From Candidatus Obscuribacteraceae bacterium (lineage in GTDB: Bacteria > Cyanobacteriota > Vampirovibrionia > Obscuribacterales > Obscuribacteraceae), in NCBI GenBank assembly GCA_044226015.1, contig JBGAHS010000002.1, positions 1,139,435 through 1,203,434 on the forward strand: a stretch of DNA of 64,000 nt, written 5' to 3'. The stretch's first letter is position 1. Each line of letters begins with the position of its first letter. A model generated the notes under the pieces. It was not told where the DNA came from. It worked only from the letters and a program-made list of their open reading frames with translations, and ran no database searches. Positions 1 through 64,000 of the stretch are shown piece after piece. The translations under genes and the position numbers were made by a program.

Positions 1-804
1 CTTAAGCACTTTTGCAGCCTTTCTGTTCGCATCCAATACTACCTTGTAAATCTCGACCAATCGCGCGTCGGGCTTTTTGCCAGGTACAAATGCAGTACGG
101 GTAATATCAGAGCAGTAACCCCCTGTATAAATACCACCAAAGTCCATAACAACAGGCTCGCCAGCCTTCAGTTTCCTGCTCCCAGTTGAATGGTGAGGTA
201 CCGCAGAATTAGGTCCACTGGCAACTATTGTTGTGAAACTATTGGCGGTGGCACCATTCTTGCGAAGGCGCATATCGATTTCGAAGCACAATTCTGACTC
301 TGTCATCCCGGGACGAATAAGCGGTAGCACCTCGTTGTACACTTTGCTGGTGGAACGACAGGCTTTGCGTAGGCAATCGATCTCGTCTTCATCTTTGAAT
401 TGCCTCAGTCGCTCAACAAAATGAACTGTTGGCACCAAAGTCGCTTTGATTTCTCTATTCCAGCGACCAAGCAGATCGACCGAAACATGCGTAGCTTCGA
501 AAGCCACCCTTGGCTTTTTAGCTGCTTTAGCTTTTTTGAGCAAGTCATTGATAATCGCAGAAACGCTTCCTTTGCGCTCCAACTTTACCATCCTGAAGTG
601 TTTCACTTCAGAGGGCACGCGCAACCAGTAACGCGGGTCCACAATTATGAAAGCCTGCTTTTGTGTTATCAACAAATGAGCTGCACTGCCACCAAATCCA
701 CTCAAATAGAGTACATTTTGATTGTCCGACTCAAATACACGCACTATCAGAGCGTCGAGTTTCTGCTTAATCAGTTCTTTCTGGATTTTCTGTACTCTAT
801 TCAT
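1..804 (-). CDS. Xaa-Pro aminopeptidase/dipeptidase (M24 family), runs off the left edge
   Basis: Not in the ORF track. Manual translation of the minus strand from ATG at 804 gives MNRVQKIQ...NVLYLSGFGGS...VDPRYW...LRQFKDEDEI...IVASGPNSAVPHH...MDFGGIYTGGYCSDITRT, the typical creatinase-N plus M24 motifs. Confidence 0.9.
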   Translation of the reverse strand, partial: MNRVQKIQKELIKQKLDALIVRVFESDNQNVLYLSGFGGSAAHLLITQKQAFIIVDPRYWLRVPSEVKHFRMVKLERKGSVSAIINDLLKKAKAAKKPRVAFEATHVSVDLLGRWNREIKATLVPTVHFVERLRQFKDEDEIDCLRKACRSTSKVYNEVLPLIRPGMTESELCFEIDMRLRKNGATANSFTTIVASGPNSAVPHHSTGSRKLKAGEPVVMDFGGIYTGGYCSDITRTAFVPGKKPDARLVEIYKVVLDANRKAAKVLK

Positions 805-1118
805 CAGGGAAGCTCATCACGGGAATCATGGGAACGCGAAATAAATCTACCATGTGCCAGCAAAGGTAGTCTGTGAAAAGTGAAATCCTGCAGGAACTTA
901 GATTTGCGGAAGAGTTGCGGATGGGCAAATTTCCGCTGCATCCGGGACGAACTTGTACAGTGCAAGCAAATTTCTGTGAAAGCAAGCGAACTCGGTGAGA
1001 ATGCGAAAAGAGGAGCTGACCTTCTCTGAACGAAAAAACTGTACTAACAGAAAACAGACAAGAAGCGATGTGGATATCAAGAACTGGAAAATCTTTGCCG
1101 CGGAAACCAAGCAAATTC

Positions 1119-1210
1119 CACGATTTTGATCGATATCGACCAAAATCGTGCTTTCTTACGTCCGCAAACCAAGTAGATTGAATCCATCAGATCGATATCG
1201 ATCAAAATCA
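1119..1210. repeat. Paired GATCGATATCGATC palindrome element
   Basis: cacgattttgatcgatatcgaccaaaatcgtg and a second gatcgatatcgatcaaaa about 63 bp downstream, with ccgcaaaccaagtagattg between them. Confidence 0.9.
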
Positions 1211-1280
1211 GAATTTTAAGTGCAAAAAGCGGTAGAAAAGGAAAAAGGGCAGGAAAGTAAGAAAAACACCACAGAAGATT

Positions 1281-1719
1281 CAAAACACTAACCAAAATCG
1301 CAATCAAAACTGCGATTAGGGCTTTACTCCACTCAAAAAGTGCAAAAAGCAAGAAAAGCTCCACAAAAAGTGCAAAACACTAACCAAAACCACAATCAAA
1401 AACTGCAATTGGGTCTTTACTCCACTCAAAAAGTGCAAAAAGCAAGAAAAGCTCCACAAAAAGTGCAAAACACTAACCAAAATCGCAATCAAAAACTGCA
1501 ATTGGGTCTTTACTCCACTCAAAAAGTGCAAAAAGCAAGAAAAGCTCCACAAAAAGTGCAAAACACTAACCAAAATCACAATCAAACTGCAATTGGGTCT
1601 TTACTCCACTCAAAAAGCGCAAAAAGCAAGAAAAGCTCCACAAAAAGTGCAAAACACTAACCAAAATCACAATCAAAACTGCAATTGGGGATTTACTCCA
1701 CTCAAAAAGTGCAAAAAGC
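1281..1719. repeat. Tandem repeat, about 4.8 copies of a 91-93 bp A-rich unit
   Basis: caaaacactaaccaaaa recurs at 1281, 1373, 1466, 1559 and 1650 with near-identical sequence between copies. Confidence 0.95.
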
Positions 1720-1806
1720 GGCAGGGTTAGATTGTTAGTCTAACCCTGCCACCAAGAGGGAAGCACCGCAACATAGAATGCTGTTACGGTGCTTCCCAAG
1801 CAAAGA

Positions 1807-3318
1807 CTACTTGCCGGATCCGTTGCCGAACTTGCGAACCAGCTCGACAAGGGTGCGAACGCCCCAGCCAGTGCCCTGCTCTTGAGCGAAGGCGACGGCC
1901 GCGATATCCAGGTGCACCCACGGCGTCTTGCCAGCAAAGCGGCTCAGGAATTGAGCCGCCGTGATGGAGCCAGCGCCAGCATCGCCACCCGAGTTCTTCA
2001 GGTCAGCGATTTTCGAATCGTTGGCACGTGCAAGCTCTTCCCAGAGGGGGAGCTCCCACGCGAGTTCGCCGACCGCAGCCCCCGAGTCGATCACCTTGCG
2101 GGTAAACTCAGGCGAGTTGCCGAACGCACCAGCCCCGGCCGAACCAAGAGCCACACGAATGGCTCCAGTGAGCGTCGCGACATCCACGATGTGCGTTGCT
2201 CCCTGACGCTTGGCGAACTCGATCGCGTCAGCAAGGGTCAGGCGCCCCTCGGCATCGGTGTTGTCCACCTCAACCGTCAGTCCCGCCATCGAGTGGAGGA
2301 CGTCACCAGGCTTCATAGCCTTGCCGCTGACCATATTCTCGGTCGCTGCCATCAGCACCTTCACACGCACAGGCAGCTTGAGTGCCGAAATGGCGCTCAT
2401 CGCCGCGAGCGTCGCCGCACCACCACCCATGTCACACTTCATGTGCCGCATGCCGGCGGAGGGCTTCAGGTCGTAACCGCCAGAGTCAAAGGTGACCGAC
2501 TTGCCGATCAGCGTGAGCAGCACGTTCGGGTCGGCGTCAGCCGGCGAATAGTCCATCTCGATGAGAACCGGAGGCTCTGCAGATCCGCGACCGACCGCCA
2601 GGAAGCAGTTGGCGCCCATCTTGCTCAGCTCCTTCGCGTGATAGAGAGTCACCGTGACAGCACCATTGCTGTCTGCGGCGACCTTCTTCGCTTCACGCGC
2701 AAGCCGAGATGGCGTCATCGTTCCCGAGGGCTCTGTGACGAGATCCCGAGCGAGATTGACCGCACGAGCGAGCGCCTGACCCTGACGCAGTCCGTCGGAC
2801 AGGCCGGAATCGCCGGTGGCGCCGACCAGCGAAACTTCAGAAAGGCGAACTTCCGGCCTGTGACCGCCAATGCTCGTCTTCTGATGGTTCATCACATAGT
2901 CGACCGTTCCTGCGGATTCGCCAACAGCACGACCGAATTCCTCAGGGCTGACACCAAGACCTGCGAGGTCAGGAACAGCCAGAGACACATGCGTCACCTT
3001 GAGCAACCTGGCTTGCTGGAAACCAGCCTCGAGCCCCTTGCGCAGACGCCGACCGTCGAGCTTGGAGCGTTCGCCCATGCCAACATAGACGGTGCGAGCG
3101 GCCGCCGAGAACGAACCGGAAAACTGCAGCATGGTCGAGCCATGCTTTGCGGTGAAATTCTCGGCCGCAGCTTGTCCAGCGAAGAGACCCGCGCTCGCGG
3201 AAATCAGCCCCTGGACGTGGGTGGAATCGAGTTCAGACTCGAACACCGGAACGATGAGGAGCTGAGCAGCATGCTGAGTGGCATTAGCACTCAGCGCACG
3301 AAGTTTTATAGAGGGCAT
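1807..3318 (-). CDS. pepA: Leucyl aminopeptidase (M17)
   Basis: GKSVTFDSGG, MKCDMGG, NTDAEGRL and WVHLDIA motifs. Confidence 0.95.
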   Translation of the reverse strand: MPSIKLRALSANATQHAAQLLIVPVFESELDSTHVQGLISASAGLFAGQAAAENFTAKHGSTMLQFSGSFSAAARTVYVGMGERSKLDGRRLRKGLEAGFQQARLLKVTHVSLAVPDLAGLGVSPEEFGRAVGESAGTVDYVMNHQKTSIGGHRPEVRLSEVSLVGATGDSGLSDGLRQGQALARAVNLARDLVTEPSGTMTPSRLAREAKKVAADSNGAVTVTLYHAKELSKMGANCFLAVGRGSAEPPVLIEMDYSPADADPNVLLTLIGKSVTFDSGGYDLKPSAGMRHMKCDMGGGAATLAAMSAISALKLPVRVKVLMAATENMVSGKAMKPGDVLHSMAGLTVEVDNTDAEGRLTLADAIEFAKRQGATHIVDVATLTGAIRVALGSAGAGAFGNSPEFTRKVIDSGAAVGELAWELPLWEELARANDSKIADLKNSGGDAGAGSITAAQFLSRFAGKTPWVHLDIAAVAFAQEQGTGWGVRTLVELVRKFGNGSGK

Positions 3319-3349
3319 TTTCTAATCCTTCTGCTTGTTGAAATTGAAG

Positions 3350-4033
3350 TCAGCTGCGCGGGTCCTGATAATCAGGCGGCAGCAGGAGTGGAGACTTTGC
3401 CGGCTTCTTTGTCTTGAGCGCCCGAGCCCAGATCTCACGATTTGGAACTCGGATGACATCAGCCTTGGACTCGATGGTCGTGGATAGCATCCCGACCTCG
3501 CGCACAGAGCCTTGCACATCAAGACCTTCGACCTTCACCTCGTCTTTTTCTGTGATCTTGCGGGTGAACTGAATCAAGAGCCCACAAATGAAGTCGTTGG
3601 CGGCGCCCTGCAAAGACAGAGTCAGAGCAGCACCGAAAACACCGAAGCCAACGATGAATCGGCTTATGAACTCGGCAGCCGTGAGGCTGAGAACCAGGAC
3701 GGCGACCACAGACCAGTAGAAAAACTTGAAGAGTTTGAGCGAGAGATCCTTGCCCCGGTCGGAAGCGTGGGTCTTGCTCAGGACGGCTTCAAATGCCGTA
3801 CAGAACGGCTTGTAGAACACCCACGCGATGTTGACCATCAGCGCACCGAACATCAGGTCGATGGCGAACGGCAGCATTTTGTGGAAGTAGTCCAGGAATG
3901 CCTGTCGCAGAGTCACATGGATATACGGGCTGAACACGTCGGTAACAGACGCGACGGTAACCAGCACGATCACCAGCAACATGGGCAGGAATTTCTGGAA
4001 GTTGCGGAAGAACGTTGTGACGATTCGGATCAT
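3350..4033 (-). CDS. Small-conductance mechanosensitive channel (MscS family)
   Basis: Hydrophobic N-terminal helices, then GAALTLSLQGAANDFICG...GSVREVGMLSTTI...IRVPN. Start placed at MIRIV, which follows a GGAGG RBS. Confidence 0.85.
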   Translation of the reverse strand: MIRIVTTFFRNFQKFLPMLLVIVLVTVASVTDVFSPYIHVTLRQAFLDYFHKMLPFAIDLMFGALMVNIAWVFYKPFCTAFEAVLSKTHASDRGKDLSLKLFKFFYWSVVAVLVLSLTAAEFISRFIVGFGVFGAALTLSLQGAANDFICGLLIQFTRKITEKDEVKVEGLDVQGSVREVGMLSTTIESKADVIRVPNREIWARALKTKKPAKSPLLLPPDYQDPRS

Positions 4034-4839
4034 GTTTGTCCTCCGTTTACGGAAGGTTTGGACGAAAGACCGACCGAGAAACAGAACCACAACCATCTGG
4101 GCAGGCTTAGGCGCTGCTTCAGGAATGGAAGATTTACTCGTGGTCTGGCTCTGGCGGCTTTGTCCTGGGTGGAAAGAAGAAACTCGTTACAGACAGAAAC
4201 TACCTGGTTTCCAAGCCCTAAATCAATTCTTGAAAAATTACTTCTTGATTAGTTAGTTTATTAGTGCATTTATTGGCAATTTCTCAGTATCAAAGCGAGG
4301 CTGCGCAAGCATTGAAGCGAGGTTGCGCAAGCATCCAGAACCTGTCTTAAATGGGCACTTTTCAGATGCGCAATCAAAACTTAGACGCACCTCACTTTGA
4401 ACAGTCCATTGGAACAGTCTATACAAGCCGAATTTATCTCAATTTTTCGGTGCTCTCGCGAACGAAAAATGATCTAGCAGAGATCGCGCAAGAGGTAACG
4501 TGATTTAGGATGGGCGGATTTATCCACTTCACAAAACCCTGACAAGAAGACATTTCCACGTCGCCAATCTCGTGAAATTAAGCCGGAATAAGGAGTAATT
4601 ACGAAAAAAAACTTTCAACACTTGGTATCCAGGAGCCACGCGGCTTGCGATTTCAGCTGCAAAAACAGTAGTTTATGAACATATTCCAGCCCCAGCCCAC
4701 AGTCCAGGAAAACCTCAGCCCACAAAGCTTCAAGAACTTTGCTATCGCAAGAATCTGGAATTAACTTCCAGTAGCCGAGACTGCCCAGCGAGGATTCTGA
4801 ACATCTGCCTCAAGCAGATGCGAATTAGTTCCACACCCG

Positions 4840-5010
4840 AGCACTTAGCCACTTACACACTTGGGCACTCGCGTACTTGGGCACTTGGACAGCGCTCTTG
4901 AATACATGGGCACTTGCGCTCTTGAATACATGGGCGCTTGCGCTCTTGAGCTCATGGGCACTTGCGCTCTTGAGCTCTTGGGCACTTGGGCACTTGGGCA
5001 CTTGGGCACT
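4840..5010. repeat. Degenerate 8-bp/24-bp tandem array (ttgggcac-like)
   Basis: Repeated gggcactt / gcgctctt / gaatacat octamers in the divergent intergenic region. Confidence 0.85.
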
Positions 5011-5121
5011 ATTTTCGATTAGAGCCAGACGTCATGGCTCTGCCTGCCTGTATCTCGTTGCGAAACGAGATACAGCACCACATCGTCCACCAGAGCAAAG
5101 TCACTTTGCAAAGGATTATCT

Positions 5122-5697
5122 ATGCAAGTAAAGCCTGCCGGAAAAGGAGACAAGAGCTCAACCAGTCCACCAGAACCTGATGCTCACCAACCGACGCCAA
5201 CTCAGTACATCCCTCCACCCTCGCCGCCGATACCTCCCGGCGGTCCATTCCCCTTACCGCAGATCCCGCTGGAGACAGTGTGGGACGTCGCAAGGATCGT
5301 CATCTTCGTCCTTACCTGGTACGTAACCAATGACGCCAACAAGGCGTTGGTCCACTACGTGGATTATTCGCAAATGGCTGCCGACTCAAACTCGCTCATG
5401 GGAGCTAGCTGGCAAGGCGCTTCAATTGGCTTACTCCAGGGGATGATCATGTCAGTGCAAGCGCTGGCAATCATCTGGGCATCACCGACACTGTTCCTGT
5501 ACTTGGGTCCTGTCCTGAGTGCTGCGCTTAAAACACCAATCCAACTTGTCGCAGAATTCCGACGGGCACTTCACCCGCCTGAGGGAGACAAGCCAGGCAA
5601 GCCCGGTAAGCCGGATGCACCGAACAAACCGGATAAGCCGGATGCACCAAGCGAACCGGACAAGCCAGGCGCACCGAACGGTAAGCCGGACCGGTAA
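5122..5697 (+). CDS. Hypothetical membrane protein with Pro-rich N-terminus and repetitive KPD tail
   Basis: 191-aa ORF with two hydrophobic segments and GKPDAP repeats. Confidence 0.6.
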   Translation: MQVKPAGKGDKSSTSPPEPDAHQPTPTQYIPPPSPPIPPGGPFPLPQIPLETVWDVARIVIFVLTWYVTNDANKALVHYVDYSQMAADSNSLMGASWQGASIGLLQGMIMSVQALAIIWASPTLFLYLGPVLSAALKTPIQLVAEFRRALHPPEGDKPGKPGKPDAPNKPDKPDAPSEPDKPGAPNGKPDR

Positions 5698-5900
5698 GCC
5701 GGATGCACCGAACAAGACGGATAAGCCGGATGCACCAAGCGAACCGGACAAGCCAGGCGCACCGAACGGTAAGCCGGACCGGTAAGCCTGACGCCCAGGA
5801 ACCGAACGGTAAGCCGGACCAGTAAGCCTGACGCCCAGGAACCGAACGGTAAGCCGGACCGAACAGACGCACCGGACCCGGACCGGCGAGCCTGACGCCC
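5590..5900. repeat. Tandem repeats (88-bp unit x2, then 40-bp unit x2) spanning the stop codon
   Basis: ggtaagcc-starting units at 5605, 5693 and 5781, then a 40-bp duplicate at 5821. Confidence 0.9.
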
Positions 5901-6196
5901 AGACAGCGTGATAACGGGCAACGGCTGACAGAGACAGCATTGGATGCTCTCAAAAAAAACCACCGAATCCTGAGACAACAGTCATGCGCTCCTTTGGACC
6001 GTGGCTCGCTGTTCGTTGGGATATGTCAGCTGACTTCTCACTCGTTCATCGGACCAAGCTGCTGAGCTGACACCGGTCGGCTTCTCAGGTCCATCCTCTA
6101 ACCGCTGAGCAACTCAGCAACGACACAGCTGTTCGATCAGAGCTCGGGGCATTGCCAAAACTCTGATGTTCTTTTTCCAATCGAAAAGAGTTCAAC

Positions 6197-6598
6197 ATGC
6201 ACAGACCGCAACGCTACCCTGTGCTGCCTTTGGTCGCGCTCGCGACCATGGCTGCATGCATCTTTTGCTTCTCTACAGGAGTATTCTCCGCAAGCAACAC
6301 CGCCCAGTTCTTCGGTGAATACAACTTCTACGCGCGCAAGCTGGCACACATCAGCGAGTACGCACTCTTGTTTCTCATAAGTCGCTATGCACTGAGCAAA
6401 GTGCTTCCCAACAGAAGCACCGCGTTTCATTGCGCAGCGTCCCTTGGTTTTGCCGCGCTATTCGCCGCTACCGATGAATGGCACCAAACCTTCGTTCCAA
6501 GTCGAACCGGCAACGTCTTCGACATGTACATCGACTGGAGCGGCGCAATTCTGGGATTCATCCTCTACACGGGACACAGAGCCCTTCGCAGCAGGTAA
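6197..6598 (+). CDS. VanZ family membrane protein
   Basis: RKLAHISEYALL and ATDEWHQTFVPSRTG...D...D motifs. Confidence 0.9.
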   Translation: MHRPQRYPVLPLVALATMAACIFCFSTGVFSASNTAQFFGEYNFYARKLAHISEYALLFLISRYALSKVLPNRSTAFHCAASLGFAALFAATDEWHQTFVPSRTGNVFDMYIDWSGAILGFILYTGHRALRSR

Positions 6599-6701
6599 GG
6601 AATCCGCTTCTTCTGTGCACCACTGGAGGTGCGTGACAAAAACTACTTGAACACAGAACAGCGCGACTGGCCGAGCCAGTAAGCGCTGCAGGAACAACAC
6701 C

Positions 6702-7970
6702 ATGACCGCCCGAAACAACGCAGAGCTCGCTGCCCATCACCGGCAAGCGAAAGGGTTGATGACTTTTTTCGCGCTTGTCTTCATCGCCGAAGGGCTGGGA
6801 CAAGTCTCGGGACTCATCAACCAACCACTCAGTTACTACCTACTCAAAACCAACGGCTGGAACGCGGAGCAAATCAACGCATTCCTGTCGGTGCTCGTGA
6901 TTCCGTGGATTATCAAGCCACTCTACGGCATTGTCTCCGACTTCGTGCCACTGTTCGGATATCGCCGCAAGACCTACCTGTTCCTTGCGAACCTTGCTGC
7001 AACGGTGGGCTATCTGTGGATCTTCAACCTGACTCAAACCTCTAGCATCCTGATTGCACTGATGCTCACATCAGTGGGCATGGCAGCATCAAGCACGCTG
7101 AGCCAGGCTTTGATGGTCGAAAACGGCAAGAAAACAGGAATGAACAGTAAGTTCGTCACACAGCAATGGCTCTGGTTCTTCATTGCTGCCATTGGCACCT
7201 CGTACGCCGGTGGTCAGCTGTGCCAACATCTGAGCCCTGAAGCAGCGATGCACACCGCTGCTTTGATCGTCGCCATCGCCCCTGTTGGTGTGATGATCGG
7301 CTGTTGGATTTACGTTCACGAGGAACCAGCGAAAATCAATGCTGAGGGATTCAAGAAAAGCCTTGTCAGCTTGAAAAATGGCTTGATGTCGAAAACCCTT
7401 TGGGTCGTGGGCGGATTCATATTCGCATACAACTTCAGCCCGGGATTCGGCACTCCCCTGTACATCCACATGTCTGACAATCTGAAGTTTGGTCAGGACT
7501 TTATTGGTACTCTGGGAGCATTAAGTGCAGCAGGAAGCATCGCTGGAGCGTTTGCCTATTCTTGGTTGTCTAAGCGCATGCAACTCAGACACCTGCTCTA
7601 TCTGTGCATCGCAATGGGAGCAGTGTCGCAAGGTTCGTTCGTTTTCCTTCATGGCGAAACGAGCGCAATTCTGCTGAACATCTCACATGGATTTGCTGCG
7701 ATGATTGCTCTGCTTGCTTCACTGACGCTGGCTGCGGACTCGTGCCCAGAGGGGTCAGAGGGATTCACGTATGCGCTGCTGATGTCCGTCAACAATTTGT
7801 CGTCTCCCGCTTCGAGCAGTAGCGGCGCATGGCTCTACGAGCATGTTTTCGAGCACAACCTGACGCCACTGATCATCGTGTCTGCCGTAGTCACATTGTT
7901 CGCTGCCTTTCTAGTCCCCACGCTGAAACTGGGCAATCGTAAGCCTGGACAGCATAATGCGGAAGCATAG
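6702..7970 (+). CDS. MFS transporter, folate-biopterin (BT1) family
   Basis: PWIIKPLYGIVSDFVPLFGYRRKTY and CPEGSEGFTYALLMSVNN signatures; many TM helices. Confidence 0.85.
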   Translation: MTARNNAELAAHHRQAKGLMTFFALVFIAEGLGQVSGLINQPLSYYLLKTNGWNAEQINAFLSVLVIPWIIKPLYGIVSDFVPLFGYRRKTYLFLANLAATVGYLWIFNLTQTSSILIALMLTSVGMAASSTLSQALMVENGKKTGMNSKFVTQQWLWFFIAAIGTSYAGGQLCQHLSPEAAMHTAALIVAIAPVGVMIGCWIYVHEEPAKINAEGFKKSLVSLKNGLMSKTLWVVGGFIFAYNFSPGFGTPLYIHMSDNLKFGQDFIGTLGALSAAGSIAGAFAYSWLSKRMQLRHLLYLCIAMGAVSQGSFVFLHGETSAILLNISHGFAAMIALLASLTLAADSCPEGSEGFTYALLMSVNNLSSPASSSSGAWLYEHVFEHNLTPLIIVSAVVTLFAAFLVPTLKLGNRKPGQHNAEA

Positions 7971-7998
7971 TTGTGGGATCATCTCGTTTTAGCCGAGA

Positions 7999-8040
7999 CA
8001 AGAGGGGTGATCTGCGCAAGCAGATCCGCCCCTCTTGATT
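7999..8040 (+). terminator. Stem-loop downstream of the transporter
   Basis: caagagggg-tgatctgc-gcaa-gcagatc-cgcccctcttg followed by T residues. Confidence 0.6.
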
Positions 8041-8110
8041 TCACCGATTACTACTATACTGCTTCGTACAACGCAGAAAACTACGACTAGTAACGCAGTC
8101 TTTTTTCCAA

Positions 8111-8195
8111 TTTTGATCGATATCGATCAAAATCTCCATTTCTCGATCCCGCAAACCCAGTAAATTGCCTCTCCAAAATCGATATCGATCAAAAA
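8111..8195. repeat. Paired GATCGATATCGATC palindrome element
   Basis: ttttgatcgatatcgatcaaaa ... cccgcaaacccagtaaattg ... atcgatatcgatcaaaa. Confidence 0.9.
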
Positions 8196-8341
8196 TGGAA
8201 TTTGAAGGTCGAATTCAGCTGACAACACGACGCCTTCTGACAACCAGGACTTATCGTGTATAACTAAAATAATCGCCATCGAAATTAAAACGTTATTTGC
8301 AATCCATCCACTACTGCTGCTGAAATTTTAAGAACTAAAAA

Positions 8342-9388
8342 ATGCGAATAAAATCCTTAGCATTTCTCGTATGCGCTAGCCTTCAGATACAGGCTTGCTT
8401 CCTTTTTCCAGAACGTGTTATCGCCGACCCCACAGCTGAGGCTACTCCACCTACTCAACAACTAGATAAGCTGCAACCAAATTCTGCCAACACGGTTGAT
8501 CCAGAAAAATCAAAAACTGACGCAACAACTCTACCCGGTTCAGAAAAAATAGATCGTCAACAAAAGACTTTACTCCAAAGAAAATCACCTCTAAACAGCT
8601 ACACACAGTCACCGACACAAGATTGCGAGTCTCAATTGCATTCGAAATCAGAGCAAAACTGCGCAAACGCTCCACCCTCTGTTGTCGACTCAATTGAAAG
8701 TGAAAAGACAGATTCTGACGACAACACTCCTAAATGGAAAAACAAACTTGATGACGGTCCCGAGGATTTGTTCTACTTTGTAGAGGCCGTTTCTGGCAAA
8801 AAGCTAAAAGACCAGACCTTCAATCTTCTGAAAGGTGTAACAGACATTGAGATTTCGGAAGATCATATTCAATTCTTCAGATGTGACAAACAATCACTGA
8901 GAGTTGGCGGAGACACCACGGGCGGTGCCAAATTTTACGAAGACTGGGAAAAAGCCAAAACAAATTTGCAAGAGAAATTCGGTGATCAAGGCAAGGAATT
9001 TCTAGATAACATTCAAGGAATTCACTTGGCAGGAAACCGCATCGAAGTAATTCGAAAGGGTCCCGAGGAATTGAACATTGACCTTGGCGACAAGAAATTG
9101 CATCCAGCCTTTGACTTGCGAAGCATTCGATTCAAGAAAATAGCAGTAACAGTAGACAACTCCAGCACATTTCCGAAATTACGTGACATAAATGGAGTTG
9201 TGGCAGTTATAAAAGCCCCTGGCTTCAGTTTCCCCGTCGAAGTCAAAGACTTTTGCAAGGTCCGCTTGGAAGCAGAAAATGATATCACTGTCGGTGTCAC
9301 CGACCCCGTGCCTTCAGCAATTCGAGCATTTTTCTTTCTACCTTCAATTTTTCATTTTCATTTTCGGCTCAAAAGGAAGGTCAATTGA
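8342..9388 (+). CDS. Hypothetical secreted protein
   Basis: Signal-peptide-like N-terminus, low-complexity linker and globular C-terminal half. Confidence 0.7.
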   Translation: MRIKSLAFLVCASLQIQACFLFPERVIADPTAEATPPTQQLDKLQPNSANTVDPEKSKTDATTLPGSEKIDRQQKTLLQRKSPLNSYTQSPTQDCESQLHSKSEQNCANAPPSVVDSIESEKTDSDDNTPKWKNKLDDGPEDLFYFVEAVSGKKLKDQTFNLLKGVTDIEISEDHIQFFRCDKQSLRVGGDTTGGAKFYEDWEKAKTNLQEKFGDQGKEFLDNIQGIHLAGNRIEVIRKGPEELNIDLGDKKLHPAFDLRSIRFKKIAVTVDNSSTFPKLRDINGVVAVIKAPGFSFPVEVKDFCKVRLEAENDITVGVTDPVPSAIRAFFFLPSIFHFHFRLKRKVN

Positions 9389-9456
9389 AGCCATGTTTGA
9401 ATGCAAAAAGGTGATGTAGAACGCCAAGCCACTTCAAAATCAGTTCTAAATCAATT

Positions 9457-10029
9457 CTAGAAAGCAGTTTCCGCAATCATATCGATGTGTTCTATGAAAT
9501 CTGCTGGCCATTCACGAATACAGAGCTTAAACCTGTTTTTGTCCCCTGCAAATAGCGCTCTGCTTGCCTCTTCAAACCCTGGTAAATCTCCCCCAATAGC
9601 GCCCATGAACTTGTAAGTGATCTCGCGAGATTTCCTGGGAGAAATTTGGTCAGCAAGCCTTGCTTTCTCAACTAACTTTCGTATCGCCACTGAAGCGCCA
9701 CCAGACTGTTCATTCAGCCAATCCCAATGTCTCGGCAGAAGCGTCACTTCACGAGCGATTACCCCAAGCTTCGGTCTTCCACGCCCACGCACCGACTCTG
9801 GAAGCACCTCGGCGAGATTTTTTCCACCTAGAGCAAAACGCTGCTTCACATCAGCAACAGATCCACGAAGGTCCAATTCTACAATCTTACTCTCGTCATC
9901 AAAAACAAGAATTTGGGCCATTGAATTCGAATCCAAGAATTTTCTCGACGAAAGGGCCACTTCCGCCTTGGTTCCTCGAACAATTTTCTTTCCACCACAA
10001 AACGCAGTGCACAGTTGATCACTCTGCAT
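9457..10029 (-). CDS. DUF2239 family protein
   Basis: RGRGRPKLGVIAREVTLLPRHWDWL..Q.GGASVA.RKLVE and GDLPGFEEASRALFA motifs. Confidence 0.9.
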   Translation of the reverse strand: MQSDQLCTAFCGGKKIVRGTKAEVALSSRKFLDSNSMAQILVFDDESKIVELDLRGSVADVKQRFALGGKNLAEVLPESVRGRGRPKLGVIAREVTLLPRHWDWLNEQSGGASVAIRKLVEKARLADQISPRKSREITYKFMGAIGGDLPGFEEASRALFAGDKNRFKLCIREWPADFIEHIDMIAETAF

Positions 10030-10073
10030 ATATGTCCACCTATATTCTGCCCAAAGCTTAATCCATCGATGTT

Positions 10074-10099
10074 TCTAATATTACCCGGGTAATATTAGA
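10074..10099. promoter_or_regulatory. Perfect 26-bp palindrome, putative operator of the DUF2239 gene
   Basis: TCTAATATTACCCGGGTAATATTAGA, about 45 bp upstream of the start codon. Confidence 0.6.
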
Positions 10100-10229
10100 C
10101 TGTCAAGTCTATACTTCCCGACAAGTAACAATTTCCTGAGGCAACCAGTAGCAACTGTAACCGCGAACTAATGCTATCAACAAACGAAGCAACAGAGTCC
10201 TACCTACCTCTGACAACGAACAACAATCA

Positions 10230-10450
10230 AATCCAACCTGCGGCAATCTCACGACAACGAACAACAAAGCAGTTCCACTGCCAACGGTGACATGCAAACA
10301 ACAAGGCTATTCCACTGCCTGCGGCAATCTCACAACAACGAGCAATAAGACTATTCCACTGCCAACGGTGACACCCCTAAAGCAAACAACAAAGCAATTC
10401 CACTGCCTGCGGTATCACTAAACAATTAAAAGCAAACCATTCCACTGCCA
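10230..10450. repeat. Degenerate approx. 40-bp tandem repeat
   Basis: ttccactgcc core at 10273, 10310, 10354, 10398 and 10440, mostly preceded by caacaaag-like sequence. Confidence 0.75.
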
Positions 10451-10979
10451 TTGATGCCGCTGCCATAGATATAGTTATTGCAAACAAGACAGCACAAAGC
10501 GCCAGTTCGACAACATCAACTGGCCGAACTAGTACAAAAATATCACTTACAACCCACACATAATTCCGATATCACACAACAACCAACAACAAGCGATTCC
10601 GCTGACACAATGCGCAATAAAGATAAGCATTCCATCATCACTTCATCATTCCATATTTTTTTATGAGACTTAGCGCAAGCCAAAAATTAAAGCAGAACAT
10701 GGACTTCCGGTGCCTTCTGCTACCAGCATTATCGCCAGCTAAGCTGCAAAAGTATCAATTTCAAAATCTCCATTTAATCAGCTAACGCCAACTTGCTAGA
10801 GATAACTTGCATTTATGTTTTCTGCAAGCGGCGAGACCCCGAACAACCAATTAGCAAGGGCGACACAAGAAATCAGACAGGACATAACATGTGTCAGGTT
10901 TGAATGTTGCTCGGGTTATTTTGCGCCCAACGAAAACATACTTGCATTCGCAACCTATCAAAGTTCAGAAGGAGTAACC

Positions 10980-12392
10980 ATGATCAACGACATCGTGAAG
11001 ACGAACGCCCCCGAAACCGCCAACATCTCGGTCTACCAGGTTGGAGACGCGGTGGTTCACGAACGGCGGCTCGTCAAGCTCGAGGCAGGCAAGACTCAGA
11101 TTCTGGTCAATGGCTTGCCGGTCAACTTCGTCGAAGATTCCTTCCAGGTCTGTAGCGTACATGGCCCGGCCGAGCTGAAACTCGGCTCCGATTCGTTCTC
11201 GCCCGCCGAACTGAGCGTCGAAGCGCTTCTCCAGAAGTCCATCAGCTCGCAGATCACGGTGCAAGAGAACACGAGCGACGGCGTCACCACATACAGTGGC
11301 ACATTACGCTTCGTGTTCGGAAACCAGGTCGCGCTTCAAACGGAAGATGGCGTGCAATTGCTCCAGCTCGGCTCGAGGTTCAAGCTGGCGAGTATGCCAG
11401 CAAATCTCCGCGAGACGCCGACCCTCTGCCTGGAAGCCAACGCCACCACCAACGGTGACTACACTCTTCACTCGCTCTACGAAACGGGTGGGCTCTCCTG
11501 GTCTGCCATGTACTCACTCTTCTACGACGCTGCCGCCGGAAAGCTCAAGACTCTGCAGTGCAGGGTCAAGCTCAGCAATCTGAGCGGCGCCAAGTTCGAG
11601 AATGTGTTGTTCCACCTGATGACAGGAACCAACAGCTCTCGCGCCCGCGTTGCGCCGCAGCAGAGGGGTCTCGAGAGTGCAAAGTATGCGCTGGCTTCCA
11701 GCGTGTCGCCCAGCGCGCTCGCCTCGGTCGAGTCTCTCGGGGACCAGAAGATGTACACGCTGCCCGAGGCTCTCAGCATCGAGCATGGGCAGACGAAGCG
11801 CCCGTACCTCATTGTGAAGCGAGACATTCCGGTCCGCTCGGAATACTTCGTCGATGCGAGCAACTACGGCTCCGTCGAGCCCAGCAAGCACTCGGTGCGT
11901 GTGCGTCTGCGAGTGGACAACACTGCGGAGAACAACCTGGGCGTCGACTTGCCTGCTGGTGAAGCGGCTGTCTTCCAAACCGATACGCTCGGAAACGCCC
12001 AGAAGACGGAGCATTCGCTCAGCATCGAGCAGCTCGCTGCCGGTGAAGAACTGTGCGTTGAATTCAACACGCCCTGTTCTGAAATCAAGGCGAGTCGGCA
12101 GTTGCTCAGCTCTAAGGAGGATCCTGAAACCCAAGAAGAAGCATCGGGCGAGGGCGAGCAGCCCAAAGCACCGCGCTATCGCGTCGAAGAGAGAAAGCTC
12201 GAACTCAGCAACTACAAAGACGAAAACGTCTGTGTGCTCGTGCAGGAGGAACTGCCGGGCTGCGAATTCGAAATTCTCCACAGCGACCAGCGATTCGCCG
12301 AGCAGAACCTGCACAAGGGCGTCTTCGTCGTGGAAGTGCCCGGCAATGGCAGCCGCACTGTGACTTACGCTCTCAAGTGGCGTGTCAACTAA
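10980..12392 (+). CDS. DUF4139/DUF4140-type protein
   Basis: ISVYQ..AVVHERR, LYETGGLSWSAMY, LGVDLPAG and C-terminal VEVPGNGSRTVTY motifs. Start placed at MINDI after a GGAG RBS. Confidence 0.8.
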   Translation: MINDIVKTNAPETANISVYQVGDAVVHERRLVKLEAGKTQILVNGLPVNFVEDSFQVCSVHGPAELKLGSDSFSPAELSVEALLQKSISSQITVQENTSDGVTTYSGTLRFVFGNQVALQTEDGVQLLQLGSRFKLASMPANLRETPTLCLEANATTNGDYTLHSLYETGGLSWSAMYSLFYDAAAGKLKTLQCRVKLSNLSGAKFENVLFHLMTGTNSSRARVAPQQRGLESAKYALASSVSPSALASVESLGDQKMYTLPEALSIEHGQTKRPYLIVKRDIPVRSEYFVDASNYGSVEPSKHSVRVRLRVDNTAENNLGVDLPAGEAAVFQTDTLGNAQKTEHSLSIEQLAAGEELCVEFNTPCSEIKASRQLLSSKEDPETQEEASGEGEQPKAPRYRVEERKLELSNYKDENVCVLVQEELPGCEFEILHSDQRFAEQNLHKGVFVVEVPGNGSRTVTYALKWRVN

Positions 12393-12412
12393 CTTGAGCA
12401 TCTGAATTCCGT

Positions 12413-12445
12413 GAAGGGGGTGGAAGTCCACCCCCTTCTTTCTTA
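12413..12445 (+). terminator. Intrinsic terminator-like hairpin
   Basis: gaagggggtgga-ag-tccacccccttc followed by tttctt. Confidence 0.65.
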
Positions 12446-12480
12446 CTTCCATAACAAGATCACCAAGACAAGGTGGCAAA

Positions 12481-12897
12481 ATGAAACGTCTTATGTACAT
12501 TCTTCTGATTGCTGTCTGCCCTCTGAGCATCGCCGGTTGCGGCGGCGGCGACATCAGCAATTATGCCTTCGAGCTGTCGAGTTTCGGAGAACGCAACTTC
12601 GACAAACTCGATCGCAACCACGATGGAACCGTCATCGAAAGCGAACTCTGGGAAGCGCAAGCTACCAATGAGTACACGTCAGCCGAAAAACAGCTCATCA
12701 AGATGATTCGAGACAACCTCTCAAGCATCGGACACGTGACCGACAGCGAAAAGTACCAGTCGATCGATCCAATTGCCCTCCCGGACGGCAACGGCGGCAT
12801 CACGTGGATCTACATTCCCTCCACCAAGACTCGGTACTTGTACGGTGTAAATCTTGCCGACTTCAAGAATTTTGGGATGCGACAGACCCGTCGCTGA
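12481..12897 (+). CDS. Lipoprotein with an EF-hand-like loop
   Basis: Lipobox IAGC and the loop DRNHDGTVIESE. Confidence 0.75.
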   Translation: MKRLMYILLIAVCPLSIAGCGGGDISNYAFELSSFGERNFDKLDRNHDGTVIESELWEAQATNEYTSAEKQLIKMIRDNLSSIGHVTDSEKYQSIDPIALPDGNGGITWIYIPSTKTRYLYGVNLADFKNFGMRQTRR

Positions 12898-13473
12898 TTC
12901 TGCGCTAAAAGAGCAGGAAGCTTTGGGGTAAGCTTGTTAGATCCGCAGTAACTCTCAATTCCATCGCAAAGCGATGAATAGTGGAACATGCTCTGTGCCT
13001 AGCAAATGCTGGGCAAGGCATTGTGACAAACTGCGATCGATCAAATGGATCCCTAAAGATAGCAAAAGGTCTCAGCGATAGCAAAGAACTCCTCGCCGCA
13101 TAAGAGGCGGTGAGTCAATGCTATCGCTGGGACCCTTCTTTCCCGACTTTGCCGAAGGCAAAGCTATAAAGCAAAGCTGTTATGAGGACCTTCCAAGGAG
13201 CACTGCCATTCTTATAAGCAGGACTTCTACTACGCCACCACGTACGACACACATAAATAGAACAACAGAAAAGAAGAGGAAACGGCAGCGCAGGAGATTC
13301 TGCGCTGCCGTCTCACACTTGCCTTAACGGCTCAACTATATTTCCACATCTCGATTACACCGTGTTTCGGCTAAAATGAACATGGAATGCACGCCGCTAC
13401 TGCAGGAGTAAGCGAGATAAAGACACGGAGTCATCTTTTCCACGGATAACTTCAACATGATGAAGTTGCACCG

Positions 13474-14091
13474 CTAGTGCAAGTAGAATCCGTGTTTCCT
13501 CATTTCGATTACATCCTTCGCACCCGGCTTTTTATAGGTCCCCATCAGCCAATCAGCCAGAGGACAAACGATGCAAAAATTGACCTTCGGATAGGCATGA
13601 TGAAGAAAATGATTTCGCGCCAACCACAAACAAAGCGAAGATCGATTGAACCACTTCGCCCTCTTCTCAGGTTGAGTATGCATTTGGATGTGGATCAAAT
13701 TCCAAGCATTGTGATGAAGAAACAGCGAAAGCATAAAGATCACGGCGCCCAACCCAAAGACCATTCCGATGATACTGCTAAAGCCAAAGAAGAGGGCAAG
13801 TAAAAGCAGCGGTCCCCATATCCAGAAAGAAGCCACTTGCCCTTCAAAAACTGGAAGCTTGATGTTGACCTCCAGACAATCGCCTTCGGACTCATCGAAA
13901 TGAGTGCCAGGAAAACATTCACCATGATGGAAGTGCCGATGGCGATCCAACACACCTTTGAAGAAAGGCATCCGACGGGAGAGAACAGTCGGCTTGTGCA
14001 TCAGAACACCATGTGCAAAAAACTCGATAAAGGAGATGATCACATACGAAACTGCAAACCAGAAAGCGGTGATACCAATCCAGAAAAACAT
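13474..14091 (-). CDS. Fatty acid hydroxylase / sterol desaturase-like membrane di-metal enzyme (copy A)
   Basis: His boxes HGVLMH, HRHFHH, HIQMH and HFLHH, plus NFCIVCPLADWLMGT. Start uncertain (14091 or 14112). Confidence 0.75.
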   Translation of the reverse strand: MFFWIGITAFWFAVSYVIISFIEFFAHGVLMHKPTVLSRRMPFFKGVLDRHRHFHHGECFPGTHFDESEGDCLEVNIKLPVFEGQVASFWIWGPLLLLALFFGFSSIIGMVFGLGAVIFMLSLFLHHNAWNLIHIQMHTQPEKRAKWFNRSSLCLWLARNHFLHHAYPKVNFCIVCPLADWLMGTYKKPGAKDVIEMRKHGFYLH

Positions 14092-14401
14092 ATTTTGAAA
14101 ACCACCAATCAAATAATATTTTTTCGCAAACTGCGGTCATCCGAAAAACGCATTCCACGGCTTCTCAGGAGTAGCTGCAAACCGCGGAAATCAGTGAATC
14201 TTTAGCTGAAAGGGGTCAGCCTTCCCCAATCAAAATTCATCGAGACTTTTGAAAGCCTCAATTGAACTAGTAGTCGCAGCACATCATTTCTGCATCATTT
14301 CTGTTGAGACCATTCTTACGCGCAGAGCTTTTAAGAGTCCTGAAGGAACTCCTGCAGGTGCAACCTACTAGCAGCAAGCACAAATGCAACCAAGCAGTAG
14401 T

Positions 14402-15193
14402 CTACGCAGGAGGCGCCAGTGCAACGATTGCAGATCTCAACGCGTCAGAAGCAATCCTTGCATTCTCGTCTCTGTATTGTGATGACGGAATCATTTTTCC
14501 TACAAAAATGCGCACACCACCCCTGTAAAATGGAGCCAAGACGGTCATTAGAATTAGTTGAATCAGAATTGGATATTTGCATATCCAGGATCCAGGATAC
14601 CTTCCATATCGCATAAAAATCGGCACGAAATAAGCATTCCTGCCACAAGAAGCAGCCAGGTCCTTCGAGATGAGCACAGCACCAGGTTTGAACGGACCCA
14701 TCCTTCCGTCAAGATAGACCCAACCTTCCGGAAAAATTAGCAAGCTCTGTGCGCTTTGTAGAACTTTCAAGCCGGTGAGGCGGCTAGCCGTGAAGGCTCC
14801 GAATAATCCGAAGATCAGCCCGAATAGCCCCCCAAAGCTGTTCATCAAGGTTGGAGCTGCCATAGACCTTGGGTTCCACTTCTCCAGAAGCTGCAATGTC
14901 ACAAACGCATCGGCAATGTGCGTGTGATTGGGCGTGAAGATAAACGGCGTTTCTTGTGGCAGCTCTTCAAGATTTTCCACTCCTTCCACTTTGATTTTGC
15001 CGACCATGCTCCAACACAAGAAACGCAAGATATAGCGGCGAATCCACAAGAGAATCCCATTAGGAGCCGGTGGCAAAGAGCCCTTTATGCGATTGATAAG
15101 TATTCGCTTTCGAAGCGTAAGTACCGCCTCAAACGAGACTGCGATAAACAAACCACCGAGCAGAAGAAAAGCCAATTCTGTTAAAGACCGCAT
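14402..15193 (-). CDS. PlsC-type lysophospholipid acyltransferase (copy A)
   Basis: NHTHIAD (HX4D), IFPEG and FKPGA motifs; N-terminal TM helix. Confidence 0.9.
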   Translation of the reverse strand: MRSLTELAFLLLGGLFIAVSFEAVLTLRKRILINRIKGSLPPAPNGILLWIRRYILRFLCWSMVGKIKVEGVENLEELPQETPFIFTPNHTHIADAFVTLQLLEKWNPRSMAAPTLMNSFGGLFGLIFGLFGAFTASRLTGLKVLQSAQSLLIFPEGWVYLDGRMGPFKPGAVLISKDLAASCGRNAYFVPIFMRYGRYPGSWICKYPILIQLILMTVLAPFYRGGVRIFVGKMIPSSQYRDENARIASDALRSAIVALAPPA

Positions 15194-15254
15194 TTCTGCA
15201 GTCCTCCCTTCCTTTTTGCAAAATGAAATTTGTTATCTCGGCAAGATCCGAGAC

Positions 15255-16328
15255 CTAGAACAGACCATGAGCACAAAACACCGTTTCCGCCCGCTTAGCA
15301 AGCAGTTGCGGACGTTTTTGCAGTGCGGGTTTAGCATGCCGCCAATTGCCGAGTTCATACAAAACCTGCTTTACGAACTCAAGACGCTCTCCATGGAGAA
15401 CGCCTTCCAAAGCCAACCTCGCACAACAAGACTCAAACGCAATCAAAACTGCTAACCATTTCGCATCCTGCGAAAACGCGAATTGCAGTGCTGGCACATG
15501 ATAAATCTGCGGACGAAACTCAATCACGCCAACGGTGTCATCATCCCATTCCCATTTTTGATCGATACCCCAGGTGCGCCGGCATAGGGAATGGAAGGAT
15601 CCTGAAATAGGGTCTAAGCGGTCCACCGATAGGTTGCAGGCAATTATGGTTCGCGGATCCACACCAAAGTGCTGAATCTGCAACCCTACCGGACAAAACC
15701 CATAGCGACTCAAGGCACCATCGAACATCAACTTTCCCTGGTACTTCATAGCAGCGAAAACGCCAGGAATGCTACAGCTCATCCGAACCGCGTCCGACAA
15801 TTTAGGAGGCTCCAGCGAGAGCTGCTTCACGGAGTTATCTCTCTCAATCAGAAATACACCATCAGACTTGAACACGACCGGCATGCCAGATTTAGTTGTT
15901 GCCATCGTCCAGAACTTTGCCGGCCAATGCCCGCCGCATCCCCGAAACTCGGCAATTTTGTCCAGGTAATTACCAATCGATGAAGTTTGCAGCAAACCAG
16001 TGTGTCGACAATCTGTCGATGTAGCCTTGGATCCCAGAGCCGAAAGAAAATTCCTCAGCTGGCCCTTTGTCCCGATTTCGGCTTTGAAATCCAGTTCCAG
16101 CCCCAGATGCAAAAGTTGCACAGCATCCAGACCCAGACTGAGAAGAGCAGCGCAGATAGAGCCTGCACTTACACCACCGAGTGTGCGGAACTGCCTCAAC
16201 CCTGCAGCATGACAGGCTATCACAGCACCTAGACTTGCTAGAAACGACTGCGATCCTCCGCTGCTCAATGTCAGATGGTAGGCATTGCTGCTAATTGCTT
16301 TGTTTGAACCACTTTCAAAAACAGACAA
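15255..16328 (-). CDS. Patatin-like phospholipase (copy A)
   Basis: SSGG oxyanion loop, GVSAG nucleophile elbow, SCSIPGVF and FDG catalytic Asp. Confidence 0.9.
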   Translation of the reverse strand: MSVFESGSNKAISSNAYHLTLSSGGSQSFLASLGAVIACHAAGLRQFRTLGGVSAGSICAALLSLGLDAVQLLHLGLELDFKAEIGTKGQLRNFLSALGSKATSTDCRHTGLLQTSSIGNYLDKIAEFRGCGGHWPAKFWTMATTKSGMPVVFKSDGVFLIERDNSVKQLSLEPPKLSDAVRMSCSIPGVFAAMKYQGKLMFDGALSRYGFCPVGLQIQHFGVDPRTIIACNLSVDRLDPISGSFHSLCRRTWGIDQKWEWDDDTVGVIEFRPQIYHVPALQFAFSQDAKWLAVLIAFESCCARLALEGVLHGERLEFVKQVLYELGNWRHAKPALQKRPQLLAKRAETVFCAHGLF

Positions 16329-16802
16329 GGATTCATACCAACCTCTCTAATATTTTTGAGCGATGTCGCACAGCTTGTAGCGTTGCATTCGCTCGTCATT
16401 TAGTGTTTTGGACCTCATTCAATACGGTCTGCCCAAGATGGTTTTCACAATCCATCCGACACAAAGCATCGAAATACTGCTCAGCAGGGGTAAAACTGCG
16501 ATGAGCAGAATGTAAGAGTGCAAGGGACTCATTCCTGTTGCTCCTTTCCAAAGTTCTATAATCCTGGCGGGCTAGCACCAGAATTTTCGTTTTGTTTGTG
16601 TTCTTTCCGTGGGGGGCTGGAAGAATTCCGAAAAAGAGAAATGAATTTCTGGCTTTTAGATTACCTTCGATCTCAATATCACTATCAAGTGACAAATCCT
16701 CTCAACCGGCTTTTTTCCCGTAGCCCTCACAGGAGAGCAGCTAGGTAAACTAGCACTAACCACTTGACTTGCACAGCTGCAAACCCAGCCAATTCCCTCT
16801 GC

Positions 16803-16886
16803 TTGATCGATATCGATCAAAATCCTGGTTTTTTGCACCCGCAAACCCAGTAAATTGTCCCCGCAAGATCGATATCGATCAAAATT
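16803..16886. repeat. Paired GATCGATATCGATC palindrome element
   Basis: Two copies about 62 bp apart with cccgcaaacccagtaaattg between them. Confidence 0.9.
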
Positions 16887-17263
16887 CGGCTTTTCACCCC
16901 AAAATCCGCCCAGAAAAAATCCAGCGAAAAACAGTCCAAGCACTTGATTTCTTAAGACATCATGGCTACTCGTACAGCCTCGCTAACCTAATTTTTCAAC
17001 GTGTCGTCAAGTGCCACAGGAACTGTGAATTGATTTCAATCATTCCAGCCTTTCAACTGCACCTTCAAATCGGCTAAATAAATGGCGTCCTTGTCAAATC
17101 CCATATGAGCCACTAACCACCAAAAAGACTTCACTTTTGTGCCGAATGTAACCGCACTAACAGCAGAAATTCTGCTGAGGTGAATTATGGCAAGCAGTGA
17201 CAGGGATTTTCATCACTCATACTCACGCGTTGAACGTGTGAGCCAGCCAACGGAGAAATCGCC

Positions 17264-18409
17264 ATGGTAAGGCGCTTCGTTACTCGTTTTCTTCTGAACA
17301 ATGTGGAACCCACTCTGGAAACTCCGGAAAGGGACCTCCATCTTGTTTGTGGTGCTGGTGGGACTCGCGCTATCATCGGCTGCGCCGGTGCGGTGTTCGG
17401 CATGCATGCTATGGGAATGAACTCCTGGGCAAGCATAGGCGGTATCAGCGGTGGCTCATTGCCCACCCTGCTCTACGCTGCGGGCATCCACCCTCGTGCG
17501 CTGATGCGTCGAGCTCTCACCACTGATTTTTCGACCCTTGTCGTGAAGCGGCGGCATCTGCTGCAGGTTTTGCGCAAGTTCATGGGACAGGCGAAGCATG
17601 AGCGCCTGCCCCGCACTGCAGTTCACTGCTCCAAGGGGATGGTCAAGTTCATCGACGACCTCGTGCCCACGTGGCCCGACAAGTTCTGGACCATGGCCAC
17701 AACCGACCTGCCGAAGAAAGGGCGCTGCCAAGTTCTCTTCACCAAGAGAGGCGTCTTCCTCTACGACAAGCACGGCAACTGCGAGCAGCTCTCCTACCAC
17801 CCTGCGCCCGTCGGTCTTGCGATCGCCGCAAGTTGCGCAATCCCGGGTGTCATTGACCACGTCGAGTATCTGGGGATGCAACTGTATGACGGCATGATGA
17901 GCTGGGATGGGCGCACGCCCGCCCGGCTGGTCAAGCTGCATTACGGCGCTGCCTACGAAGACATCGTTGCAGTCGATGTGGGTGGCATCAAGCCACCGTT
18001 CCCGTCGCTGACCAAGCGCATCGCTGCCTACCTCTGTGACGATGACTGTCATCCCGACACCCACATGACGCCTGATCAGTGGGACGCGCTCGGTGTGCGG
18101 GTTGTGCGAGCCAACATTCACAATTTCGGCTCTCTGAACCTGAACCCGACACTGAAACAGCGTTCTCATGCCATGCGCCTGGGCTACACTGCGGCAGTGA
18201 GGACACTCTGTCCGAAACGCGGCAAATTCAAGTTCGATGCCAAAAAGCTGCTGGCTTCATCGCTGGAACAATTTGGCATCGAGCGTGGTGGCAAAACCAA
18301 GTCCTTCGCGGCTACCCAAGCGGAGCATGAGCCCAAGAAAACATCGAAGGCCAAAGCACCGCGTCGCAAGGCAAAACAAAAGGCTAGCAAGAAAATCAAA
18401 ATCAGCTAG
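17264..18409 (+). CDS. Patatin-like phospholipase with Lys-rich C-terminal tail
   Basis: GAGGTR, GISGG, SCAIPGV and YDG motifs. Confidence 0.9.
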   Translation: MVRRFVTRFLLNNVEPTLETPERDLHLVCGAGGTRAIIGCAGAVFGMHAMGMNSWASIGGISGGSLPTLLYAAGIHPRALMRRALTTDFSTLVVKRRHLLQVLRKFMGQAKHERLPRTAVHCSKGMVKFIDDLVPTWPDKFWTMATTDLPKKGRCQVLFTKRGVFLYDKHGNCEQLSYHPAPVGLAIAASCAIPGVIDHVEYLGMQLYDGMMSWDGRTPARLVKLHYGAAYEDIVAVDVGGIKPPFPSLTKRIAAYLCDDDCHPDTHMTPDQWDALGVRVVRANIHNFGSLNLNPTLKQRSHAMRLGYTAAVRTLCPKRGKFKFDAKKLLASSLEQFGIERGGKTKSFAATQAEHEPKKTSKAKAPRRKAKQKASKKIKIS

Positions 18410-18498
18410 TCTGCAACAGTTTCTTCCATAGCAACGCCACGAATCGCATCTAGTGGCGTTGCTCTCAACCTGATGCGCAAGATTCGGAGAACCTTCTC

Positions 18499-18969
18499 AT
18501 GAAAAAGGTCATCGCAGTAGCTCTTGCTGTGCTCGTCGGGCTCGGCGGCTTCTTCCTCTACCAGGACCACGAGTACCGTCGTGTTCACGGCGTTGTCACC
18601 GAGGTCGGGTTGTTCAACTACGACCAGGAGGTCGAGCAAGCTCTCGACAGCGGATCGACCGTTCTGCTCTACTTCTACAAGCAGGAGGATGGGACCGCCG
18701 CCGATCAGGAGCAGCTCGCCGTGGTGAAGTCGTTCGCCTGGCGCAGTGCTGGCAAGGTCAAGGTCGTGGAGATCAACGTCGCTCGACTGGAGAACCTTCC
18801 GCTCGCCATCGCATACGGTGCGGTTCGCCAACCGGCATTCGTGTTCGTGAACGGCAAGAAGAAGGTCAACGGCGCCCACGGCAAGTTCACCTCTATCGAG
18901 GAGCTGAACAGGCTCAACGACTTGCTCAAACAGACGCCGGCACCCGCGCCTGCATCCGACAAGAACTGA
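18499..18969 (+). CDS. Membrane-anchored thioredoxin-fold protein lacking CxxC
   Basis: N-terminal TM, VLLYFY, KVKVVEINV and YGAVRQPAFVFVNGK pattern; no cysteines. Confidence 0.65.
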   Translation: MKKVIAVALAVLVGLGGFFLYQDHEYRRVHGVVTEVGLFNYDQEVEQALDSGSTVLLYFYKQEDGTAADQEQLAVVKSFAWRSAGKVKVVEINVARLENLPLAIAYGAVRQPAFVFVNGKKKVNGAHGKFTSIEELNRLNDLLKQTPAPAPASDKN

Positions 18970-19028
18970 GAATCCACGGACAGATATGGTGTGGTCGAAA
19001 TGTTTCGTCCACATCTATCTGTCTTCTC

Positions 19029-19068
19029 GGGCAGAATCCTCACAAGGGATTCTGCCCTTTTCTTTTCT
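19029..19068 (+). terminator. Intrinsic terminator
   Basis: gggcagaatcc-tcacaag-ggattctgccc followed by ttttctttt. Confidence 0.8.
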
Positions 19069-19470
19069 CTGGGCACTTTTTGACCTTTAAAATGCAAGAA
19101 TCAGAAGAAAGCGTGCTGCGGCCAATGCTCTTTCAGCATTTTAAATGGCTTTTTGTGATCGCAAAATGCGATCAAGATCTAAAAAATGGCTTGGGAAAGG
19201 GTTTCTCTTCCCTCGTTTCGTTGATTTAAAATACAGAAAGACGATGAAAAATTGGGTATTGACAGGATCGGCGCCTCATTGAAGGTGAAAAAGATGAGGA
19301 AACTGTTGAGATGATTGCGGCTGTAATTTCGTCATATCCTTCCGCAGAGAGGGAGACAAAATTGTCTCCCTCTCTTACGTTTCCACACTCGCTTCCTAAA
19401 CTGTTACTTCAGCCAGCTTTCCACAGCTTTTGCAGTAGCTTTTGAAGTAGCTTTTGCAGTAACCGTTGCC

Positions 19471-20016
19471 TCAGCTATTGCCCTGGATCTTGCAGAGGAA
19501 GCGGAACAAAGCCGCTTGAGCCATCATGTCCGACGACTCACGAGCAAACTGAGCGAAGGTCATCCACTGACCATTTGGTGGCAGCAAATAATCAGTGCGT
19601 CCCGTCTCAGTAACATCAACAACGCCGCAGCGAATCGTTCCAATGATTCGAGCGGAGTTCGAGCGACCAATGCCGAGTTCGGTCACGGGATAGTGCACTA
19701 ATTTGGCGTTATCGACCGAATTTCGTGCAGCTTCCAGCAGCATCTCGCAACCATTTGCCCCAACGCGTTTGACTTCGCAAACGGCAACCTCCCATTCATT
19801 GTCCGCAAGACGAACGAGTGGCAGGACAGACCCGCAAATACCTTCAGCATCGCAGTTTTCCCGAACCACTGGTTGGATGTAGCCGAGGGAATCGTCGAAT
19901 TCAACGCTGAAGAAGCGACCATCAGCGCGTTCAAAGCGGGGAATTCCTGAAATCGTGGCTACGCGCCATTGACCATCAACCTGAACTAGAACTTCTGTTT
20001 CCTGATTTTTGGACAT
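19471..20016 (-). CDS. Hypothetical protein
   Basis: 181-aa ORF with natural composition; hairpin agagagggagacaa-aa-ttgtctccctctct downstream at about 19346-19375. Confidence 0.65.
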   Translation of the reverse strand: MSKNQETEVLVQVDGQWRVATISGIPRFERADGRFFSVEFDDSLGYIQPVVRENCDAEGICGSVLPLVRLADNEWEVAVCEVKRVGANGCEMLLEAARNSVDNAKLVHYPVTELGIGRSNSARIIGTIRCGVVDVTETGRTDYLLPPNGQWMTFAQFARESSDMMAQAALFRFLCKIQGNS

Positions 20017-20489
20017 ATCGAACTAACTTTCATTTCTTGGAAGGGACAAAAAAACACCTGACTCTCTCCAAGCAAAAGAGTCGATGACAAACTAGCTCAT
20101 AACAATAAGCGGATTCTTCAAAAATTTCTGATTTAGCTAAATTCAGTAGATTGTTGTTGAATCCTACATTTCGAGAGAGCATTAACGAGATACTAGATTG
20201 GTAGCAAGAATGCCCCTGACGCTACAAGCAAATATCGGGTAGAAATACGGTCATAATTCAAAGCTGTCAGTTGAAACAATGATAATAAATCACGTATGCC
20301 CCAATGAAACCAGTCTTTCCAGCCTTCTCGATCCATGGTTTCGCTCGCACAGAGATTGCGCTATCCTCTAATCCAACCTCGAATTGCTCCGAAAATCGCT
20401 TTAGCGCAACTCCTCTGATGGTTCGCAGTGGCACCTCAAAAGTGCAACGAAGGCATCCCTCGCAACTCCGCAACGCACCCGGCACCCCC

Positions 20490-20722
20490 ATGAAGCACTG
20501 CGGATCCGATTTAGCATCTCTTTCGGATCCCGCTCCGCAACGCACCGCGGCAACCTTCTCCCCATAAAGCACTGTGGATCCGATTTAGCATCTCTTACGG
20601 ATCCCGCTTCGCATCAATCATTCTCTCGCAACTCCCCAACGCACCGCGGCAACCTTCTCCATAAAGCACTGTGGATCCGATTTGGCATCTCTTACGGTTC
20701 CCGCTCCGCATCAATCATTCAC
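20490..20722. repeat. Three-copy repeat with internal ggatccg...cggatcc inverted repeat
   Basis: aagcactg(c/t)ggatccgattt(a/g)gcatctctt(t/a)cgg(a/t)tcccgct recurs at about 20493, 20567 and 20664. Confidence 0.85.
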
Positions 20723-21170
20723 ATCTTCCTATGAAACCTGCGGAAGATATGAGTGAAAGCTTAGGCGCACTCACCATCGTGCCTGTAGCCAATTTTACAT
20801 CGCCAGTGCTGGATGAAATGGACGCCTTTTCAAAAGCAGTCAGATTCCCCGCCAAACTAACGTCACCAACAGAGGAGACTGAAACCCTTTCTCCGATTAT
20901 TTGCCCGCCGACGCTAAGTTGGGTACCTGCGGTCAAAGTGAGATCCAGTCGAAATCACACCACCACTTTTCCCGGATCCATCTGCGCCCAAGAGAGGAGT
21001 GCCACCACCACCAGTGCCACTTACGCCAATTTGTGAGGCACTACCAGCGTTTTTTGCAGAACCGCCAGAGCTGATACCGCCACCTCCTGTACCGCCAGCG
21101 GGTCCATTGATGCCGGAACCGGGTGACCCGCCACCACCGCCTACTCCATAGCTGCCGCCTCCGCCGCACC
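20715..21170 (-). pseudogene. Frameshifted fragment of a Gly-rich large exoprotein (haemagglutinin/adhesin-like)
   Basis: One frame reads CGGGGSYGVGGGGGSPGSGINGPAGGTGGGG...GGVISTG. After a frameshift near 20945 a second frame reads DLTLTAGTQLSVGGQIIGERVSVSSVGDVSLAGNLTA. No start codon was found. Confidence 0.55.
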
Positions 21171-21191
21171 GTATTTATTTAAAAATGCCCG

Positions 21192-22097
21192 TTAGGAAAC
21201 TGTTTGCAATAATGCTCTGTAAACTTCAAGGAGCCTCTTGCGGACTGCCTGCCCTTGCAAGAACAGATCTTTCTGCAATTCTACGTATTCGGCGCGACCC
21301 TCAATCGTTTCGATTTTGATTGGTGTCACGCCGAAGGCTGTAAGGTCGTAGGGACTGGCCCGCATGTCTATTTCTCGAGCGGCCACTGCCAAAACAAATG
21401 CGTCGCCAACCAAGTCGCTCGGACAAAATGGCGCTATCTTGTAGGCGAATTTGTAGCTATCCATATTTACATGCAGGCAGGCTGGTTGATCATTGCTCAT
21501 TACCTGCTCTCGCTCGAGGTTGGTGCGATTGAGGGGCATTGCATCCTTTGTGAAGAAGCGGTAGGCATCGTAATGCGTACATCGAATTGGAAGTTCTTCC
21601 ACCAACTGATCAGTGCACACCGAGCCAAGACGGCAGGGAATATTGCTGTATCTGAGTTCATCGGACTTGTATACCATTGCCCATTCGTGGAGACCGTAGC
21701 ATGAGTATAACGGTACACGTTCTGATACGGTTTCCAGATATTCGATGCACCAGTGCAAATACTCTATGCGATGAGCTGGAAACGCCTGTGCTTGCAATTC
21801 GAGCCCTAATTCTGTTAGTGAGAACTGCGCCCACTCTACGTCGAGCTTAGTGGCGCCTTCCAGAGTTACGCCAAAGCCGGGCGTCCAACGCAGCAGATGT
21901 GCCGGACGAAAGGAATAATAGTCGAACATGAAATCATAGACAGGATGGCGTTTGTGGTTCCTCGAACGCATAACCCGGTCCTCTGCCCAAGGACGGACAA
22001 GTTGGAGATAGGCTTCACGTCGTACCTTCCAAATCTCCGCTGTGAGTGTTGCACCGACCGGATGTGGCATCGAATGGGAGCCGGTAACTTTATCCAC
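21192..22097 (-). CDS. Conserved protein of the family often annotated as 3-methyladenine DNA glycosylase in Actinobacteria
   Basis: HPVYDFMFDYY, CYGLHEWAMVY, CTHYDAYRFF, QPACLHVNMD and DMRASPYDL motifs. The family's function is not established from the sequence. Confidence 0.7.
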   Translation of the reverse strand: MDKVTGSHSMPHPVGATLTAEIWKVRREAYLQLVRPWAEDRVMRSRNHKRHPVYDFMFDYYSFRPAHLLRWTPGFGVTLEGATKLDVEWAQFSLTELGLELQAQAFPAHRIEYLHWCIEYLETVSERVPLYSCYGLHEWAMVYKSDELRYSNIPCRLGSVCTDQLVEELPIRCTHYDAYRFFTKDAMPLNRTNLEREQVMSNDQPACLHVNMDSYKFAYKIAPFCPSDLVGDAFVLAVAAREIDMRASPYDLTAFGVTPIKIETIEGRAEYVELQKDLFLQGQAVRKRLLEVYRALLQTVS

Positions 22098-22631
22098 TTA
22101 AATTAGGACCTCACCTCAATTATGCGATTCTGTCGGTCAAACAATTACACAACGTGGAATTTGCTCTTCTCATATTAACCGGAAATTGAATTCGCCGGGC
22201 TTCCGTCGAATGTGGTTTGACTGCACGGCGCCGCTACATGTTTTTATGCAGTTATTATCCTCGATATTTAGTCCGTTTTTTATCACCCGAATTATTCATG
22301 GGATACCAAAGCAATTTTCAAAAAGGACTGGGCAATTCCTTAACAACACAACGGGATCGAAATCGCCTACCTACAAATAAGCTGCAGATCTTGCGGCTGC
22401 TTTAAAATGCAAAAGCACCGAAAGAAAGGTGCTGTTTATCAATGTTTGATGCAAATACTCAGCAAGAGAACTCGTCAAAATTACATGAAAACCCGCCTCA
22501 CATCCTCGAAAGCTAAAAATCTAAAAAAAATCCCACTATATGCATGAATAGACCAGGGCAAAAGACAGAAAGCGGATGATGAGATGTGAATCTCTCATCC
22601 GCTTTTCTGTGGTAAACACAACCGTTATTGC

Positions 22632-23777
22632 TTAGACCTGACCCAGCGCAATCTTCAGCACGTCGATGCCGTTGTTGAGCGCGTGAAGGAAAATTCCCGA
22701 GTACAGAGAACCTGTACGCCGGTAAATTTCCGCTTGCACACAGCCAAGAACGAAGAGCAAGACCAACGTGGTCGGATGGAATTGCATGTGCATCAACGAA
22801 AACAACAGTGCACTTAAAATCACCGCACTGAATTCCGCACGCTTGCCTCCAAGCAGCAAGTGCACTCGCCGTGCGAATCGGCTGAAGATTCCAGCATCCG
22901 GCTTCAACTGAGCAGCTTCCCGCTTCAGCGAACACCGAATAATCTGAAACAGGAAACCGCGAAACACGATTTCCTCAAACAGCGGCGCACCAACAACTGC
23001 CATCAGCGCAAACAGAAAGAAGTTCCCTCCTGTAGCCGATTTGGCCAGGTCGACCGTAGACTGCTGCGGAGGACCCATAACATACACCACTGCCTCGCTG
23101 AGACCTTGCGCAATGCCATATGCCAGGAGCACAGGCAGCACGGTTTTCAGCAACGTCGCGCCCCACCAAGAACCTTTGAGGGGTTCAAAGGTCAGAGCCA
23201 TTGCTTCTTTCAGAGACACGCCTTCCTTTCGCAGGCTGCGTGCGATGTAGCGTACCTGCATACCGAAACCCATGACGAATCCGACCAGACTGAGTCCGAT
23301 CATGAACGTCACGTTAGCGGTTCCGTCAGAGTTTGAAATGACGCGGGAAACCCAATCAATCACCCGAGGAAACGGATGATCCATCATCGCAAGGAGGTAG
23401 GGGAACACAGTTGCAAAAACCGCTCCGAAGAGCAAGTAGCTTCGTAGATTTCGCACAATTCGCGCGCGCTTGTCGGAACATTCCGCCAGCCATAGCCACA
23501 GGTAGTGAGCCACACCGGCAGTCAGCATCGCAGAAACCGCAGTAATCGAAAGAACTCGGATGGTACCACCAATGGTGAGAAACTCACTACAAATCGCCGG
23601 ATAATAGGCGAGTCCAAAGATGGAAGCGATCACCAGAAATGGCACCAGGAAAGTACCTACAGCAAAATGCAGCAAAGCTACGCCGTATTTTTTTCCAGCT
23701 GTTTGTACGCTCCACGGAAAGCTCACAGGAAGCTTACTTTCCGCGAAAAGGACCTCAAGAAATCTGTTCATGAGCAT
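22632..23777 (-). CDS. CPBP (CAAX/Abi) intramembrane glutamic protease
   Basis: EEIVFRG, FSLMH and HALNN motifs; multiple TM helices. Start approximate. Confidence 0.9.
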   Translation of the reverse strand: MLMNRFLEVLFAESKLPVSFPWSVQTAGKKYGVALLHFAVGTFLVPFLVIASIFGLAYYPAICSEFLTIGGTIRVLSITAVSAMLTAGVAHYLWLWLAECSDKRARIVRNLRSYLLFGAVFATVFPYLLAMMDHPFPRVIDWVSRVISNSDGTANVTFMIGLSLVGFVMGFGMQVRYIARSLRKEGVSLKEAMALTFEPLKGSWWGATLLKTVLPVLLAYGIAQGLSEAVVYVMGPPQQSTVDLAKSATGGNFFLFALMAVVGAPLFEEIVFRGFLFQIIRCSLKREAAQLKPDAGIFSRFARRVHLLLGGKRAEFSAVILSALLFSLMHMQFHPTTLVLLFVLGCVQAEIYRRTGSLYSGIFLHALNNGIDVLKIALGQV

Positions 23778-23893
23778 TTCCTCGCCAGTCGGACTGGCAT
23801 GTGAATAAATCGAACAAAAAAGAGATAGGAGGTGCACCTGCACAAGACAGATGCACCTCCTTCTCGAGCAGGGCTACGCACCCTACCTGCTTG

Positions 23894-25342
23894 TTACTCC
23901 TTCGGAGCAGGAAGCGCCTTGGTCGCCGTCGGATTCACCGCCAAGTCATCAGCCTCGTGAATGCGGCAGAGCAGATTCATCTGCTCGCGAGTGCCCTTCA
24001 CGATGAGCTGGAAGACGAACGGTGCGACCCGCTGATACGACACGTGAGTGACTTCAACCTCGATGACGTTCTCCAGCGTGTGGATGACATCGAAGGCCAA
24101 CTTCATCATCTTCTCACTGTTGTCGCCGCGAGAGATGACGCTGAACTCCTGGATGCCTCCTCCGTTCTTCGCTGCAAGCGCTGCCTTCCGCAGGTCACGC
24201 TGCAAGCTCAGGTTGACGACGCCGCCACCCTTGCCACGCTTGACGATGATGCGCTCATTCTCACCGACGCCCAGCGCATTCTTCGCCACCGAGAACTCGA
24301 GCGCAGTCCCTTCGGCGTTCACCGAAATGCGAACAATGTCACCACCGTTCACCTTGCCGGTGACAAGCAAACGACCCAGAGGCATGAGCACGTCGCGGTT
24401 GATAACCCGCTTCAGCTCAGCCACGTTGTTGTTCACTTCACGCAGCATGAACTGCTTCGCGTCGTCCGTGACTTCGATCGTGAAGTCCTTGCCGGCCTCC
24501 ATCTCCTCGCTGATGCGCTTGCGCACAGCAGAGAATTCGGAATCGACAATCTTCACAAGCGTGTCGCTGGTGAAGGGCTGGAACACCACGATTGCGTCCA
24601 GGCGGTTACGGAACTCCGGCTTGTAGGCACGCTTGATCTCTTCCATGACCACATCATCGACCTTGGACTCGCGAGTGCTCTGCACGAAGCCCATCGACGG
24701 ACGCTGTTCGCGTTCGAAGCGATCCATGCCGATGTTCGAAGTCAGGATGAAGATGGTGTTGCGGAAATCAGCGACCATGCCGTTGCCCAAACGAGCCACG
24801 CCCTTGTCGAAGACGCCCATCCAGAACTTGTAGAAGTCGGGACTGGACTTTTCGAACTCCTCGATCACGACGACGTCCACAGTCTCTCCCGAGTTCAGAC
24901 GAACGCGACGGAGATTGTGGGGCGACACGACCGAGTAGGGATCGGTCTCGTGGTCTTCGAGCTTGTTCTTGGGGTCCTTGGGGTCACGGAAGCCAACATA
25001 GCTGGGAGGGGCGCCCTTCAGTTCGAGCAACTGGTGGTCTTCCGTGTAGTCAGACGCCTGGATGCGAGTCAACGCTTCCGGGTCGCCATGGAGGATCTCG
25101 GCAATGGTGGCGCCTGTGTGTGACTTACCGGTTCGCGAGGGACCGGCAAGGAAGAAGATCCCGATTGGACGAGTACGGTCGCGCAGCGGGTTCTTCGCCA
25201 TGTTGTAAGCCAACTGGGCGACACGCAGTGCGCCAGGCTGACCAATGACCTTGCTGCCGAAACGTTCCGCGAAGGCGATTTCCTCGTGGCTCAGTTCGGT
25301 GTGGTCAACAACAGTGTAGATGGCGGTGTTAGTGGTAGTCAT
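23894..25342 (-). CDS. Clp-type AAA+ ATPase with a single (D2-like) ATPase domain and extra C-terminal domain
   Basis: VIGQ, RPIGIFFLAGPSRTGKS (Walker A), GAPPSYVG, VIEEFEK (Walker B variant), ILTSNIG and PEFRNRLD motifs. AGGAG RBS precedes MTTTN. Confidence 0.85.
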   Translation of the reverse strand: MTTTNTAIYTVVDHTELSHEEIAFAERFGSKVIGQPGALRVAQLAYNMAKNPLRDRTRPIGIFFLAGPSRTGKSHTGATIAEILHGDPEALTRIQASDYTEDHQLLELKGAPPSYVGFRDPKDPKNKLEDHETDPYSVVSPHNLRRVRLNSGETVDVVVIEEFEKSSPDFYKFWMGVFDKGVARLGNGMVADFRNTIFILTSNIGMDRFEREQRPSMGFVQSTRESKVDDVVMEEIKRAYKPEFRNRLDAIVVFQPFTSDTLVKIVDSEFSAVRKRISEEMEAGKDFTIEVTDDAKQFMLREVNNNVAELKRVINRDVLMPLGRLLVTGKVNGGDIVRISVNAEGTALEFSVAKNALGVGENERIIVKRGKGGGVVNLSLQRDLRKAALAAKNGGGIQEFSVISRGDNSEKMMKLAFDVIHTLENVIEVEVTHVSYQRVAPFVFQLIVKGTREQMNLLCRIHEADDLAVNPTATKALPAPKE

Positions 25343-25589
25343 GATGATTCTCCTTTTGGCTTTGCAGCCGAGTTTTGGCGTTTCCGCCGGGTTCATGTGA
25401 AACAAATCTCCGGCAGTCATAGGAGCTGCCGGGAGGGTGCTCTCACACAGGAGAGCGAGTTAGACAACCACTCCAAGCACGAGGCTGAAGCGCTGTCGAC
25501 TTTCTGTTCTAGTCCTGCAATGCAGGCGAAAACGCCGTGACTCAAGAGCCACGGCGTTTACGTCTGAACTGCAAAACTACTTGTAAGAA

Positions 25590-26258
25590 TCAGACCAGTT
25601 GCTTGGAAATCTTAAGCATGTCCAGATAAGAACGCTTCTCGTCCTGCTTGGCGCATCCAAAGATTTTTTCTACCAGGTCATATATGCAAGATTGCGCACT
25701 AGATGATTCCTCACCAAGCGGAACAATGCATTCGATTTCGAAAAAATTTCCCGAGAATTCACCCAGACCGCTTACTCTGTCCACACTCACGACAACATCT
25801 TTCTCGTTGTGTCTTCCAGAGAAGAGGGCTCTTTCTTTACTAAAGCTCAGTAGTTCGCTTGGGCTTGCAGAGCGGGCTAGCATCACTACGATAGTGCGCA
25901 ACAGAGGACCGACCTCAGTCTCGCTTTCCTTTCGTTCTCTGCCACCACTTGCTGTTTCTACCCAACTCTTCAGGGTGAACACACACTTAACTCCAGCCGA
26001 GCCTCGTTCATCACGAACACGCATCATTTCCCCAGCTTCACGCGAAGGAATGAACGTGTCAGTCATGTGTACGCTGCCATCAGGTTTTAGTCCGAGTTCA
26101 CGCAGTTTCATGGGCAGAGATTCTGATTCCTGAGCGCTAATCGGAAATTTCCGTTCAACCTCAAGATGACCCTTTTTCGCCTTCGACTGAACAAACCACG
26201 CGAACGCTGTTTGCAAAGCCTTCAGGACTATGGAACCGAATATGCATTTGCTTTTCAT
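25590..26258 (-). CDS. CYTH domain protein (class IV adenylate cyclase/triphosphatase)
   Basis: EVERKF, MRVRDE, FTLK, SVDRVSGLG..FEIE and SYLDML motifs. Confidence 0.85.
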   Translation of the reverse strand: MKSKCIFGSIVLKALQTAFAWFVQSKAKKGHLEVERKFPISAQESESLPMKLRELGLKPDGSVHMTDTFIPSREAGEMMRVRDERGSAGVKCVFTLKSWVETASGGRERKESETEVGPLLRTIVVMLARSASPSELLSFSKERALFSGRHNEKDVVVSVDRVSGLGEFSGNFFEIECIVPLGEESSSAQSCIYDLVEKIFGCAKQDEKRSYLDMLKISKQLV

Positions 26259-26723
26259 TTCTCGACCTGTAGCTGGGGCTATCAGGCTTATTCCCGAAGG
26301 GATACAGATTCAACGAGGTTAATCGCTGAGAAATGGAATCGAAATAGAACAGAAACGAGGGGTTTGGGGCTATCTGCTAGGGTCGGGGGATGAATATAAA
26401 GACAACCTTAACGTACCAAGAATCCCCTCTTCCTCAAAAGGCTGCCCCGAAGCCCTGGCAGAGCTGAAGTCCCTCACAAGCACAACGTTTGCGGAGATCC
26501 ACATTCCTAATATGTGGAAATTCACATCTACTGGCAGCAAAGTTAACAGTCTCGCAAGGTTGTGATACCAGGCTTTACAGTGATTTTAGTGACAGGGAGA
26601 AGCTGGGATAAGCGTTCACGGAAGTTAGCGTGCCGCTTAATAATCCTGAGAACGCGAGCTTGTGTAGACTATAATCTGTACAAGTCATTGAACAATTCAT
26701 TGGGTTTCGGGCTCCTCAAACTC

Positions 26724-26752
26724 TGATTTGGATCGATATCGATCCAAATCGG
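26724..26752. repeat. Single extended GATCGATATCGATC palindrome
   Basis: gatttggatcgatatcgatccaaatc. Confidence 0.9.
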
Positions 26753-26887
26753 AGAATTCACTGGCTTTCCAGTCACATTGCTAAGAGCAAGAATCTCCCG
26801 GGAGCGTTCCTGTAAAAGGTCATGAGTTCATGCATCAAATGCATCGACGCGCTAAACTTTCTTCGCTCCAAATCAAGGAATTTTGAA

Positions 26888-27079
26888 ATGCTTAGATCAG
26901 AAGCCGAGGTGGTTTTCCGTCGTTGCATGGAAGATACAAAAGCTGAGTTCACCGAACAGCAAATTAAATGCATAGTCGAGGCAGTAATTAAAATAAGCGG
27001 ACGAATGGTCGAAGAAGCGTCGGCATCCTCGAACCGCGGGGCGGGACCAGGACGAAAGCAAGGCTATTTCGCCGACTAA
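26888..27079 (+). CDS. Small hypothetical protein
   Basis: MLRSEAEVVFRRCMED...; lies directly upstream of the amidohydrolase on the same strand. Start uncertain. Confidence 0.5.
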   Translation: MLRSEAEVVFRRCMEDTKAEFTEQQIKCIVEAVIKISGRMVEEASASSNRGAGPGRKQGYFAD

Positions 27080-27114
27080 TAAATTTGCACGCGTCAACTC
27101 TTAAAGGATCCATC

Positions 27115-28287
27115 ATGGCTGGAAGTCGACTCCTGGAAAAATCTCGCGAACTCGAAAAAGAAATCATAGAGTTGCGCCGTTATTTGCATAGTCATCCAGA
27201 ACTCAGTTTTCTCGAGTCAGAGACAGCTAAACTAGCTTCGAGCAAACTGAAAGAGCTGGGTTTCTCCGTACAAGAAAAAGTTGCAAAAACTGGCGTTGTT
27301 GGCGACATTGGTGTCGGACCAAAAACAGTGGCAATTCGAGCGGATATGGACGGACTCCCCATCCTCGAATGCAACAAGACCCCCTATAGGTCGAACAATC
27401 CTGGTGTCATGCACGCGTGTGGACATGACGCCCACGTTTCGTGTGGATTGGCCGCAGCGAAACTTTTATCATCGATGGAAACTCTTCCAGGGAAGCTGCG
27501 AATGATTATGCAACCATCGGAAGAAGACACTGATTCGGAAGGAAAATCCGGCGCCTTTAGAATGGTCGAAGAAGGTGTCATGGACGGAGTGTCGGCCGTG
27601 ATAGGACTTCACATGGACGCCTCGCTTGAGGCCGGAAAAGTAGCAATTATGTCCGGTCCTGTGATGGCTGCTTGTGATGGCTTTAAACTAACAGTTCAAG
27701 GAAAAGGTGGCCACGGTGCTTACCCTGAAAGTACCGTGGATTCTGTTGTGGTAGCAGCTCAAATCATCTCCGCGATTCAGCAAATTGTGTCACGTCGAAT
27801 CTCTCCCCTCGAACCGGCGGTTATAACCATCGGCTCCGTTCAGAGTTCGAGCACTCGCGGTAATGTGATTGCAGACAGCGTAGTTATGCTTGGCACCATA
27901 AGAAGCTTCACCGAAGCTGTGCGAACGAAACTGAGAGACGAATTGGAAAAGGCGTGTGCTCTCGCTCATGCTTTTGGAGCAGAATTCAAAATTGAATACG
28001 AGTTGGGATACCCTCCAACTGTGAATGATCCAAGAATTGCTGAAGTAATGAAACAGGCAGCAATTGATTTAATTGGTGCGGACAATGTAGTCACGCTTCC
28101 TTTGAAGACCTGGTCCGAGGATTTTTCGATGCTCGCACAAGCATCCCCAGGAGCTTTCATGTTCCTGGGAGGAAAAATGACCGATTACGAAAGAAGCCAT
28201 CATTCTCCCGATTTCGATATCAACGAAAGTGGTCTTTACTTAGGTCCGGCAATTTTGGCTGAAACGGCGCTTCGCCTTATGAAGTAA
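27115..28287 (+). CDS. M20D family amidohydrolase
   Basis: HSHPELS, RADMDGLP, MHACGHDAH, QPSEE, GKGGHGA, SEDFS and HHSPDF motifs. Confidence 0.95.
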   Translation: MAGSRLLEKSRELEKEIIELRRYLHSHPELSFLESETAKLASSKLKELGFSVQEKVAKTGVVGDIGVGPKTVAIRADMDGLPILECNKTPYRSNNPGVMHACGHDAHVSCGLAAAKLLSSMETLPGKLRMIMQPSEEDTDSEGKSGAFRMVEEGVMDGVSAVIGLHMDASLEAGKVAIMSGPVMAACDGFKLTVQGKGGHGAYPESTVDSVVVAAQIISAIQQIVSRRISPLEPAVITIGSVQSSSTRGNVIADSVVMLGTIRSFTEAVRTKLRDELEKACALAHAFGAEFKIEYELGYPPTVNDPRIAEVMKQAAIDLIGADNVVTLPLKTWSEDFSMLAQASPGAFMFLGGKMTDYERSHHSPDFDINESGLYLGPAILAETALRLMK

Positions 28288-28639
28288 GGGTTGGCGTCCT
28301 AGCGAACCCGCGCTTAGTTAGCGAACATGAACACATGTGTTCATAGTTGCCAAGCATCGCATAACCTTTGCACTAGGAGTTGGAGGGGCAATCTTAGTCA
28401 ACCGATGAAGCTACCTGCCGATTTTTGATTTTTGGCCGCAACCGAATCAGTCATCTAACCCATCCGTCACTTCCTTGCTGCACGGACCACCTAGACCCTT
28501 TGATTCCTTTAGCCCCTGCATCTCGGATCACATGAACTGAAGATCGGCCTGCATCTCGGATCATGAACCTGGTGGATCGCTTCCGAGAATCCCTACGGTG
28601 GATTTCGAGAAGAAATTATTAGACTCACAAGTCCAAACC

Positions 28640-29040
28640 AATTATTTTGATCGATCAAAAACAGGACCAGAAATTTGCTGGGTCCTCAAAGATGGAAGTT
28701 TCCGGCTCTTCAAAAATCCCAGCGGACCGGTTGTAAAAGGTAATCCAACCAGAGAAATTTGACCGCCTTCACTCAAAACAGGACCAGAAATTTACCGGGT
28801 TTCCATCATTTCAAAACACGATTTTCGTCGATATCGATCAAAAATGGAAAATTGGCTGGGTTTCCGGCTCTTCAAAAGTAACAGCGGACCGGTTGCAAAG
28901 GGTCATCCAACCAGAGAAATTCGATCGCTATCACTCAAAAAACAGGACAAGAAATTTCCGGGTTTCCAGCATTTCAAAACACGATTTTCGTCGATATCGA
29001 TCAAAGATCGAAAATTGGCTGGGTTTCCGTCCTTTCAAAA
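28640..29040. repeat. Approx. 160-bp duplicated unit containing the palindrome core
   Basis: cagcggaccggttg..aa..ggt.atccaaccagagaaatt...caggac.agaaattt.c.gggtttcca.catttcaaaacacgattttcgtcgatatcgatcaaa occurs twice, with a partial third copy. Confidence 0.85.
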
Positions 29041-29179
29041 CTCTGAGTTAGCGGGTTGCGAAAGCACAGCGACTTCCAAATGGAGGCTTGCAAATTGGTG
29101 GCACAGCGACTTGCATATGGGTGGCTTGCAACTGGGGCAAGGTGACTTGAAAATGAGAGGTCCCATTGAAAACCATTAG

Positions 29180-29315
29180 AGACCCCAGACCTCAGACCCC
29201 AGACCTCAGACCCCAGACCTCAGACCCCAGACCTCAGACCTCAGACCTCAGACCCCAGACCCCAGACCCCAGACCCCAGACCCCAGACCCCAGACCCCAG
29301 ACCCCAGACCCCAGA
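29180..29315. repeat. Heptamer microsatellite (AGACCCC/AGACCTC), about 19 copies
   Basis: Directly visible in the sequence. Confidence 0.97.
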
Positions 29316-29583
29316 TTTATACGATAAGACATAGTATATCAAAACGGAAAAACAAAAACACAGAAAAGTATTCAGTGATTGCAACACTTCACCACCGGTC
29401 AAGGCGATGAATGTTCACAGTTCAAGCAAAGGAGCCTCTGCTCTAAACTACGCATGAAGCTCAGCTTTCACACGCCGCAGCCAAGGAGGAGCCGAATCCT
29501 TTCAGCTCCCCTCCCATTTACGCTCCTCTGTTGACGCTGCCTCCGCAGGCGACCCGCATCGTGCTGAAGCCTAACGCTACTTC

Positions 29584-31362
29584 TTACTTGTAGCGGTGCA
29601 GAATCGGCGCTTCAGCGGTGCCATCCAGCTGTTTGAACTGACCCGCGATGACCATTTCGGCCAGTCGGTTACAGTCCTTGTAGTAGGACGCACCAGGTCG
29701 AGCACCGGTGAGCTTGTGATTGAGACTCTGGCAGAGCAGGTCAGCCGCCGCGATGCTTGCCACATCGCCACAGTTATGACCGTGCATCGCCGTCGTCAAA
29801 ATCATAATCACATCCTGCGCGCGCATGCTCAGCTGAAGCGCGAGAGACTGCATGTCTTCGCCCAGCCGATTGCCGTACTTACGCACGGTGCTCGACAGTT
29901 CCAGCGAGAGCTTAGCGCCCTGACGCAGCGCGAAGTTGACATGCTTCTGCAAGCGTGCATCCATGCCTTCCACCGTCTGCGAAGCGAACCGAGCCTTCCA
30001 CTGCTGCTTGACGGTCCAGGCAGCCAGAGCAGCTCCAGAACTCAGAGCGCCACCCAGAGCAGCGACCTTGCCCTTGCTGACGGCCTTGATGGAGCTACCC
30101 AAAGGCTTCAGCAGGGTTTCGGCGTGTTCTGCCGTCAGCAGCGCGAAGAACTTACCCGAGAGCACATCGTTTTCGCCCTCGTAGATGGTAGGTGCCATGA
30201 AGTCAGCGAAGTTCGTACCGATGTCGTGACCGACGATGAAGCTTCGACCTCCATGGGTGCGCAAGCCGATCTCGATGGCTGCTTCACGAAGCGCATCGGC
30301 GGCGAACACCTTGGCGATGGTGCACTCCAACTCGGCACGGTCACCACGTCGCAGCAAAGTCGAACACCAGTCGCGCTGTGCATCCGCTCCGATGATGAGC
30401 GAAGCCAGGCGAGCGATGCGCTTCTTCACATTGGCGTGGTCCTGAATCGGCTTCTTGAACGTCTCACGATACTCGCCCCAGCTACGCGCTCCGCAGATGC
30501 CGCGCAGAAGGAAGCGCATCACGCCAGCAGCGTTCGCGTCCACGAGCAATCGTCCGTAATTGAGCCCGTGGTAGTGGATGTTATTGCCTTCCAGTCGGTT
30601 TGCAGCAGGGATGCGGAAGTTGTTGAAACGCGCACCCTTGTTGTGGAACTGGCGCACCGCGTAGATGTCGTAGGGAATCTCCTGGAAGGTTTCGTCGTAG
30701 CTGGCCGGGAACTCTGCGATGAACACAGCCGGCTTCGCTTCGCCTTCGACCTTGCAGACGAACGCCAGGAGTTGACCCGGGCGCAAGTTGCCAACGAACA
30801 TCTTCTGACCGGTGACAAGGTACTCGTCACCGACGCGACGCGCAGTCGTGCTGATCGCGCTCACGTCCGTGCCAGCGCCAGGCTCCGTCAGCGCAAAGCC
30901 GGACATCTTCTCGCCAGTGGCAAGCTTGCGCAGGTACTTGTCCTTTTGCTGCTTGCTGCCGAACTGGTTCAGCGAGTGACCCAGCCCGATGCAGGAGTGC
31001 AGACCCAGCACACCAGCTTCGGTGGCAAAGCCTGCGGCTGCCACATCGGAGATCACCTTGGCGTACTGCGAGAAGTCAGCGCCGAAACCACCGTACTCCT
31101 TGTCGATGCGCGTACCCCAGAACCCGATGGCGGCGAGGTCCGCGATGGATTTCGGGCTGATCTTGCCGCGTTCGTCGTATCCGCTGCCATCAGCCTTGTT
31201 GGCACGGAGAATCGCCACGGCCTTTTCGACCATGGCATTGACAGCAGGGTCGTTGCCGACAGCACCAGCAGGACCGAACTCGCTGATGTTCTCGTTACCG
31301 AAGATGATCCGGTTGACGGGGCTGCCAGCGACGGTGCTGCGATCGATGTTTTTCGTAGTCAT
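29584..31362 (-). CDS. Acyl-CoA dehydrogenase (long form)
   Basis: FALTEPGAGTD, VTGQKMFV, YRETFKKPI, HGGRSF and IYEGEN motifs. Start placed at MTTKN. Confidence 0.9.
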   Translation of the reverse strand: MTTKNIDRSTVAGSPVNRIIFGNENISEFGPAGAVGNDPAVNAMVEKAVAILRANKADGSGYDERGKISPKSIADLAAIGFWGTRIDKEYGGFGADFSQYAKVISDVAAAGFATEAGVLGLHSCIGLGHSLNQFGSKQQKDKYLRKLATGEKMSGFALTEPGAGTDVSAISTTARRVGDEYLVTGQKMFVGNLRPGQLLAFVCKVEGEAKPAVFIAEFPASYDETFQEIPYDIYAVRQFHNKGARFNNFRIPAANRLEGNNIHYHGLNYGRLLVDANAAGVMRFLLRGICGARSWGEYRETFKKPIQDHANVKKRIARLASLIIGADAQRDWCSTLLRRGDRAELECTIAKVFAADALREAAIEIGLRTHGGRSFIVGHDIGTNFADFMAPTIYEGENDVLSGKFFALLTAEHAETLLKPLGSSIKAVSKGKVAALGGALSSGAALAAWTVKQQWKARFASQTVEGMDARLQKHVNFALRQGAKLSLELSSTVRKYGNRLGEDMQSLALQLSMRAQDVIMILTTAMHGHNCGDVASIAAADLLCQSLNHKLTGARPGASYYKDCNRLAEMVIAGQFKQLDGTAEAPILHRYK

Positions 31363-31420
31363 GGAACTTTTCCTTTGTGAAAAGAAGGGTAAGAGCCAGC
31401 GTCGACTGGCTCGAGAGTGC

Positions 31421-31510
31421 GTTGAAAACCAGACACTCAACCGGTCGAAACCGGCACGAGTGTTCGTTGAAAACCAGACACTCAACCGGTCGAAACCGGC
31501 ACGAGTGTTC
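31421..31510. repeat. 45-bp direct repeat x2, each copy folding into a hairpin
   Basis: gttgaaaaccagacactcaaccggtcgaaaccggcacgagtgttc occurs twice. Confidence 0.9.
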
Positions 31511-31568
31511 GTCCTGACACAGGACTACTGAGCTTTGTCCTGAGACAGGACTGATTTTTGCTGCGGCT

Positions 31569-32237
31569 CTAGCGAGCTGTCAGCGCGAATTTGCTTGCTT
31601 CGTGCACGAGACTCTGTGGAATCAAGACTCCAGCAGAGACTCCGAAGTTGAGTGCGTCTTCGACACTCATAGTGCTTTCAATCACGTCCTTGCACGCAAC
31701 CACCAGAAGAAAGCCTGCAGTTGGGTTCGGCATTTGCGGAACGAAGACAACGTAGAATTTCTCTCCGCTGGCTTCATCAACAAATTGGTTGCTGACGAAG
31801 GCCATCGTTTTGAAGATGGGACCTGGCCAGGCAACGAACACGACCTTCTGAAAACTTTTTCCGGATGCTCCGATGGTCTCAATCAACTTTCGACTTGGCG
31901 CATAGATACAGCGCAGCAATGGAACTCTGCTGAGCACTGCATCAATGCCTGCAAGCAATTGGCGTCCCCGAGCAAATGAACTCAAGCAGCCAAATCCGAA
32001 GAGCAACACGATTCCCAGAAGCAGACCGGCTCCTGGAATTCGTCCGTCGGCGAAAGCATCAGGCAGGTAGTCCGCAGGAACGCACCAGCGCACAAGGCTG
32101 GCACTCATCCCAATGAACTCGTTTTCGATGAGCCTACAGCAAAAGCCCAGCACCATGAGGCTGAGCCAAAGTGGAACCAAGAACAGAGCACCACGGATGA
32201 TGCTTGTTTTTGTCTTAGCAGTGAGATTGCTAATCAT
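31569..32237 (-). CDS. DUF502 membrane protein
   Basis: LSRVPLLRCIY, FQKVVFV, VFVPQMPNPTAGFL and MSVEDAL..VSAG motifs. Confidence 0.9.
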   Translation of the reverse strand: MISNLTAKTKTSIIRGALFLVPLWLSLMVLGFCCRLIENEFIGMSASLVRWCVPADYLPDAFADGRIPGAGLLLGIVLLFGFGCLSSFARGRQLLAGIDAVLSRVPLLRCIYAPSRKLIETIGASGKSFQKVVFVAWPGPIFKTMAFVSNQFVDEASGEKFYVVFVPQMPNPTAGFLLVVACKDVIESTMSVEDALNFGVSAGVLIPQSLVHEASKFALTAR

Positions 32238-32364
32238 GACTTCTTTCCGAAGAAACGGACCTGCACGGAAACGCCGCATATTTCAGCGGCGTCTCCAATG
32301 CAGTCCTGAGAACAGGAATCAAGTAAACGTCCAGGTGGCGTTCGCCCCGGGACTGACCTCGCAC

Positions 32365-34299
32365 TTACTTGTCGCGAGTTGGATTTTCGTAAAGGTCGTC
32401 AATTACCTTCTCGAAACGCTTCAGCAGCACCTTGTTGCGCAGCTTCTGCGTTTCAGTGATGATGCCATCGTCGACGGTGGCAGCCACCGGCATCACCACA
32501 AAGTCCTTGACCTGCTCCCACTGTTCGAGCTCCTTGTTGCCTTCCGCGATGGCTTCGCCAACCGCTGCCTTCACCTTGTCGCTGTAGGCATAGTACTCAG
32601 CTGGCTGCACACCCTGCGGCGCAGGACCAGCCACAGCCCTCGCCCTTTCCTGATTGGCGAAGACCAGTGCAGTGGTGTATTTGCGCTTGTACGCCACGGG
32701 CAGAAGGTAGTGGATGATGGAGAAGTTCTTGAAGGCGTTCTCCACCTTTACGGTCGACACGTACTTACCCTGGGCAGTCTTGTACATGCCGTTCATCCGA
32801 CCTTTGATGCTAACGAAGCCATCAGCATCCACCGTAACCAGGTCGCCCGTTCTGTAGAAGCCATCTGCAAAGGCATCGCGGGTCGCTTCCGGATTCTTCC
32901 AGTAGCCCAGGAAGATCTGAGGTCCCTTCAATTGGATTTCTCCGCCTTCCAGTTCCTCCTCACCCTCAGCCTTGACGACGCGAACCTCGCACTGAGGAAT
33001 GGGCAGACCAACCGTTCCGACCTTCTTGTTGCCGGGTCGATTGGTGATGATGCCGCCGCAGGTCTCGGTCGCACCGTAGCCCTCTAGCGTCTCGAGCGAG
33101 ATATCCGGACGACCTTGGACATGACCGAGGCGGTCGAAGTAATCGAGTACTTCCTTTGAGATGGGCGCGCTTCCTGAGATGAGCAAGCGCAGGCGCCCAC
33201 CCATCTTCGCCCGTACCCGTGCGAAGAGCGTTCTGTCGAAGAACTTGCCCAAGAGCGAAGACGGCTTCTGGCGAACAGCGAAGTCCAGGAATCGCTTCCA
33301 GCAATTGACCGTACTCTTCGGCAGATGCAGAGCCTTCACCGCGTTGAGCAGCGCTTTGGGTTCGTAGAGTCCATTGCGCATCTTCTCCCAGCCAGCCGGC
33401 ACACCGCAGAGCATGGTCGGTTTGTAGAGGCTGAGGTTCGCAGCCATGCGATCGATTGGCGAGAACCCCATCGGCACCTTGTTCCAGATGCAGACGTAGG
33501 TTCCGTTCAAGCGCTCGTAGACGTGCGCCATCGGCAGGTAGGACAGGTAGAAGTCACTTTCCGAGTCGAGCTTCACGACTGCAGCCAGTCCTTCGAGGCA
33601 GGCCTGGATGTTCCCGTGCGAGATCATGCAACCCTTCGGATTCCCAGAGGAGCCGGAGGTATAGATGAGCGTCGCCAGGTCAGCCTTGGTGATGCCAGCG
33701 AAGCTGTCGCCACCGTCAGCAACCGCACGCTTCATTCGCGCGAGTTCATCGCGTGCTGCTGCCGCTTGAACGAAGATGCCCGGATTGTAGGCTGGCACAA
33801 TCCAGGTCTGGAACGGCACCGGCAGCCCGAGGTGCTTATCCATTTCTTCGACGCAGATCGGCTGTCCGACCTTGACGATTTTTCCATCCTTGTCTTCCGC
33901 TGCCCAGTACTGGAGGTACTTGGGGTCGGTGACGAACACGAACTGCGCCCCGGCGTCCCCGAGGATGAAGTTGATCTGGTCTCGCGAGGAGTTGGGGTAG
34001 ATCGGCACGGTGACCGCTCCCAGACTCTGAATAGCGAGGTCTGCCCAGAGCCACTCCGGAGAGTCTTTCTGAACGTTGTTCTCGCTTCGCGACTGCCAGC
34101 CGAGGATGGCGACCCGGTCTCCGGGTTGGATGCCCTGCTTACGCAGGTAGGACATGAAGGCAGCCACCGCCAGACCGCTTTGCTCCCAGGTGACATCGAC
34201 GAGACGTGGACCGTTGTCGCTGAGATCATTGAGGCGAAGCGCCGTGGTGTTTGCGCTTTGGAAGACGTGGTTCCAGAACCGTTGAATCAGGATTGTCAT
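32365..34299 (-). CDS. Long-chain fatty acid--CoA ligase (AMP-forming)
   Basis: YTSGSSGNPKG, YLPMAHVYER, EGYGATET and YRTGDL motifs. Confidence 0.93.
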   Translation of the reverse strand: MTILIQRFWNHVFQSANTTALRLNDLSDNGPRLVDVTWEQSGLAVAAFMSYLRKQGIQPGDRVAILGWQSRSENNVQKDSPEWLWADLAIQSLGAVTVPIYPNSSRDQINFILGDAGAQFVFVTDPKYLQYWAAEDKDGKIVKVGQPICVEEMDKHLGLPVPFQTWIVPAYNPGIFVQAAAARDELARMKRAVADGGDSFAGITKADLATLIYTSGSSGNPKGCMISHGNIQACLEGLAAVVKLDSESDFYLSYLPMAHVYERLNGTYVCIWNKVPMGFSPIDRMAANLSLYKPTMLCGVPAGWEKMRNGLYEPKALLNAVKALHLPKSTVNCWKRFLDFAVRQKPSSLLGKFFDRTLFARVRAKMGGRLRLLISGSAPISKEVLDYFDRLGHVQGRPDISLETLEGYGATETCGGIITNRPGNKKVGTVGLPIPQCEVRVVKAEGEEELEGGEIQLKGPQIFLGYWKNPEATRDAFADGFYRTGDLVTVDADGFVSIKGRMNGMYKTAQGKYVSTVKVENAFKNFSIIHYLLPVAYKRKYTTALVFANQERARAVAGPAPQGVQPAEYYAYSDKVKAAVGEAIAEGNKELEQWEQVKDFVVMPVAATVDDGIITETQKLRNKVLLKRFEKVIDDLYENPTRDK

Positions 34300-34481
34300 T
34301 GTCTGCTTTCCAAAATTGAGGCTGGAGCCAGTTGTGCTGGCTCCGGTTTCGTTGTAGAACGACCTGCCGAGCAGATCGTGATGTCAAAAACGGAAAGACA
34401 GAGCTGGCACTTACACGCCAGCCCTGTCTTGACCTGATAACGCTTGCCGAAAGACAAGCTGTCACTTCACTCTGTTCGAAC

Positions 34482-35465
34482 TTAGGAGTTCTTCTTCTTC
34501 GCCTGGTGGTCGAGGAAGCGCTGCACCGCACGCTTGCATCCTTCGGTATGTGTCAGAGCAGCGAACTGTCCCGACTCGAGGGACATGCTCTCGTCGACAC
34601 CACGCGAGAAAGTGGACTCCATCACATCCATCGCAGCAAACGGCGCAGGGAACTTGGTCTCGTTGCCCATGCTCATCTTCACCAGCAGTCCAGCCGCACC
34701 GCTGAGGAACTTGCGGCCCAGCTTGCTGTCGAAACACTTCCGAGCCAGCCTGGACAGCAAGCTCTGCTTACGCGGTTCGGCAAGATCTCCGCCACCCGCG
34801 ATTTCGATGGCGCGGGACAAAAGCTGCTCCTCGTTGACCAGTTCCTGGACAATGCCTTCGGCGTAGGCTCGCCGTGCCGACCAGGGTTTCAGCGGGTTGA
34901 GCACCATCGTCAGTGCCGACTTGTAGCCGACCGCGCGGGGCATGAGCACGCAGCCACCCCAGCCGGGAATGACTCCAAGACCCACTTCCGGCAAGCCGAA
35001 CACAGTCGACTTGCTGTTGCTGGCGATGCGGTAACCGAAGCGCAGCATCATTTCGAAGCCACCGCCGAGGCAGCGCCCGTTGATAGCGCAGACGGTGTAC
35101 ATGGGCAAGAATCTGATGCTGTCGAGAATCTGCTTGCCTTTGTGGCAGGCTTCGTAGACTTCATCGACTTCCATGGACTGTGCCCGCTGAATCTCCTTGA
35201 TGTCGGCACCTGCAACGAAGCAGTTGGGCTTGCCGGAGTAGAAGACCACACCATGGATTGGTGGCAGGTCTGGGTTGCTCATGGCGCCATCCAGGATACG
35301 CACCACATCCGCGATTTCCTGCATCACAGCCGAGGACAGCAGGTTGACCGTCGGCTTGTCCTGACAGTCGAGCTTGACCAGCGCGACACCTTCACGGTCG
35401 AGCACGCTCAGCTCGACATTGGCGCTGCGGTGGATCAGTCGTGCATTTTGAATCGTCATGTTCAT
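34482..35465 (-). CDS. Enoyl-CoA hydratase, FadJ/FadB N-terminal-like, without the dehydrogenase domain
   Basis: FVAGADIKE, CLGGGFE, GLPEVGLGVIPGWGG and PAP motifs. Confidence 0.9.
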   Translation of the reverse strand: MNMTIQNARLIHRSANVELSVLDREGVALVKLDCQDKPTVNLLSSAVMQEIADVVRILDGAMSNPDLPPIHGVVFYSGKPNCFVAGADIKEIQRAQSMEVDEVYEACHKGKQILDSIRFLPMYTVCAINGRCLGGGFEMMLRFGYRIASNSKSTVFGLPEVGLGVIPGWGGCVLMPRAVGYKSALTMVLNPLKPWSARRAYAEGIVQELVNEEQLLSRAIEIAGGGDLAEPRKQSLLSRLARKCFDSKLGRKFLSGAAGLLVKMSMGNETKFPAPFAAMDVMESTFSRGVDESMSLESGQFAALTHTEGCKRAVQRFLDHQAKKKNS

Positions 35466-35647
35466 TCCTTGTTCTTGAGGAAAAGTGTTTTGCGCAAACT
35501 GCGCGGAAATCTGCCAGCCTCTGCTTTGATTAGAAGCAGCACTAGCCAGTGAAAGGTGGAACTGGAGATTCTTTCAGAAGCTGCCCGTGATGGCTAGCGA
35601 ACCCCTGAATCTCTCCAGCTCCACCCAGTTGCTCAATTGGACAAGCA

Positions 35648-36559
35648 CTAGCCTGTGATTTCAGGCTGCCGCACGTTGTCGCCCGGACGAGCAAGCCCGA
35701 GCGGGTCAAGCTCACAGACGCGAGTCTTGAGCAGCATCGTCGCCTTCTCAGCGATGTCGCCGTTTTCGTCGGCAGGCAGCTGGTCAGCAGCGATGGGTTC
35801 GCCGATGGTCACTGTGCATCCCGAGCGATAAATCGGCGCCAACAGCAAGCAGGCAACGTATTGCAGCTCGATTGGAATCTTGCGAATCCAATGGCCTGGG
35901 TAGCGTCCATACCGGATGTAGGCCGGCAGGATGTAGGCATTCTCTCCCAGTTTCTTGGCGGTCTCATGTGCGATGAGAACCGCGCCCTTTTTGAAGTAGC
36001 CCATGGCGCCATCGCAGTAGCTGTAGCCCTCCGGGAAGAGCACCAGAATGCGATTGCCGCGGCTCAGCAGGTCGATGGCTGCGTCACGAGCTGCACCGCC
36101 CTTGCCGCGCTCCAACGCGCAGGGAATGACGCCCATGGGTCCGAAGAGCAGCGCACCGAACCCACCGAAGATAGGGTAGAGTCCGACCGTAGCCATATAG
36201 CGCTCGCCCTTGCCGCGCAGCACTTCAGGCATCACAACAACATCTGCGAAGTTGCCGTGATTGGCGCATACAAGGAAGGACTTCCCGTTCAGCTTCTCAA
36301 GGTTTTCCATGCCCTTGATTTTGACCTTGCCGACCAGAAGCCAGAGGAAGAAACGCGTGATTTTGTCACGCCGCGCGAGTCCACTTGCGGTGGGCTCTTC
36401 GATGTTGCCCGAGCGAGACACTCGCTTGATGTAGTCAGCGTTGCGGCGCAGTACGCTGCGTGCCCACAGCCAGGCACAAAACGCCACCACACCGATGGTG
36501 ACAGCAATCCAGGACCAGAGCCCAAGGCCGAAGCCCCAGGCGAAAGTCGTCGCGATCAT
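35648..36559 (-). CDS. PlsC-type acyltransferase (copy B)
   Basis: NHGNFAD, LFPEG, FKKGA and RYGRYPGHWI motifs. Start placed at MIATT after GGAG. Confidence 0.9.
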   Translation of the reverse strand: MIATTFAWGFGLGLWSWIAVTIGVVAFCAWLWARSVLRRNADYIKRVSRSGNIEEPTASGLARRDKITRFFLWLLVGKVKIKGMENLEKLNGKSFLVCANHGNFADVVVMPEVLRGKGERYMATVGLYPIFGGFGALLFGPMGVIPCALERGKGGAARDAAIDLLSRGNRILVLFPEGYSYCDGAMGYFKKGAVLIAHETAKKLGENAYILPAYIRYGRYPGHWIRKIPIELQYVACLLLAPIYRSGCTVTIGEPIAADQLPADENGDIAEKATMLLKTRVCELDPLGLARPGDNVRQPEITG

Positions 36560-36953
36560 GTTCGTCTCCGATTCAGGAAATGAGATGGAAATGTTCGATG
36601 GGCTCGACGCCCTCGAACAGTCAGCGCAAAGACCTACGAGGACTTCTTGCTGACTCACGATGTTTAGCCGCCTTATTTCAAAGGCAGCGAAAAGGGGCTC
36701 CCCACGCGAGAAGCCCCTCTTGTTGCAGGGTCGAAACCCTGGATTAGTGCAGGCTCGGCTGAGCCGAACCATCACCGTCAGCCCGCCTGTTTCTGCACTT
36801 CCATGACCACGCGGACCTTTAGTTCGGTCCAGGAGTCTGGCTGCAGCGTATTGCACGGTCGCTATATCGGCAAGGTAGCCGGCGAAGCGGCTACCCTGCC
36901 CGGTTCCGAAGCAGTGCTGTCGCCCTGCATTCCGGTTCCCTGAAAGGTTGTAG

Positions 36954-38063
36954 TTAGTAGAGCCCGTGCTTGGCGAAGACCGCCTTCACCTTGTGAGTGT
37001 AGTACTGCGGCTTGCCCAGCGGGTTCGGCTGGAAGTCACGCCAGAATCCCAGTTCTGAGATGATGGTGCGAGCACGCTCCAGATTCTCTCCAGTCAGGAG
37101 CCCGTGCAGCGCCAGAACAGAGAGGGCGTCATTGAACGCCAGCAAGACAGCGAGCCACTTCTCATCGCTCGAGAGATGGAAACGCAGCGTCGAAGTATGC
37201 TGAATCGGCGGATGCAACTCAATCACCCCCGCGGTTTCCGGTCCCCAGTGAGAATCGGGGTGAGTCCGCCAGACCCAGCGAGCAGCCCGGTGCAGCCTGC
37301 CTGCCAGTGTGGTGGGGTGGATTTCGTTGCAGCGAATGGCGATCATCTTCTTCGGGTCGCGGCCGAAGTGCTCGATATGGAGCCCAACCGGGCAGTATCC
37401 GTACCGGCTCAGCCCGCCGTCGAAGAGCACGTTGCCCTTGTAGGACAGAGGCACCATCACACCACCGATGCTGCAGCTAGCCCGCACCGCCAGTGGCAGC
37501 GGGAGCGGTTCGTCGGAGAGCATGAGCCGCTCACCATCACGGAACAGGGTCGCTCCGTGCTCGTTGAATAGGATCGGATCTCCATATCGCGAAGTCGCGA
37601 TGCAGCTGTACCCCGACGGCCAGGACTCCAGCCCAGCCTGCTTCTGGAATGCGGCGATGGTATCGCCCAGGGACTCCGTGCCGAGCAGTCCGTACCACTG
37701 GCACTCGCGCCACTCGTCGCCATATCCGCGTACAGCGCGCGTGCACGTGAGCGGGTCGGTGAACGGAGCAGCGAAGATGCCGCGCTTGATACTGACCCGT
37801 TCGCGGAACTTGAGGTCCAGAGTGATATGGAGCAGCTCCTGAGGGCTGTACCCACAGGCGATGAGCGCACCGACGATGGAGCCCCCGCTGGCACCGTGAA
37901 CCTGGCGCCACTTGGAGATGCCGGCGACGTGAGCCGCCAGCTGGAAGCCCACACCGGCCATCAGCGAAGTGACACCACCAGCGCTGATATGAACCTCATA
38001 ATCAGAGGCGACGCCGTTGTTCTTCGCGCCTTGATTTTCATTCAACTGTTTCGAAGAGTTCAT
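36954..38063 (-). CDS. Patatin-like phospholipase (copy B)
   Basis: SAGG, GASGG, ASCSIGG and FDGG motifs. Start placed at MNSSK. Confidence 0.9.
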   Translation of the reverse strand: MNSSKQLNENQGAKNNGVASDYEVHISAGGVTSLMAGVGFQLAAHVAGISKWRQVHGASGGSIVGALIACGYSPQELLHITLDLKFRERVSIKRGIFAAPFTDPLTCTRAVRGYGDEWRECQWYGLLGTESLGDTIAAFQKQAGLESWPSGYSCIATSRYGDPILFNEHGATLFRDGERLMLSDEPLPLPLAVRASCSIGGVMVPLSYKGNVLFDGGLSRYGYCPVGLHIEHFGRDPKKMIAIRCNEIHPTTLAGRLHRAARWVWRTHPDSHWGPETAGVIELHPPIQHTSTLRFHLSSDEKWLAVLLAFNDALSVLALHGLLTGENLERARTIISELGFWRDFQPNPLGKPQYYTHKVKAVFAKHGLY

Positions 38064-38228
38064 GTTGGTCCTTCTTGGAAAAAAGTGAAGAGACGTGCAC
38101 CCTGGCACGCTCTTCGGTTACGCTGATTGGCTCTAGAAGCCGTTCAGCCCAATGTGCAAAAAAGGGAGTCAGGAAGCGTTCCCGCTTCCTGACTGAGTTG
38201 TTGACACCACTTGTTTCCCGCGGATGAC

Positions 38229-39161
38229 TTAGCGGCTCTGCTCAGCGAGGTCGAGCAGTTCGAGAACACGGTCGCGCAGAAACAGGCTCGCTTCGTCTTC
38301 ATCAGCCGGCAGGGTGCTGCTGTCGATGGGGTCGCCGACGACGACCACACCGCCATACAGAGTGATGTGCGAGCGGTAGTAGGCTTTGAGTTTCTGATCA
38401 CGTTCAGCCGTAACCTTCTCACGCTCTTCTTCGCTCATCTGGTCGAGGTCGAGCTTGAAGACCGGGTCCCAGTTGCGCGGGTCGCGCATGCCCAACCAGG
38501 CAGCCCGAGCCAGGAAGCGCTGAATCCAGTTCGCATTCTTCGGGTCACGTTCGTAGTAAAGAGCGACCGGAACGATATTGATCTTGGCACCGCCAGCCTT
38601 CTCCGAAGCCAATCGCGCAATGCGAACAGCACCAGGCAACCAGCGCTCGGTCAAGCGAGGGTTGTCCGGCAACAGGTTGCCTTCCGGGAAGATGCCGAAG
38701 CTACCATCTTCCTTGGCCAGCACGTCCACGCAAGTAGCTTGAGCAGCCGCGCGTTCAGACTTTTCCTTGAAATTGATCGAGATCGCACCGGTCCAGGCGC
38801 CCAGCACACCGAAGAAGCCCCGCAACTCCTTTCCGGAGGTCAGGGTTCGGAAGTGCCGATTTGTACCATGACGCAGCATCGCGAAGTCGCAGGGCATCTG
38901 GTGGTTGGCGATGTACATGGTTCGCCCCGAAAGAGGCGACTTGCGACGATTCACCACCTTGACCGGACCGACCGTCAGCAGGGTGAGCAGCTTGGTGGAG
39001 AAATTGAAGAAGATTTTGCCCCAGACGGTGGTGTAGGGGGCGGTGTAGCCGCTCTGCGTGAACTTGCGAGCGTGATACTTCCAGACACGGTACCAGCGAA
39101 CAGCAGCTGCGACGCAGAGGAACGCCAGACCGAGCCAGAGGTAGCCTTGAACAGACATCAT
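38229..39161 (-). CDS. PlsC-type acyltransferase (divergent)
   Basis: NHQMPCD, IFPEG and PGAVRIA motifs; N-terminal TM. Confidence 0.88.
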   Translation of the reverse strand: MMSVQGYLWLGLAFLCVAAAVRWYRVWKYHARKFTQSGYTAPYTTVWGKIFFNFSTKLLTLLTVGPVKVVNRRKSPLSGRTMYIANHQMPCDFAMLRHGTNRHFRTLTSGKELRGFFGVLGAWTGAISINFKEKSERAAAQATCVDVLAKEDGSFGIFPEGNLLPDNPRLTERWLPGAVRIARLASEKAGGAKINIVPVALYYERDPKNANWIQRFLARAAWLGMRDPRNWDPVFKLDLDQMSEEEREKVTAERDQKLKAYYRSHITLYGGVVVVGDPIDSSTLPADEDEASLFLRDRVLELLDLAEQSR

Positions 39162-39797
39162 CGTTTTCTTCCTTCAAAATGAGGTTTGTTGTGCCAGCTC
39201 CCAATGAGCTAGCGTGCGTCGGCAAAGCCGAACGCCAGAAACGTGATGTAGACTGATCCGAACAGGGATCAGCACATCATTTGGAACGGTTTCTCTCTGT
39301 TTCCACTTCGGTGGAATTTTCACAAGCCTGGTAATGAGATTGGGGGTGCTTTCGTGTTGGAGTTCTGGGGGGGGCTGTAAGTGACAGAGAGGTCTTGAGT
39401 ATGGAACTTAGGCGGCGTCACAGTCAAAGCTGGGACGCAGCGCGGGAACCATCGTAAGTACAAGGGTTTGTCCTAATATCGGCGGGTTTTCACGCCGCCC
39501 GAGTCTGCGTAATTGCACCATCACACACTGAGAATGTTCTCCGCTAAGCTCACACAAATTTTCAGCGGAGAAACCACATGCGCTAACCTATCGCTGCGCC
39601 TCATCTTGGCGTAAACCTTGTCTTTATAAAGCGAACTAAGGCTTACCGCGCGCTGAATTTCACATTTGTCTTCGCAAAGCCTTGCGCACAATTAGCAGTC
39701 AAAATAAACCGGCTCTAACCTGCACTCCAGCCAATACTCCGATATCCAAGCTGGATACCGAGTCCCTTGAAAATTCATGCAGCCCAATAAATCATCG

Positions 39798-40182
39798 AAA
39801 TTAGATCGATATCGATCTAATTCGGGCTTTTTAATAGCTTTTCGATGTCGCGTAGATTTTCTCGGGCTTGCCAACCCCGCAGATTTTCCCCTCTGGAATG
39901 CCAGCAAATTTTCCCGACTTCATCGATATCGATCCAACTTCGCCTTTTAACTAGTCTTTCGACTACGCAGATTTCTTCGTAGCTTGCCAACTCCGTAGAT
40001 TTTCCCCGCCCGAAACCCAGCAAATTTTCCCGACTTCATCGATATCGATCCAACTTCGCCTTTTTACTAGTCTTTCGACTACGCAGATTTCTGCGTAGCT
40101 TGCCAACTCCGTAGATTTTCCCCGCCCGAAACCCAGCAAATTTTCCCGACTTCGTCGATATCGATCCAACTTCGCCTTTTTA
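39798..40182. repeat. Tandem array, about 3.3 copies of a 118-bp unit, each carrying the tcgatatcgatc palindrome
   Basis: Palindrome cores at about 39805, 39923, 40040 and 40156 with near-identical sequence between them. Confidence 0.93.
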
Positions 40183-40693
40183 GGGGGCTTCGTCCCGCTT
40201 TAATGCCTGATCCAAAGAGCTGCCACCAGATCACAGCTTGACGAACAAACTCTTTCTTCTAATGAATTTCTGGGACATTCCCAATTGATACAGAGTGCCA
40301 CCACATATAGCACCACCATTCAGCAGCGAGACTTTCTTAAATGCTCCTACATGAATGCAGTTCTGTTAAGCTTCTGCATCGGATCATCACTATTCTGTAC
40401 TTCTGTTAAGTTATCGCATTGGACACTCTCATAGCTAGCGCCAGTCTGATTAGTCTCACACTATGGGACCTTCACCCCGTAACTGCAGCCCGTGCACCCG
40501 AAGACCCTTGCCCCATGCATCGCCACACGGTAGGGTGAGGCGTCACTCTATCTAGACCGCACCGAGAAACCCCGAAGCCCAGTAAACCCAAACCCTACTG
40601 CTAACACCTGCGCATCTCGTTGATGTTCAGGTGGCTTCATGCTCGGCGCAACTTTGTTTCGATCCACAAAACCAGAAAGAAGAGGAACGAATC

Positions 40694-40933
40694 ATGGCTA
40701 AGAACCGTACCCACCAGGTGCACGCGAAGAAGACGGAACGCATGTCGTTCACAATCACCAAGGAAACCCTCCTGGTGGCTGATCGCAAAGCGCGTCGCGA
40801 AGCCTCGATCGAGGCAGGCACCTACCGCCAGTCCGGCAACGGAGTGCATGGCGGCACTGACAAGCAGCGGAACCGTCGTGACCGTCACGACATCCGCAAG
40901 AAGATGAAGCGCTGGGGAAACTCGGACGAGTAA
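40694..40933 (+). CDS. Small, very basic hypothetical protein
   Basis: MAKNRTHQ...GVHGGTDKQRNRRDRHDIRKKMKRW; GAGG RBS; GC3-rich codons. Confidence 0.7.
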   Translation: MAKNRTHQVHAKKTERMSFTITKETLLVADRKARREASIEAGTYRQSGNGVHGGTDKQRNRRDRHDIRKKMKRWGNSDE

Positions 40934-40988
40934 CTCAAGCGTACTACCAATTCGAACTTCAGCCCTCGTCGAAAGGAATCACCCCATC

Positions 40989-41447
40989 ATGGACACGATG
41001 CTCTGTGTCGTAGATGTCCAGTATCCCTTCGTGCAGCGGGAGGACGACGCGTATATCGCGGCGATCCTCCTTGCTGTTGAGCAAGCAAGAAATGAGGGTA
41101 ACTTCATCGCCCTCATCGAAGACAAAGGAGGAACAATCACTGACGAGCGGGTACTGGCGTCCCTGCAGGGCTACAGCAAAGTCGTTACACTGAGGAAGTG
41201 TCAGTGGGACGGCTCTCTGCAGGTCGCCATCGCAATCAGTGACTTCAAGATGCAGATTGTACGCTTCCGCCTATGCGGTGCGTTCGGTGAGCAATGCGTG
41301 CTTGCTACCGCTGCGGGTCTCCGCGAACGCTTCGAAAGAGCGGACGTGGAGATTATTCGCAGTGCGTGCGTACCAGTTCCTGTTCGTCGTTTCAACAACA
41401 ACGAGTGGGAGCGAGTCGCTAAGCGATTGCGCATTACTGTTTCATGA
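40989..41447 (+). CDS. Isochorismatase-like cysteine hydrolase
   Basis: VVDVQ (Asp), RK (Lys) and GAFGEQCV (Cys) catalytic triad pattern. Confidence 0.75.
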   Translation: MDTMLCVVDVQYPFVQREDDAYIAAILLAVEQARNEGNFIALIEDKGGTITDERVLASLQGYSKVVTLRKCQWDGSLQVAIAISDFKMQIVRFRLCGAFGEQCVLATAAGLRERFERADVEIIRSACVPVPVRRFNNNEWERVAKRLRITVS

Positions 41448-41465
41448 ACTACAAGGAGCAAGATT

Positions 41466-41837
41466 TTGAATCTCAAAATGATGCTGGTCATTCGAAATGA
41501 CCTGAACATGAGAAAGGGGAAGCTTGCGGCGCAAGCTGCTCACGCTGCCCAGGAGGCAATTCTCGACCGTAGCGCCGAGACACCTCGACTCAAGTCCGAC
41601 CCGCTGATTTTCGCATGGCTCGCTAGCGACTACCGCAAAGTGACCGTACGAGTTGATAGCGAGCAGGAACTGCTGGCGCTCGTCGAAAGAGCGAAGGAAC
41701 TCGGTATCAACGTGCATCTGGTCGAAGACCTCGGTCACACCGAGTTTCACGGGGTCAAGACTTACACCGCAGTAGCCCTCGGTCCTGCCGAATCAGACGC
41801 ACTCGATGCACTGACCGGCGAGCTGAAGCTGCTTTAG
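41466..41837 (+). CDS. pth2: Peptidyl-tRNA hydrolase, Pth2 type
   Basis: KMMLVIRNDLNMRKGKLAAQAAHA, DLGHTEF, TAVALGP and LTGELKLL motifs. Confidence 0.92.
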   Translation: MNLKMMLVIRNDLNMRKGKLAAQAAHAAQEAILDRSAETPRLKSDPLIFAWLASDYRKVTVRVDSEQELLALVERAKELGINVHLVEDLGHTEFHGVKTYTAVALGPAESDALDALTGELKLL

Positions 41838-41904
41838 CAGCATCGCCCTGTCCCCTGGCAGAGCGATGGTCTTTCTCAACAATCCCAATTCAAGGAGAGA
41901 TGCC

Positions 41905-42204
41905 ATGACGAACGCTCTGCTCTGTGAAGTCCAGATCACTGGCTGCCTGTCTGCCGACCTCTTCTACATCGAGGTCCCGGACCAGGGCTCCGATGATGCG
42001 AATGTCGCCGCCGCACATAACCGCTATGCGGAGCTGTTCGGCGGTCCGTTCCGTTCGCACTACTGCGACCAGTGCCACGACAGCACCTCCATGTGCGTCG
42101 AAGTGCTGAGCACTAAGCGCAGCCGCAAGGTGCGCTCCCGTGCAGCAATCGGGCGGCACGACGCAAATGGTCAGGAGTACGTAATCCATCGGCTTCGCAA
42201 CTAG
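41905..42204 (+). CDS. Small hypothetical protein with CxxC
   Basis: AGGAG RBS; HYCDQCHD...MC. Confidence 0.6.
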   Translation: MTNALLCEVQITGCLSADLFYIEVPDQGSDDANVAAAHNRYAELFGGPFRSHYCDQCHDSTSMCVEVLSTKRSRKVRSRAAIGRHDANGQEYVIHRLRN

Positions 42205-42261
42205 CACACAGCTACCTCGTTGCTGGCAGTGACCGCCGCCTCCTGGCACGGTCACCGCTGG

Positions 42262-42430
42262 CGACGTGGTGTGTGCCTCATGCCTCATCCCTGCGTGATG
42301 TGGTGTGTAACTCAAGCTACATCTGCTTGATGTGGCGTGCCTAATGCCGCACCTGCGTGGTGTGGTGTGCCTCAAGCCACATCCGCGTGATGTGGTGTGT
42401 GCCTTTAGCCGCAGCTCACATCTGCGCTAC
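42262..42430. repeat. Degenerate approx. 30-bp tandem repeat, about 5 copies
   Basis: gtgatgtggtgtg(tg)cctcaagccacatccgc-like units. Confidence 0.75.
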
Positions 42431-42506
42431 CAAGTGACACATCGCCACTACAGGCGGTGCGTACTGTTTATTTTTCTGAAAACACTAACCGGAGAATACG
42501 ACACGA

Positions 42507-45500
42507 ATGTGTACAGCAATCATCGGCTTCATTATGCTTATGAGCCTGCTGGTGAGACGCCTCATCAGCGGACCTTCTAGCATGAAGCCAAAAAAACAAG
42601 CAAAGTGCCCCTTCCGCTTTCTTGCGCGGAAAGAGACCGAACCCGTCAAGCAGTCTGCGGACGGGCTTGGCTGGGAAGAGAACTTTCTCTTCGGCAGCCA
42701 CCAACACGAAGTGGCCTTCATCGACCAGGCGGCCCAGGACATCCACCGCGTCCAGCAGAACAACCGCAAGTCCGGCAAAGCTGCCTGCATCTTCCGAGCC
42801 TTCCACGCCAAGCCACTTGCGGCGATGAAGAATGCGGAACTGCACGTTGCTGAAGACATCCCCGCGGAGCTACGCGTGGGCATCCTACAGCCAGGCAAGA
42901 AGTACAGCAGCACGCTGCGCTTCTCGAACGCCGCCGGCACAATGAAATCAGACCTCGGCAAAGATCTGCGAGGCATCGCGCTGCGTGTCCACACCGAAGA
43001 GGGTGAACACGACCTACTCGCCACCAACGGGCGAGCTTCGCATGCGCGTAATGCGTGGCAATTCATCGCATTCGCACTTGCGATGTCGGGGTCAAAGTTG
43101 CTCATGCCGTTCCGGCTCATCTGGAGTGTTGGTCTTTTCGAAGCTGTCCGTATGATTCGCACGGCAAGCCGCCAGGCGTCGCGCAAGATCAACAGTGCAG
43201 CCACAGAGACCTACTTCAGCCGTGCCGCGTACGCAGTGGGCGAGCGCGCCGTGAAGTTCCAACTGACGCCTTGTGCGACTGAGGAACTGGGCATCGAGCG
43301 AACGCCAGAATACCTGCATGCCGATCTGGTTGAGCGGCTGAAGCGCGGACCTGTGGTCTTCAACCTGCAGGTTCAATACTTCAAAAACGAGACGGAAACG
43401 CCTGTCGAAGACGGCTCCGTCGAGTGGAACACTCCGCTCATCACCATCGCGCAAGTCGTGATTCCGCAACAAGACCTGTATTCTCAGGAAGCCGTTGCGG
43501 TGCAAGTCGAGGTCGACAACCTCGAGTTCAACCCCTGGAATGTAACGACGGGATTCCGTCCACTGGGCAGCCAGAACCGTGCGCGGCTCCTCGTCTACAA
43601 GGCGAGCGCAGCGTTGCGGAAAGGCGGCTCAGATTCCGGTCTTTCACAGAAAGGACAAAATTCCATGAGTCATGACGATCAGCAACGACGCTGTCCGTTC
43701 GGATTCGGCGGCAAGAATCAGCCTGACGGCACACAGCCTGACGGCAGCGAAGCGAAGATCTGGCGCCCTCGTTCGCGCCGGGTCGGCTTCAGGTTGGTCA
43801 GCTATGTGCTGCTCAACGCTTTCTACTGGGTTATGGAGACGATCAACCGCGGTCTCTCCCGTGACCCGAACCGCAAGGTGTCCTGGGACAAGTGGCCCAC
43901 GCCGCTCGGACTGATGTACCTTCTCGCAAAGATCTGGTACGTGCGCTCCAACGCCCTCACGGACCCCTACGACTATGCCACCAACGACGTGAAGGACATG
44001 GGTCCGGAACCCGAGGCGGCGAAACACGGCTACCTGCCCGACGGCAGCTGGGCGCTCGATAACGATGACCCTCAGATGGGAACACCCGGCACGCGTTTCG
44101 GCTCCAATATTCCGCCGAAGAAGGTGCGCCCTGACGTGGAGGAGATGACTCCAAGCGCTCGGGAAGCGGGCAAGCTGCGCTGGCGTCGGCTCGACGAGAA
44201 CGGCAAGGAAATCACCATTCCTGCGCTGATTCTCAGCGACCTCGCTGGCGGCTGGATTCAGTTCCAGTTCCACAACTTCGGCGGAAACACACTGCGTGAC
44301 CCCGTCACACAGTGCCCGCATCTGATGAAGCGCGACCCCAAGGACAACTGGCCGGGCAACGTTGCTCGCATCGACCGAACCACTGCGGACCCGACGCGCG
44401 TGACGGATAACGGTCGCCCCACGCCGATCAACGAGAAGACGGTAGCGTGGGTGCAGGGTCAGATCTACGGCAACAACGGCGACGAGCAGAACGCGCTGCG
44501 CTCCTTCGAGGGCGGCAAATTCGCGCTCGAAGCCGACCTGCGCCTACCGGAAGATCCGAACAAGCCGGGCATCGACCACACCGGTTTCAACAACAACTAC
44601 AACCCGCTGCTGAGCTTCTTGCACTGGCTCTTCGTGCAAGAGCACAACGCCATCGCCGACCATTACGCCTACTTCTACCCGGAGTGGGATGATGAAAAGC
44701 TTTTCCAGATGGCGCGCAAGGTCAACGTTGCGCAAATCGCCCGCATCCACACCATCCAGTGGACGGAAGACCTGCTGCAACATCCGACCCTGCAACTCGG
44801 CATGCACACTGACTGGTACGGCTTCCTCGGTCAGCGCACCAAGATGTACCTGATGCGCCTGGCGCATCGGTCGCCCTTCGTTGCTCGGCTCATCAAGCCG
44901 TTGCAAGGACAGGACGCCATCTGGGGCATGCCCGGCTCGAAGTGGGAACACCACGACGGTCCGTTCCAGGTGCCGAAGCACTTCCGGATGGTCTATCGCC
45001 TCCATGAGCTCATCCTCAGCGAGCGAGAAATCGTCCAGCCCGGCACAGACAAGCTGCTCGAGCGCGTGGATCTGATCAACTTCGTCCACAGCAACACGCG
45101 TCCGCTCGTCGCCAAATACGGCTACGAAACGCTCGCCTACAGCTTCGTGCGCAAGTCGTGTGGCGCTCTCACGCTGCACAACTTCCCGCGCGCGCTGACG
45201 CAGTTCGAAAACCAGCAGGACGGCGAGTTGACCGACCTGGCGGAACGGGACCTCCTTCGTGAGCGCACCGACGGCACCGGCACTTATAACGAGTTCCGGC
45301 AGTCTGTGGGTGAACCGCCCGTTACGTCCTTCCTCGAGCTGACCGGCGGCGACGCCGAGCTTGCTCGTGAGCTGGAAATCAAATACGAAGGCGACGTGGA
45401 CAAGGTGGACGCGGGCATCGGCATTCTCGCCGAACCCAAGCCTGCCGGCTTCGCGCTCGGCTTCTGCCAATTCTACCAATTCGTCCTGAATGCCCCTCGT

Positions 45501-46655
45501 CGAGTGAAGAGCAATCGACACCTGACGGAAGGCTTCACCTACGCCGAATACGCGGAAGGCATGGACTGGGTGGAACACGGTGGTGGCATGCTCGGTGCCA
45601 TGGCTCGGCACTTGCCGGGTCTCCGTTCACAGATGGAGGGCGTCACTCGCGCGTTCTCGCCCTGGAAGGAAACGGAAACCTTCCCGCATCGTCAATTGCA
45701 GGAAACGCACAAGGACACGGCCAACGTGTTCAAGGCGGACCTGCGCACCTTTGTTCTGGCAGTCGTTACGGCTGTCCTGGCGACCATGTCCGGCGCGATA
45801 CCCGCTTGGGTAGCGACGGGTGCGGTAGCGTGTATCACGCTCATCCCACTGGCTCTGACTGTGCGCCGTATGCTCGCCATGCGGTTCATGCAGATTTGCT
45901 GGAAGAAGTGCTACACAGACAAGCGTGGGTTCATGTTCGGAACATTGACTCGCGCCGAGAACTCCATCAACAGTGCGGCGCACTTCGGTGCTCTGCACGC
46001 GCTCGCGGTGATGGTCGGTTCGCTCGGATTGGCTGCGTTCTTTGGCTCCAGCTTCCCGCTGCTGTCTGCGCTGCTGGTTCTTGTGTCCATCAGCTCGCTC
46101 GGGGTGCGCAAGTGGTCGAAGTCTTTTGCTGCGAACGCACAGGTGCTGCGAATTGCCCTGCGTAATCGCATGCGAGACGGTCAACCGCAAATCGACCCCT
46201 GCGACATTGCAGGCAGCTCCGCCTTCGAAAAGCGGTTCTGCTTCAATCGTGAGCTGCCAGCTCGCGTTCGGGCTTCGGCGAGCAAAGACAACCATGTTTA
46301 CAGCTGCTACGGCGACGTAGACATGGAAGAATTTGAGCGCCTCTTCCGGACTTACGCACCGGGTCGCGACCACCTGACTGCCTACGACTTCAATCGCATG
46401 GCAGAACAGGAGTCGCTCTATGCCGGCAGCAACTTCATGAGCCGCTTCGTAGCTCGCTTGTCGATGCTGCGTCGTTCTCACGAAGTGCTGCACCTGTTCG
46501 GCGACACCATCGTCGAAGAGGACAAGAAGCTGGTTCCGGCAATCAGCAAGGGCATGCTGCTGAGCTTCTACCAGGGCACTGCCCAAGCTCAGCTGAAGCG
46601 GGAGCACGAAGAAGGGGACACTGACCCCAGCCCGCAGCCCCGTCAGTCCAGGTAA
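42507..46655 (+). CDS. Fusion protein: catalase-related domain + alpha-dioxygenase-like heme peroxidase + TM helices + caleosin-like C-terminus
   Basis: Catalase-like: RAFHAK, RFSN, DLRGIALRV, DLLATN, RPLGSQNRARLLVY. Dioxygenase-like: WIQFQFH, EHNAI, RIHTIQWT, VYRLH, YNEFRQ, PRR. Tail: YSCYGDVDMEEFERLFRTYAPGRDHLT...ISKGMLLSFYQG. Confidence 0.85.
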   Translation: MCTAIIGFIMLMSLLVRRLISGPSSMKPKKQAKCPFRFLARKETEPVKQSADGLGWEENFLFGSHQHEVAFIDQAAQDIHRVQQNNRKSGKAACIFRAFHAKPLAAMKNAELHVAEDIPAELRVGILQPGKKYSSTLRFSNAAGTMKSDLGKDLRGIALRVHTEEGEHDLLATNGRASHARNAWQFIAFALAMSGSKLLMPFRLIWSVGLFEAVRMIRTASRQASRKINSAATETYFSRAAYAVGERAVKFQLTPCATEELGIERTPEYLHADLVERLKRGPVVFNLQVQYFKNETETPVEDGSVEWNTPLITIAQVVIPQQDLYSQEAVAVQVEVDNLEFNPWNVTTGFRPLGSQNRARLLVYKASAALRKGGSDSGLSQKGQNSMSHDDQQRRCPFGFGGKNQPDGTQPDGSEAKIWRPRSRRVGFRLVSYVLLNAFYWVMETINRGLSRDPNRKVSWDKWPTPLGLMYLLAKIWYVRSNALTDPYDYATNDVKDMGPEPEAAKHGYLPDGSWALDNDDPQMGTPGTRFGSNIPPKKVRPDVEEMTPSAREAGKLRWRRLDENGKEITIPALILSDLAGGWIQFQFHNFGGNTLRDPVTQCPHLMKRDPKDNWPGNVARIDRTTADPTRVTDNGRPTPINEKTVAWVQGQIYGNNGDEQNALRSFEGGKFALEADLRLPEDPNKPGIDHTGFNNNYNPLLSFLHWLFVQEHNAIADHYAYFYPEWDDEKLFQMARKVNVAQIARIHTIQWTEDLLQHPTLQLGMHTDWYGFLGQRTKMYLMRLAHRSPFVARLIKPLQGQDAIWGMPGSKWEHHDGPFQVPKHFRMVYRLHELILSEREIVQPGTDKLLERVDLINFVHSNTRPLVAKYGYETLAYSFVRKSCGALTLHNFPRALTQFENQQDGELTDLAERDLLRERTDGTGTYNEFRQSVGEPPVTSFLELTGGDAELARELEIKYEGDVDKVDAGIGILAEPKPAGFALGFCQFYQFVLNAPRRVKSNRHLTEGFTYAEYAEGMDWVEHGGGMLGAMARHLPGLRSQMEGVTRAFSPWKETETFPHRQLQETHKDTANVFKADLRTFVLAVVTAVLATMSGAIPAWVATGAVACITLIPLALTVRRMLAMRFMQICWKKCYTDKRGFMFGTLTRAENSINSAAHFGALHALAVMVGSLGLAAFFGSSFPLLSALLVLVSISSLGVRKWSKSFAANAQVLRIALRNRMRDGQPQIDPCDIAGSSAFEKRFCFNRELPARVRASASKDNHVYSCYGDVDMEEFERLFRTYAPGRDHLTAYDFNRMAEQESLYAGSNFMSRFVARLSMLRRSHEVLHLFGDTIVEEDKKLVPAISKGMLLSFYQGTAQAQLKREHEEGDTDPSPQPRQSR

Positions 46656-46825
46656 CGAGCATCTGGATTAGGTTCAGGTAGACGAACCGGGAGAGCATTC
46701 GACGCAAGTCGGATGCTTTCCTTTTTCGACTCTTATTACTACCACTTATCATACGAAAGGGCATAGGAGAAATAGAAAAATTTCGATCTCAAGTGAATCC
46801 GCAATCATCGTGTGTTTGCTCAAAC

Positions 46826-47095
46826 TGATCGATATCGATCAAAAACGCTGTTTTGCAATCCCCGAAACCTAGCAAATTGGCCGAAACTGATCGATATCGA
46901 TCAAAAATCCGCTTTGCAGATTTCGGAACTCAAGAGCTGAAACTCCTGACATTCACACAAAGAAAATGCCCCTTTTCATCGATCCCCAAATCCCAATAAA
47001 TTGTCGGGATTTGATCGATATCGATCAAAAACACGGTTTCGCGATCCTCGAAACCCAAAAAATTGCCCCAAAAAGATCGATATCGATCAAAATCC
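46826..47095. repeat. Cluster of four GATCGATATCGATC palindromes in two pairs
   Basis: Cores at about 46827, 46889, 47013 and 47075 with cgaaacc.a..aaattg linkers. Confidence 0.92.
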
Positions 47096-47224
47096 CGATT
47101 TGGAAGCCTGCTAAGGAGTGTTCGATGCGCGAAGAAAAACCCCAGAATCTGCTCCTGCTTGCCAACCGCAACGGTTGATATAATTTGCCATCTCATTCCA
47201 AACACTTGTTCTGGAGCTTGCCTC

Positions 47225-47581
47225 ATGACTAGCAATACGCGACAAGAAATTCTTGACCTGGAAGAACGCCTGCGAGCAGCAGAATTAGCTCACGACCCAG
47301 AATTTTTTGAAACGTACCTGGACGACCATATGATCATGGTTTCGAAGGGTGAAGCAAGCTCGCCAAAACAGCACATTATCAAAGCCCATCAACCCGAACT
47401 AGGAACAAAATTTACCCGGGTTGTGATGACAGATATGAAAGTAATTGATCACGGCGACTCAGCTGTAGTCACCTGCAAAGGAACTTACGAGGGTCCGCGC
47501 GGCGTACAAGACTTGAAATTCATGCGAGTTTGGGTAAAAAAAACAGACGGCTGGCGAATCATCGCAGGAACAATCTCATAA
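47225..47581 (+). CDS. NTF2-like (DUF4440/SnoaL-type) protein
   Basis: ILDLEE..R.A, HGDSAVVT and FMRVWVKKTDGWRII pattern. Confidence 0.85.
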   Translation: MTSNTRQEILDLEERLRAAELAHDPEFFETYLDDHMIMVSKGEASSPKQHIIKAHQPELGTKFTRVVMTDMKVIDHGDSAVVTCKGTYEGPRGVQDLKFMRVWVKKTDGWRIIAGTIS

Positions 47582-47719
47582 AACTCGCCCCCAAGCTCAA
47601 ACTCAAGCGCACAAGCTAAACCTCCAACTATCCACTAGGCTCCTGCTCAGGCCCCCAAGCTTAAACCTCGACTCAAATCACCGCCAAAACCCACCTCCAA
47701 GCTCAAAGGAAATTTTCTG

Positions 47720-47938
47720 ATGACACAGTGTTATAAATGCGCAGGAAACGGCAAAATCACTTGTGAAACTTGCTCCGGGTACAAACAAATAAACTGCACC
47801 AGCTGCAGTGGCACAGGCAAGTACGGCACAGACCAATGTCAGACTTGCTATGGAAACAAACGGATCCAATGCACTGTATGCGGAGGCTGGGGAAAGGTAT
47901 CGTGCCCCCAGTGTTACGGCAGTGGCAATCAACCTTAA
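47720..47938 (+). CDS. Stand-alone DnaJ-type zinc-finger protein (six CxxCxGx(G/K) repeats)
   Basis: CYKCAGNG, CETCSGYK, CTSCSGTG, CQTCYGNK, CTVCGGWG and CPQCYGSG; AAGGA RBS. Confidence 0.8.
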   Translation: MTQCYKCAGNGKITCETCSGYKQINCTSCSGTGKYGTDQCQTCYGNKRIQCTVCGGWGKVSCPQCYGSGNQP

Positions 47939-48049
47939 GAGTATCTACATCAGGTTCCATTTGCGACCATGCACCCTAACAGCTGTTTATGCAACAGCTC
48001 AGGCGAACGAACTTAGCTCTCTAAAGATGCGTAACCCTGCATCACCATC

Positions 48050-50260
48050 TCATCTCATCCAATCGGGCAAACCGTTGTAATTCTTGCCTTCGGAACTCTC
48101 AGAAACACCCACAGGACCAGACTTAGAAGCCGCTGCTGTGTCATCCCGCTCAATCTCTGAATTTTGCACACTCGATGCAGAATCACCCGGTTCACTCAGA
48201 TTCGGTTCACTCAGATACGGAATGGACTCTATCTGTGTCTGCAAAAGCGATAGCAAAAACTCACCACGCTCTCTAATCTCATCATCATCATGGTCAAGCA
48301 TATAAGCAAAAATAGCAGACTGTTTCGGGCGTTCGAAATCGTTTCTCTTAAACATCAGTGACTCTCCATCACCCGCGAATTTAGACCACATTTGCGGATC
48401 CTTCAGCAAACAAAGCAACGAAGAATCGATTATCCAAGCAGAAAAATTGTCTAGATAAGGTCCAAAGTGCTTCCCTTCACGAGACGGATGCTGATAATTC
48501 GGATGGCCTCTTTCATTGCTGAGAAATCCGCTTAGCTCTGGCACAAACATTCCGTCATAATCGACTAAAACAAAATCACCATCGCGAATGATAATGTTTC
48601 CATGCTGCAAATCTGAATGGGCAACTCCAACTCTTCTCAGCTCACCCATCATAAATCCGAAGCGATATCGCAGGTCTTCAATTACACGCTGTTCAGTGTA
48701 GTTCTGGTCTATGTATGTGTAAATGGATAAGCCATCCACCCACTCCATTTTGAGAATCGGGAACCACTGTCCCTTGAGCATAATTCCCTTATCAAGAAAA
48801 TACAGATTTACAGTGTAAGGCAAATCATCCGCACAAATGAATCTGCTTGTGCGCTTGTAGCGCTCTTCCTGGTCCTTCATTGCGGAATTGAAGCACCGAA
48901 CAGCATACGAAATACCATTGGCTTCGAGCTGATAAACGCTTGCAAAAGCACCTGTTGCTACCTTCGGCAAACCGAGGATGCTAGTCTCGACAACGCCCAT
49001 TTGCAGCTCGGGGTCACTAAAACAGGTTTCAGGATTTTGCACGGCCTCATTATAGTCTTGCAGACTTGGCCAAAAGGGCTTTGTAGAATGTTGCTTGTTC
49101 TCGGGAAGATCCCTGAACCAATCAATCGAGGGATTTGCGGGTGTTCTCACATTACTGTTGACGCGGGCTTGCACCGGATTGTACTGAACAGGTTTTCCAC
49201 CCGCAATCAGAAGCTCTCTGTTCAACTCATCAAGAATAAATCGGATAAGATCACCCGAACTGGGCTGAAACTTGCCCGTCCATTCACAAGCAATAGTTGT
49301 CGTCTTGAGATTAGGAAGAGCCCCAATTTCCCAGCGAATCAACAGTTCGTCCTTAAGGGAGGCATACTCTGAATAATACTCATATTCACTGAATGCTATC
49401 TTTGTCTCTATGATACTAGGGGTGGTTGCATCATTGCTACATTCCCCAACCCATCGAAGTGATTTTATGTTACTGATCGGCTCGCTGAGATGACCCTCTC
49501 GCTGCAAAAGTCCAATCAAAGTCTTTTTTACATCGATTTCGTTAATATCTGCATAGGCTCTGATCGGCACATTCACCGCAGAAAGGGAAGAGGATTGCGA
49601 GAATGCCGAGCGCAAGCTCGACCCCCCCTGAATTAGCCCGACTACCGGTTGATGCGTTTGTGCCGGCACAGGTACACTATGGGACAAAGTCACTACGTTC
49701 GAAATCTGGGGCGCTGGCTGCCACGCGCTCGGAACAGTGGTCGACGAAATTGCTCGATTGAATATCGAAGCAAGCTCGATATCTATTTCATCTTCCACTG
49801 ATTTTAATACCAAATCTATAAAATTCTTCCACTCACTCGATGGATCTGTCCCCCATGAGTATTGTGTCTGCACCTCAACAACAAGCTTCTGAGCCTCTCT
49901 TATATACCACCTGACCATAAATGAAAAATGGATATAGGAACCCTGAATAAGAAAAACACTGAAGGTTGCATCGATTTTTTCGGGAGTCATTTCATCAATG
50001 TCTGCACTCCACTTGCAATCGATATCGTTTGACTTGACCAATCCACCTTTCTTGCAAATCTTCGAAATTATCCTGGAAGCATCATCAAGGTAGATCCCGG
50101 AGTATTGTTTCTTGCACAGGTCATGCAAATCGCTCGGACTAAGCGCCTTCCAATCGGCCAGCCGCTTCTCCTTTCCCTGCTCGGAACTCGCGAAGGTCAG
50201 TACACTGAGCACTCCGGACAACATGAGAATTAAGCTGATAAGTTCAAAAGCGGTCATCAC
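48050..50260 (-). CDS. Membrane-anchored protein with C-terminal protein-kinase-like domain
   Basis: GAFASVY, AVRCF, LKMEWVDG, HSDLQHGNI, LVDYDG, GHPNYQHP and LDNFS motifs; N-terminal TM. Confidence 0.8.
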   Translation of the reverse strand: MMTAFELISLILMLSGVLSVLTFASSEQGKEKRLADWKALSPSDLHDLCKKQYSGIYLDDASRIISKICKKGGLVKSNDIDCKWSADIDEMTPEKIDATFSVFLIQGSYIHFSFMVRWYIREAQKLVVEVQTQYSWGTDPSSEWKNFIDLVLKSVEDEIDIELASIFNRAISSTTVPSAWQPAPQISNVVTLSHSVPVPAQTHQPVVGLIQGGSSLRSAFSQSSSLSAVNVPIRAYADINEIDVKKTLIGLLQREGHLSEPISNIKSLRWVGECSNDATTPSIIETKIAFSEYEYYSEYASLKDELLIRWEIGALPNLKTTTIACEWTGKFQPSSGDLIRFILDELNRELLIAGGKPVQYNPVQARVNSNVRTPANPSIDWFRDLPENKQHSTKPFWPSLQDYNEAVQNPETCFSDPELQMGVVETSILGLPKVATGAFASVYQLEANGISYAVRCFNSAMKDQEERYKRTSRFICADDLPYTVNLYFLDKGIMLKGQWFPILKMEWVDGLSIYTYIDQNYTEQRVIEDLRYRFGFMMGELRRVGVAHSDLQHGNIIIRDGDFVLVDYDGMFVPELSGFLSNERGHPNYQHPSREGKHFGPYLDNFSAWIIDSSLLCLLKDPQMWSKFAGDGESLMFKRNDFERPKQSAIFAYMLDHDDDEIRERGEFLLSLLQTQIESIPYLSEPNLSEPGDSASSVQNSEIERDDTAAASKSGPVGVSESSEGKNYNGLPDWMR

Positions 50261-50483
50261 AAGCTCTCATAACAGAGTCAATATGCCCGCTTAATGGCAA
50301 AATCGGCGACGGATAAAGCAACTGAAGTCATTAGTCGAACTCAGAAGCAGTTTGCACTTTTGTTGCACGTTAGCTCGATTATTCTTCAAGTGTTCCAGTT
50401 GGAACACCCAATCTCTTACTAAATACAACTTCGAAAGTGACGGACCCGTCACTCTTGTTTCTTCCATCACGGGGGCTTGCACA

Positions 50484-51956
50484 ATGGCTGAGAACGAAAT
50501 CAACCAAAACCAGGAATCGCAGATCGAAAAATCAGGTGCTGCAGAATCCAGTAATCTCAATGCGAATGATTATCAGCAAGGTGCGAACGCTGCTTCCCTC
50601 GATTCACAAAAACAGGCCACCGATGACCTGGTCAAAAACAATTCTCTCCCTTCACTTCAGCTAGCCGACAATTCGAAAAACAATGGCTCGGACATTTCAA
50701 ATAAAGACGGCAAGCCATCAGACAATATGAGCAAAGAAGGCAATTCTACCGATAACAAGGAAGGCAAAGTCGGCGAAAAGAATTCCGCAGGTGATAAAGG
50801 TCAATCCGAAGGAAAAAACTCGCAGTCACAAAAGACTGACAGCGACCACGCCATGCCAAATGGTAAATCAGATTCATCAAGCGGACAGCCTAACGGCAAG
50901 TCAGCCCAAGAAGGTACCCCTCGTGGAGACGGACAGGGCGGACAGCCTAACGGTAAATCAGCCGAAGAAGGATCCCCTCATGGAGATGGCAAAGGCGGTC
51001 AGCCAAACGGCAAGTCAGCCCAAGAAGGCACCCCTCGTGGAGACGGACAGGGCGGACAGCCTAACGGCAAGTCAGCCCAAGAAGGTACCCCTCGCGGAGA
51101 CGGACAGGGCGGACAGCCTAACGGCAAGTCAGCCCAAGAAGGCACCCCTCGTGGAGACGGACAGGGCGGTCAGCCAAACGGCAAGTCTTCTGAAAAAGAA
51201 TCGCAAAGCAATTCTCCCAAAGGTGACTCCCAACATGGTGTTCCAAACGGCAAAGAAGCCGACAATAACGGAAGCCCTAAGGGTGACTCCCAGCATGGTG
51301 TTCCAAACGGCAAAGAAGCAGACAATAGCGGAAGCCCTAAAGGCAACTCACAGCATGGTGTTCCAAACGGCAAAGAAGCAGACAATAGCGGAAGCCCTAA
51401 GGGTGACTCACAGCATGGTGTTCCAAACGGCAAAGAAGCCGACAATAGCGGAAGCCCTAAGGGTGACTCACAGCATGGTGTTCCAAACGGCAAAGAAGCC
51501 GACAAGAACTCAAGCTCTGGAAAACCTGGCTCCGGAACAGAAAAAAATGAAAACGGCAAACCCGGATCGAGCGAAGCTAAGCCAAATAACAATCTAGATC
51601 CATCCAGCGAAAAAGGTACCCCGAAAGATTACGAGAAATCCTCTCTGCCGCCCGACAACGGAGGATCCAAAGGATCCAAAGATTACGGGACAAAAGAGAA
51701 TAAACAAATCGACTCAAAAGATGGGCACGGCACACACGACAACAAAGAACTAAACGATCAGAAGAATAAGAACGGACAGATGGAATCAAAAGACAGTTCC
51801 GACTCGAAGGAACACAACGACCCCAATAGCAAACAAAAAGATGTGCCATCCGAACAAAAGGAAAAGGACGGACAGAAGAGCAAAGCCGAGTCAAAGAACC
51901 ATCTACCAGACATGTTCATCACTGGTCTCGACGCCAGCAAGAAGGTAAGAAAATAG
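50484..51956 (+). CDS. Hypothetical low-complexity repeat protein
   Basis: About 5 copies of GQPNGKSAQEGTPRGDGQG (57 bp) and about 4.5 copies of SPKGDSQHGVPNGKEADNSG (60 bp). Start placed at MAENE. Confidence 0.75.
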   Translation: MAENEINQNQESQIEKSGAAESSNLNANDYQQGANAASLDSQKQATDDLVKNNSLPSLQLADNSKNNGSDISNKDGKPSDNMSKEGNSTDNKEGKVGEKNSAGDKGQSEGKNSQSQKTDSDHAMPNGKSDSSSGQPNGKSAQEGTPRGDGQGGQPNGKSAEEGSPHGDGKGGQPNGKSAQEGTPRGDGQGGQPNGKSAQEGTPRGDGQGGQPNGKSAQEGTPRGDGQGGQPNGKSSEKESQSNSPKGDSQHGVPNGKEADNNGSPKGDSQHGVPNGKEADNSGSPKGNSQHGVPNGKEADNSGSPKGDSQHGVPNGKEADNSGSPKGDSQHGVPNGKEADKNSSSGKPGSGTEKNENGKPGSSEAKPNNNLDPSSEKGTPKDYEKSSLPPDNGGSKGSKDYGTKENKQIDSKDGHGTHDNKELNDQKNKNGQMESKDSSDSKEHNDPNSKQKDVPSEQKEKDGQKSKAESKNHLPDMFITGLDASKKVRK

Positions 51957-52160
51957 AACCTCAACGTCAACCAATAATCCCGTTGCTTTTAGAGACTCTG
52001 CGCCCCCCGGAAGGATAACATTCGTGTTATCCTTCTTCACTTTTATTGAAAACAAATGGGTACAAAAAGTGATCAAAGTGCGATAGATAGCGCGTTTATA
52101 TCATCCACATTTAATTAAGCTGTATAGCATATTGTATGCATAATTGAATTTATTCAATTT

Positions 52161-52850
52161 GTGGCACCTATGATTTCAATCAAAATCGGAACTCTAGCGA
52201 TTTGCTTTCTTGCGGTCTTCGCACCTGCAGCTAGAGCGTGGCGATCCCCAAATTACGCGAACACCAACAACTATGCAGCTTACCGAGCGCATCAATATTG
52301 GCAATCTCAGTCACATAGTTCACACGCTTCATTCGCGCCTCCTATGCCGAGATATACTCCTGAACCCTACATCGCTCCGCCAAGAATTCCTCCACCTGAG
52401 CCAGTGCAAGCGAGTGATTTTTGGGGCGGAGGCAAAGACCACAACTTCTATTGGGGTGGCGGAAGCGACACCGAATATTATTGGGGAAACAGGCAAACAT
52501 CCTCTTCTCCTTACCTCCATGGAAGTATACATCGAGACAATTATTCAATGTACACGCCACCATTGCACTGTGACACGCCAATCACTCATTTCCTTGAAGC
52601 ACCGAAATCTGGTCCAGCTAACGGTTTGCATGACGAGTTCAAGAAAGCGGATGAATTGCTAATTACAATGCATGACAGAAATGAACTGGGAACCATGGAT
52701 ATGGATTTGTATTCTCAGCAATTACTAAATATCAAAAAGGACTATTGCGAGGCTATCAAAGGTAAAACCGAAGTATCGGATCGAAGAGCTCGTGCCATCA
52801 AAGCGCAAATCTCAACACTCATTGCAGAACTGCACAAAAGACGATTCTGA
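52161..52850 (+). CDS. Hypothetical secreted protein
   Basis: Signal peptide, Pro-rich linker, three FWGGG/YWG repeats and helical C-terminus. Confidence 0.7.
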   Translation: MAPMISIKIGTLAICFLAVFAPAARAWRSPNYANTNNYAAYRAHQYWQSQSHSSHASFAPPMPRYTPEPYIAPPRIPPPEPVQASDFWGGGKDHNFYWGGGSDTEYYWGNRQTSSSPYLHGSIHRDNYSMYTPPLHCDTPITHFLEAPKSGPANGLHDEFKKADELLITMHDRNELGTMDMDLYSQQLLNIKKDYCEAIKGKTEVSDRRARAIKAQISTLIAELHKRRF

Positions 52851-52987
52851 AACCGAGTTTCAAGCACCAGGGTCGAGGCTTGCTGGAGTCATTCCATGGG
52901 AAAACTCCCAAGATTTGATTCCTGTTGCACCTTATTTGCACACCCCTATTTCTATTATCAGTCCATCGATAGCGTTGGAGTAATTGA

Positions 52988-53186
52988 AATGGAAAGACAA
53001 GGATTGGCTCCTCAGCCGAGAGATGAGGCTAAAGAAAGCGCACTTGTGCAGCAATGTTGGGCGGAAGAACTCCACCTGAGCCGAGCAGATGTAGCAAACA
53101 AATCTCTTAAAGATGTCAGATCACTTACGAAAGAAGATCAAGACAAAGTTTATAGATGCATCGCAAAAAAGGTTGGCGAATCCTAG
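52988..53186 (+). CDS. Small hypothetical protein
   Basis: GGAG RBS before MERQGL. Confidence 0.45.
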
Positions 53187-53273
53187 ATAAAAAAAGCGGA
53201 TCCCATCGGCGCACAATCCGGATCCCGTTAGCGTGGTCAGAGTATCCATATGCGGAACTTCTGTTTCGCATAT

Positions 53274-53622
53274 GGGGCTTCTTGACCGATTTGATCAAAA
53301 ACCCTCTTTATTGGGTTTCGGGGATCTCAAAATCAGGATTTTGATCGATATCGATCTAGTGGAGGCAATTAGTTGGCTTTCCGGCTCTGATGTTAAGGGG
53401 GCGCAATTCTCCTCATGAGATCTCCCTCAGCGTCGACAGCGGATCCGCATTCGAAACTTGGGTTACGCCAAGGGGCTTCTTCACCGATTTGATCAAAAAC
53501 CCTCTTTATTGGGTTTCGGGAATCTCAAACTCAGGATTTTGATCGATATCGATCTAGTGGAGGCAATTAGTTGGCTTTCCGGCTCTGATGTTAAGGGGGC
53601 GCAATTCTCCTCATGAGATCTC
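53274..53622. repeat. Approx. 150-bp direct repeat x2 (198-bp period) containing the palindrome
   Basis: ggggcttctt.accgatttgatcaaaaaccctc...ttttgatcgatatcgatctagtggagg...catgagatctc occurs twice. Confidence 0.93.
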
Positions 53623-53854
53623 GTTCAAAGAAATTCACTCCACTACACGCACTAGTATCTCAATCGAAAAATCGAAAATTCGAAAAATAACAAAGCACAA
53701 ATCAAATATCAAATCATCAAGATAGAACCCCCAAAACCCGCATGGGGCTGCCGGTTATTCCGGCAGCCCCCGCGAATGCATCAAGCAGAATGACTAAGCA
53801 CAGATTGACTAGGCACAGATTGACTAAGCACAGGTCTATCGTTGCTGGTCGATG

Positions 53855-54478
53855 CTACCGCGTGAAGCCATGCTTTTTCATGTCTTCAATGTCCTTTTCA
53901 CTTGGCGCCTTGTACGTTCCCATGATCCAATCCGCCAGCGGAGTCACCACGCAGAAGTTCACACGCGGATACACGTGGTGCATGTAGTGATAGCGAGCCA
54001 GATAGAGACACAGTGACGACTTTGCGAACCAGCGAGCACGCTTATCCCGGTTGGTATGCATTTGCACATGAATAAAGTTCCATGTGACGTGATGCACCGC
54101 CAGTGACACCATGAAGGTCACACCGACCACACACAAAGAAAGCCCCACAGTGGTTGCAATGCCGCAGCAGTAAGCAGCGATAAACAGGGGCGCCCAAGCC
54201 CAACTCGCGGCGAGTTGCCCAAACAAAATTCGCAGATGGATGTTTACCGTCAGACAGTCGCCCTCCGCCTCATCGAAATGACGCCCGGGAAAGCACTCGC
54301 CGTGATGGAAAGTGCGATGCTCATGCAGCGTTTCATTGAAGAACTTAAACCGCTTGCTGAACCATGTGGGCTTGTGCATGAAGACGCCGTGGCTGATCCA
54401 CTCGATGAAGGAAATCAGGACATAGGAAAAGGCGAGCGAAGCGATGAAAACAACCGCCCAGAAGAGATTCGAAGTCAT
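53855..54478 (-). CDS. Fatty acid hydroxylase / sterol desaturase-like enzyme (copy C)
   Basis: HGVFMH, HRTFHH, HVQMH, HYMHH and NFCVVTPLADWIMGT; close paralog of 13474-14091. Confidence 0.78.
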   Translation of the reverse strand: MTSNLFWAVVFIASLAFSYVLISFIEWISHGVFMHKPTWFSKRFKFFNETLHEHRTFHHGECFPGRHFDEAEGDCLTVNIHLRILFGQLAASWAWAPLFIAAYCCGIATTVGLSLCVVGVTFMVSLAVHHVTWNFIHVQMHTNRDKRARWFAKSSLCLYLARYHYMHHVYPRVNFCVVTPLADWIMGTYKAPSEKDIEDMKKHGFTR

Positions 54479-54532
54479 AGTTGTAAGTAAAGTAAATCGG
54501 TTAAAGAAGAAACAGCGCCCTGCATGGGTTCG

Positions 54533-55321
54533 CTAATCTATAGACTCAGGTTTCAGTTTCAGAATTTCAGTCCGCAGCATTTCTGCCGCCTCCTTATCCG
54601 CCGAAGGCAATTTATCACTGCTGATGGGCTTACCGAACCGCACAACGACACCCCGACGGAAGGACAGAAAACCAAGCAGCAGCATCAGATACTGCAACCG
54701 AATGGGGAATCGTTTGATCCACGGGCCCGGATATCTGCCGTAGCGAATGAACACCGGCAAGAGAAAGCTTTCGCGCTGGGTCTCACGCGCAACTGCCTTG
54801 CAAATGTTAACTGCACCGGTGCGGCAGCGCCCCATTTCACCATCGAGATAAGTCCAGCCCTCTGGAAAAATCACCTGAGGCTCACCATTGAGAACGACCT
54901 TCAGACCGGACTTGCGGCTTGCTGCGTAGGCGCCCATTTTGGAGACCAGCCAACCGAACAAACCGAAGAAACCAGACATCACACCAGGGTCAGCCATGTA
55001 GCGCATCCGCCGTTCATTGAGAACGGGTGGCAACACAAAGATGTCTGCGAAATGAGAATGGTTCGGCGTGATCTGATAGCTGTACTCCGCAGGAACCGCA
55101 CTGAGATTCTCACCCCCCAGGACCCTAACCCTGCCGACGAAAACCCAGGTCAGAAAGCTCGAGAGCCGACGTTGCCAGCGCCAACCACGCACCGTAGGCG
55201 GTGGCGGTACATACCCAGGCGTCCGCAACTCAGAAAGCTTGGCGCGAAACTGCGTCAGGCGTCCACGCTGAGAGTAACACACTGCAAGCAGCGCAGAGAG
55301 TGGAATAATCCAATTGAGCAT
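54533..55321 (-). CDS. PlsC-type acyltransferase (copy C)
   Basis: NHSHFAD, IFPEGW and RYGRYPGPWI motifs. Confidence 0.9.
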   Translation of the reverse strand: MLNWIIPLSALLAVCYSQRGRLTQFRAKLSELRTPGYVPPPPTVRGWRWQRRLSSFLTWVFVGRVRVLGGENLSAVPAEYSYQITPNHSHFADIFVLPPVLNERRMRYMADPGVMSGFFGLFGWLVSKMGAYAASRKSGLKVVLNGEPQVIFPEGWTYLDGEMGRCRTGAVNICKAVARETQRESFLLPVFIRYGRYPGPWIKRFPIRLQYLMLLLGFLSFRRGVVVRFGKPISSDKLPSADKEAAEMLRTEILKLKPESID

Positions 55322-55390
55322 AGAGAAAGAAGTTGAATTTTACCTGGACTGTGTTTCGCTCTCGACCCGCCAGGAAGGTCGAGCGTTTTC

Positions 55391-56503
55391 TTACAGAAGT
55401 CCGTATTCTCTGAACACCTGCGAAGCTACGTCAGCAAGATGTTGTGGCTTCTTCTTGCAGGGCACAGGGTGGCGGTCGCGCCAGAATCCAATCTTGCCCA
55501 TAAGTTCACGAGCAGTCATCAGGCGCTCGCCATGCAACAAGCCGGCGAAGGCAAGTCGGTTAAGACAAGCCTCGAAGCTCACCATGATGCCGTACCATTT
55601 CTCATCCGGCGTAAGCTTGAACTTAAGTGTGTGCACGTGGTCGATCTCTGATCGTACTTCCATGACGCCGGTGGTCTCATCACCCCAGTCAAAACGAGGG
55701 CTAATGAGCCAGAGTCGCCGCGCCCAACGATACAGCCGCCTCATCATCGGCTTCAGGCTTGGCTCGCTGACGCGACAAGCCAGAACATGGTCAGGACGCG
55801 CTCCGAAGCGCCGTATGTTGATACCCACCGGGCAAAACCCGTCCTCCGTTAGCGCGCCATCGAAGAGGTGCAGCCCCTTGTAGCGAAGGGCTGAGATGAC
55901 ACCAGGAATGGTGGCACTAGCGCGCACGGCAAGTCCGAGGGACGCAGGAGTGTCCGAGAGCACGGTCTCCTTGCCAGAGCGCTCATCGATATGAAACACA
56001 CCATCTTTGTTGAAGACCACCGGAGAACCGTTCTTGCTCGTAGCGAGAGTAGAAAAGTTAGCCGGCCATTGACCATCCAGCCCCAACTCGCTGGCGTATT
56101 TTTCAATCACGTTGCCGAGTCCAGCACTGCTGTATAGTCCGGTTAGCCGAGACTCGGTCCAATCAGCGTGAGAAGGCCGAACAGCGGGGGCACCAAAGCA
56201 AGCGAACACAGGACTTAGCAAACCGCCATTAAAGGACATCATCCTATCGAAGTCGTGGTCCAGGGCGACGCGCAATAGCTGTGCGGATTTCATACCGCAA
56301 GCCAGAAGCGCGGTTACGACAGCTCCGCCACTTACACCGAAGAGCCTGCGCCACTTGTTGATACCCGCGAGTTCGCAGGCAGCAGCGGTACCGACACCCG
56401 CCAGCACGGCGGCAGATCCTCCGCTGCTAATTGCCAGCTCAAGGTCGTTGAGATCAAGCTCGGACTGACCTCGCCGACATTGAAACATACAGGATTTTTT
56501 CAT
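55391..56503 (-). CDS. Patatin-like phospholipase (copy C)
   Basis: SSGG, GVSGG, SATIPGV and FDGA motifs. Confidence 0.9.
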   Translation of the reverse strand: MKKSCMFQCRRGQSELDLNDLELAISSGGSAAVLAGVGTAAACELAGINKWRRLFGVSGGAVVTALLACGMKSAQLLRVALDHDFDRMMSFNGGLLSPVFACFGAPAVRPSHADWTESRLTGLYSSAGLGNVIEKYASELGLDGQWPANFSTLATSKNGSPVVFNKDGVFHIDERSGKETVLSDTPASLGLAVRASATIPGVISALRYKGLHLFDGALTEDGFCPVGINIRRFGARPDHVLACRVSEPSLKPMMRRLYRWARRLWLISPRFDWGDETTGVMEVRSEIDHVHTLKFKLTPDEKWYGIMVSFEACLNRLAFAGLLHGERLMTARELMGKIGFWRDRHPVPCKKKPQHLADVASQVFREYGLL

Positions 56504-56598
56504 GATATTTGAAGTAAGAATTCAGCAGAAACATATCCGATTTCTCGGGGAAAACTTTGTGGGGTCTGGGCAGTGTTCTGCCCAGACCCCAGCGAGGT

Positions 56599-57066
56599 TC
56601 ACGCGAAGCGCACATTCGGGCGATGCGCGAACTTGTGCCACACGTCAGAACCCTCTTCATCGTTGCAAGCGTCCTTGACCACGTCGATGCGACTGTCTTC
56701 CAGACGGTCAGCAACACCCAGAACAGTGCGTTGCACGCACTGCAGTGTATTCACACCGCAGACTCGGTACACGTTCTGAAAGTACTCGTTGCCAATGCAC
56801 GCCTCCAAGAGCTCTTCAGAGCCGTCGTCTTCGCGCTTGGTCTCAATCGCCACTTTATCGTAGCCTTCGACCAACTGTAGAAGACGTTCGTGCGTAGCGG
56901 GGTATTTGGCATACTCCAAAATCACGATCGGATGATTCGCAGCTCTGGCACTGCGAATTTCTGCAGCGACACAATCGATAGTTGCTTCATTCAGACTGGC
57001 TCGAAATCCAGGCTGCATGTCGATAACCACGAGAATGTACGGTGATGTATTTTTTGTTTCGTTCAT
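56599..57066 (-). CDS. Isochorismatase-like cysteine hydrolase
   Basis: VIDMQ, TK and GVNTLQCV triad; paralog of 40989-41447. Confidence 0.8.
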   Translation of the reverse strand: MNETKNTSPYILVVIDMQPGFRASLNEATIDCVAAEIRSARAANHPIVILEYAKYPATHERLLQLVEGYDKVAIETKREDDGSEELLEACIGNEYFQNVYRVCGVNTLQCVQRTVLGVADRLEDSRIDVVKDACNDEEGSDVWHKFAHRPNVRFA

Positions 57067-57687
57067 ATTCTTGTTTGGTTTTAGAGTTTGATTTTAGTTT
57101 TGCTTCGGTTTTGGAAATCGGTTTAGTTCGGCTTCCGTTCGGTTTTGGTTCGGCTTCTGTTCGGGTTTAGTTCGGTTTTGGTCCGGTTTTAATTCGGCTC
57201 ATGCGAGCTGGAGAGAAAAGCCTCAAAAGGCTTCTCTGTTCAACGCGCACAACGCGCACAAGAGCCCAGAAGGTCTTAGACTACTTCTGAGCACAGATGG
57301 AAACTGAATTTTGCTGGGTGGGGGTTTGGGGGTGACGGGCTGCTTTTAGGGATTTGTGATCTGGAATAACTTCAATCTAGTCGGTAGTAGCGCCAATTCA
57401 AAAAACTGCCTCCACAGCCGCGAAGGAGCAGCCCCCAACACTTACAGGCTCAAGCCCCACCCGAGCCCAGGCATTCGCTCCCCAGATTTTATGGAAATGC
57501 CCGTCTCGCATCGACGCGAAGTTCCGCTACGCCAACTCACGTCAACCTTGAAGCCACACCTCCGAACACCGTCGCCACGCGGAAAAAAGTCTACCGGAAC
57601 CAAACAAGCACGAGCGCGTCTCTGCGCGAAAGTAAAAGTCCTGGTTCGCCTTGCGGCGAGTAAAGCAGGTTAGAGAAGGAGGAGTTC

Positions 57688-58314
57688 ATGAAGCTTTTGG
57701 CCCCATTACTGGCTGCATCATTGGCACTTTGTGCAAGTACGGCCTTTGCACAAACAACAGAAACTACCACGACCACCACAACCATAGAAACAACAGAAGC
57801 TGTAAGCCCCGTTGTTCTGCCAGCTGGTGTCACATACAAAATCGTGGATCCTACAAAATCAGTCATTGTCGGACAATATGTCGTCGGACAAACAATAACA
57901 CCAGGTTTCTACGTAATTGACGAAACCACAGGAAAAGTAGTAGCAACGGTAAACGACGCTGGCAAATTAATGCTATTGAGCAGTATGCCGTCTGTGGTGC
58001 CTCACAACTTCCTCGTTGTAGATGGTGCACTAGTCTATTATTCCTCAGACTATGCGTATCGCAGAGCTAAACTAGAGCTCGAAGTCGCATCTGACTACGC
58101 CGGCGGTCGTCTCACACATGAGCAAGCCCGAAACTTGCGCCAGAAGCTTGCGGTCATAGCGTCACTTGAAACCAAACGCAAGTCTGATTTGACCTACAGC
58201 AAAGGCACGATGAAATCAATCGAAAAGAAATTTGCCGATGTGGAAACGTACAAGGCAAAGTATGTTGCTTCAACAAACACCAAGAAAGCAAAAATTGGTA
58301 TTCGGGTAGACTAA
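57688..58314 (+). CDS. Hypothetical secreted protein
   Basis: Strong AGGAGG RBS, signal peptide ending AFA and Thr-rich stretch. Confidence 0.8.
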   Translation: MKLLAPLLAASLALCASTAFAQTTETTTTTTTIETTEAVSPVVLPAGVTYKIVDPTKSVIVGQYVVGQTITPGFYVIDETTGKVVATVNDAGKLMLLSSMPSVVPHNFLVVDGALVYYSSDYAYRRAKLELEVASDYAGGRLTHEQARNLRQKLAVIASLETKRKSDLTYSKGTMKSIEKKFADVETYKAKYVASTNTKKAKIGIRVD

Positions 58315-58858
58315 ATCCAGAACAGCTCAAATCTTGATTTCTGTGTGAGATCAGAACAGTGGTAGCGGTGTCCAAGCGCCGCTATCACTGTTTGTAATTC
58401 TCTGTGCTACATCACCCAGCAACTTCAAGGGGATACCGCTTCTCGAGCGTTCGTCGGCGGCTTCAACGGCTGCTTAAAACACAAAATCTAGGAAACCCGA
58501 CTTCCAATGCGTCCATGAGAGCGTTTGCTACTCCTCTTCGCCTTGAATTGGAATGCTACTCCACTTCGCCTTGAATTGGAATCTACAAATTAGTAGAAAC
58601 TTCATCGTACCGTTTGAGTTTCACCGTTTTCCGCGCCAGCACCTGCCACGATGCTTTTCCGAAAACTGACGGGAGAAAACAATGAGCGGCCCTTCGCAAA
58701 ACCACTCTGCAAAATACTGAGCTCTTGCCGACCAGATCGCCGAGTTCGTTCACCCAGAATCGAGGAATGCATCAATGGGTAAAGATGCTGCCGACTTTAG
58801 GCAATCAAAGGGGAGCGGCGCGGTAAACTCAAACCTCTCCAACGAATCCACGGAAGCA

Positions 58859-60067
58859 ATGAATCCAAGCATTTCCCTCTTGCAGCCCTACCCCTTCGAA
58901 AAGCTAGCAGCGCTATTTGATGGTGTAAGCCCAGCCAAAAAGAAAGCGATTCTCTGGTCAATCGGCGAACCGAAGCATGATGCACCAGAATTCGTTTTCG
59001 AGCTTATAAAGAGGGAGTTAGGAGGACTCAGCAACTATCCACTCACGGCTGGAATGCCGGAACTCCGCGCCGCCATAAGAGACTGGCTCATCCAACGTTT
59101 CAAACTAGACAGCAGCATCTTGCATGCCGACAAGCACATCGTTCCAGTAAATGGCACCCGCGAGGCTTTGTTCGCGTTCTGCCATTTCATCATCAATCCC
59201 TCAAGCGATGCGCTTGTACTGATGCCCAACCCCTTCTATCAAATTTACGAGGGCGCTGCCTATCTCGCCGGCGCAAGACCCTGGTACATGAACCTGAATC
59301 CGGACAGCCTCTTGCCAGATTTCGACGAAGTTCCTGAAGAAGTTTGGCAGAAATCTCAGCTCATCTATATCAGCTCTCCGGGCAACCCAACAGGAGCCGT
59401 TTTGAGCCTTCAGGACATGCAGAAACTGATCAAACTGAGCGACCAATTCAACTTTGTAATTGCTTCAGACGAGTGTTATTCCGAAATCTATCCGGATGAG
59501 AACAATCCACCCTGCGGATTGCTGGAAGCCGCGCACCAGATGGGACGAAACGACTTCAAAAACTGTGTCGTTTTTCACAGTCTATCTAAGCGCTCGAGCC
59601 TTCCTGGTATGCGCTCTGGCTTTGTTGCGGGCGATGCGGAATTGATTCGCAAATTCAAACTTTATCGCACCTACCACGGCTGCGCCATGTCCCCACCTTT
59701 TCAGAAAGCAAGCATTGCTGCATGGCAAGACGAAAATCATGTCGTTGCAAACCGCGCTTTATATAGAGAAAAATTCAAGTTGGTTCACAATATTTTGGGT
59801 GAATTTCTCGATGTAAAACAGCCAGCAGGCTCGTTTTACCTCTGGCCGAAAACGCCGTTCGCCGACACAATGTTCGCCAAGTTTTTGTATCGCGATCAAA
59901 ATTTGACCGTTCTTCCTGGCTCATACCTGTCTCGCGATTTCAACGAAGTTAACCCTGGCGTTAACAGACTGAGAATGGCTCTGGTTGCGCCAATTGACGA
60001 ATGCAGAGAAGGGGCAGAACGTTTGAGAGAGTTCATTGTGGCGTGCCAGTCTGGGTCAGTGCACTAA
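58859..60067 (+). CDS. dapC: Succinyldiaminopimelate aminotransferase
   Basis: LQPYPFEKL, SIGEPKH, PNPFYQIYEGAA, SLSKRS and YRTYHGCAM motifs; operon with dapD. Confidence 0.92.
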   Translation: MNPSISLLQPYPFEKLAALFDGVSPAKKKAILWSIGEPKHDAPEFVFELIKRELGGLSNYPLTAGMPELRAAIRDWLIQRFKLDSSILHADKHIVPVNGTREALFAFCHFIINPSSDALVLMPNPFYQIYEGAAYLAGARPWYMNLNPDSLLPDFDEVPEEVWQKSQLIYISSPGNPTGAVLSLQDMQKLIKLSDQFNFVIASDECYSEIYPDENNPPCGLLEAAHQMGRNDFKNCVVFHSLSKRSSLPGMRSGFVAGDAELIRKFKLYRTYHGCAMSPPFQKASIAAWQDENHVVANRALYREKFKLVHNILGEFLDVKQPAGSFYLWPKTPFADTMFAKFLYRDQNLTVLPGSYLSRDFNEVNPGVNRLRMALVAPIDECREGAERLREFIVACQSGSVH

Positions 60068-60082
60068 AGAAAGGAGCAAAGT

Positions 60083-60907
60083 GTGGACATAAAAGACATC
60101 ATCGAAGAGGCGTTTGAAAATCGAGCAAAGATAAGTCCATCCAATGCTGAGCAGAAAGTCCGTGAGGCAGTTCGCGAAGCAATTATGGGGCTTGATCGCG
60201 GTTCACTTCGTGTCGCAGATAAAGAAAGCGGCTCCTGGAAGGTGAACGAATGGCTCAAGAAAGCAGTATTGCTGTCATTCCGCCTGGAAGATAATGCCCT
60301 GATGGAAGGCGGACACACAAATTATTGGGACAAAGTACCTTCGAAATTTGCTGATTTCACTGCCGAAGATTTCCAAAACGCCGGATACAGAATTGTGCCA
60401 CCAGCTGCAGTGCGACGTGGATCATATATAGCAGAGAATGTCGTCTGCATGCCAGCGTTCGTTAACATAGGCGCGTATGTTGATTCCGGAACCATGATCG
60501 ACACCTGGGCAACAGTGGGATCATGCGCACAAATAGGTAAGAATGTTCACCTCTCTGGTGGCGCAGGAATAGGTGGAGTTCTGGAACCATTGCAAGCAAG
60601 CCCAACCATAATTGAAGACAATTGCTTCGTCGGTGCACGTTCAGAAGTCGTCGAAGGAGTAATCGTCGAGGAAGGTTCCGTAATCTCCATGGGAGTGTTC
60701 TTGGGACAAAGCACGCGTATCTACAATCGCCTCACTGGTGAAATCAGCTACGGTCGCATTCCAGCTGGCTCTGTCGTAGTGCCAGGAAACTTGCCATCAG
60801 CTGATGGCAAATACAGCTTGTACTGTGCGGTCATCGTGAAACAGGTCGATGAAAAAACCAGAGGGAAAGTTTCAATCAACGAATTGCTTCGCTCGGTCCA
60901 AGACTGA
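60083..60907 (+). CDS. dapD: Tetrahydrodipicolinate N-succinyltransferase
   Basis: [39 protein letters not shown] and [10 protein letters not shown] motifs. Confidence 0.97.
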
Positions 60908-60989
60908 TACTCTAGCCCATTAATTCGTTGGACTCAGAGCCAGTACCAGACCGGCATCGGGTGAACCGAACAGAAGGATCTGCCTCTAA

Positions 60990-61240
60990 TCACGATGAAC
61001 AAGCAACTGAACCATTGGCAACAAGCGCCTGAAAAATCTCACTGAACAGTCACAATGAACAATCACAATGAACATCCAACTAAAAGATCACGCTGAACGA
61101 TTGCCAACAAACACACTGAAACATCACACGAAACAGTCACAATGAGCATCCTCGCTAAACGATCACGTTGAAAGATCACACTGAATGATTGCCAACAAGC
61201 ACGCTGAACCATCGCGCTGGACTATGACTGAACAAACTAA
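60990..61240. repeat. Degenerate short-unit repeat (tcac(a/g)(c/a)tgaa) in the dapD-dapE spacer
   Basis: About ten cacaatgaac/cacgctgaac-like units. Confidence 0.65.
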
Positions 61241-61270
61241 TTTCAATCTTCAATCAAAAAGGAATTGAAA

Positions 61271-62392
61271 ATGAAGACACTGGAACTGGCTAAAGAACTG
61301 ATAAATCGCCCTTCTGTGACACCGGAAGATGCTGGCTGCCAGACATTTCTTGCAGATCTGTTAGCAAAATCTGGTTTCAGAAACGAGCATCTGAGATACG
61401 AGGACGTGGATAATCTATGGTCCACGCACGGACAGGGCGCGCCACTCTTTGTCTTCCTTGGACACACTGACGTTGTACCCACAGGCTCTGAAGCAGACTG
61501 GAAACATCCCCCTTTCACCGCTACCGAGGACAATGGCTACCTCTACGGTCGAGGATCCGCAGACATGAAAGGGTGCATCGCATCTTTCGTAAATGCTGCA
61601 ATCGACTTTGTCTCAAAAAAACCCGACCACAAAGGTACGCTAGCAATACTTTTGACCAGTGACGAAGAGGGAATTGGAATCAACGGCACAGCTGCCGTGA
61701 TACGAGAGTTCGAAACACGTAAGACAAAAATTGATTATTGCTTGGTTGGTGAGCCTAGCTCTGAAGAGCAACTTGGAGATGTTATAAAAGTGGGACGTCG
61801 CGGTTCTCTCACCGGCAAGCTGGATATCAAAGGAATCCAGGGGCATGTTGCCTATCCACACTTGGCGCGCAATCCAGTCCATCAAGCTCTGGGCGCACTC
61901 AAGCAGCTTGCGGACCGCGAGTGGGACAAAGGCAACGATTTTTTTCCGCCCACAAGCTTCCAGATAAGCAACGTCAGTGCAGGTACTGGAGCGGATAACG
62001 TCATACCTGGACAGATGAACCTGATTTTTAATTTTCGATATTCAAGCGAACTGAACGCTGATTTGATAAAAGCAGAGGTCCACAAGATACTCGATGAGGC
62101 AGGACTCGAATACACGTTGAATTGGCGCTTGTCAGGACTTCCCTTCCTTACTGCCAGAGGAGAATTAGTGGAAGCGATCGCAGCAGGAATAGAATCTTGC
62201 GTCGGAGCCAAGCCCCAACTTCTTACGACGGGAGGCACATCTGACGGGCGATTCGTCGCACCTACAGGGGCGCAAGTTGCGGAATTCGGACTTATTAATC
62301 GCACCATTCACAAAGTGAATGAGTGCATAAAAATTGAACACCTGGATTCATTGAAATCGACCTACGAGGATGTTTTGCAAAGGTTGCTATAG
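61271..62392 (+). CDS. dapE: Succinyl-diaminopimelate desuccinylase
   Basis: GHTDVVP, GRGSADMKG, SDEEG, GEPS, GRRGS, QGHVAYPHLA, GGTSDGRF and TIHKVNE motifs. Confidence 0.97.
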   Translation: MKTLELAKELINRPSVTPEDAGCQTFLADLLAKSGFRNEHLRYEDVDNLWSTHGQGAPLFVFLGHTDVVPTGSEADWKHPPFTATEDNGYLYGRGSADMKGCIASFVNAAIDFVSKKPDHKGTLAILLTSDEEGIGINGTAAVIREFETRKTKIDYCLVGEPSSEEQLGDVIKVGRRGSLTGKLDIKGIQGHVAYPHLARNPVHQALGALKQLADREWDKGNDFFPPTSFQISNVSAGTGADNVIPGQMNLIFNFRYSSELNADLIKAEVHKILDEAGLEYTLNWRLSGLPFLTARGELVEAIAAGIESCVGAKPQLLTTGGTSDGRFVAPTGAQVAEFGLINRTIHKVNECIKIEHLDSLKSTYEDVLQRLL

Positions 62393-62500
62393 CAATAGCT
62401 CTTTAGCAACTGAACTTCAGCAGTAACAAAAACTCTGGGGCATTCCCATACAACTAGCCGATCAGACAAAACCCAAACAGTTTCCCAACCTGACAACACC

Positions 62501-64000
62501 ATGAACAAGAAATTTGAAGCAGAATATGGAACATGGAAATCGCCAATTAGCAGCGATTTAATAGTATCAAATATGGTGCGAATGGGTAAAGTCTGCCTTG
62601 ATGGAGACACAGTCTATTGGCTCGAAACGCGACCTGAAGAAGCTGGCAGAGACATGGTTAGTTCATCGAGAGATGATCTCATAACAGACGTCACTCCTCT
62701 TCCACTCAATGTCAGAACGAGAGTTCACGAGTTCGGGGGCGGCAGCTTCAGCGCATTCGACGGACAGATATTCTTTTCCAATCTAATAGACCAGCGAATA
62801 TATGTGCAATCAAGAGATTCCAACGGCAAATTCAGCGAGCCATCTCCGCTGACTCCTGGTTTCTCAGAAACCGCCAGACATCTTCGCTTTGCCGACATTA
62901 CGATCGATCGCCAGCGCGAGAGACTGATTGTCGTTCAGGAAGATCATCGCGAAACTGATTCGACGCCCCCAGCTTGTTTAGTGGCAGTGCCGCTGGACGG
63001 AAGCGCAGCCATCACAAAACTAGTCGATGGATACGACTTCTATTCGTCACCGAAAGTTAGTCCAGACGGAACTAAACTTGCCTGGTTCTGCTGGAATCAT
63101 CCAAACATGCCCTGGTATGGTACTGACCTGTGGCTTGCAGATCTGGCAGCAGATGGCAGTTTAGAAAACCAGAGAATGGTTGCCGGTGGAGTGGATGAGG
63201 CGATATTTCAGCCCGAGTGGTCGCCTTCAGGACAACTATATTTTTGCTCGGATCTCAGTGGCTGGTGGAACATATACCGACTCGACCAAAATGAAAAAGT
63301 AGAGCGTGTTCTCGAAATCGAGGCAGAATGCGGCTTTCCACATATGTATTTCGGACACTCAAGTTACGCTTTTGTGGACAACGAACGAATAATTTTCACC
63401 TACGCTAAGCACGGCATGTTCGGACTCGCCGAACTAAACACAGTGCAAAAGACGTTTGCACCGATACAAAGTAAGTTTGGTGAGATAACATTCCTTCGCG
63501 CAAACGCAGAGAGAGCTGTTTTTCGTGGTGGCGCACCCGACCAGCCAGTTTCCATTATTGAAATGGATGTAAAAACGAAATCCTTCAAAACCTTGCGACA
63601 ATCATTCGATTTATCCAGCTCAGACAGCGATTTTCCTGGATGCCTATCTTATGCTGAGCCCATAGAATTTCCCACAGAGAACGGACTGAATGCTCATGCA
63701 TTTTTCTATCCCGCAAGAAATGAGAATTATGTAGCACCTGCTAACACGCTCCCCCCGCTGATAGTGCGCATCCACGGCGGTCCCAATAATCAGCACTTTA
63801 ATACACTCGACCTCACAATTCAGTATTGGACCAGCCGAGGCTTTGCACTGGTCGATGTGAACTATGGGGGCAGTACCGGATTCGGTAGAGAATACAGGCA
63901 AAGACTGAGGGGTAACTGGGGAGTTGTCGACAATCAAGACGCTGTGAACGCGGCGCGATATTTGGCAAACAAAGGGCTTGTGGACCCAAACAAAATGATT
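62501..64000 (+). CDS. S9 family peptidase (acylaminoacyl/dipeptidyl peptidase), runs off the right edge
   Basis: Not in the ORF track. Manual translation gives MNKKFEAEYGTWKSPI...RTRVHEFGGG...WNHPNMPW...IHGGP...YWTSRGFALVDVNYGGSTGFGREYR. Confidence 0.92.
   Translation, partial: MNKKFEAEYGTWKSPISSDLIVSNMVRMGKVCLDGDTVYWLETRPEEAGRDMVSSSRDDLITDVTPLPLNVRTRVHEFGGGSFSAFDGQIFFSNLIDQRIYVQSRDSNGKFSEPSPLTPGFSETARHLRFADITIDRQRERLIVVQEDHRETDSTPPACLVAVPLDGSAAITKLVDGYDFYSSPKVSPDGTKLAWFCWNHPNMPWYGTDLWLADLAADGSLENQRMVAGGVDEAIFQPEWSPSGQLYFCSDLSGWWNIYRLDQNEKVERVLEIEAECGFPHMYFGHSSYAFVDNERIIFTYAKHGMFGLAELNTVQKTFAPIQSKFGEITFLRANAERAVFRGGAPDQPVSIIEMDVKTKSFKTLRQSFDLSSSDSDFPGCLSYAEPIEFPTENGLNAHAFFYPARNENYVAPANTLPPLIVRIHGGPNNQHFNTLDLTIQYWTSRGFALVDVNYGGSTGFGREYRQRLRGNWGVVDNQDAVNAARYLANKGLVDPNKMI

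Follow-up and report, generated by a model that had tools for sequence, protein, structure and literature searches.

A bacterial alpha-dioxygenase-type protein with a fused catalase-fold domain of unusual active site and a caleosin remnant that is probably inactive

What becomes of the unstable product of alpha-dioxygenases (alpha-DOX) in bacteria is the question addressed by the pairing of two heme domains in an open reading frame (ORF) of a Candidatus Obscuribacteraceae bacterium. The ORF (42507..46655, plus strand, 1382 aa) lies in a 64,000-nucleotide stretch of DNA, referred to here as the window, and is a four-part fusion that the first-pass annotation had read as a single-chain, three-enzyme line of catalase-like, alpha-DOX-like and caleosin-like domains. 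The membrane-bound pairing of an alpha-dioxygenase-type domain with a catalase-fold domain is upheld by our analysis, but the caleosin step is not. Judged from sequence, the ORF product comprises two enzymes and a third domain that is dead, rather than a three-enzyme line.

The reading frame contains no internal stop. A contig from a second study (run X2; the possible source is run X1) spans 42000-47200 unbroken, with 22 substitutions and two indels, both outside the ORF, which confirms the single 1382-aa frame. A stop codon between the domains had been named as grounds for refutation; there is none in the ORF, and none of the X2 substitutions listed creates one. An apparent stop at 43274 in run X3 was rejected, being one of two changes within a single codon on one contig that, read jointly, give no stop. 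All the motif residues quoted earlier were found (H100, Y364, H589, H748, Y830/H833 and R998/R999). The chain, encoded throughout on the plus strand, begins with a hydrophobic segment (aa 1-23; 42507..42575), predicted to be a membrane anchor; such a segment occurs in 19 of the 21 four-part fusions but in just 5 of 118 two-part ones. Pfam matched two of the three families expected, Catalase (aa 97-190, 6e-9) and An_peroxidase (519-1009, 8e-50), but the Caleosin match, at 17.5 bits, fell under the cut-off of 27. Neighbouring genes within the window encode patatins, acyltransferases, an acyl-CoA synthetase, an acyl-CoA dehydrogenase and an enoyl-CoA hydratase; among five wide loci in related genomes, acyltransferases are the only ones of these lipid neighbours to recur, in two. 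A promoter scan stayed at chance level (3 versus 3.5 expected) and a tRNA search found none. Run X11, labelled as RNA, reaches just 3 of 30 bins; it probably represents DNA.

The middle domain (aa 455-1055; 43869..45671) is plant alpha-DOX-like, as had been proposed. Its best solved relatives are the rice and Arabidopsis alpha-dioxygenases (2.5e-59 and 8e-57), versus 2e-8 for cyclooxygenase (COX) and 7e-6 or weaker for myeloperoxidase, the reverse of the closer kinship to true peroxidases that had been named as counterevidence. Every catalytic residue checked is retained, the domain carrying Gln585, His589, His748, Thr753, Tyr830, His833 and Arg999. Tyr830 aligns with the tyrosine changed to Phe in the mutant entry 4kvl, and Y830, H833, H748, T753 and R999 are unchanged in all 21 four-part relatives and in all 45 with three parts. 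Counted on the alignment, H748/R999 correspond to the carboxylate pair His311/Arg559 of the rice enzyme, which is invariant in the clade and which, according to the title of a cited paper, defines C2 oxygenation. The middle domain likely forms 2-hydroperoxy fatty acids.

The N-terminal mini-catalase domain (aa 50-378; 42654..43640) combines a catalase fold with an altered pocket. Its predicted structure (pLDDT 96) is nearest to MAP2744c (3e4w; Z 28.7, rmsd 3.0, 282 residues aligned), followed by coral allene oxide synthase (AOS; Z 26.5, rmsd 3.1, 281 aligned), with true catalases ranking lower (1e93; Z 23.9, rmsd 3.3, 268 aligned to a 476-aa chain). Traits of monofunctional catalases that are kept include the fold, the distal His and the proximal Arg-x-x-x-Tyr, the heme ligands H100/R360/Y364 occurring in all 127 fused domains; the distal catalytic Asn and the channel Phe-Phe are missing. 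Aligned without gaps to 1hbz and 4b7f, the domain has Thr173 at the catalytic-Asn position (human Asn148); the Asn of the DLLATN motif, earlier taken for the distal Asn, is N174 and pairs instead with the latter of the two Asn in the GNN motif of catalases. Alignments to the same entries place Ser178-His179 at the channel Phe-Phe, again in 127/127 fused domains; going by the sequence alignment and the structure of catalases, these two residues would sit beside the heme. Only the 329-aa core is present, versus about 480 aa or more in a full catalase subunit, and NCBIfam HPII scores 15 bits against a cut-off of 1102. Among catalase domains gathered by likeness to the query, 145 of 159 carry T173 and H179 (locus row L053c, cut out of frame, was left out of the domain-type counts). 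The signature is absent from seven stand-alone mini-catalases of other clades and is not followed by six dioxygenase-fused catalase domains.

The domain had also been classed with AOS and hydroperoxide lyases (HPL), a filing that is not supported: where coral AOS has Thr66 and Asn137, the window protein has Phe99 and Thr173, the latter placed by alignment to catalases rather than to 1u5u. Coral AOS has T66-H67, and passages of PMC5617202 describe the Thr before the distal His as catalytic in AOS/HPL and Asn137 as non-essential. None of the 145 domains has Thr directly before the distal His. On these alignments, the N-domain of the window protein is an unstudied catalase-fold type. An Atlas search returned look-alike clusters of 329-402 aa (0.96). 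The genome also holds other catalase-family matches, for example a stand-alone mini-catalase on contig C6.

The pairing of the two heme domains recurs widely. The 107 genomes of the order contain 18 such loci, and the catalase is fused N-terminally in nine, C-terminally in one, separate and upstream in six and not found in two; it is thus fused or directly upstream at 16 of 18 loci, with a gap of 47-235 nt when separate. A search for the same architecture, as had been suggested, yielded 21 four-part fusions, the pairing recurring as N-fusion, C-fusion and adjacent genes. Two-domain fusions, in which the window's catalase clade is joined to a different alpha-DOX clade, account for 104 of the 181 proteins examined, including ones from Streptomyces, Rhizobium, Mycobacterium and Scytonema, and at three loci (L033, L052 and L053) mini-catalases of other clades are adjacent to the dioxygenase or fused to it. 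A GTDB scan found no catalase in the flanks, some of them short, of 18 of 33 loci, including 13 of 14 titled Elusimicrobia; the dioxygenase-caleosin unit therefore works without a catalase at many loci. A search for related loci with the lone catalase domain as query found nothing. In the catalase phylogeny (two quick trees; the dioxygenase tree was built with FastTree) separate genes branch from among the fused ones; a single clade of the 17 N-fused domains was not rejected (p-AU 0.069, quick tree). Relatives carry a two-gene operon to which the window gene is related. The architecture had been thought undescribed. Our search of the openly available literature turned up no paper on a catalase-alpha-DOX fusion, but the pairing itself is common in databases; PMC8720084 nowhere uses the words "catalase", "fused" or "fusion", though its sequence lists may contain such fusions.

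A candidate internal start could uncouple the two domains. A ribosome-site-like motif (43650-43655) precedes an in-frame ATG at codon 387 (43665-43667; feature 43650..43667, plus strand), homologous to the point at which stand-alone dioxygenase genes of relatives begin. Of 34 inner ATGs, one was positive in the motif test, against a genome background of 4-6% and 33-38% for first ATGs; duplex energy, computed with a generic anti-SD sequence, ranks codon 387 fifth of 35. The site is missing in four of nine fused loci. Where retained, it could also give rise to a truncated product that lacks the catalase domain.

The several transmembrane helices that had been noted correspond to four hydrophobic peaks at aa 1074-1203, within a predicted transmembrane four-helix bundle (aa 1059-1223; 45681..46175). 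It is followed by a remnant (aa 1224-1382; 46176..46655) of the C-terminal half of a caleosin only: the Pfam match covers profile positions 74-124 of 170, and positions 1-73 of PF05042 are unmatched. Longer relatives (P0059, P0187 and P0218) exceed the Caleosin cut-off, and by homology the tail probably descends from caleosin. With heme-His positions that we anchored on relatives P0181 and P0218 using caleosin motifs, the first position is Arg1243 and the second lacks His, and the two are 15 residues apart, versus 69-87 in full-length relatives. A deletion of about 60 residues has removed the EF hand together with the lipid hairpin. No tail His is conserved above 50%, and the core at 1269-1370 remains conserved (at least 90% at 21 of 102 columns). 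A fold search with the tail model, in which the caleosin part was barely probed, gave no match at E 0.001 and only generic four-helix bundles. PF05042 matched twice in 41 related genomes, both times the tail of another alpha-DOX paralog, and not at all in the window's own genome; a search for true caleosins among shorter proteins with the P0218 tail found none, and an Atlas search with the P0008 tail gave no usable match. We also considered a rule that catalase gain accompanies hairpin loss, the deletion being present in 21 of 22 catalase-fused proteins, and rejected it because the full, His-less domain persists at four of five loci that have a separate catalase gene from the same clade, and because deleted forms are dispersed across the tree.

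An active tail that reduces the hydroperoxide as a peroxygenase, completing a three-enzyme line, is very improbable. It would fit the tail's probable caleosin origin, the relatives that pass the Pfam cut-off, and the first His kept in 4 of 92 relatives and the second in 1. No relative keeps both, the window protein has neither, and activity needs both, the EF hand and hairpin being among the defining features of the family, according to sections of PMC6309107. The proposed peroxygenase step is unsupported because all of these have been lost; the 17.5-bit match and the lack of a conserved tail His likewise led us to reject it. The remnant likely has a structural role and is predicted to be inactive.

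We favour, at a probability of roughly 0.55, a reading of the protein as a two-step membrane enzyme, with 2-hydroperoxy fatty acids produced by the dioxygenase passing to the catalase domain, which would most probably turn them into 2-hydroxy acids. In the first step a free fatty acid would receive O2 at its C2, very probably through a Tyr830 radical mechanism like that of the plant and cyanobacterial enzymes, while His748, Thr753 and Arg999 hold the carboxylate. The catalase-fold heme would then convert the 2-hydroperoxy acid; that it acts on the dioxygenase product is fairly probable, and its Thr/Ser/His, together with Arg181, in place of Asn/Phe/Phe, are polar groups that could hold the carboxylate beside the OOH. 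For the product of this step we would guess the 2-hydroxy acid about half the time, the Cn-1 aldehyde about a third, and the 2-oxo acid or others for the remainder. The first guess is based on the job done by plant caleosin beside alpha-DOX1: portions of PMC6914826 describe alpha-DOX1 with the caleosin AtCLO3 giving the 2-hydroxy acid. More tentatively, the Thr/Ser-His mini-catalase clade may be a widespread, undescribed 2-hydroperoxy-fatty-acid enzyme, novel for a catalase fold that lacks the Thr-His hallmark, that replaced a decayed caleosin in Obscuribacterales; the window gene may yield two in-frame proteins, one with the catalase domain and one lacking it, which switch between 2-hydroxy acids and shortened aldehydes.

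It is unlikely, but worth weighing, that the product simply decays to Cn-1 aldehydes and that the catalase domain handles only H2O2 or other small peroxides, which would shield the tyrosyl-radical enzyme or adjust its activity. Parts of PMC9305512 state that 2-hydroperoxy acids decarboxylate to aldehydes unaided and that alpha-DOX is started by H2O2. The lack of Thr-His in the catalase domains, the numerous dioxygenase genes without a catalase partner, the filling of the partner slot by unrelated mini-catalase clades, and an internal start permitting forms with and without the domain would all suit such a role. Against it, the Asn and Phe-Phe of true catalases are replaced by an invariant Thr and Ser-His, the 329-aa domain matches just the catalase core, and the genome has the other catalase-family matches mentioned above. 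Oxygenation of another position (an allylic carbon, for instance) or of another lipid (for instance an esterified acyl chain that the bundle brings in), with the catalase domain as a lyase or epoxide synthase as in Nostoc and coral, seems quite improbable. Identity to plant alpha-DOX is only about 30% (estimated from the alignment), the window-type dioxygenases form their own clade with altered motifs following the distal His as well as at the WWDGS site, and known alpha-DOX lack the four-helix bundle; yet the His311/Arg559 equivalents are invariant, matches to COX are weaker by 50 orders of magnitude, and the AOS-type Thr-His/Asn is missing.

In databases, alpha-DOX is joined with a catalase-fold domain of fixed, unusual site in more than 100 proteins, many of them from members of Streptomyces, Rhizobium and Mycobacterium that can be cultured, and the question is therefore directly testable. 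If the favoured reading is true, the catalase fold would gain a reaction, bacteria would have an enzymatic route of alpha-oxidation or to 2-hydroxy acids, and there would be a tool for steering alpha-DOX biocatalysts (aroma aldehydes) toward a single product. Bacterial caleosin-derived domains are also seen to decay beside alpha-DOX, caleosin's partner in plants.

The window protein shares with known alpha-DOX (rice 4kvj/4kvk, Arabidopsis 4hhr, CsDOX, CalDOX and LepDOX) the distal Gln/His, Tyr-x-x-His and the His/Thr/Arg carboxylate site, but adds the catalase domain, the membrane bundle and the caleosin remnant and belongs to a separate bacterial clade. Its catalase domain is closest in sequence (E 9e-14) and fold to MAP2744c, a 33-kDa catalase-related protein of Mycobacterium avium paratuberculosis with peroxidase activity, which has Gln at the catalase Asn but is stand-alone, 28% identical and without the Ser-His pair. 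Coral AOS/HPL-lipoxygenase fusions (1u5u, 3dy5; Z 24.7-26.5) likewise join an N-terminal mini-catalase, with heme His and Tyr retained, to a fatty-acid dioxygenase on one chain, but their partner is a non-heme lipoxygenase and they differ at Phe99 and Thr173. In Nostoc punctiforme, a 10S-dioxygenase pairs with a separate catalase-related hydroperoxide lyase (work cited in PMC13049297); as far as that citation goes, this too is a heme dioxygenase with a catalase-fold partner, but a COX-type C10 oxygenase encoded separately, whereas the window protein is of alpha-DOX type, fused, and has a Phe-His/Thr/Ser-His pocket. The window tail, although without the heme His, EF hand and hairpin of caleosin (PF05042), probably shares its descent with that family, whose member CLO3 is reported to make the 2-hydroxy acid with Arabidopsis alpha-DOX1 from the same intermediate.

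The four-part fusion is not an assembly artefact. The open reading frame at 42507-46655 (+), on contig C1 of an 8.19-Mb genome with 47% GC, encodes 1382 aa without a stop, and a contig from run X2, whose study differs from that of the possible source, covers 42000-47200 unbroken, with 22 substitutions and two indels, both outside the frame; the single chain claimed in the first-pass annotation thus stands. The architecture (mini-catalase, alpha-dioxygenase, four-helix bundle and caleosin remnant), for which a search of other genomes had been suggested there, recurs, leaving aside a duplicate of the query, in 21 further proteins or loci, a few genes being counted both as protein and as locus. 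The nearest named relatives are Ca. Obscuribacterales proteins, one of which (P0006) is 85% identical over the middle domain; the host thus probably belongs to that order.

That middle domain (aa 455-1055) was rightly called alpha-dioxygenase-like: its best matches among solved structures are the rice (2.5e-59) and Arabidopsis (8e-57) alpha-dioxygenases, versus 2e-8 for COX. Counted on the rice alignment, with a three-residue offset, His748 and Arg999 correspond to rice His311 and Arg559, and His589, Tyr830 and His833 to rice His157, Tyr379 and His382. Tyr830 aligns with the sole residue that is Phe in entry 4kvl. Rice His311 and Arg559 are named in the title of a paper cited by PMC8720084. 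Bacteria of five phyla are known to carry alpha-DOX-like genes; of those in cyanobacteria, three are active (PMC8720084, PMC9305512).

The N-terminal domain (aa 50-378; predicted model, pLDDT 96) has the catalase core fold, closest to the Mycobacterium avium paratuberculosis catalase-related protein MAP2744c (Z 28.7), followed by coral allene oxide synthases (AOS; 26.5 and 24.7) and by catalases and EasC (23.7-23.9). In catalases the catalytic Asn comes first in the GNN motif. In ungapped alignments to 1hbz and 4b7f, Thr173 rather than Asn174 aligns with it, and Ser178-His179 align with the catalase Phe-Phe. Of the catalase-family motifs annotated earlier, His100 and Tyr364 are kept, but the supposed Asn of DLLATN (Asn174) aligns one residue past the catalytic position. 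In a set collected by similarity to the query among proteins of 760-2419 aa, Thr173 and His179 are invariant in the 127 fused domains and found in 145 of 159 wider-set domains, the other 14 being seven stand-alone mini-catalases of other clades, six deviating fused domains and one mis-cut row. A wider "Thr-His hallmark" is reportedly set out in a review; here the distal His is preceded by Phe, Leu, Gln or Val, never by Thr. The annotated link to AOS and hydroperoxide lyases (HPL) is consequently not supported, coral AOS relying on T66, H67 and N137 (PMC5617202). Judged by its sequence, the domain belongs neither with the standard catalases nor in the AOS/HPL group, because of the Thr173 and Ser178-His179 substitutions and the lack of Thr before the distal His. 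A stand-alone 313-aa mini-catalase of another clade in the same genome (L023:6895-7836, contig C6) has Val-His, Ala at the Asn site and the Phe-Phe retained.

Downstream of the dioxygenase, aa 1059-1223 form four long helices in the predicted model (pLDDT 95) and show hydrophobic peaks, and a fold search returned generic bundles only. The tail (aa 1224-1382) matches Pfam Caleosin weakly, at positions 74-124 only; it descends from a caleosin, since the full-length relatives P0059, P0187 and P0218 exceed the Pfam cut-off. Both heme His are required for peroxygenase activity in this family, which is defined by an EF hand and a lipid domain (PMC6309107). Across 92 such tails the first position is Arg in 70 and His in four, the second is His in one, and no tail has both; the query carries Arg1243 at the first site and a deletion of ~60 residues between the two. 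The first-pass membrane helices and caleosin-like tail thus survive as hydrophobic helices and caleosin ancestry, minus the heme His and those ~60 residues, and an active tail is highly improbable. What is left of the core is nonetheless conserved, pointing to a structural role.

We propose, with a probability of roughly 0.55, that the membrane-anchored dioxygenase yields 2-hydroperoxy fatty acids through a Tyr830 radical, and that the heme of the catalase-fold domain acts on these before they break down. The carboxylate of a 2-hydroperoxy acid adjoins the peroxide; the invariant polar Ser178, His179 and Arg181, placed near the distal side by alignment, would suit it. The favoured product would be the 2-hydroxy acid, formed by reduction; Arabidopsis caleosin carries out this step beside alpha-DOX1 (PMC6914826), and the decayed tail no longer can. 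Oxygenation at a different site seems unlikely; H2O2 housekeeping by the catalase-fold domain is a somewhat less doubtful rival. In the dioxygenase Y830, H833, H748, T753 and R999 are invariant (21/21 four-part and 45/45 three-part, catalase-less relatives) and His589 is nearly so (21/21 and 44/45). The catalase-fold domain retains His100, Arg360 and Tyr364 in 127/127 fused cases. No catalase was present in the available flank of 18 of 33 GTDB loci, including 13 of 14 labelled Elusimicrobia (these loci overlap the 107 genomes of the order Obscuribacterales examined), so the partnership is perhaps not obligate.

Among 181 proteins examined, 104 were catalase-dioxygenase, 45 dioxygenase-bundle-caleosin and 22 four-part. 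The two-domain proteins bear names from Streptomyces, Rhizobium, Mycobacterium, Rhodococcus and Scytonema; their dioxygenases are 30-37% identical to the query's and form a separate clade, and their catalase domains form one clade with those of the four-part type, apart from the same genomes' stand-alone mini-catalases (support 99-100). The query's dioxygenase clade comprises 18 loci in 17 of the 107 genomes. The catalase is fused N-terminally at nine and C-terminally at one (G013), and is a separate gene 47-235 nt upstream, 52-55% identical and with the same signature, at five (G087, G088, G089, G091, G092). At one G105 locus a mini-catalase of another clade lies upstream; at the G020 locus and the second G105 locus no catalase was found (1.5-kb flanks), and an extra unnamed domain ends the protein. 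The catalase-less L018, L043, P0026, P0043, P0049 and P0174 have an additional ~150-aa C-terminal domain, unmatched in Pfam, that may be an alternative second enzyme. C-terminal catalase fusions also occur in L053:67-3957 and L062, one in an Elusimicrobiota record and 29% identical, and an upstream catalase-fold gene in a Planctomycetota record (L052:4802-5830) has Asn for the distal His. Of 44 long proteins scanned, seven metagenomic ones (P0193, P0202, P0215, P0222, P0252, P0270, P0223) join an alpha-DOX-like domain to a lipoxygenase-like domain (six) or a cytochrome P450 (one). The query genome holds a second alpha-DOX-like gene (L022:7291-9987, contig C4, about 142300-145000), 28% identical, with unusual spacing at the catalytic Tyr and a caleosin-like EF-hand tail lacking the first His; its G006 ortholog has that His and a tail exceeding the Pfam cut-off. 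L022, L024 and L011 are a distinct dioxygenase-caleosin fusion lineage.

Codon 387 of the fusion gene is an ATG 9 nt past an AGGA motif; none of the other inner ATGs, 34 in all with this one, has a motif of this kind (across the genome, 4-6% of inner and 33-38% of first ATGs do). Downstream of it the encoded peptide is similar to the N-terminal ends of stand-alone dioxygenases, and the separate dioxygenase genes of the five split loci begin at the matching position, likewise preceded by the motif. This start is retained in five of nine fused loci (G000, the query genome; G004, G007, G025, G028) and ranked only fifth of 35 in a duplex-energy test. Judged from sequence, it could be either a leftover or a second start that is in use.

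With a GC3 of 0.75 versus a genome median of 0.45, the gene ranks in the top 1.1% of 964 long frames. Immediately upstream in G002, G004 and G007 is a gene for an M20 peptidase, which in the window is 14 kb upstream; there, genes for acyl-CoA dehydrogenase, acyl-CoA synthetase, enoyl-CoA hydratase, two acyltransferases and one patatin intervene on the other strand. Cassettes of patatin and acyltransferase (plus a fatty-acid-hydroxylase-like gene) are repeated at 13474-16328 (-), 53855-56503 (-), 35648-39161 (-) and 17264-18409 (+); the 64-kb window holds four patatin and four acyltransferase genes. The neighbourhood is consistent with fatty-acid handling, with no conserved operon. The ORF at 53855-54478 has His-box motifs and no Pfam hydroxylase match. 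A palindrome of 12 bp, made of a doubled ATCGAT and arrayed with a period of 62 or 116 bp, occurs at 1191, 8116-8178, 16806-16868, 26732, 39805-40038, 46828-47076 and 53344-53542; all 29 genomic copies, 15 of them inside the window, fall in the 115-kb stretch holding the gene (C1, 1.092-1.207 Mb), and it could be the sign of an island or a site where a protein binds. Just 5' of the gene, four to five degenerate 30-bp tandem repeats (42266-42413), nearly unique genome-wide, are possibly regulatory. The frame at 50352-51956 (+) encodes a low-complexity protein of 534 aa that contains tandem repeats of 19 and 20 aa and has no Pfam match.

The available text of a superfamily review (PMC4420034) mentions P450 fusions and no catalase-dioxygenase fusion, and a literature search showed, among the papers listed, no study of a catalase-alpha-dioxygenase fusion. 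What this analysis adds is the pocket with Thr and Ser-His, the occurrence of split and C-fused forms, and the putative internal start. The proposed way of working is similar to that of the Nostoc 10S-DOX/catalase-lyase pair (cited in PMC13049297) and of the coral AOS-lipoxygenase fusions, but the protein is a member of neither system.
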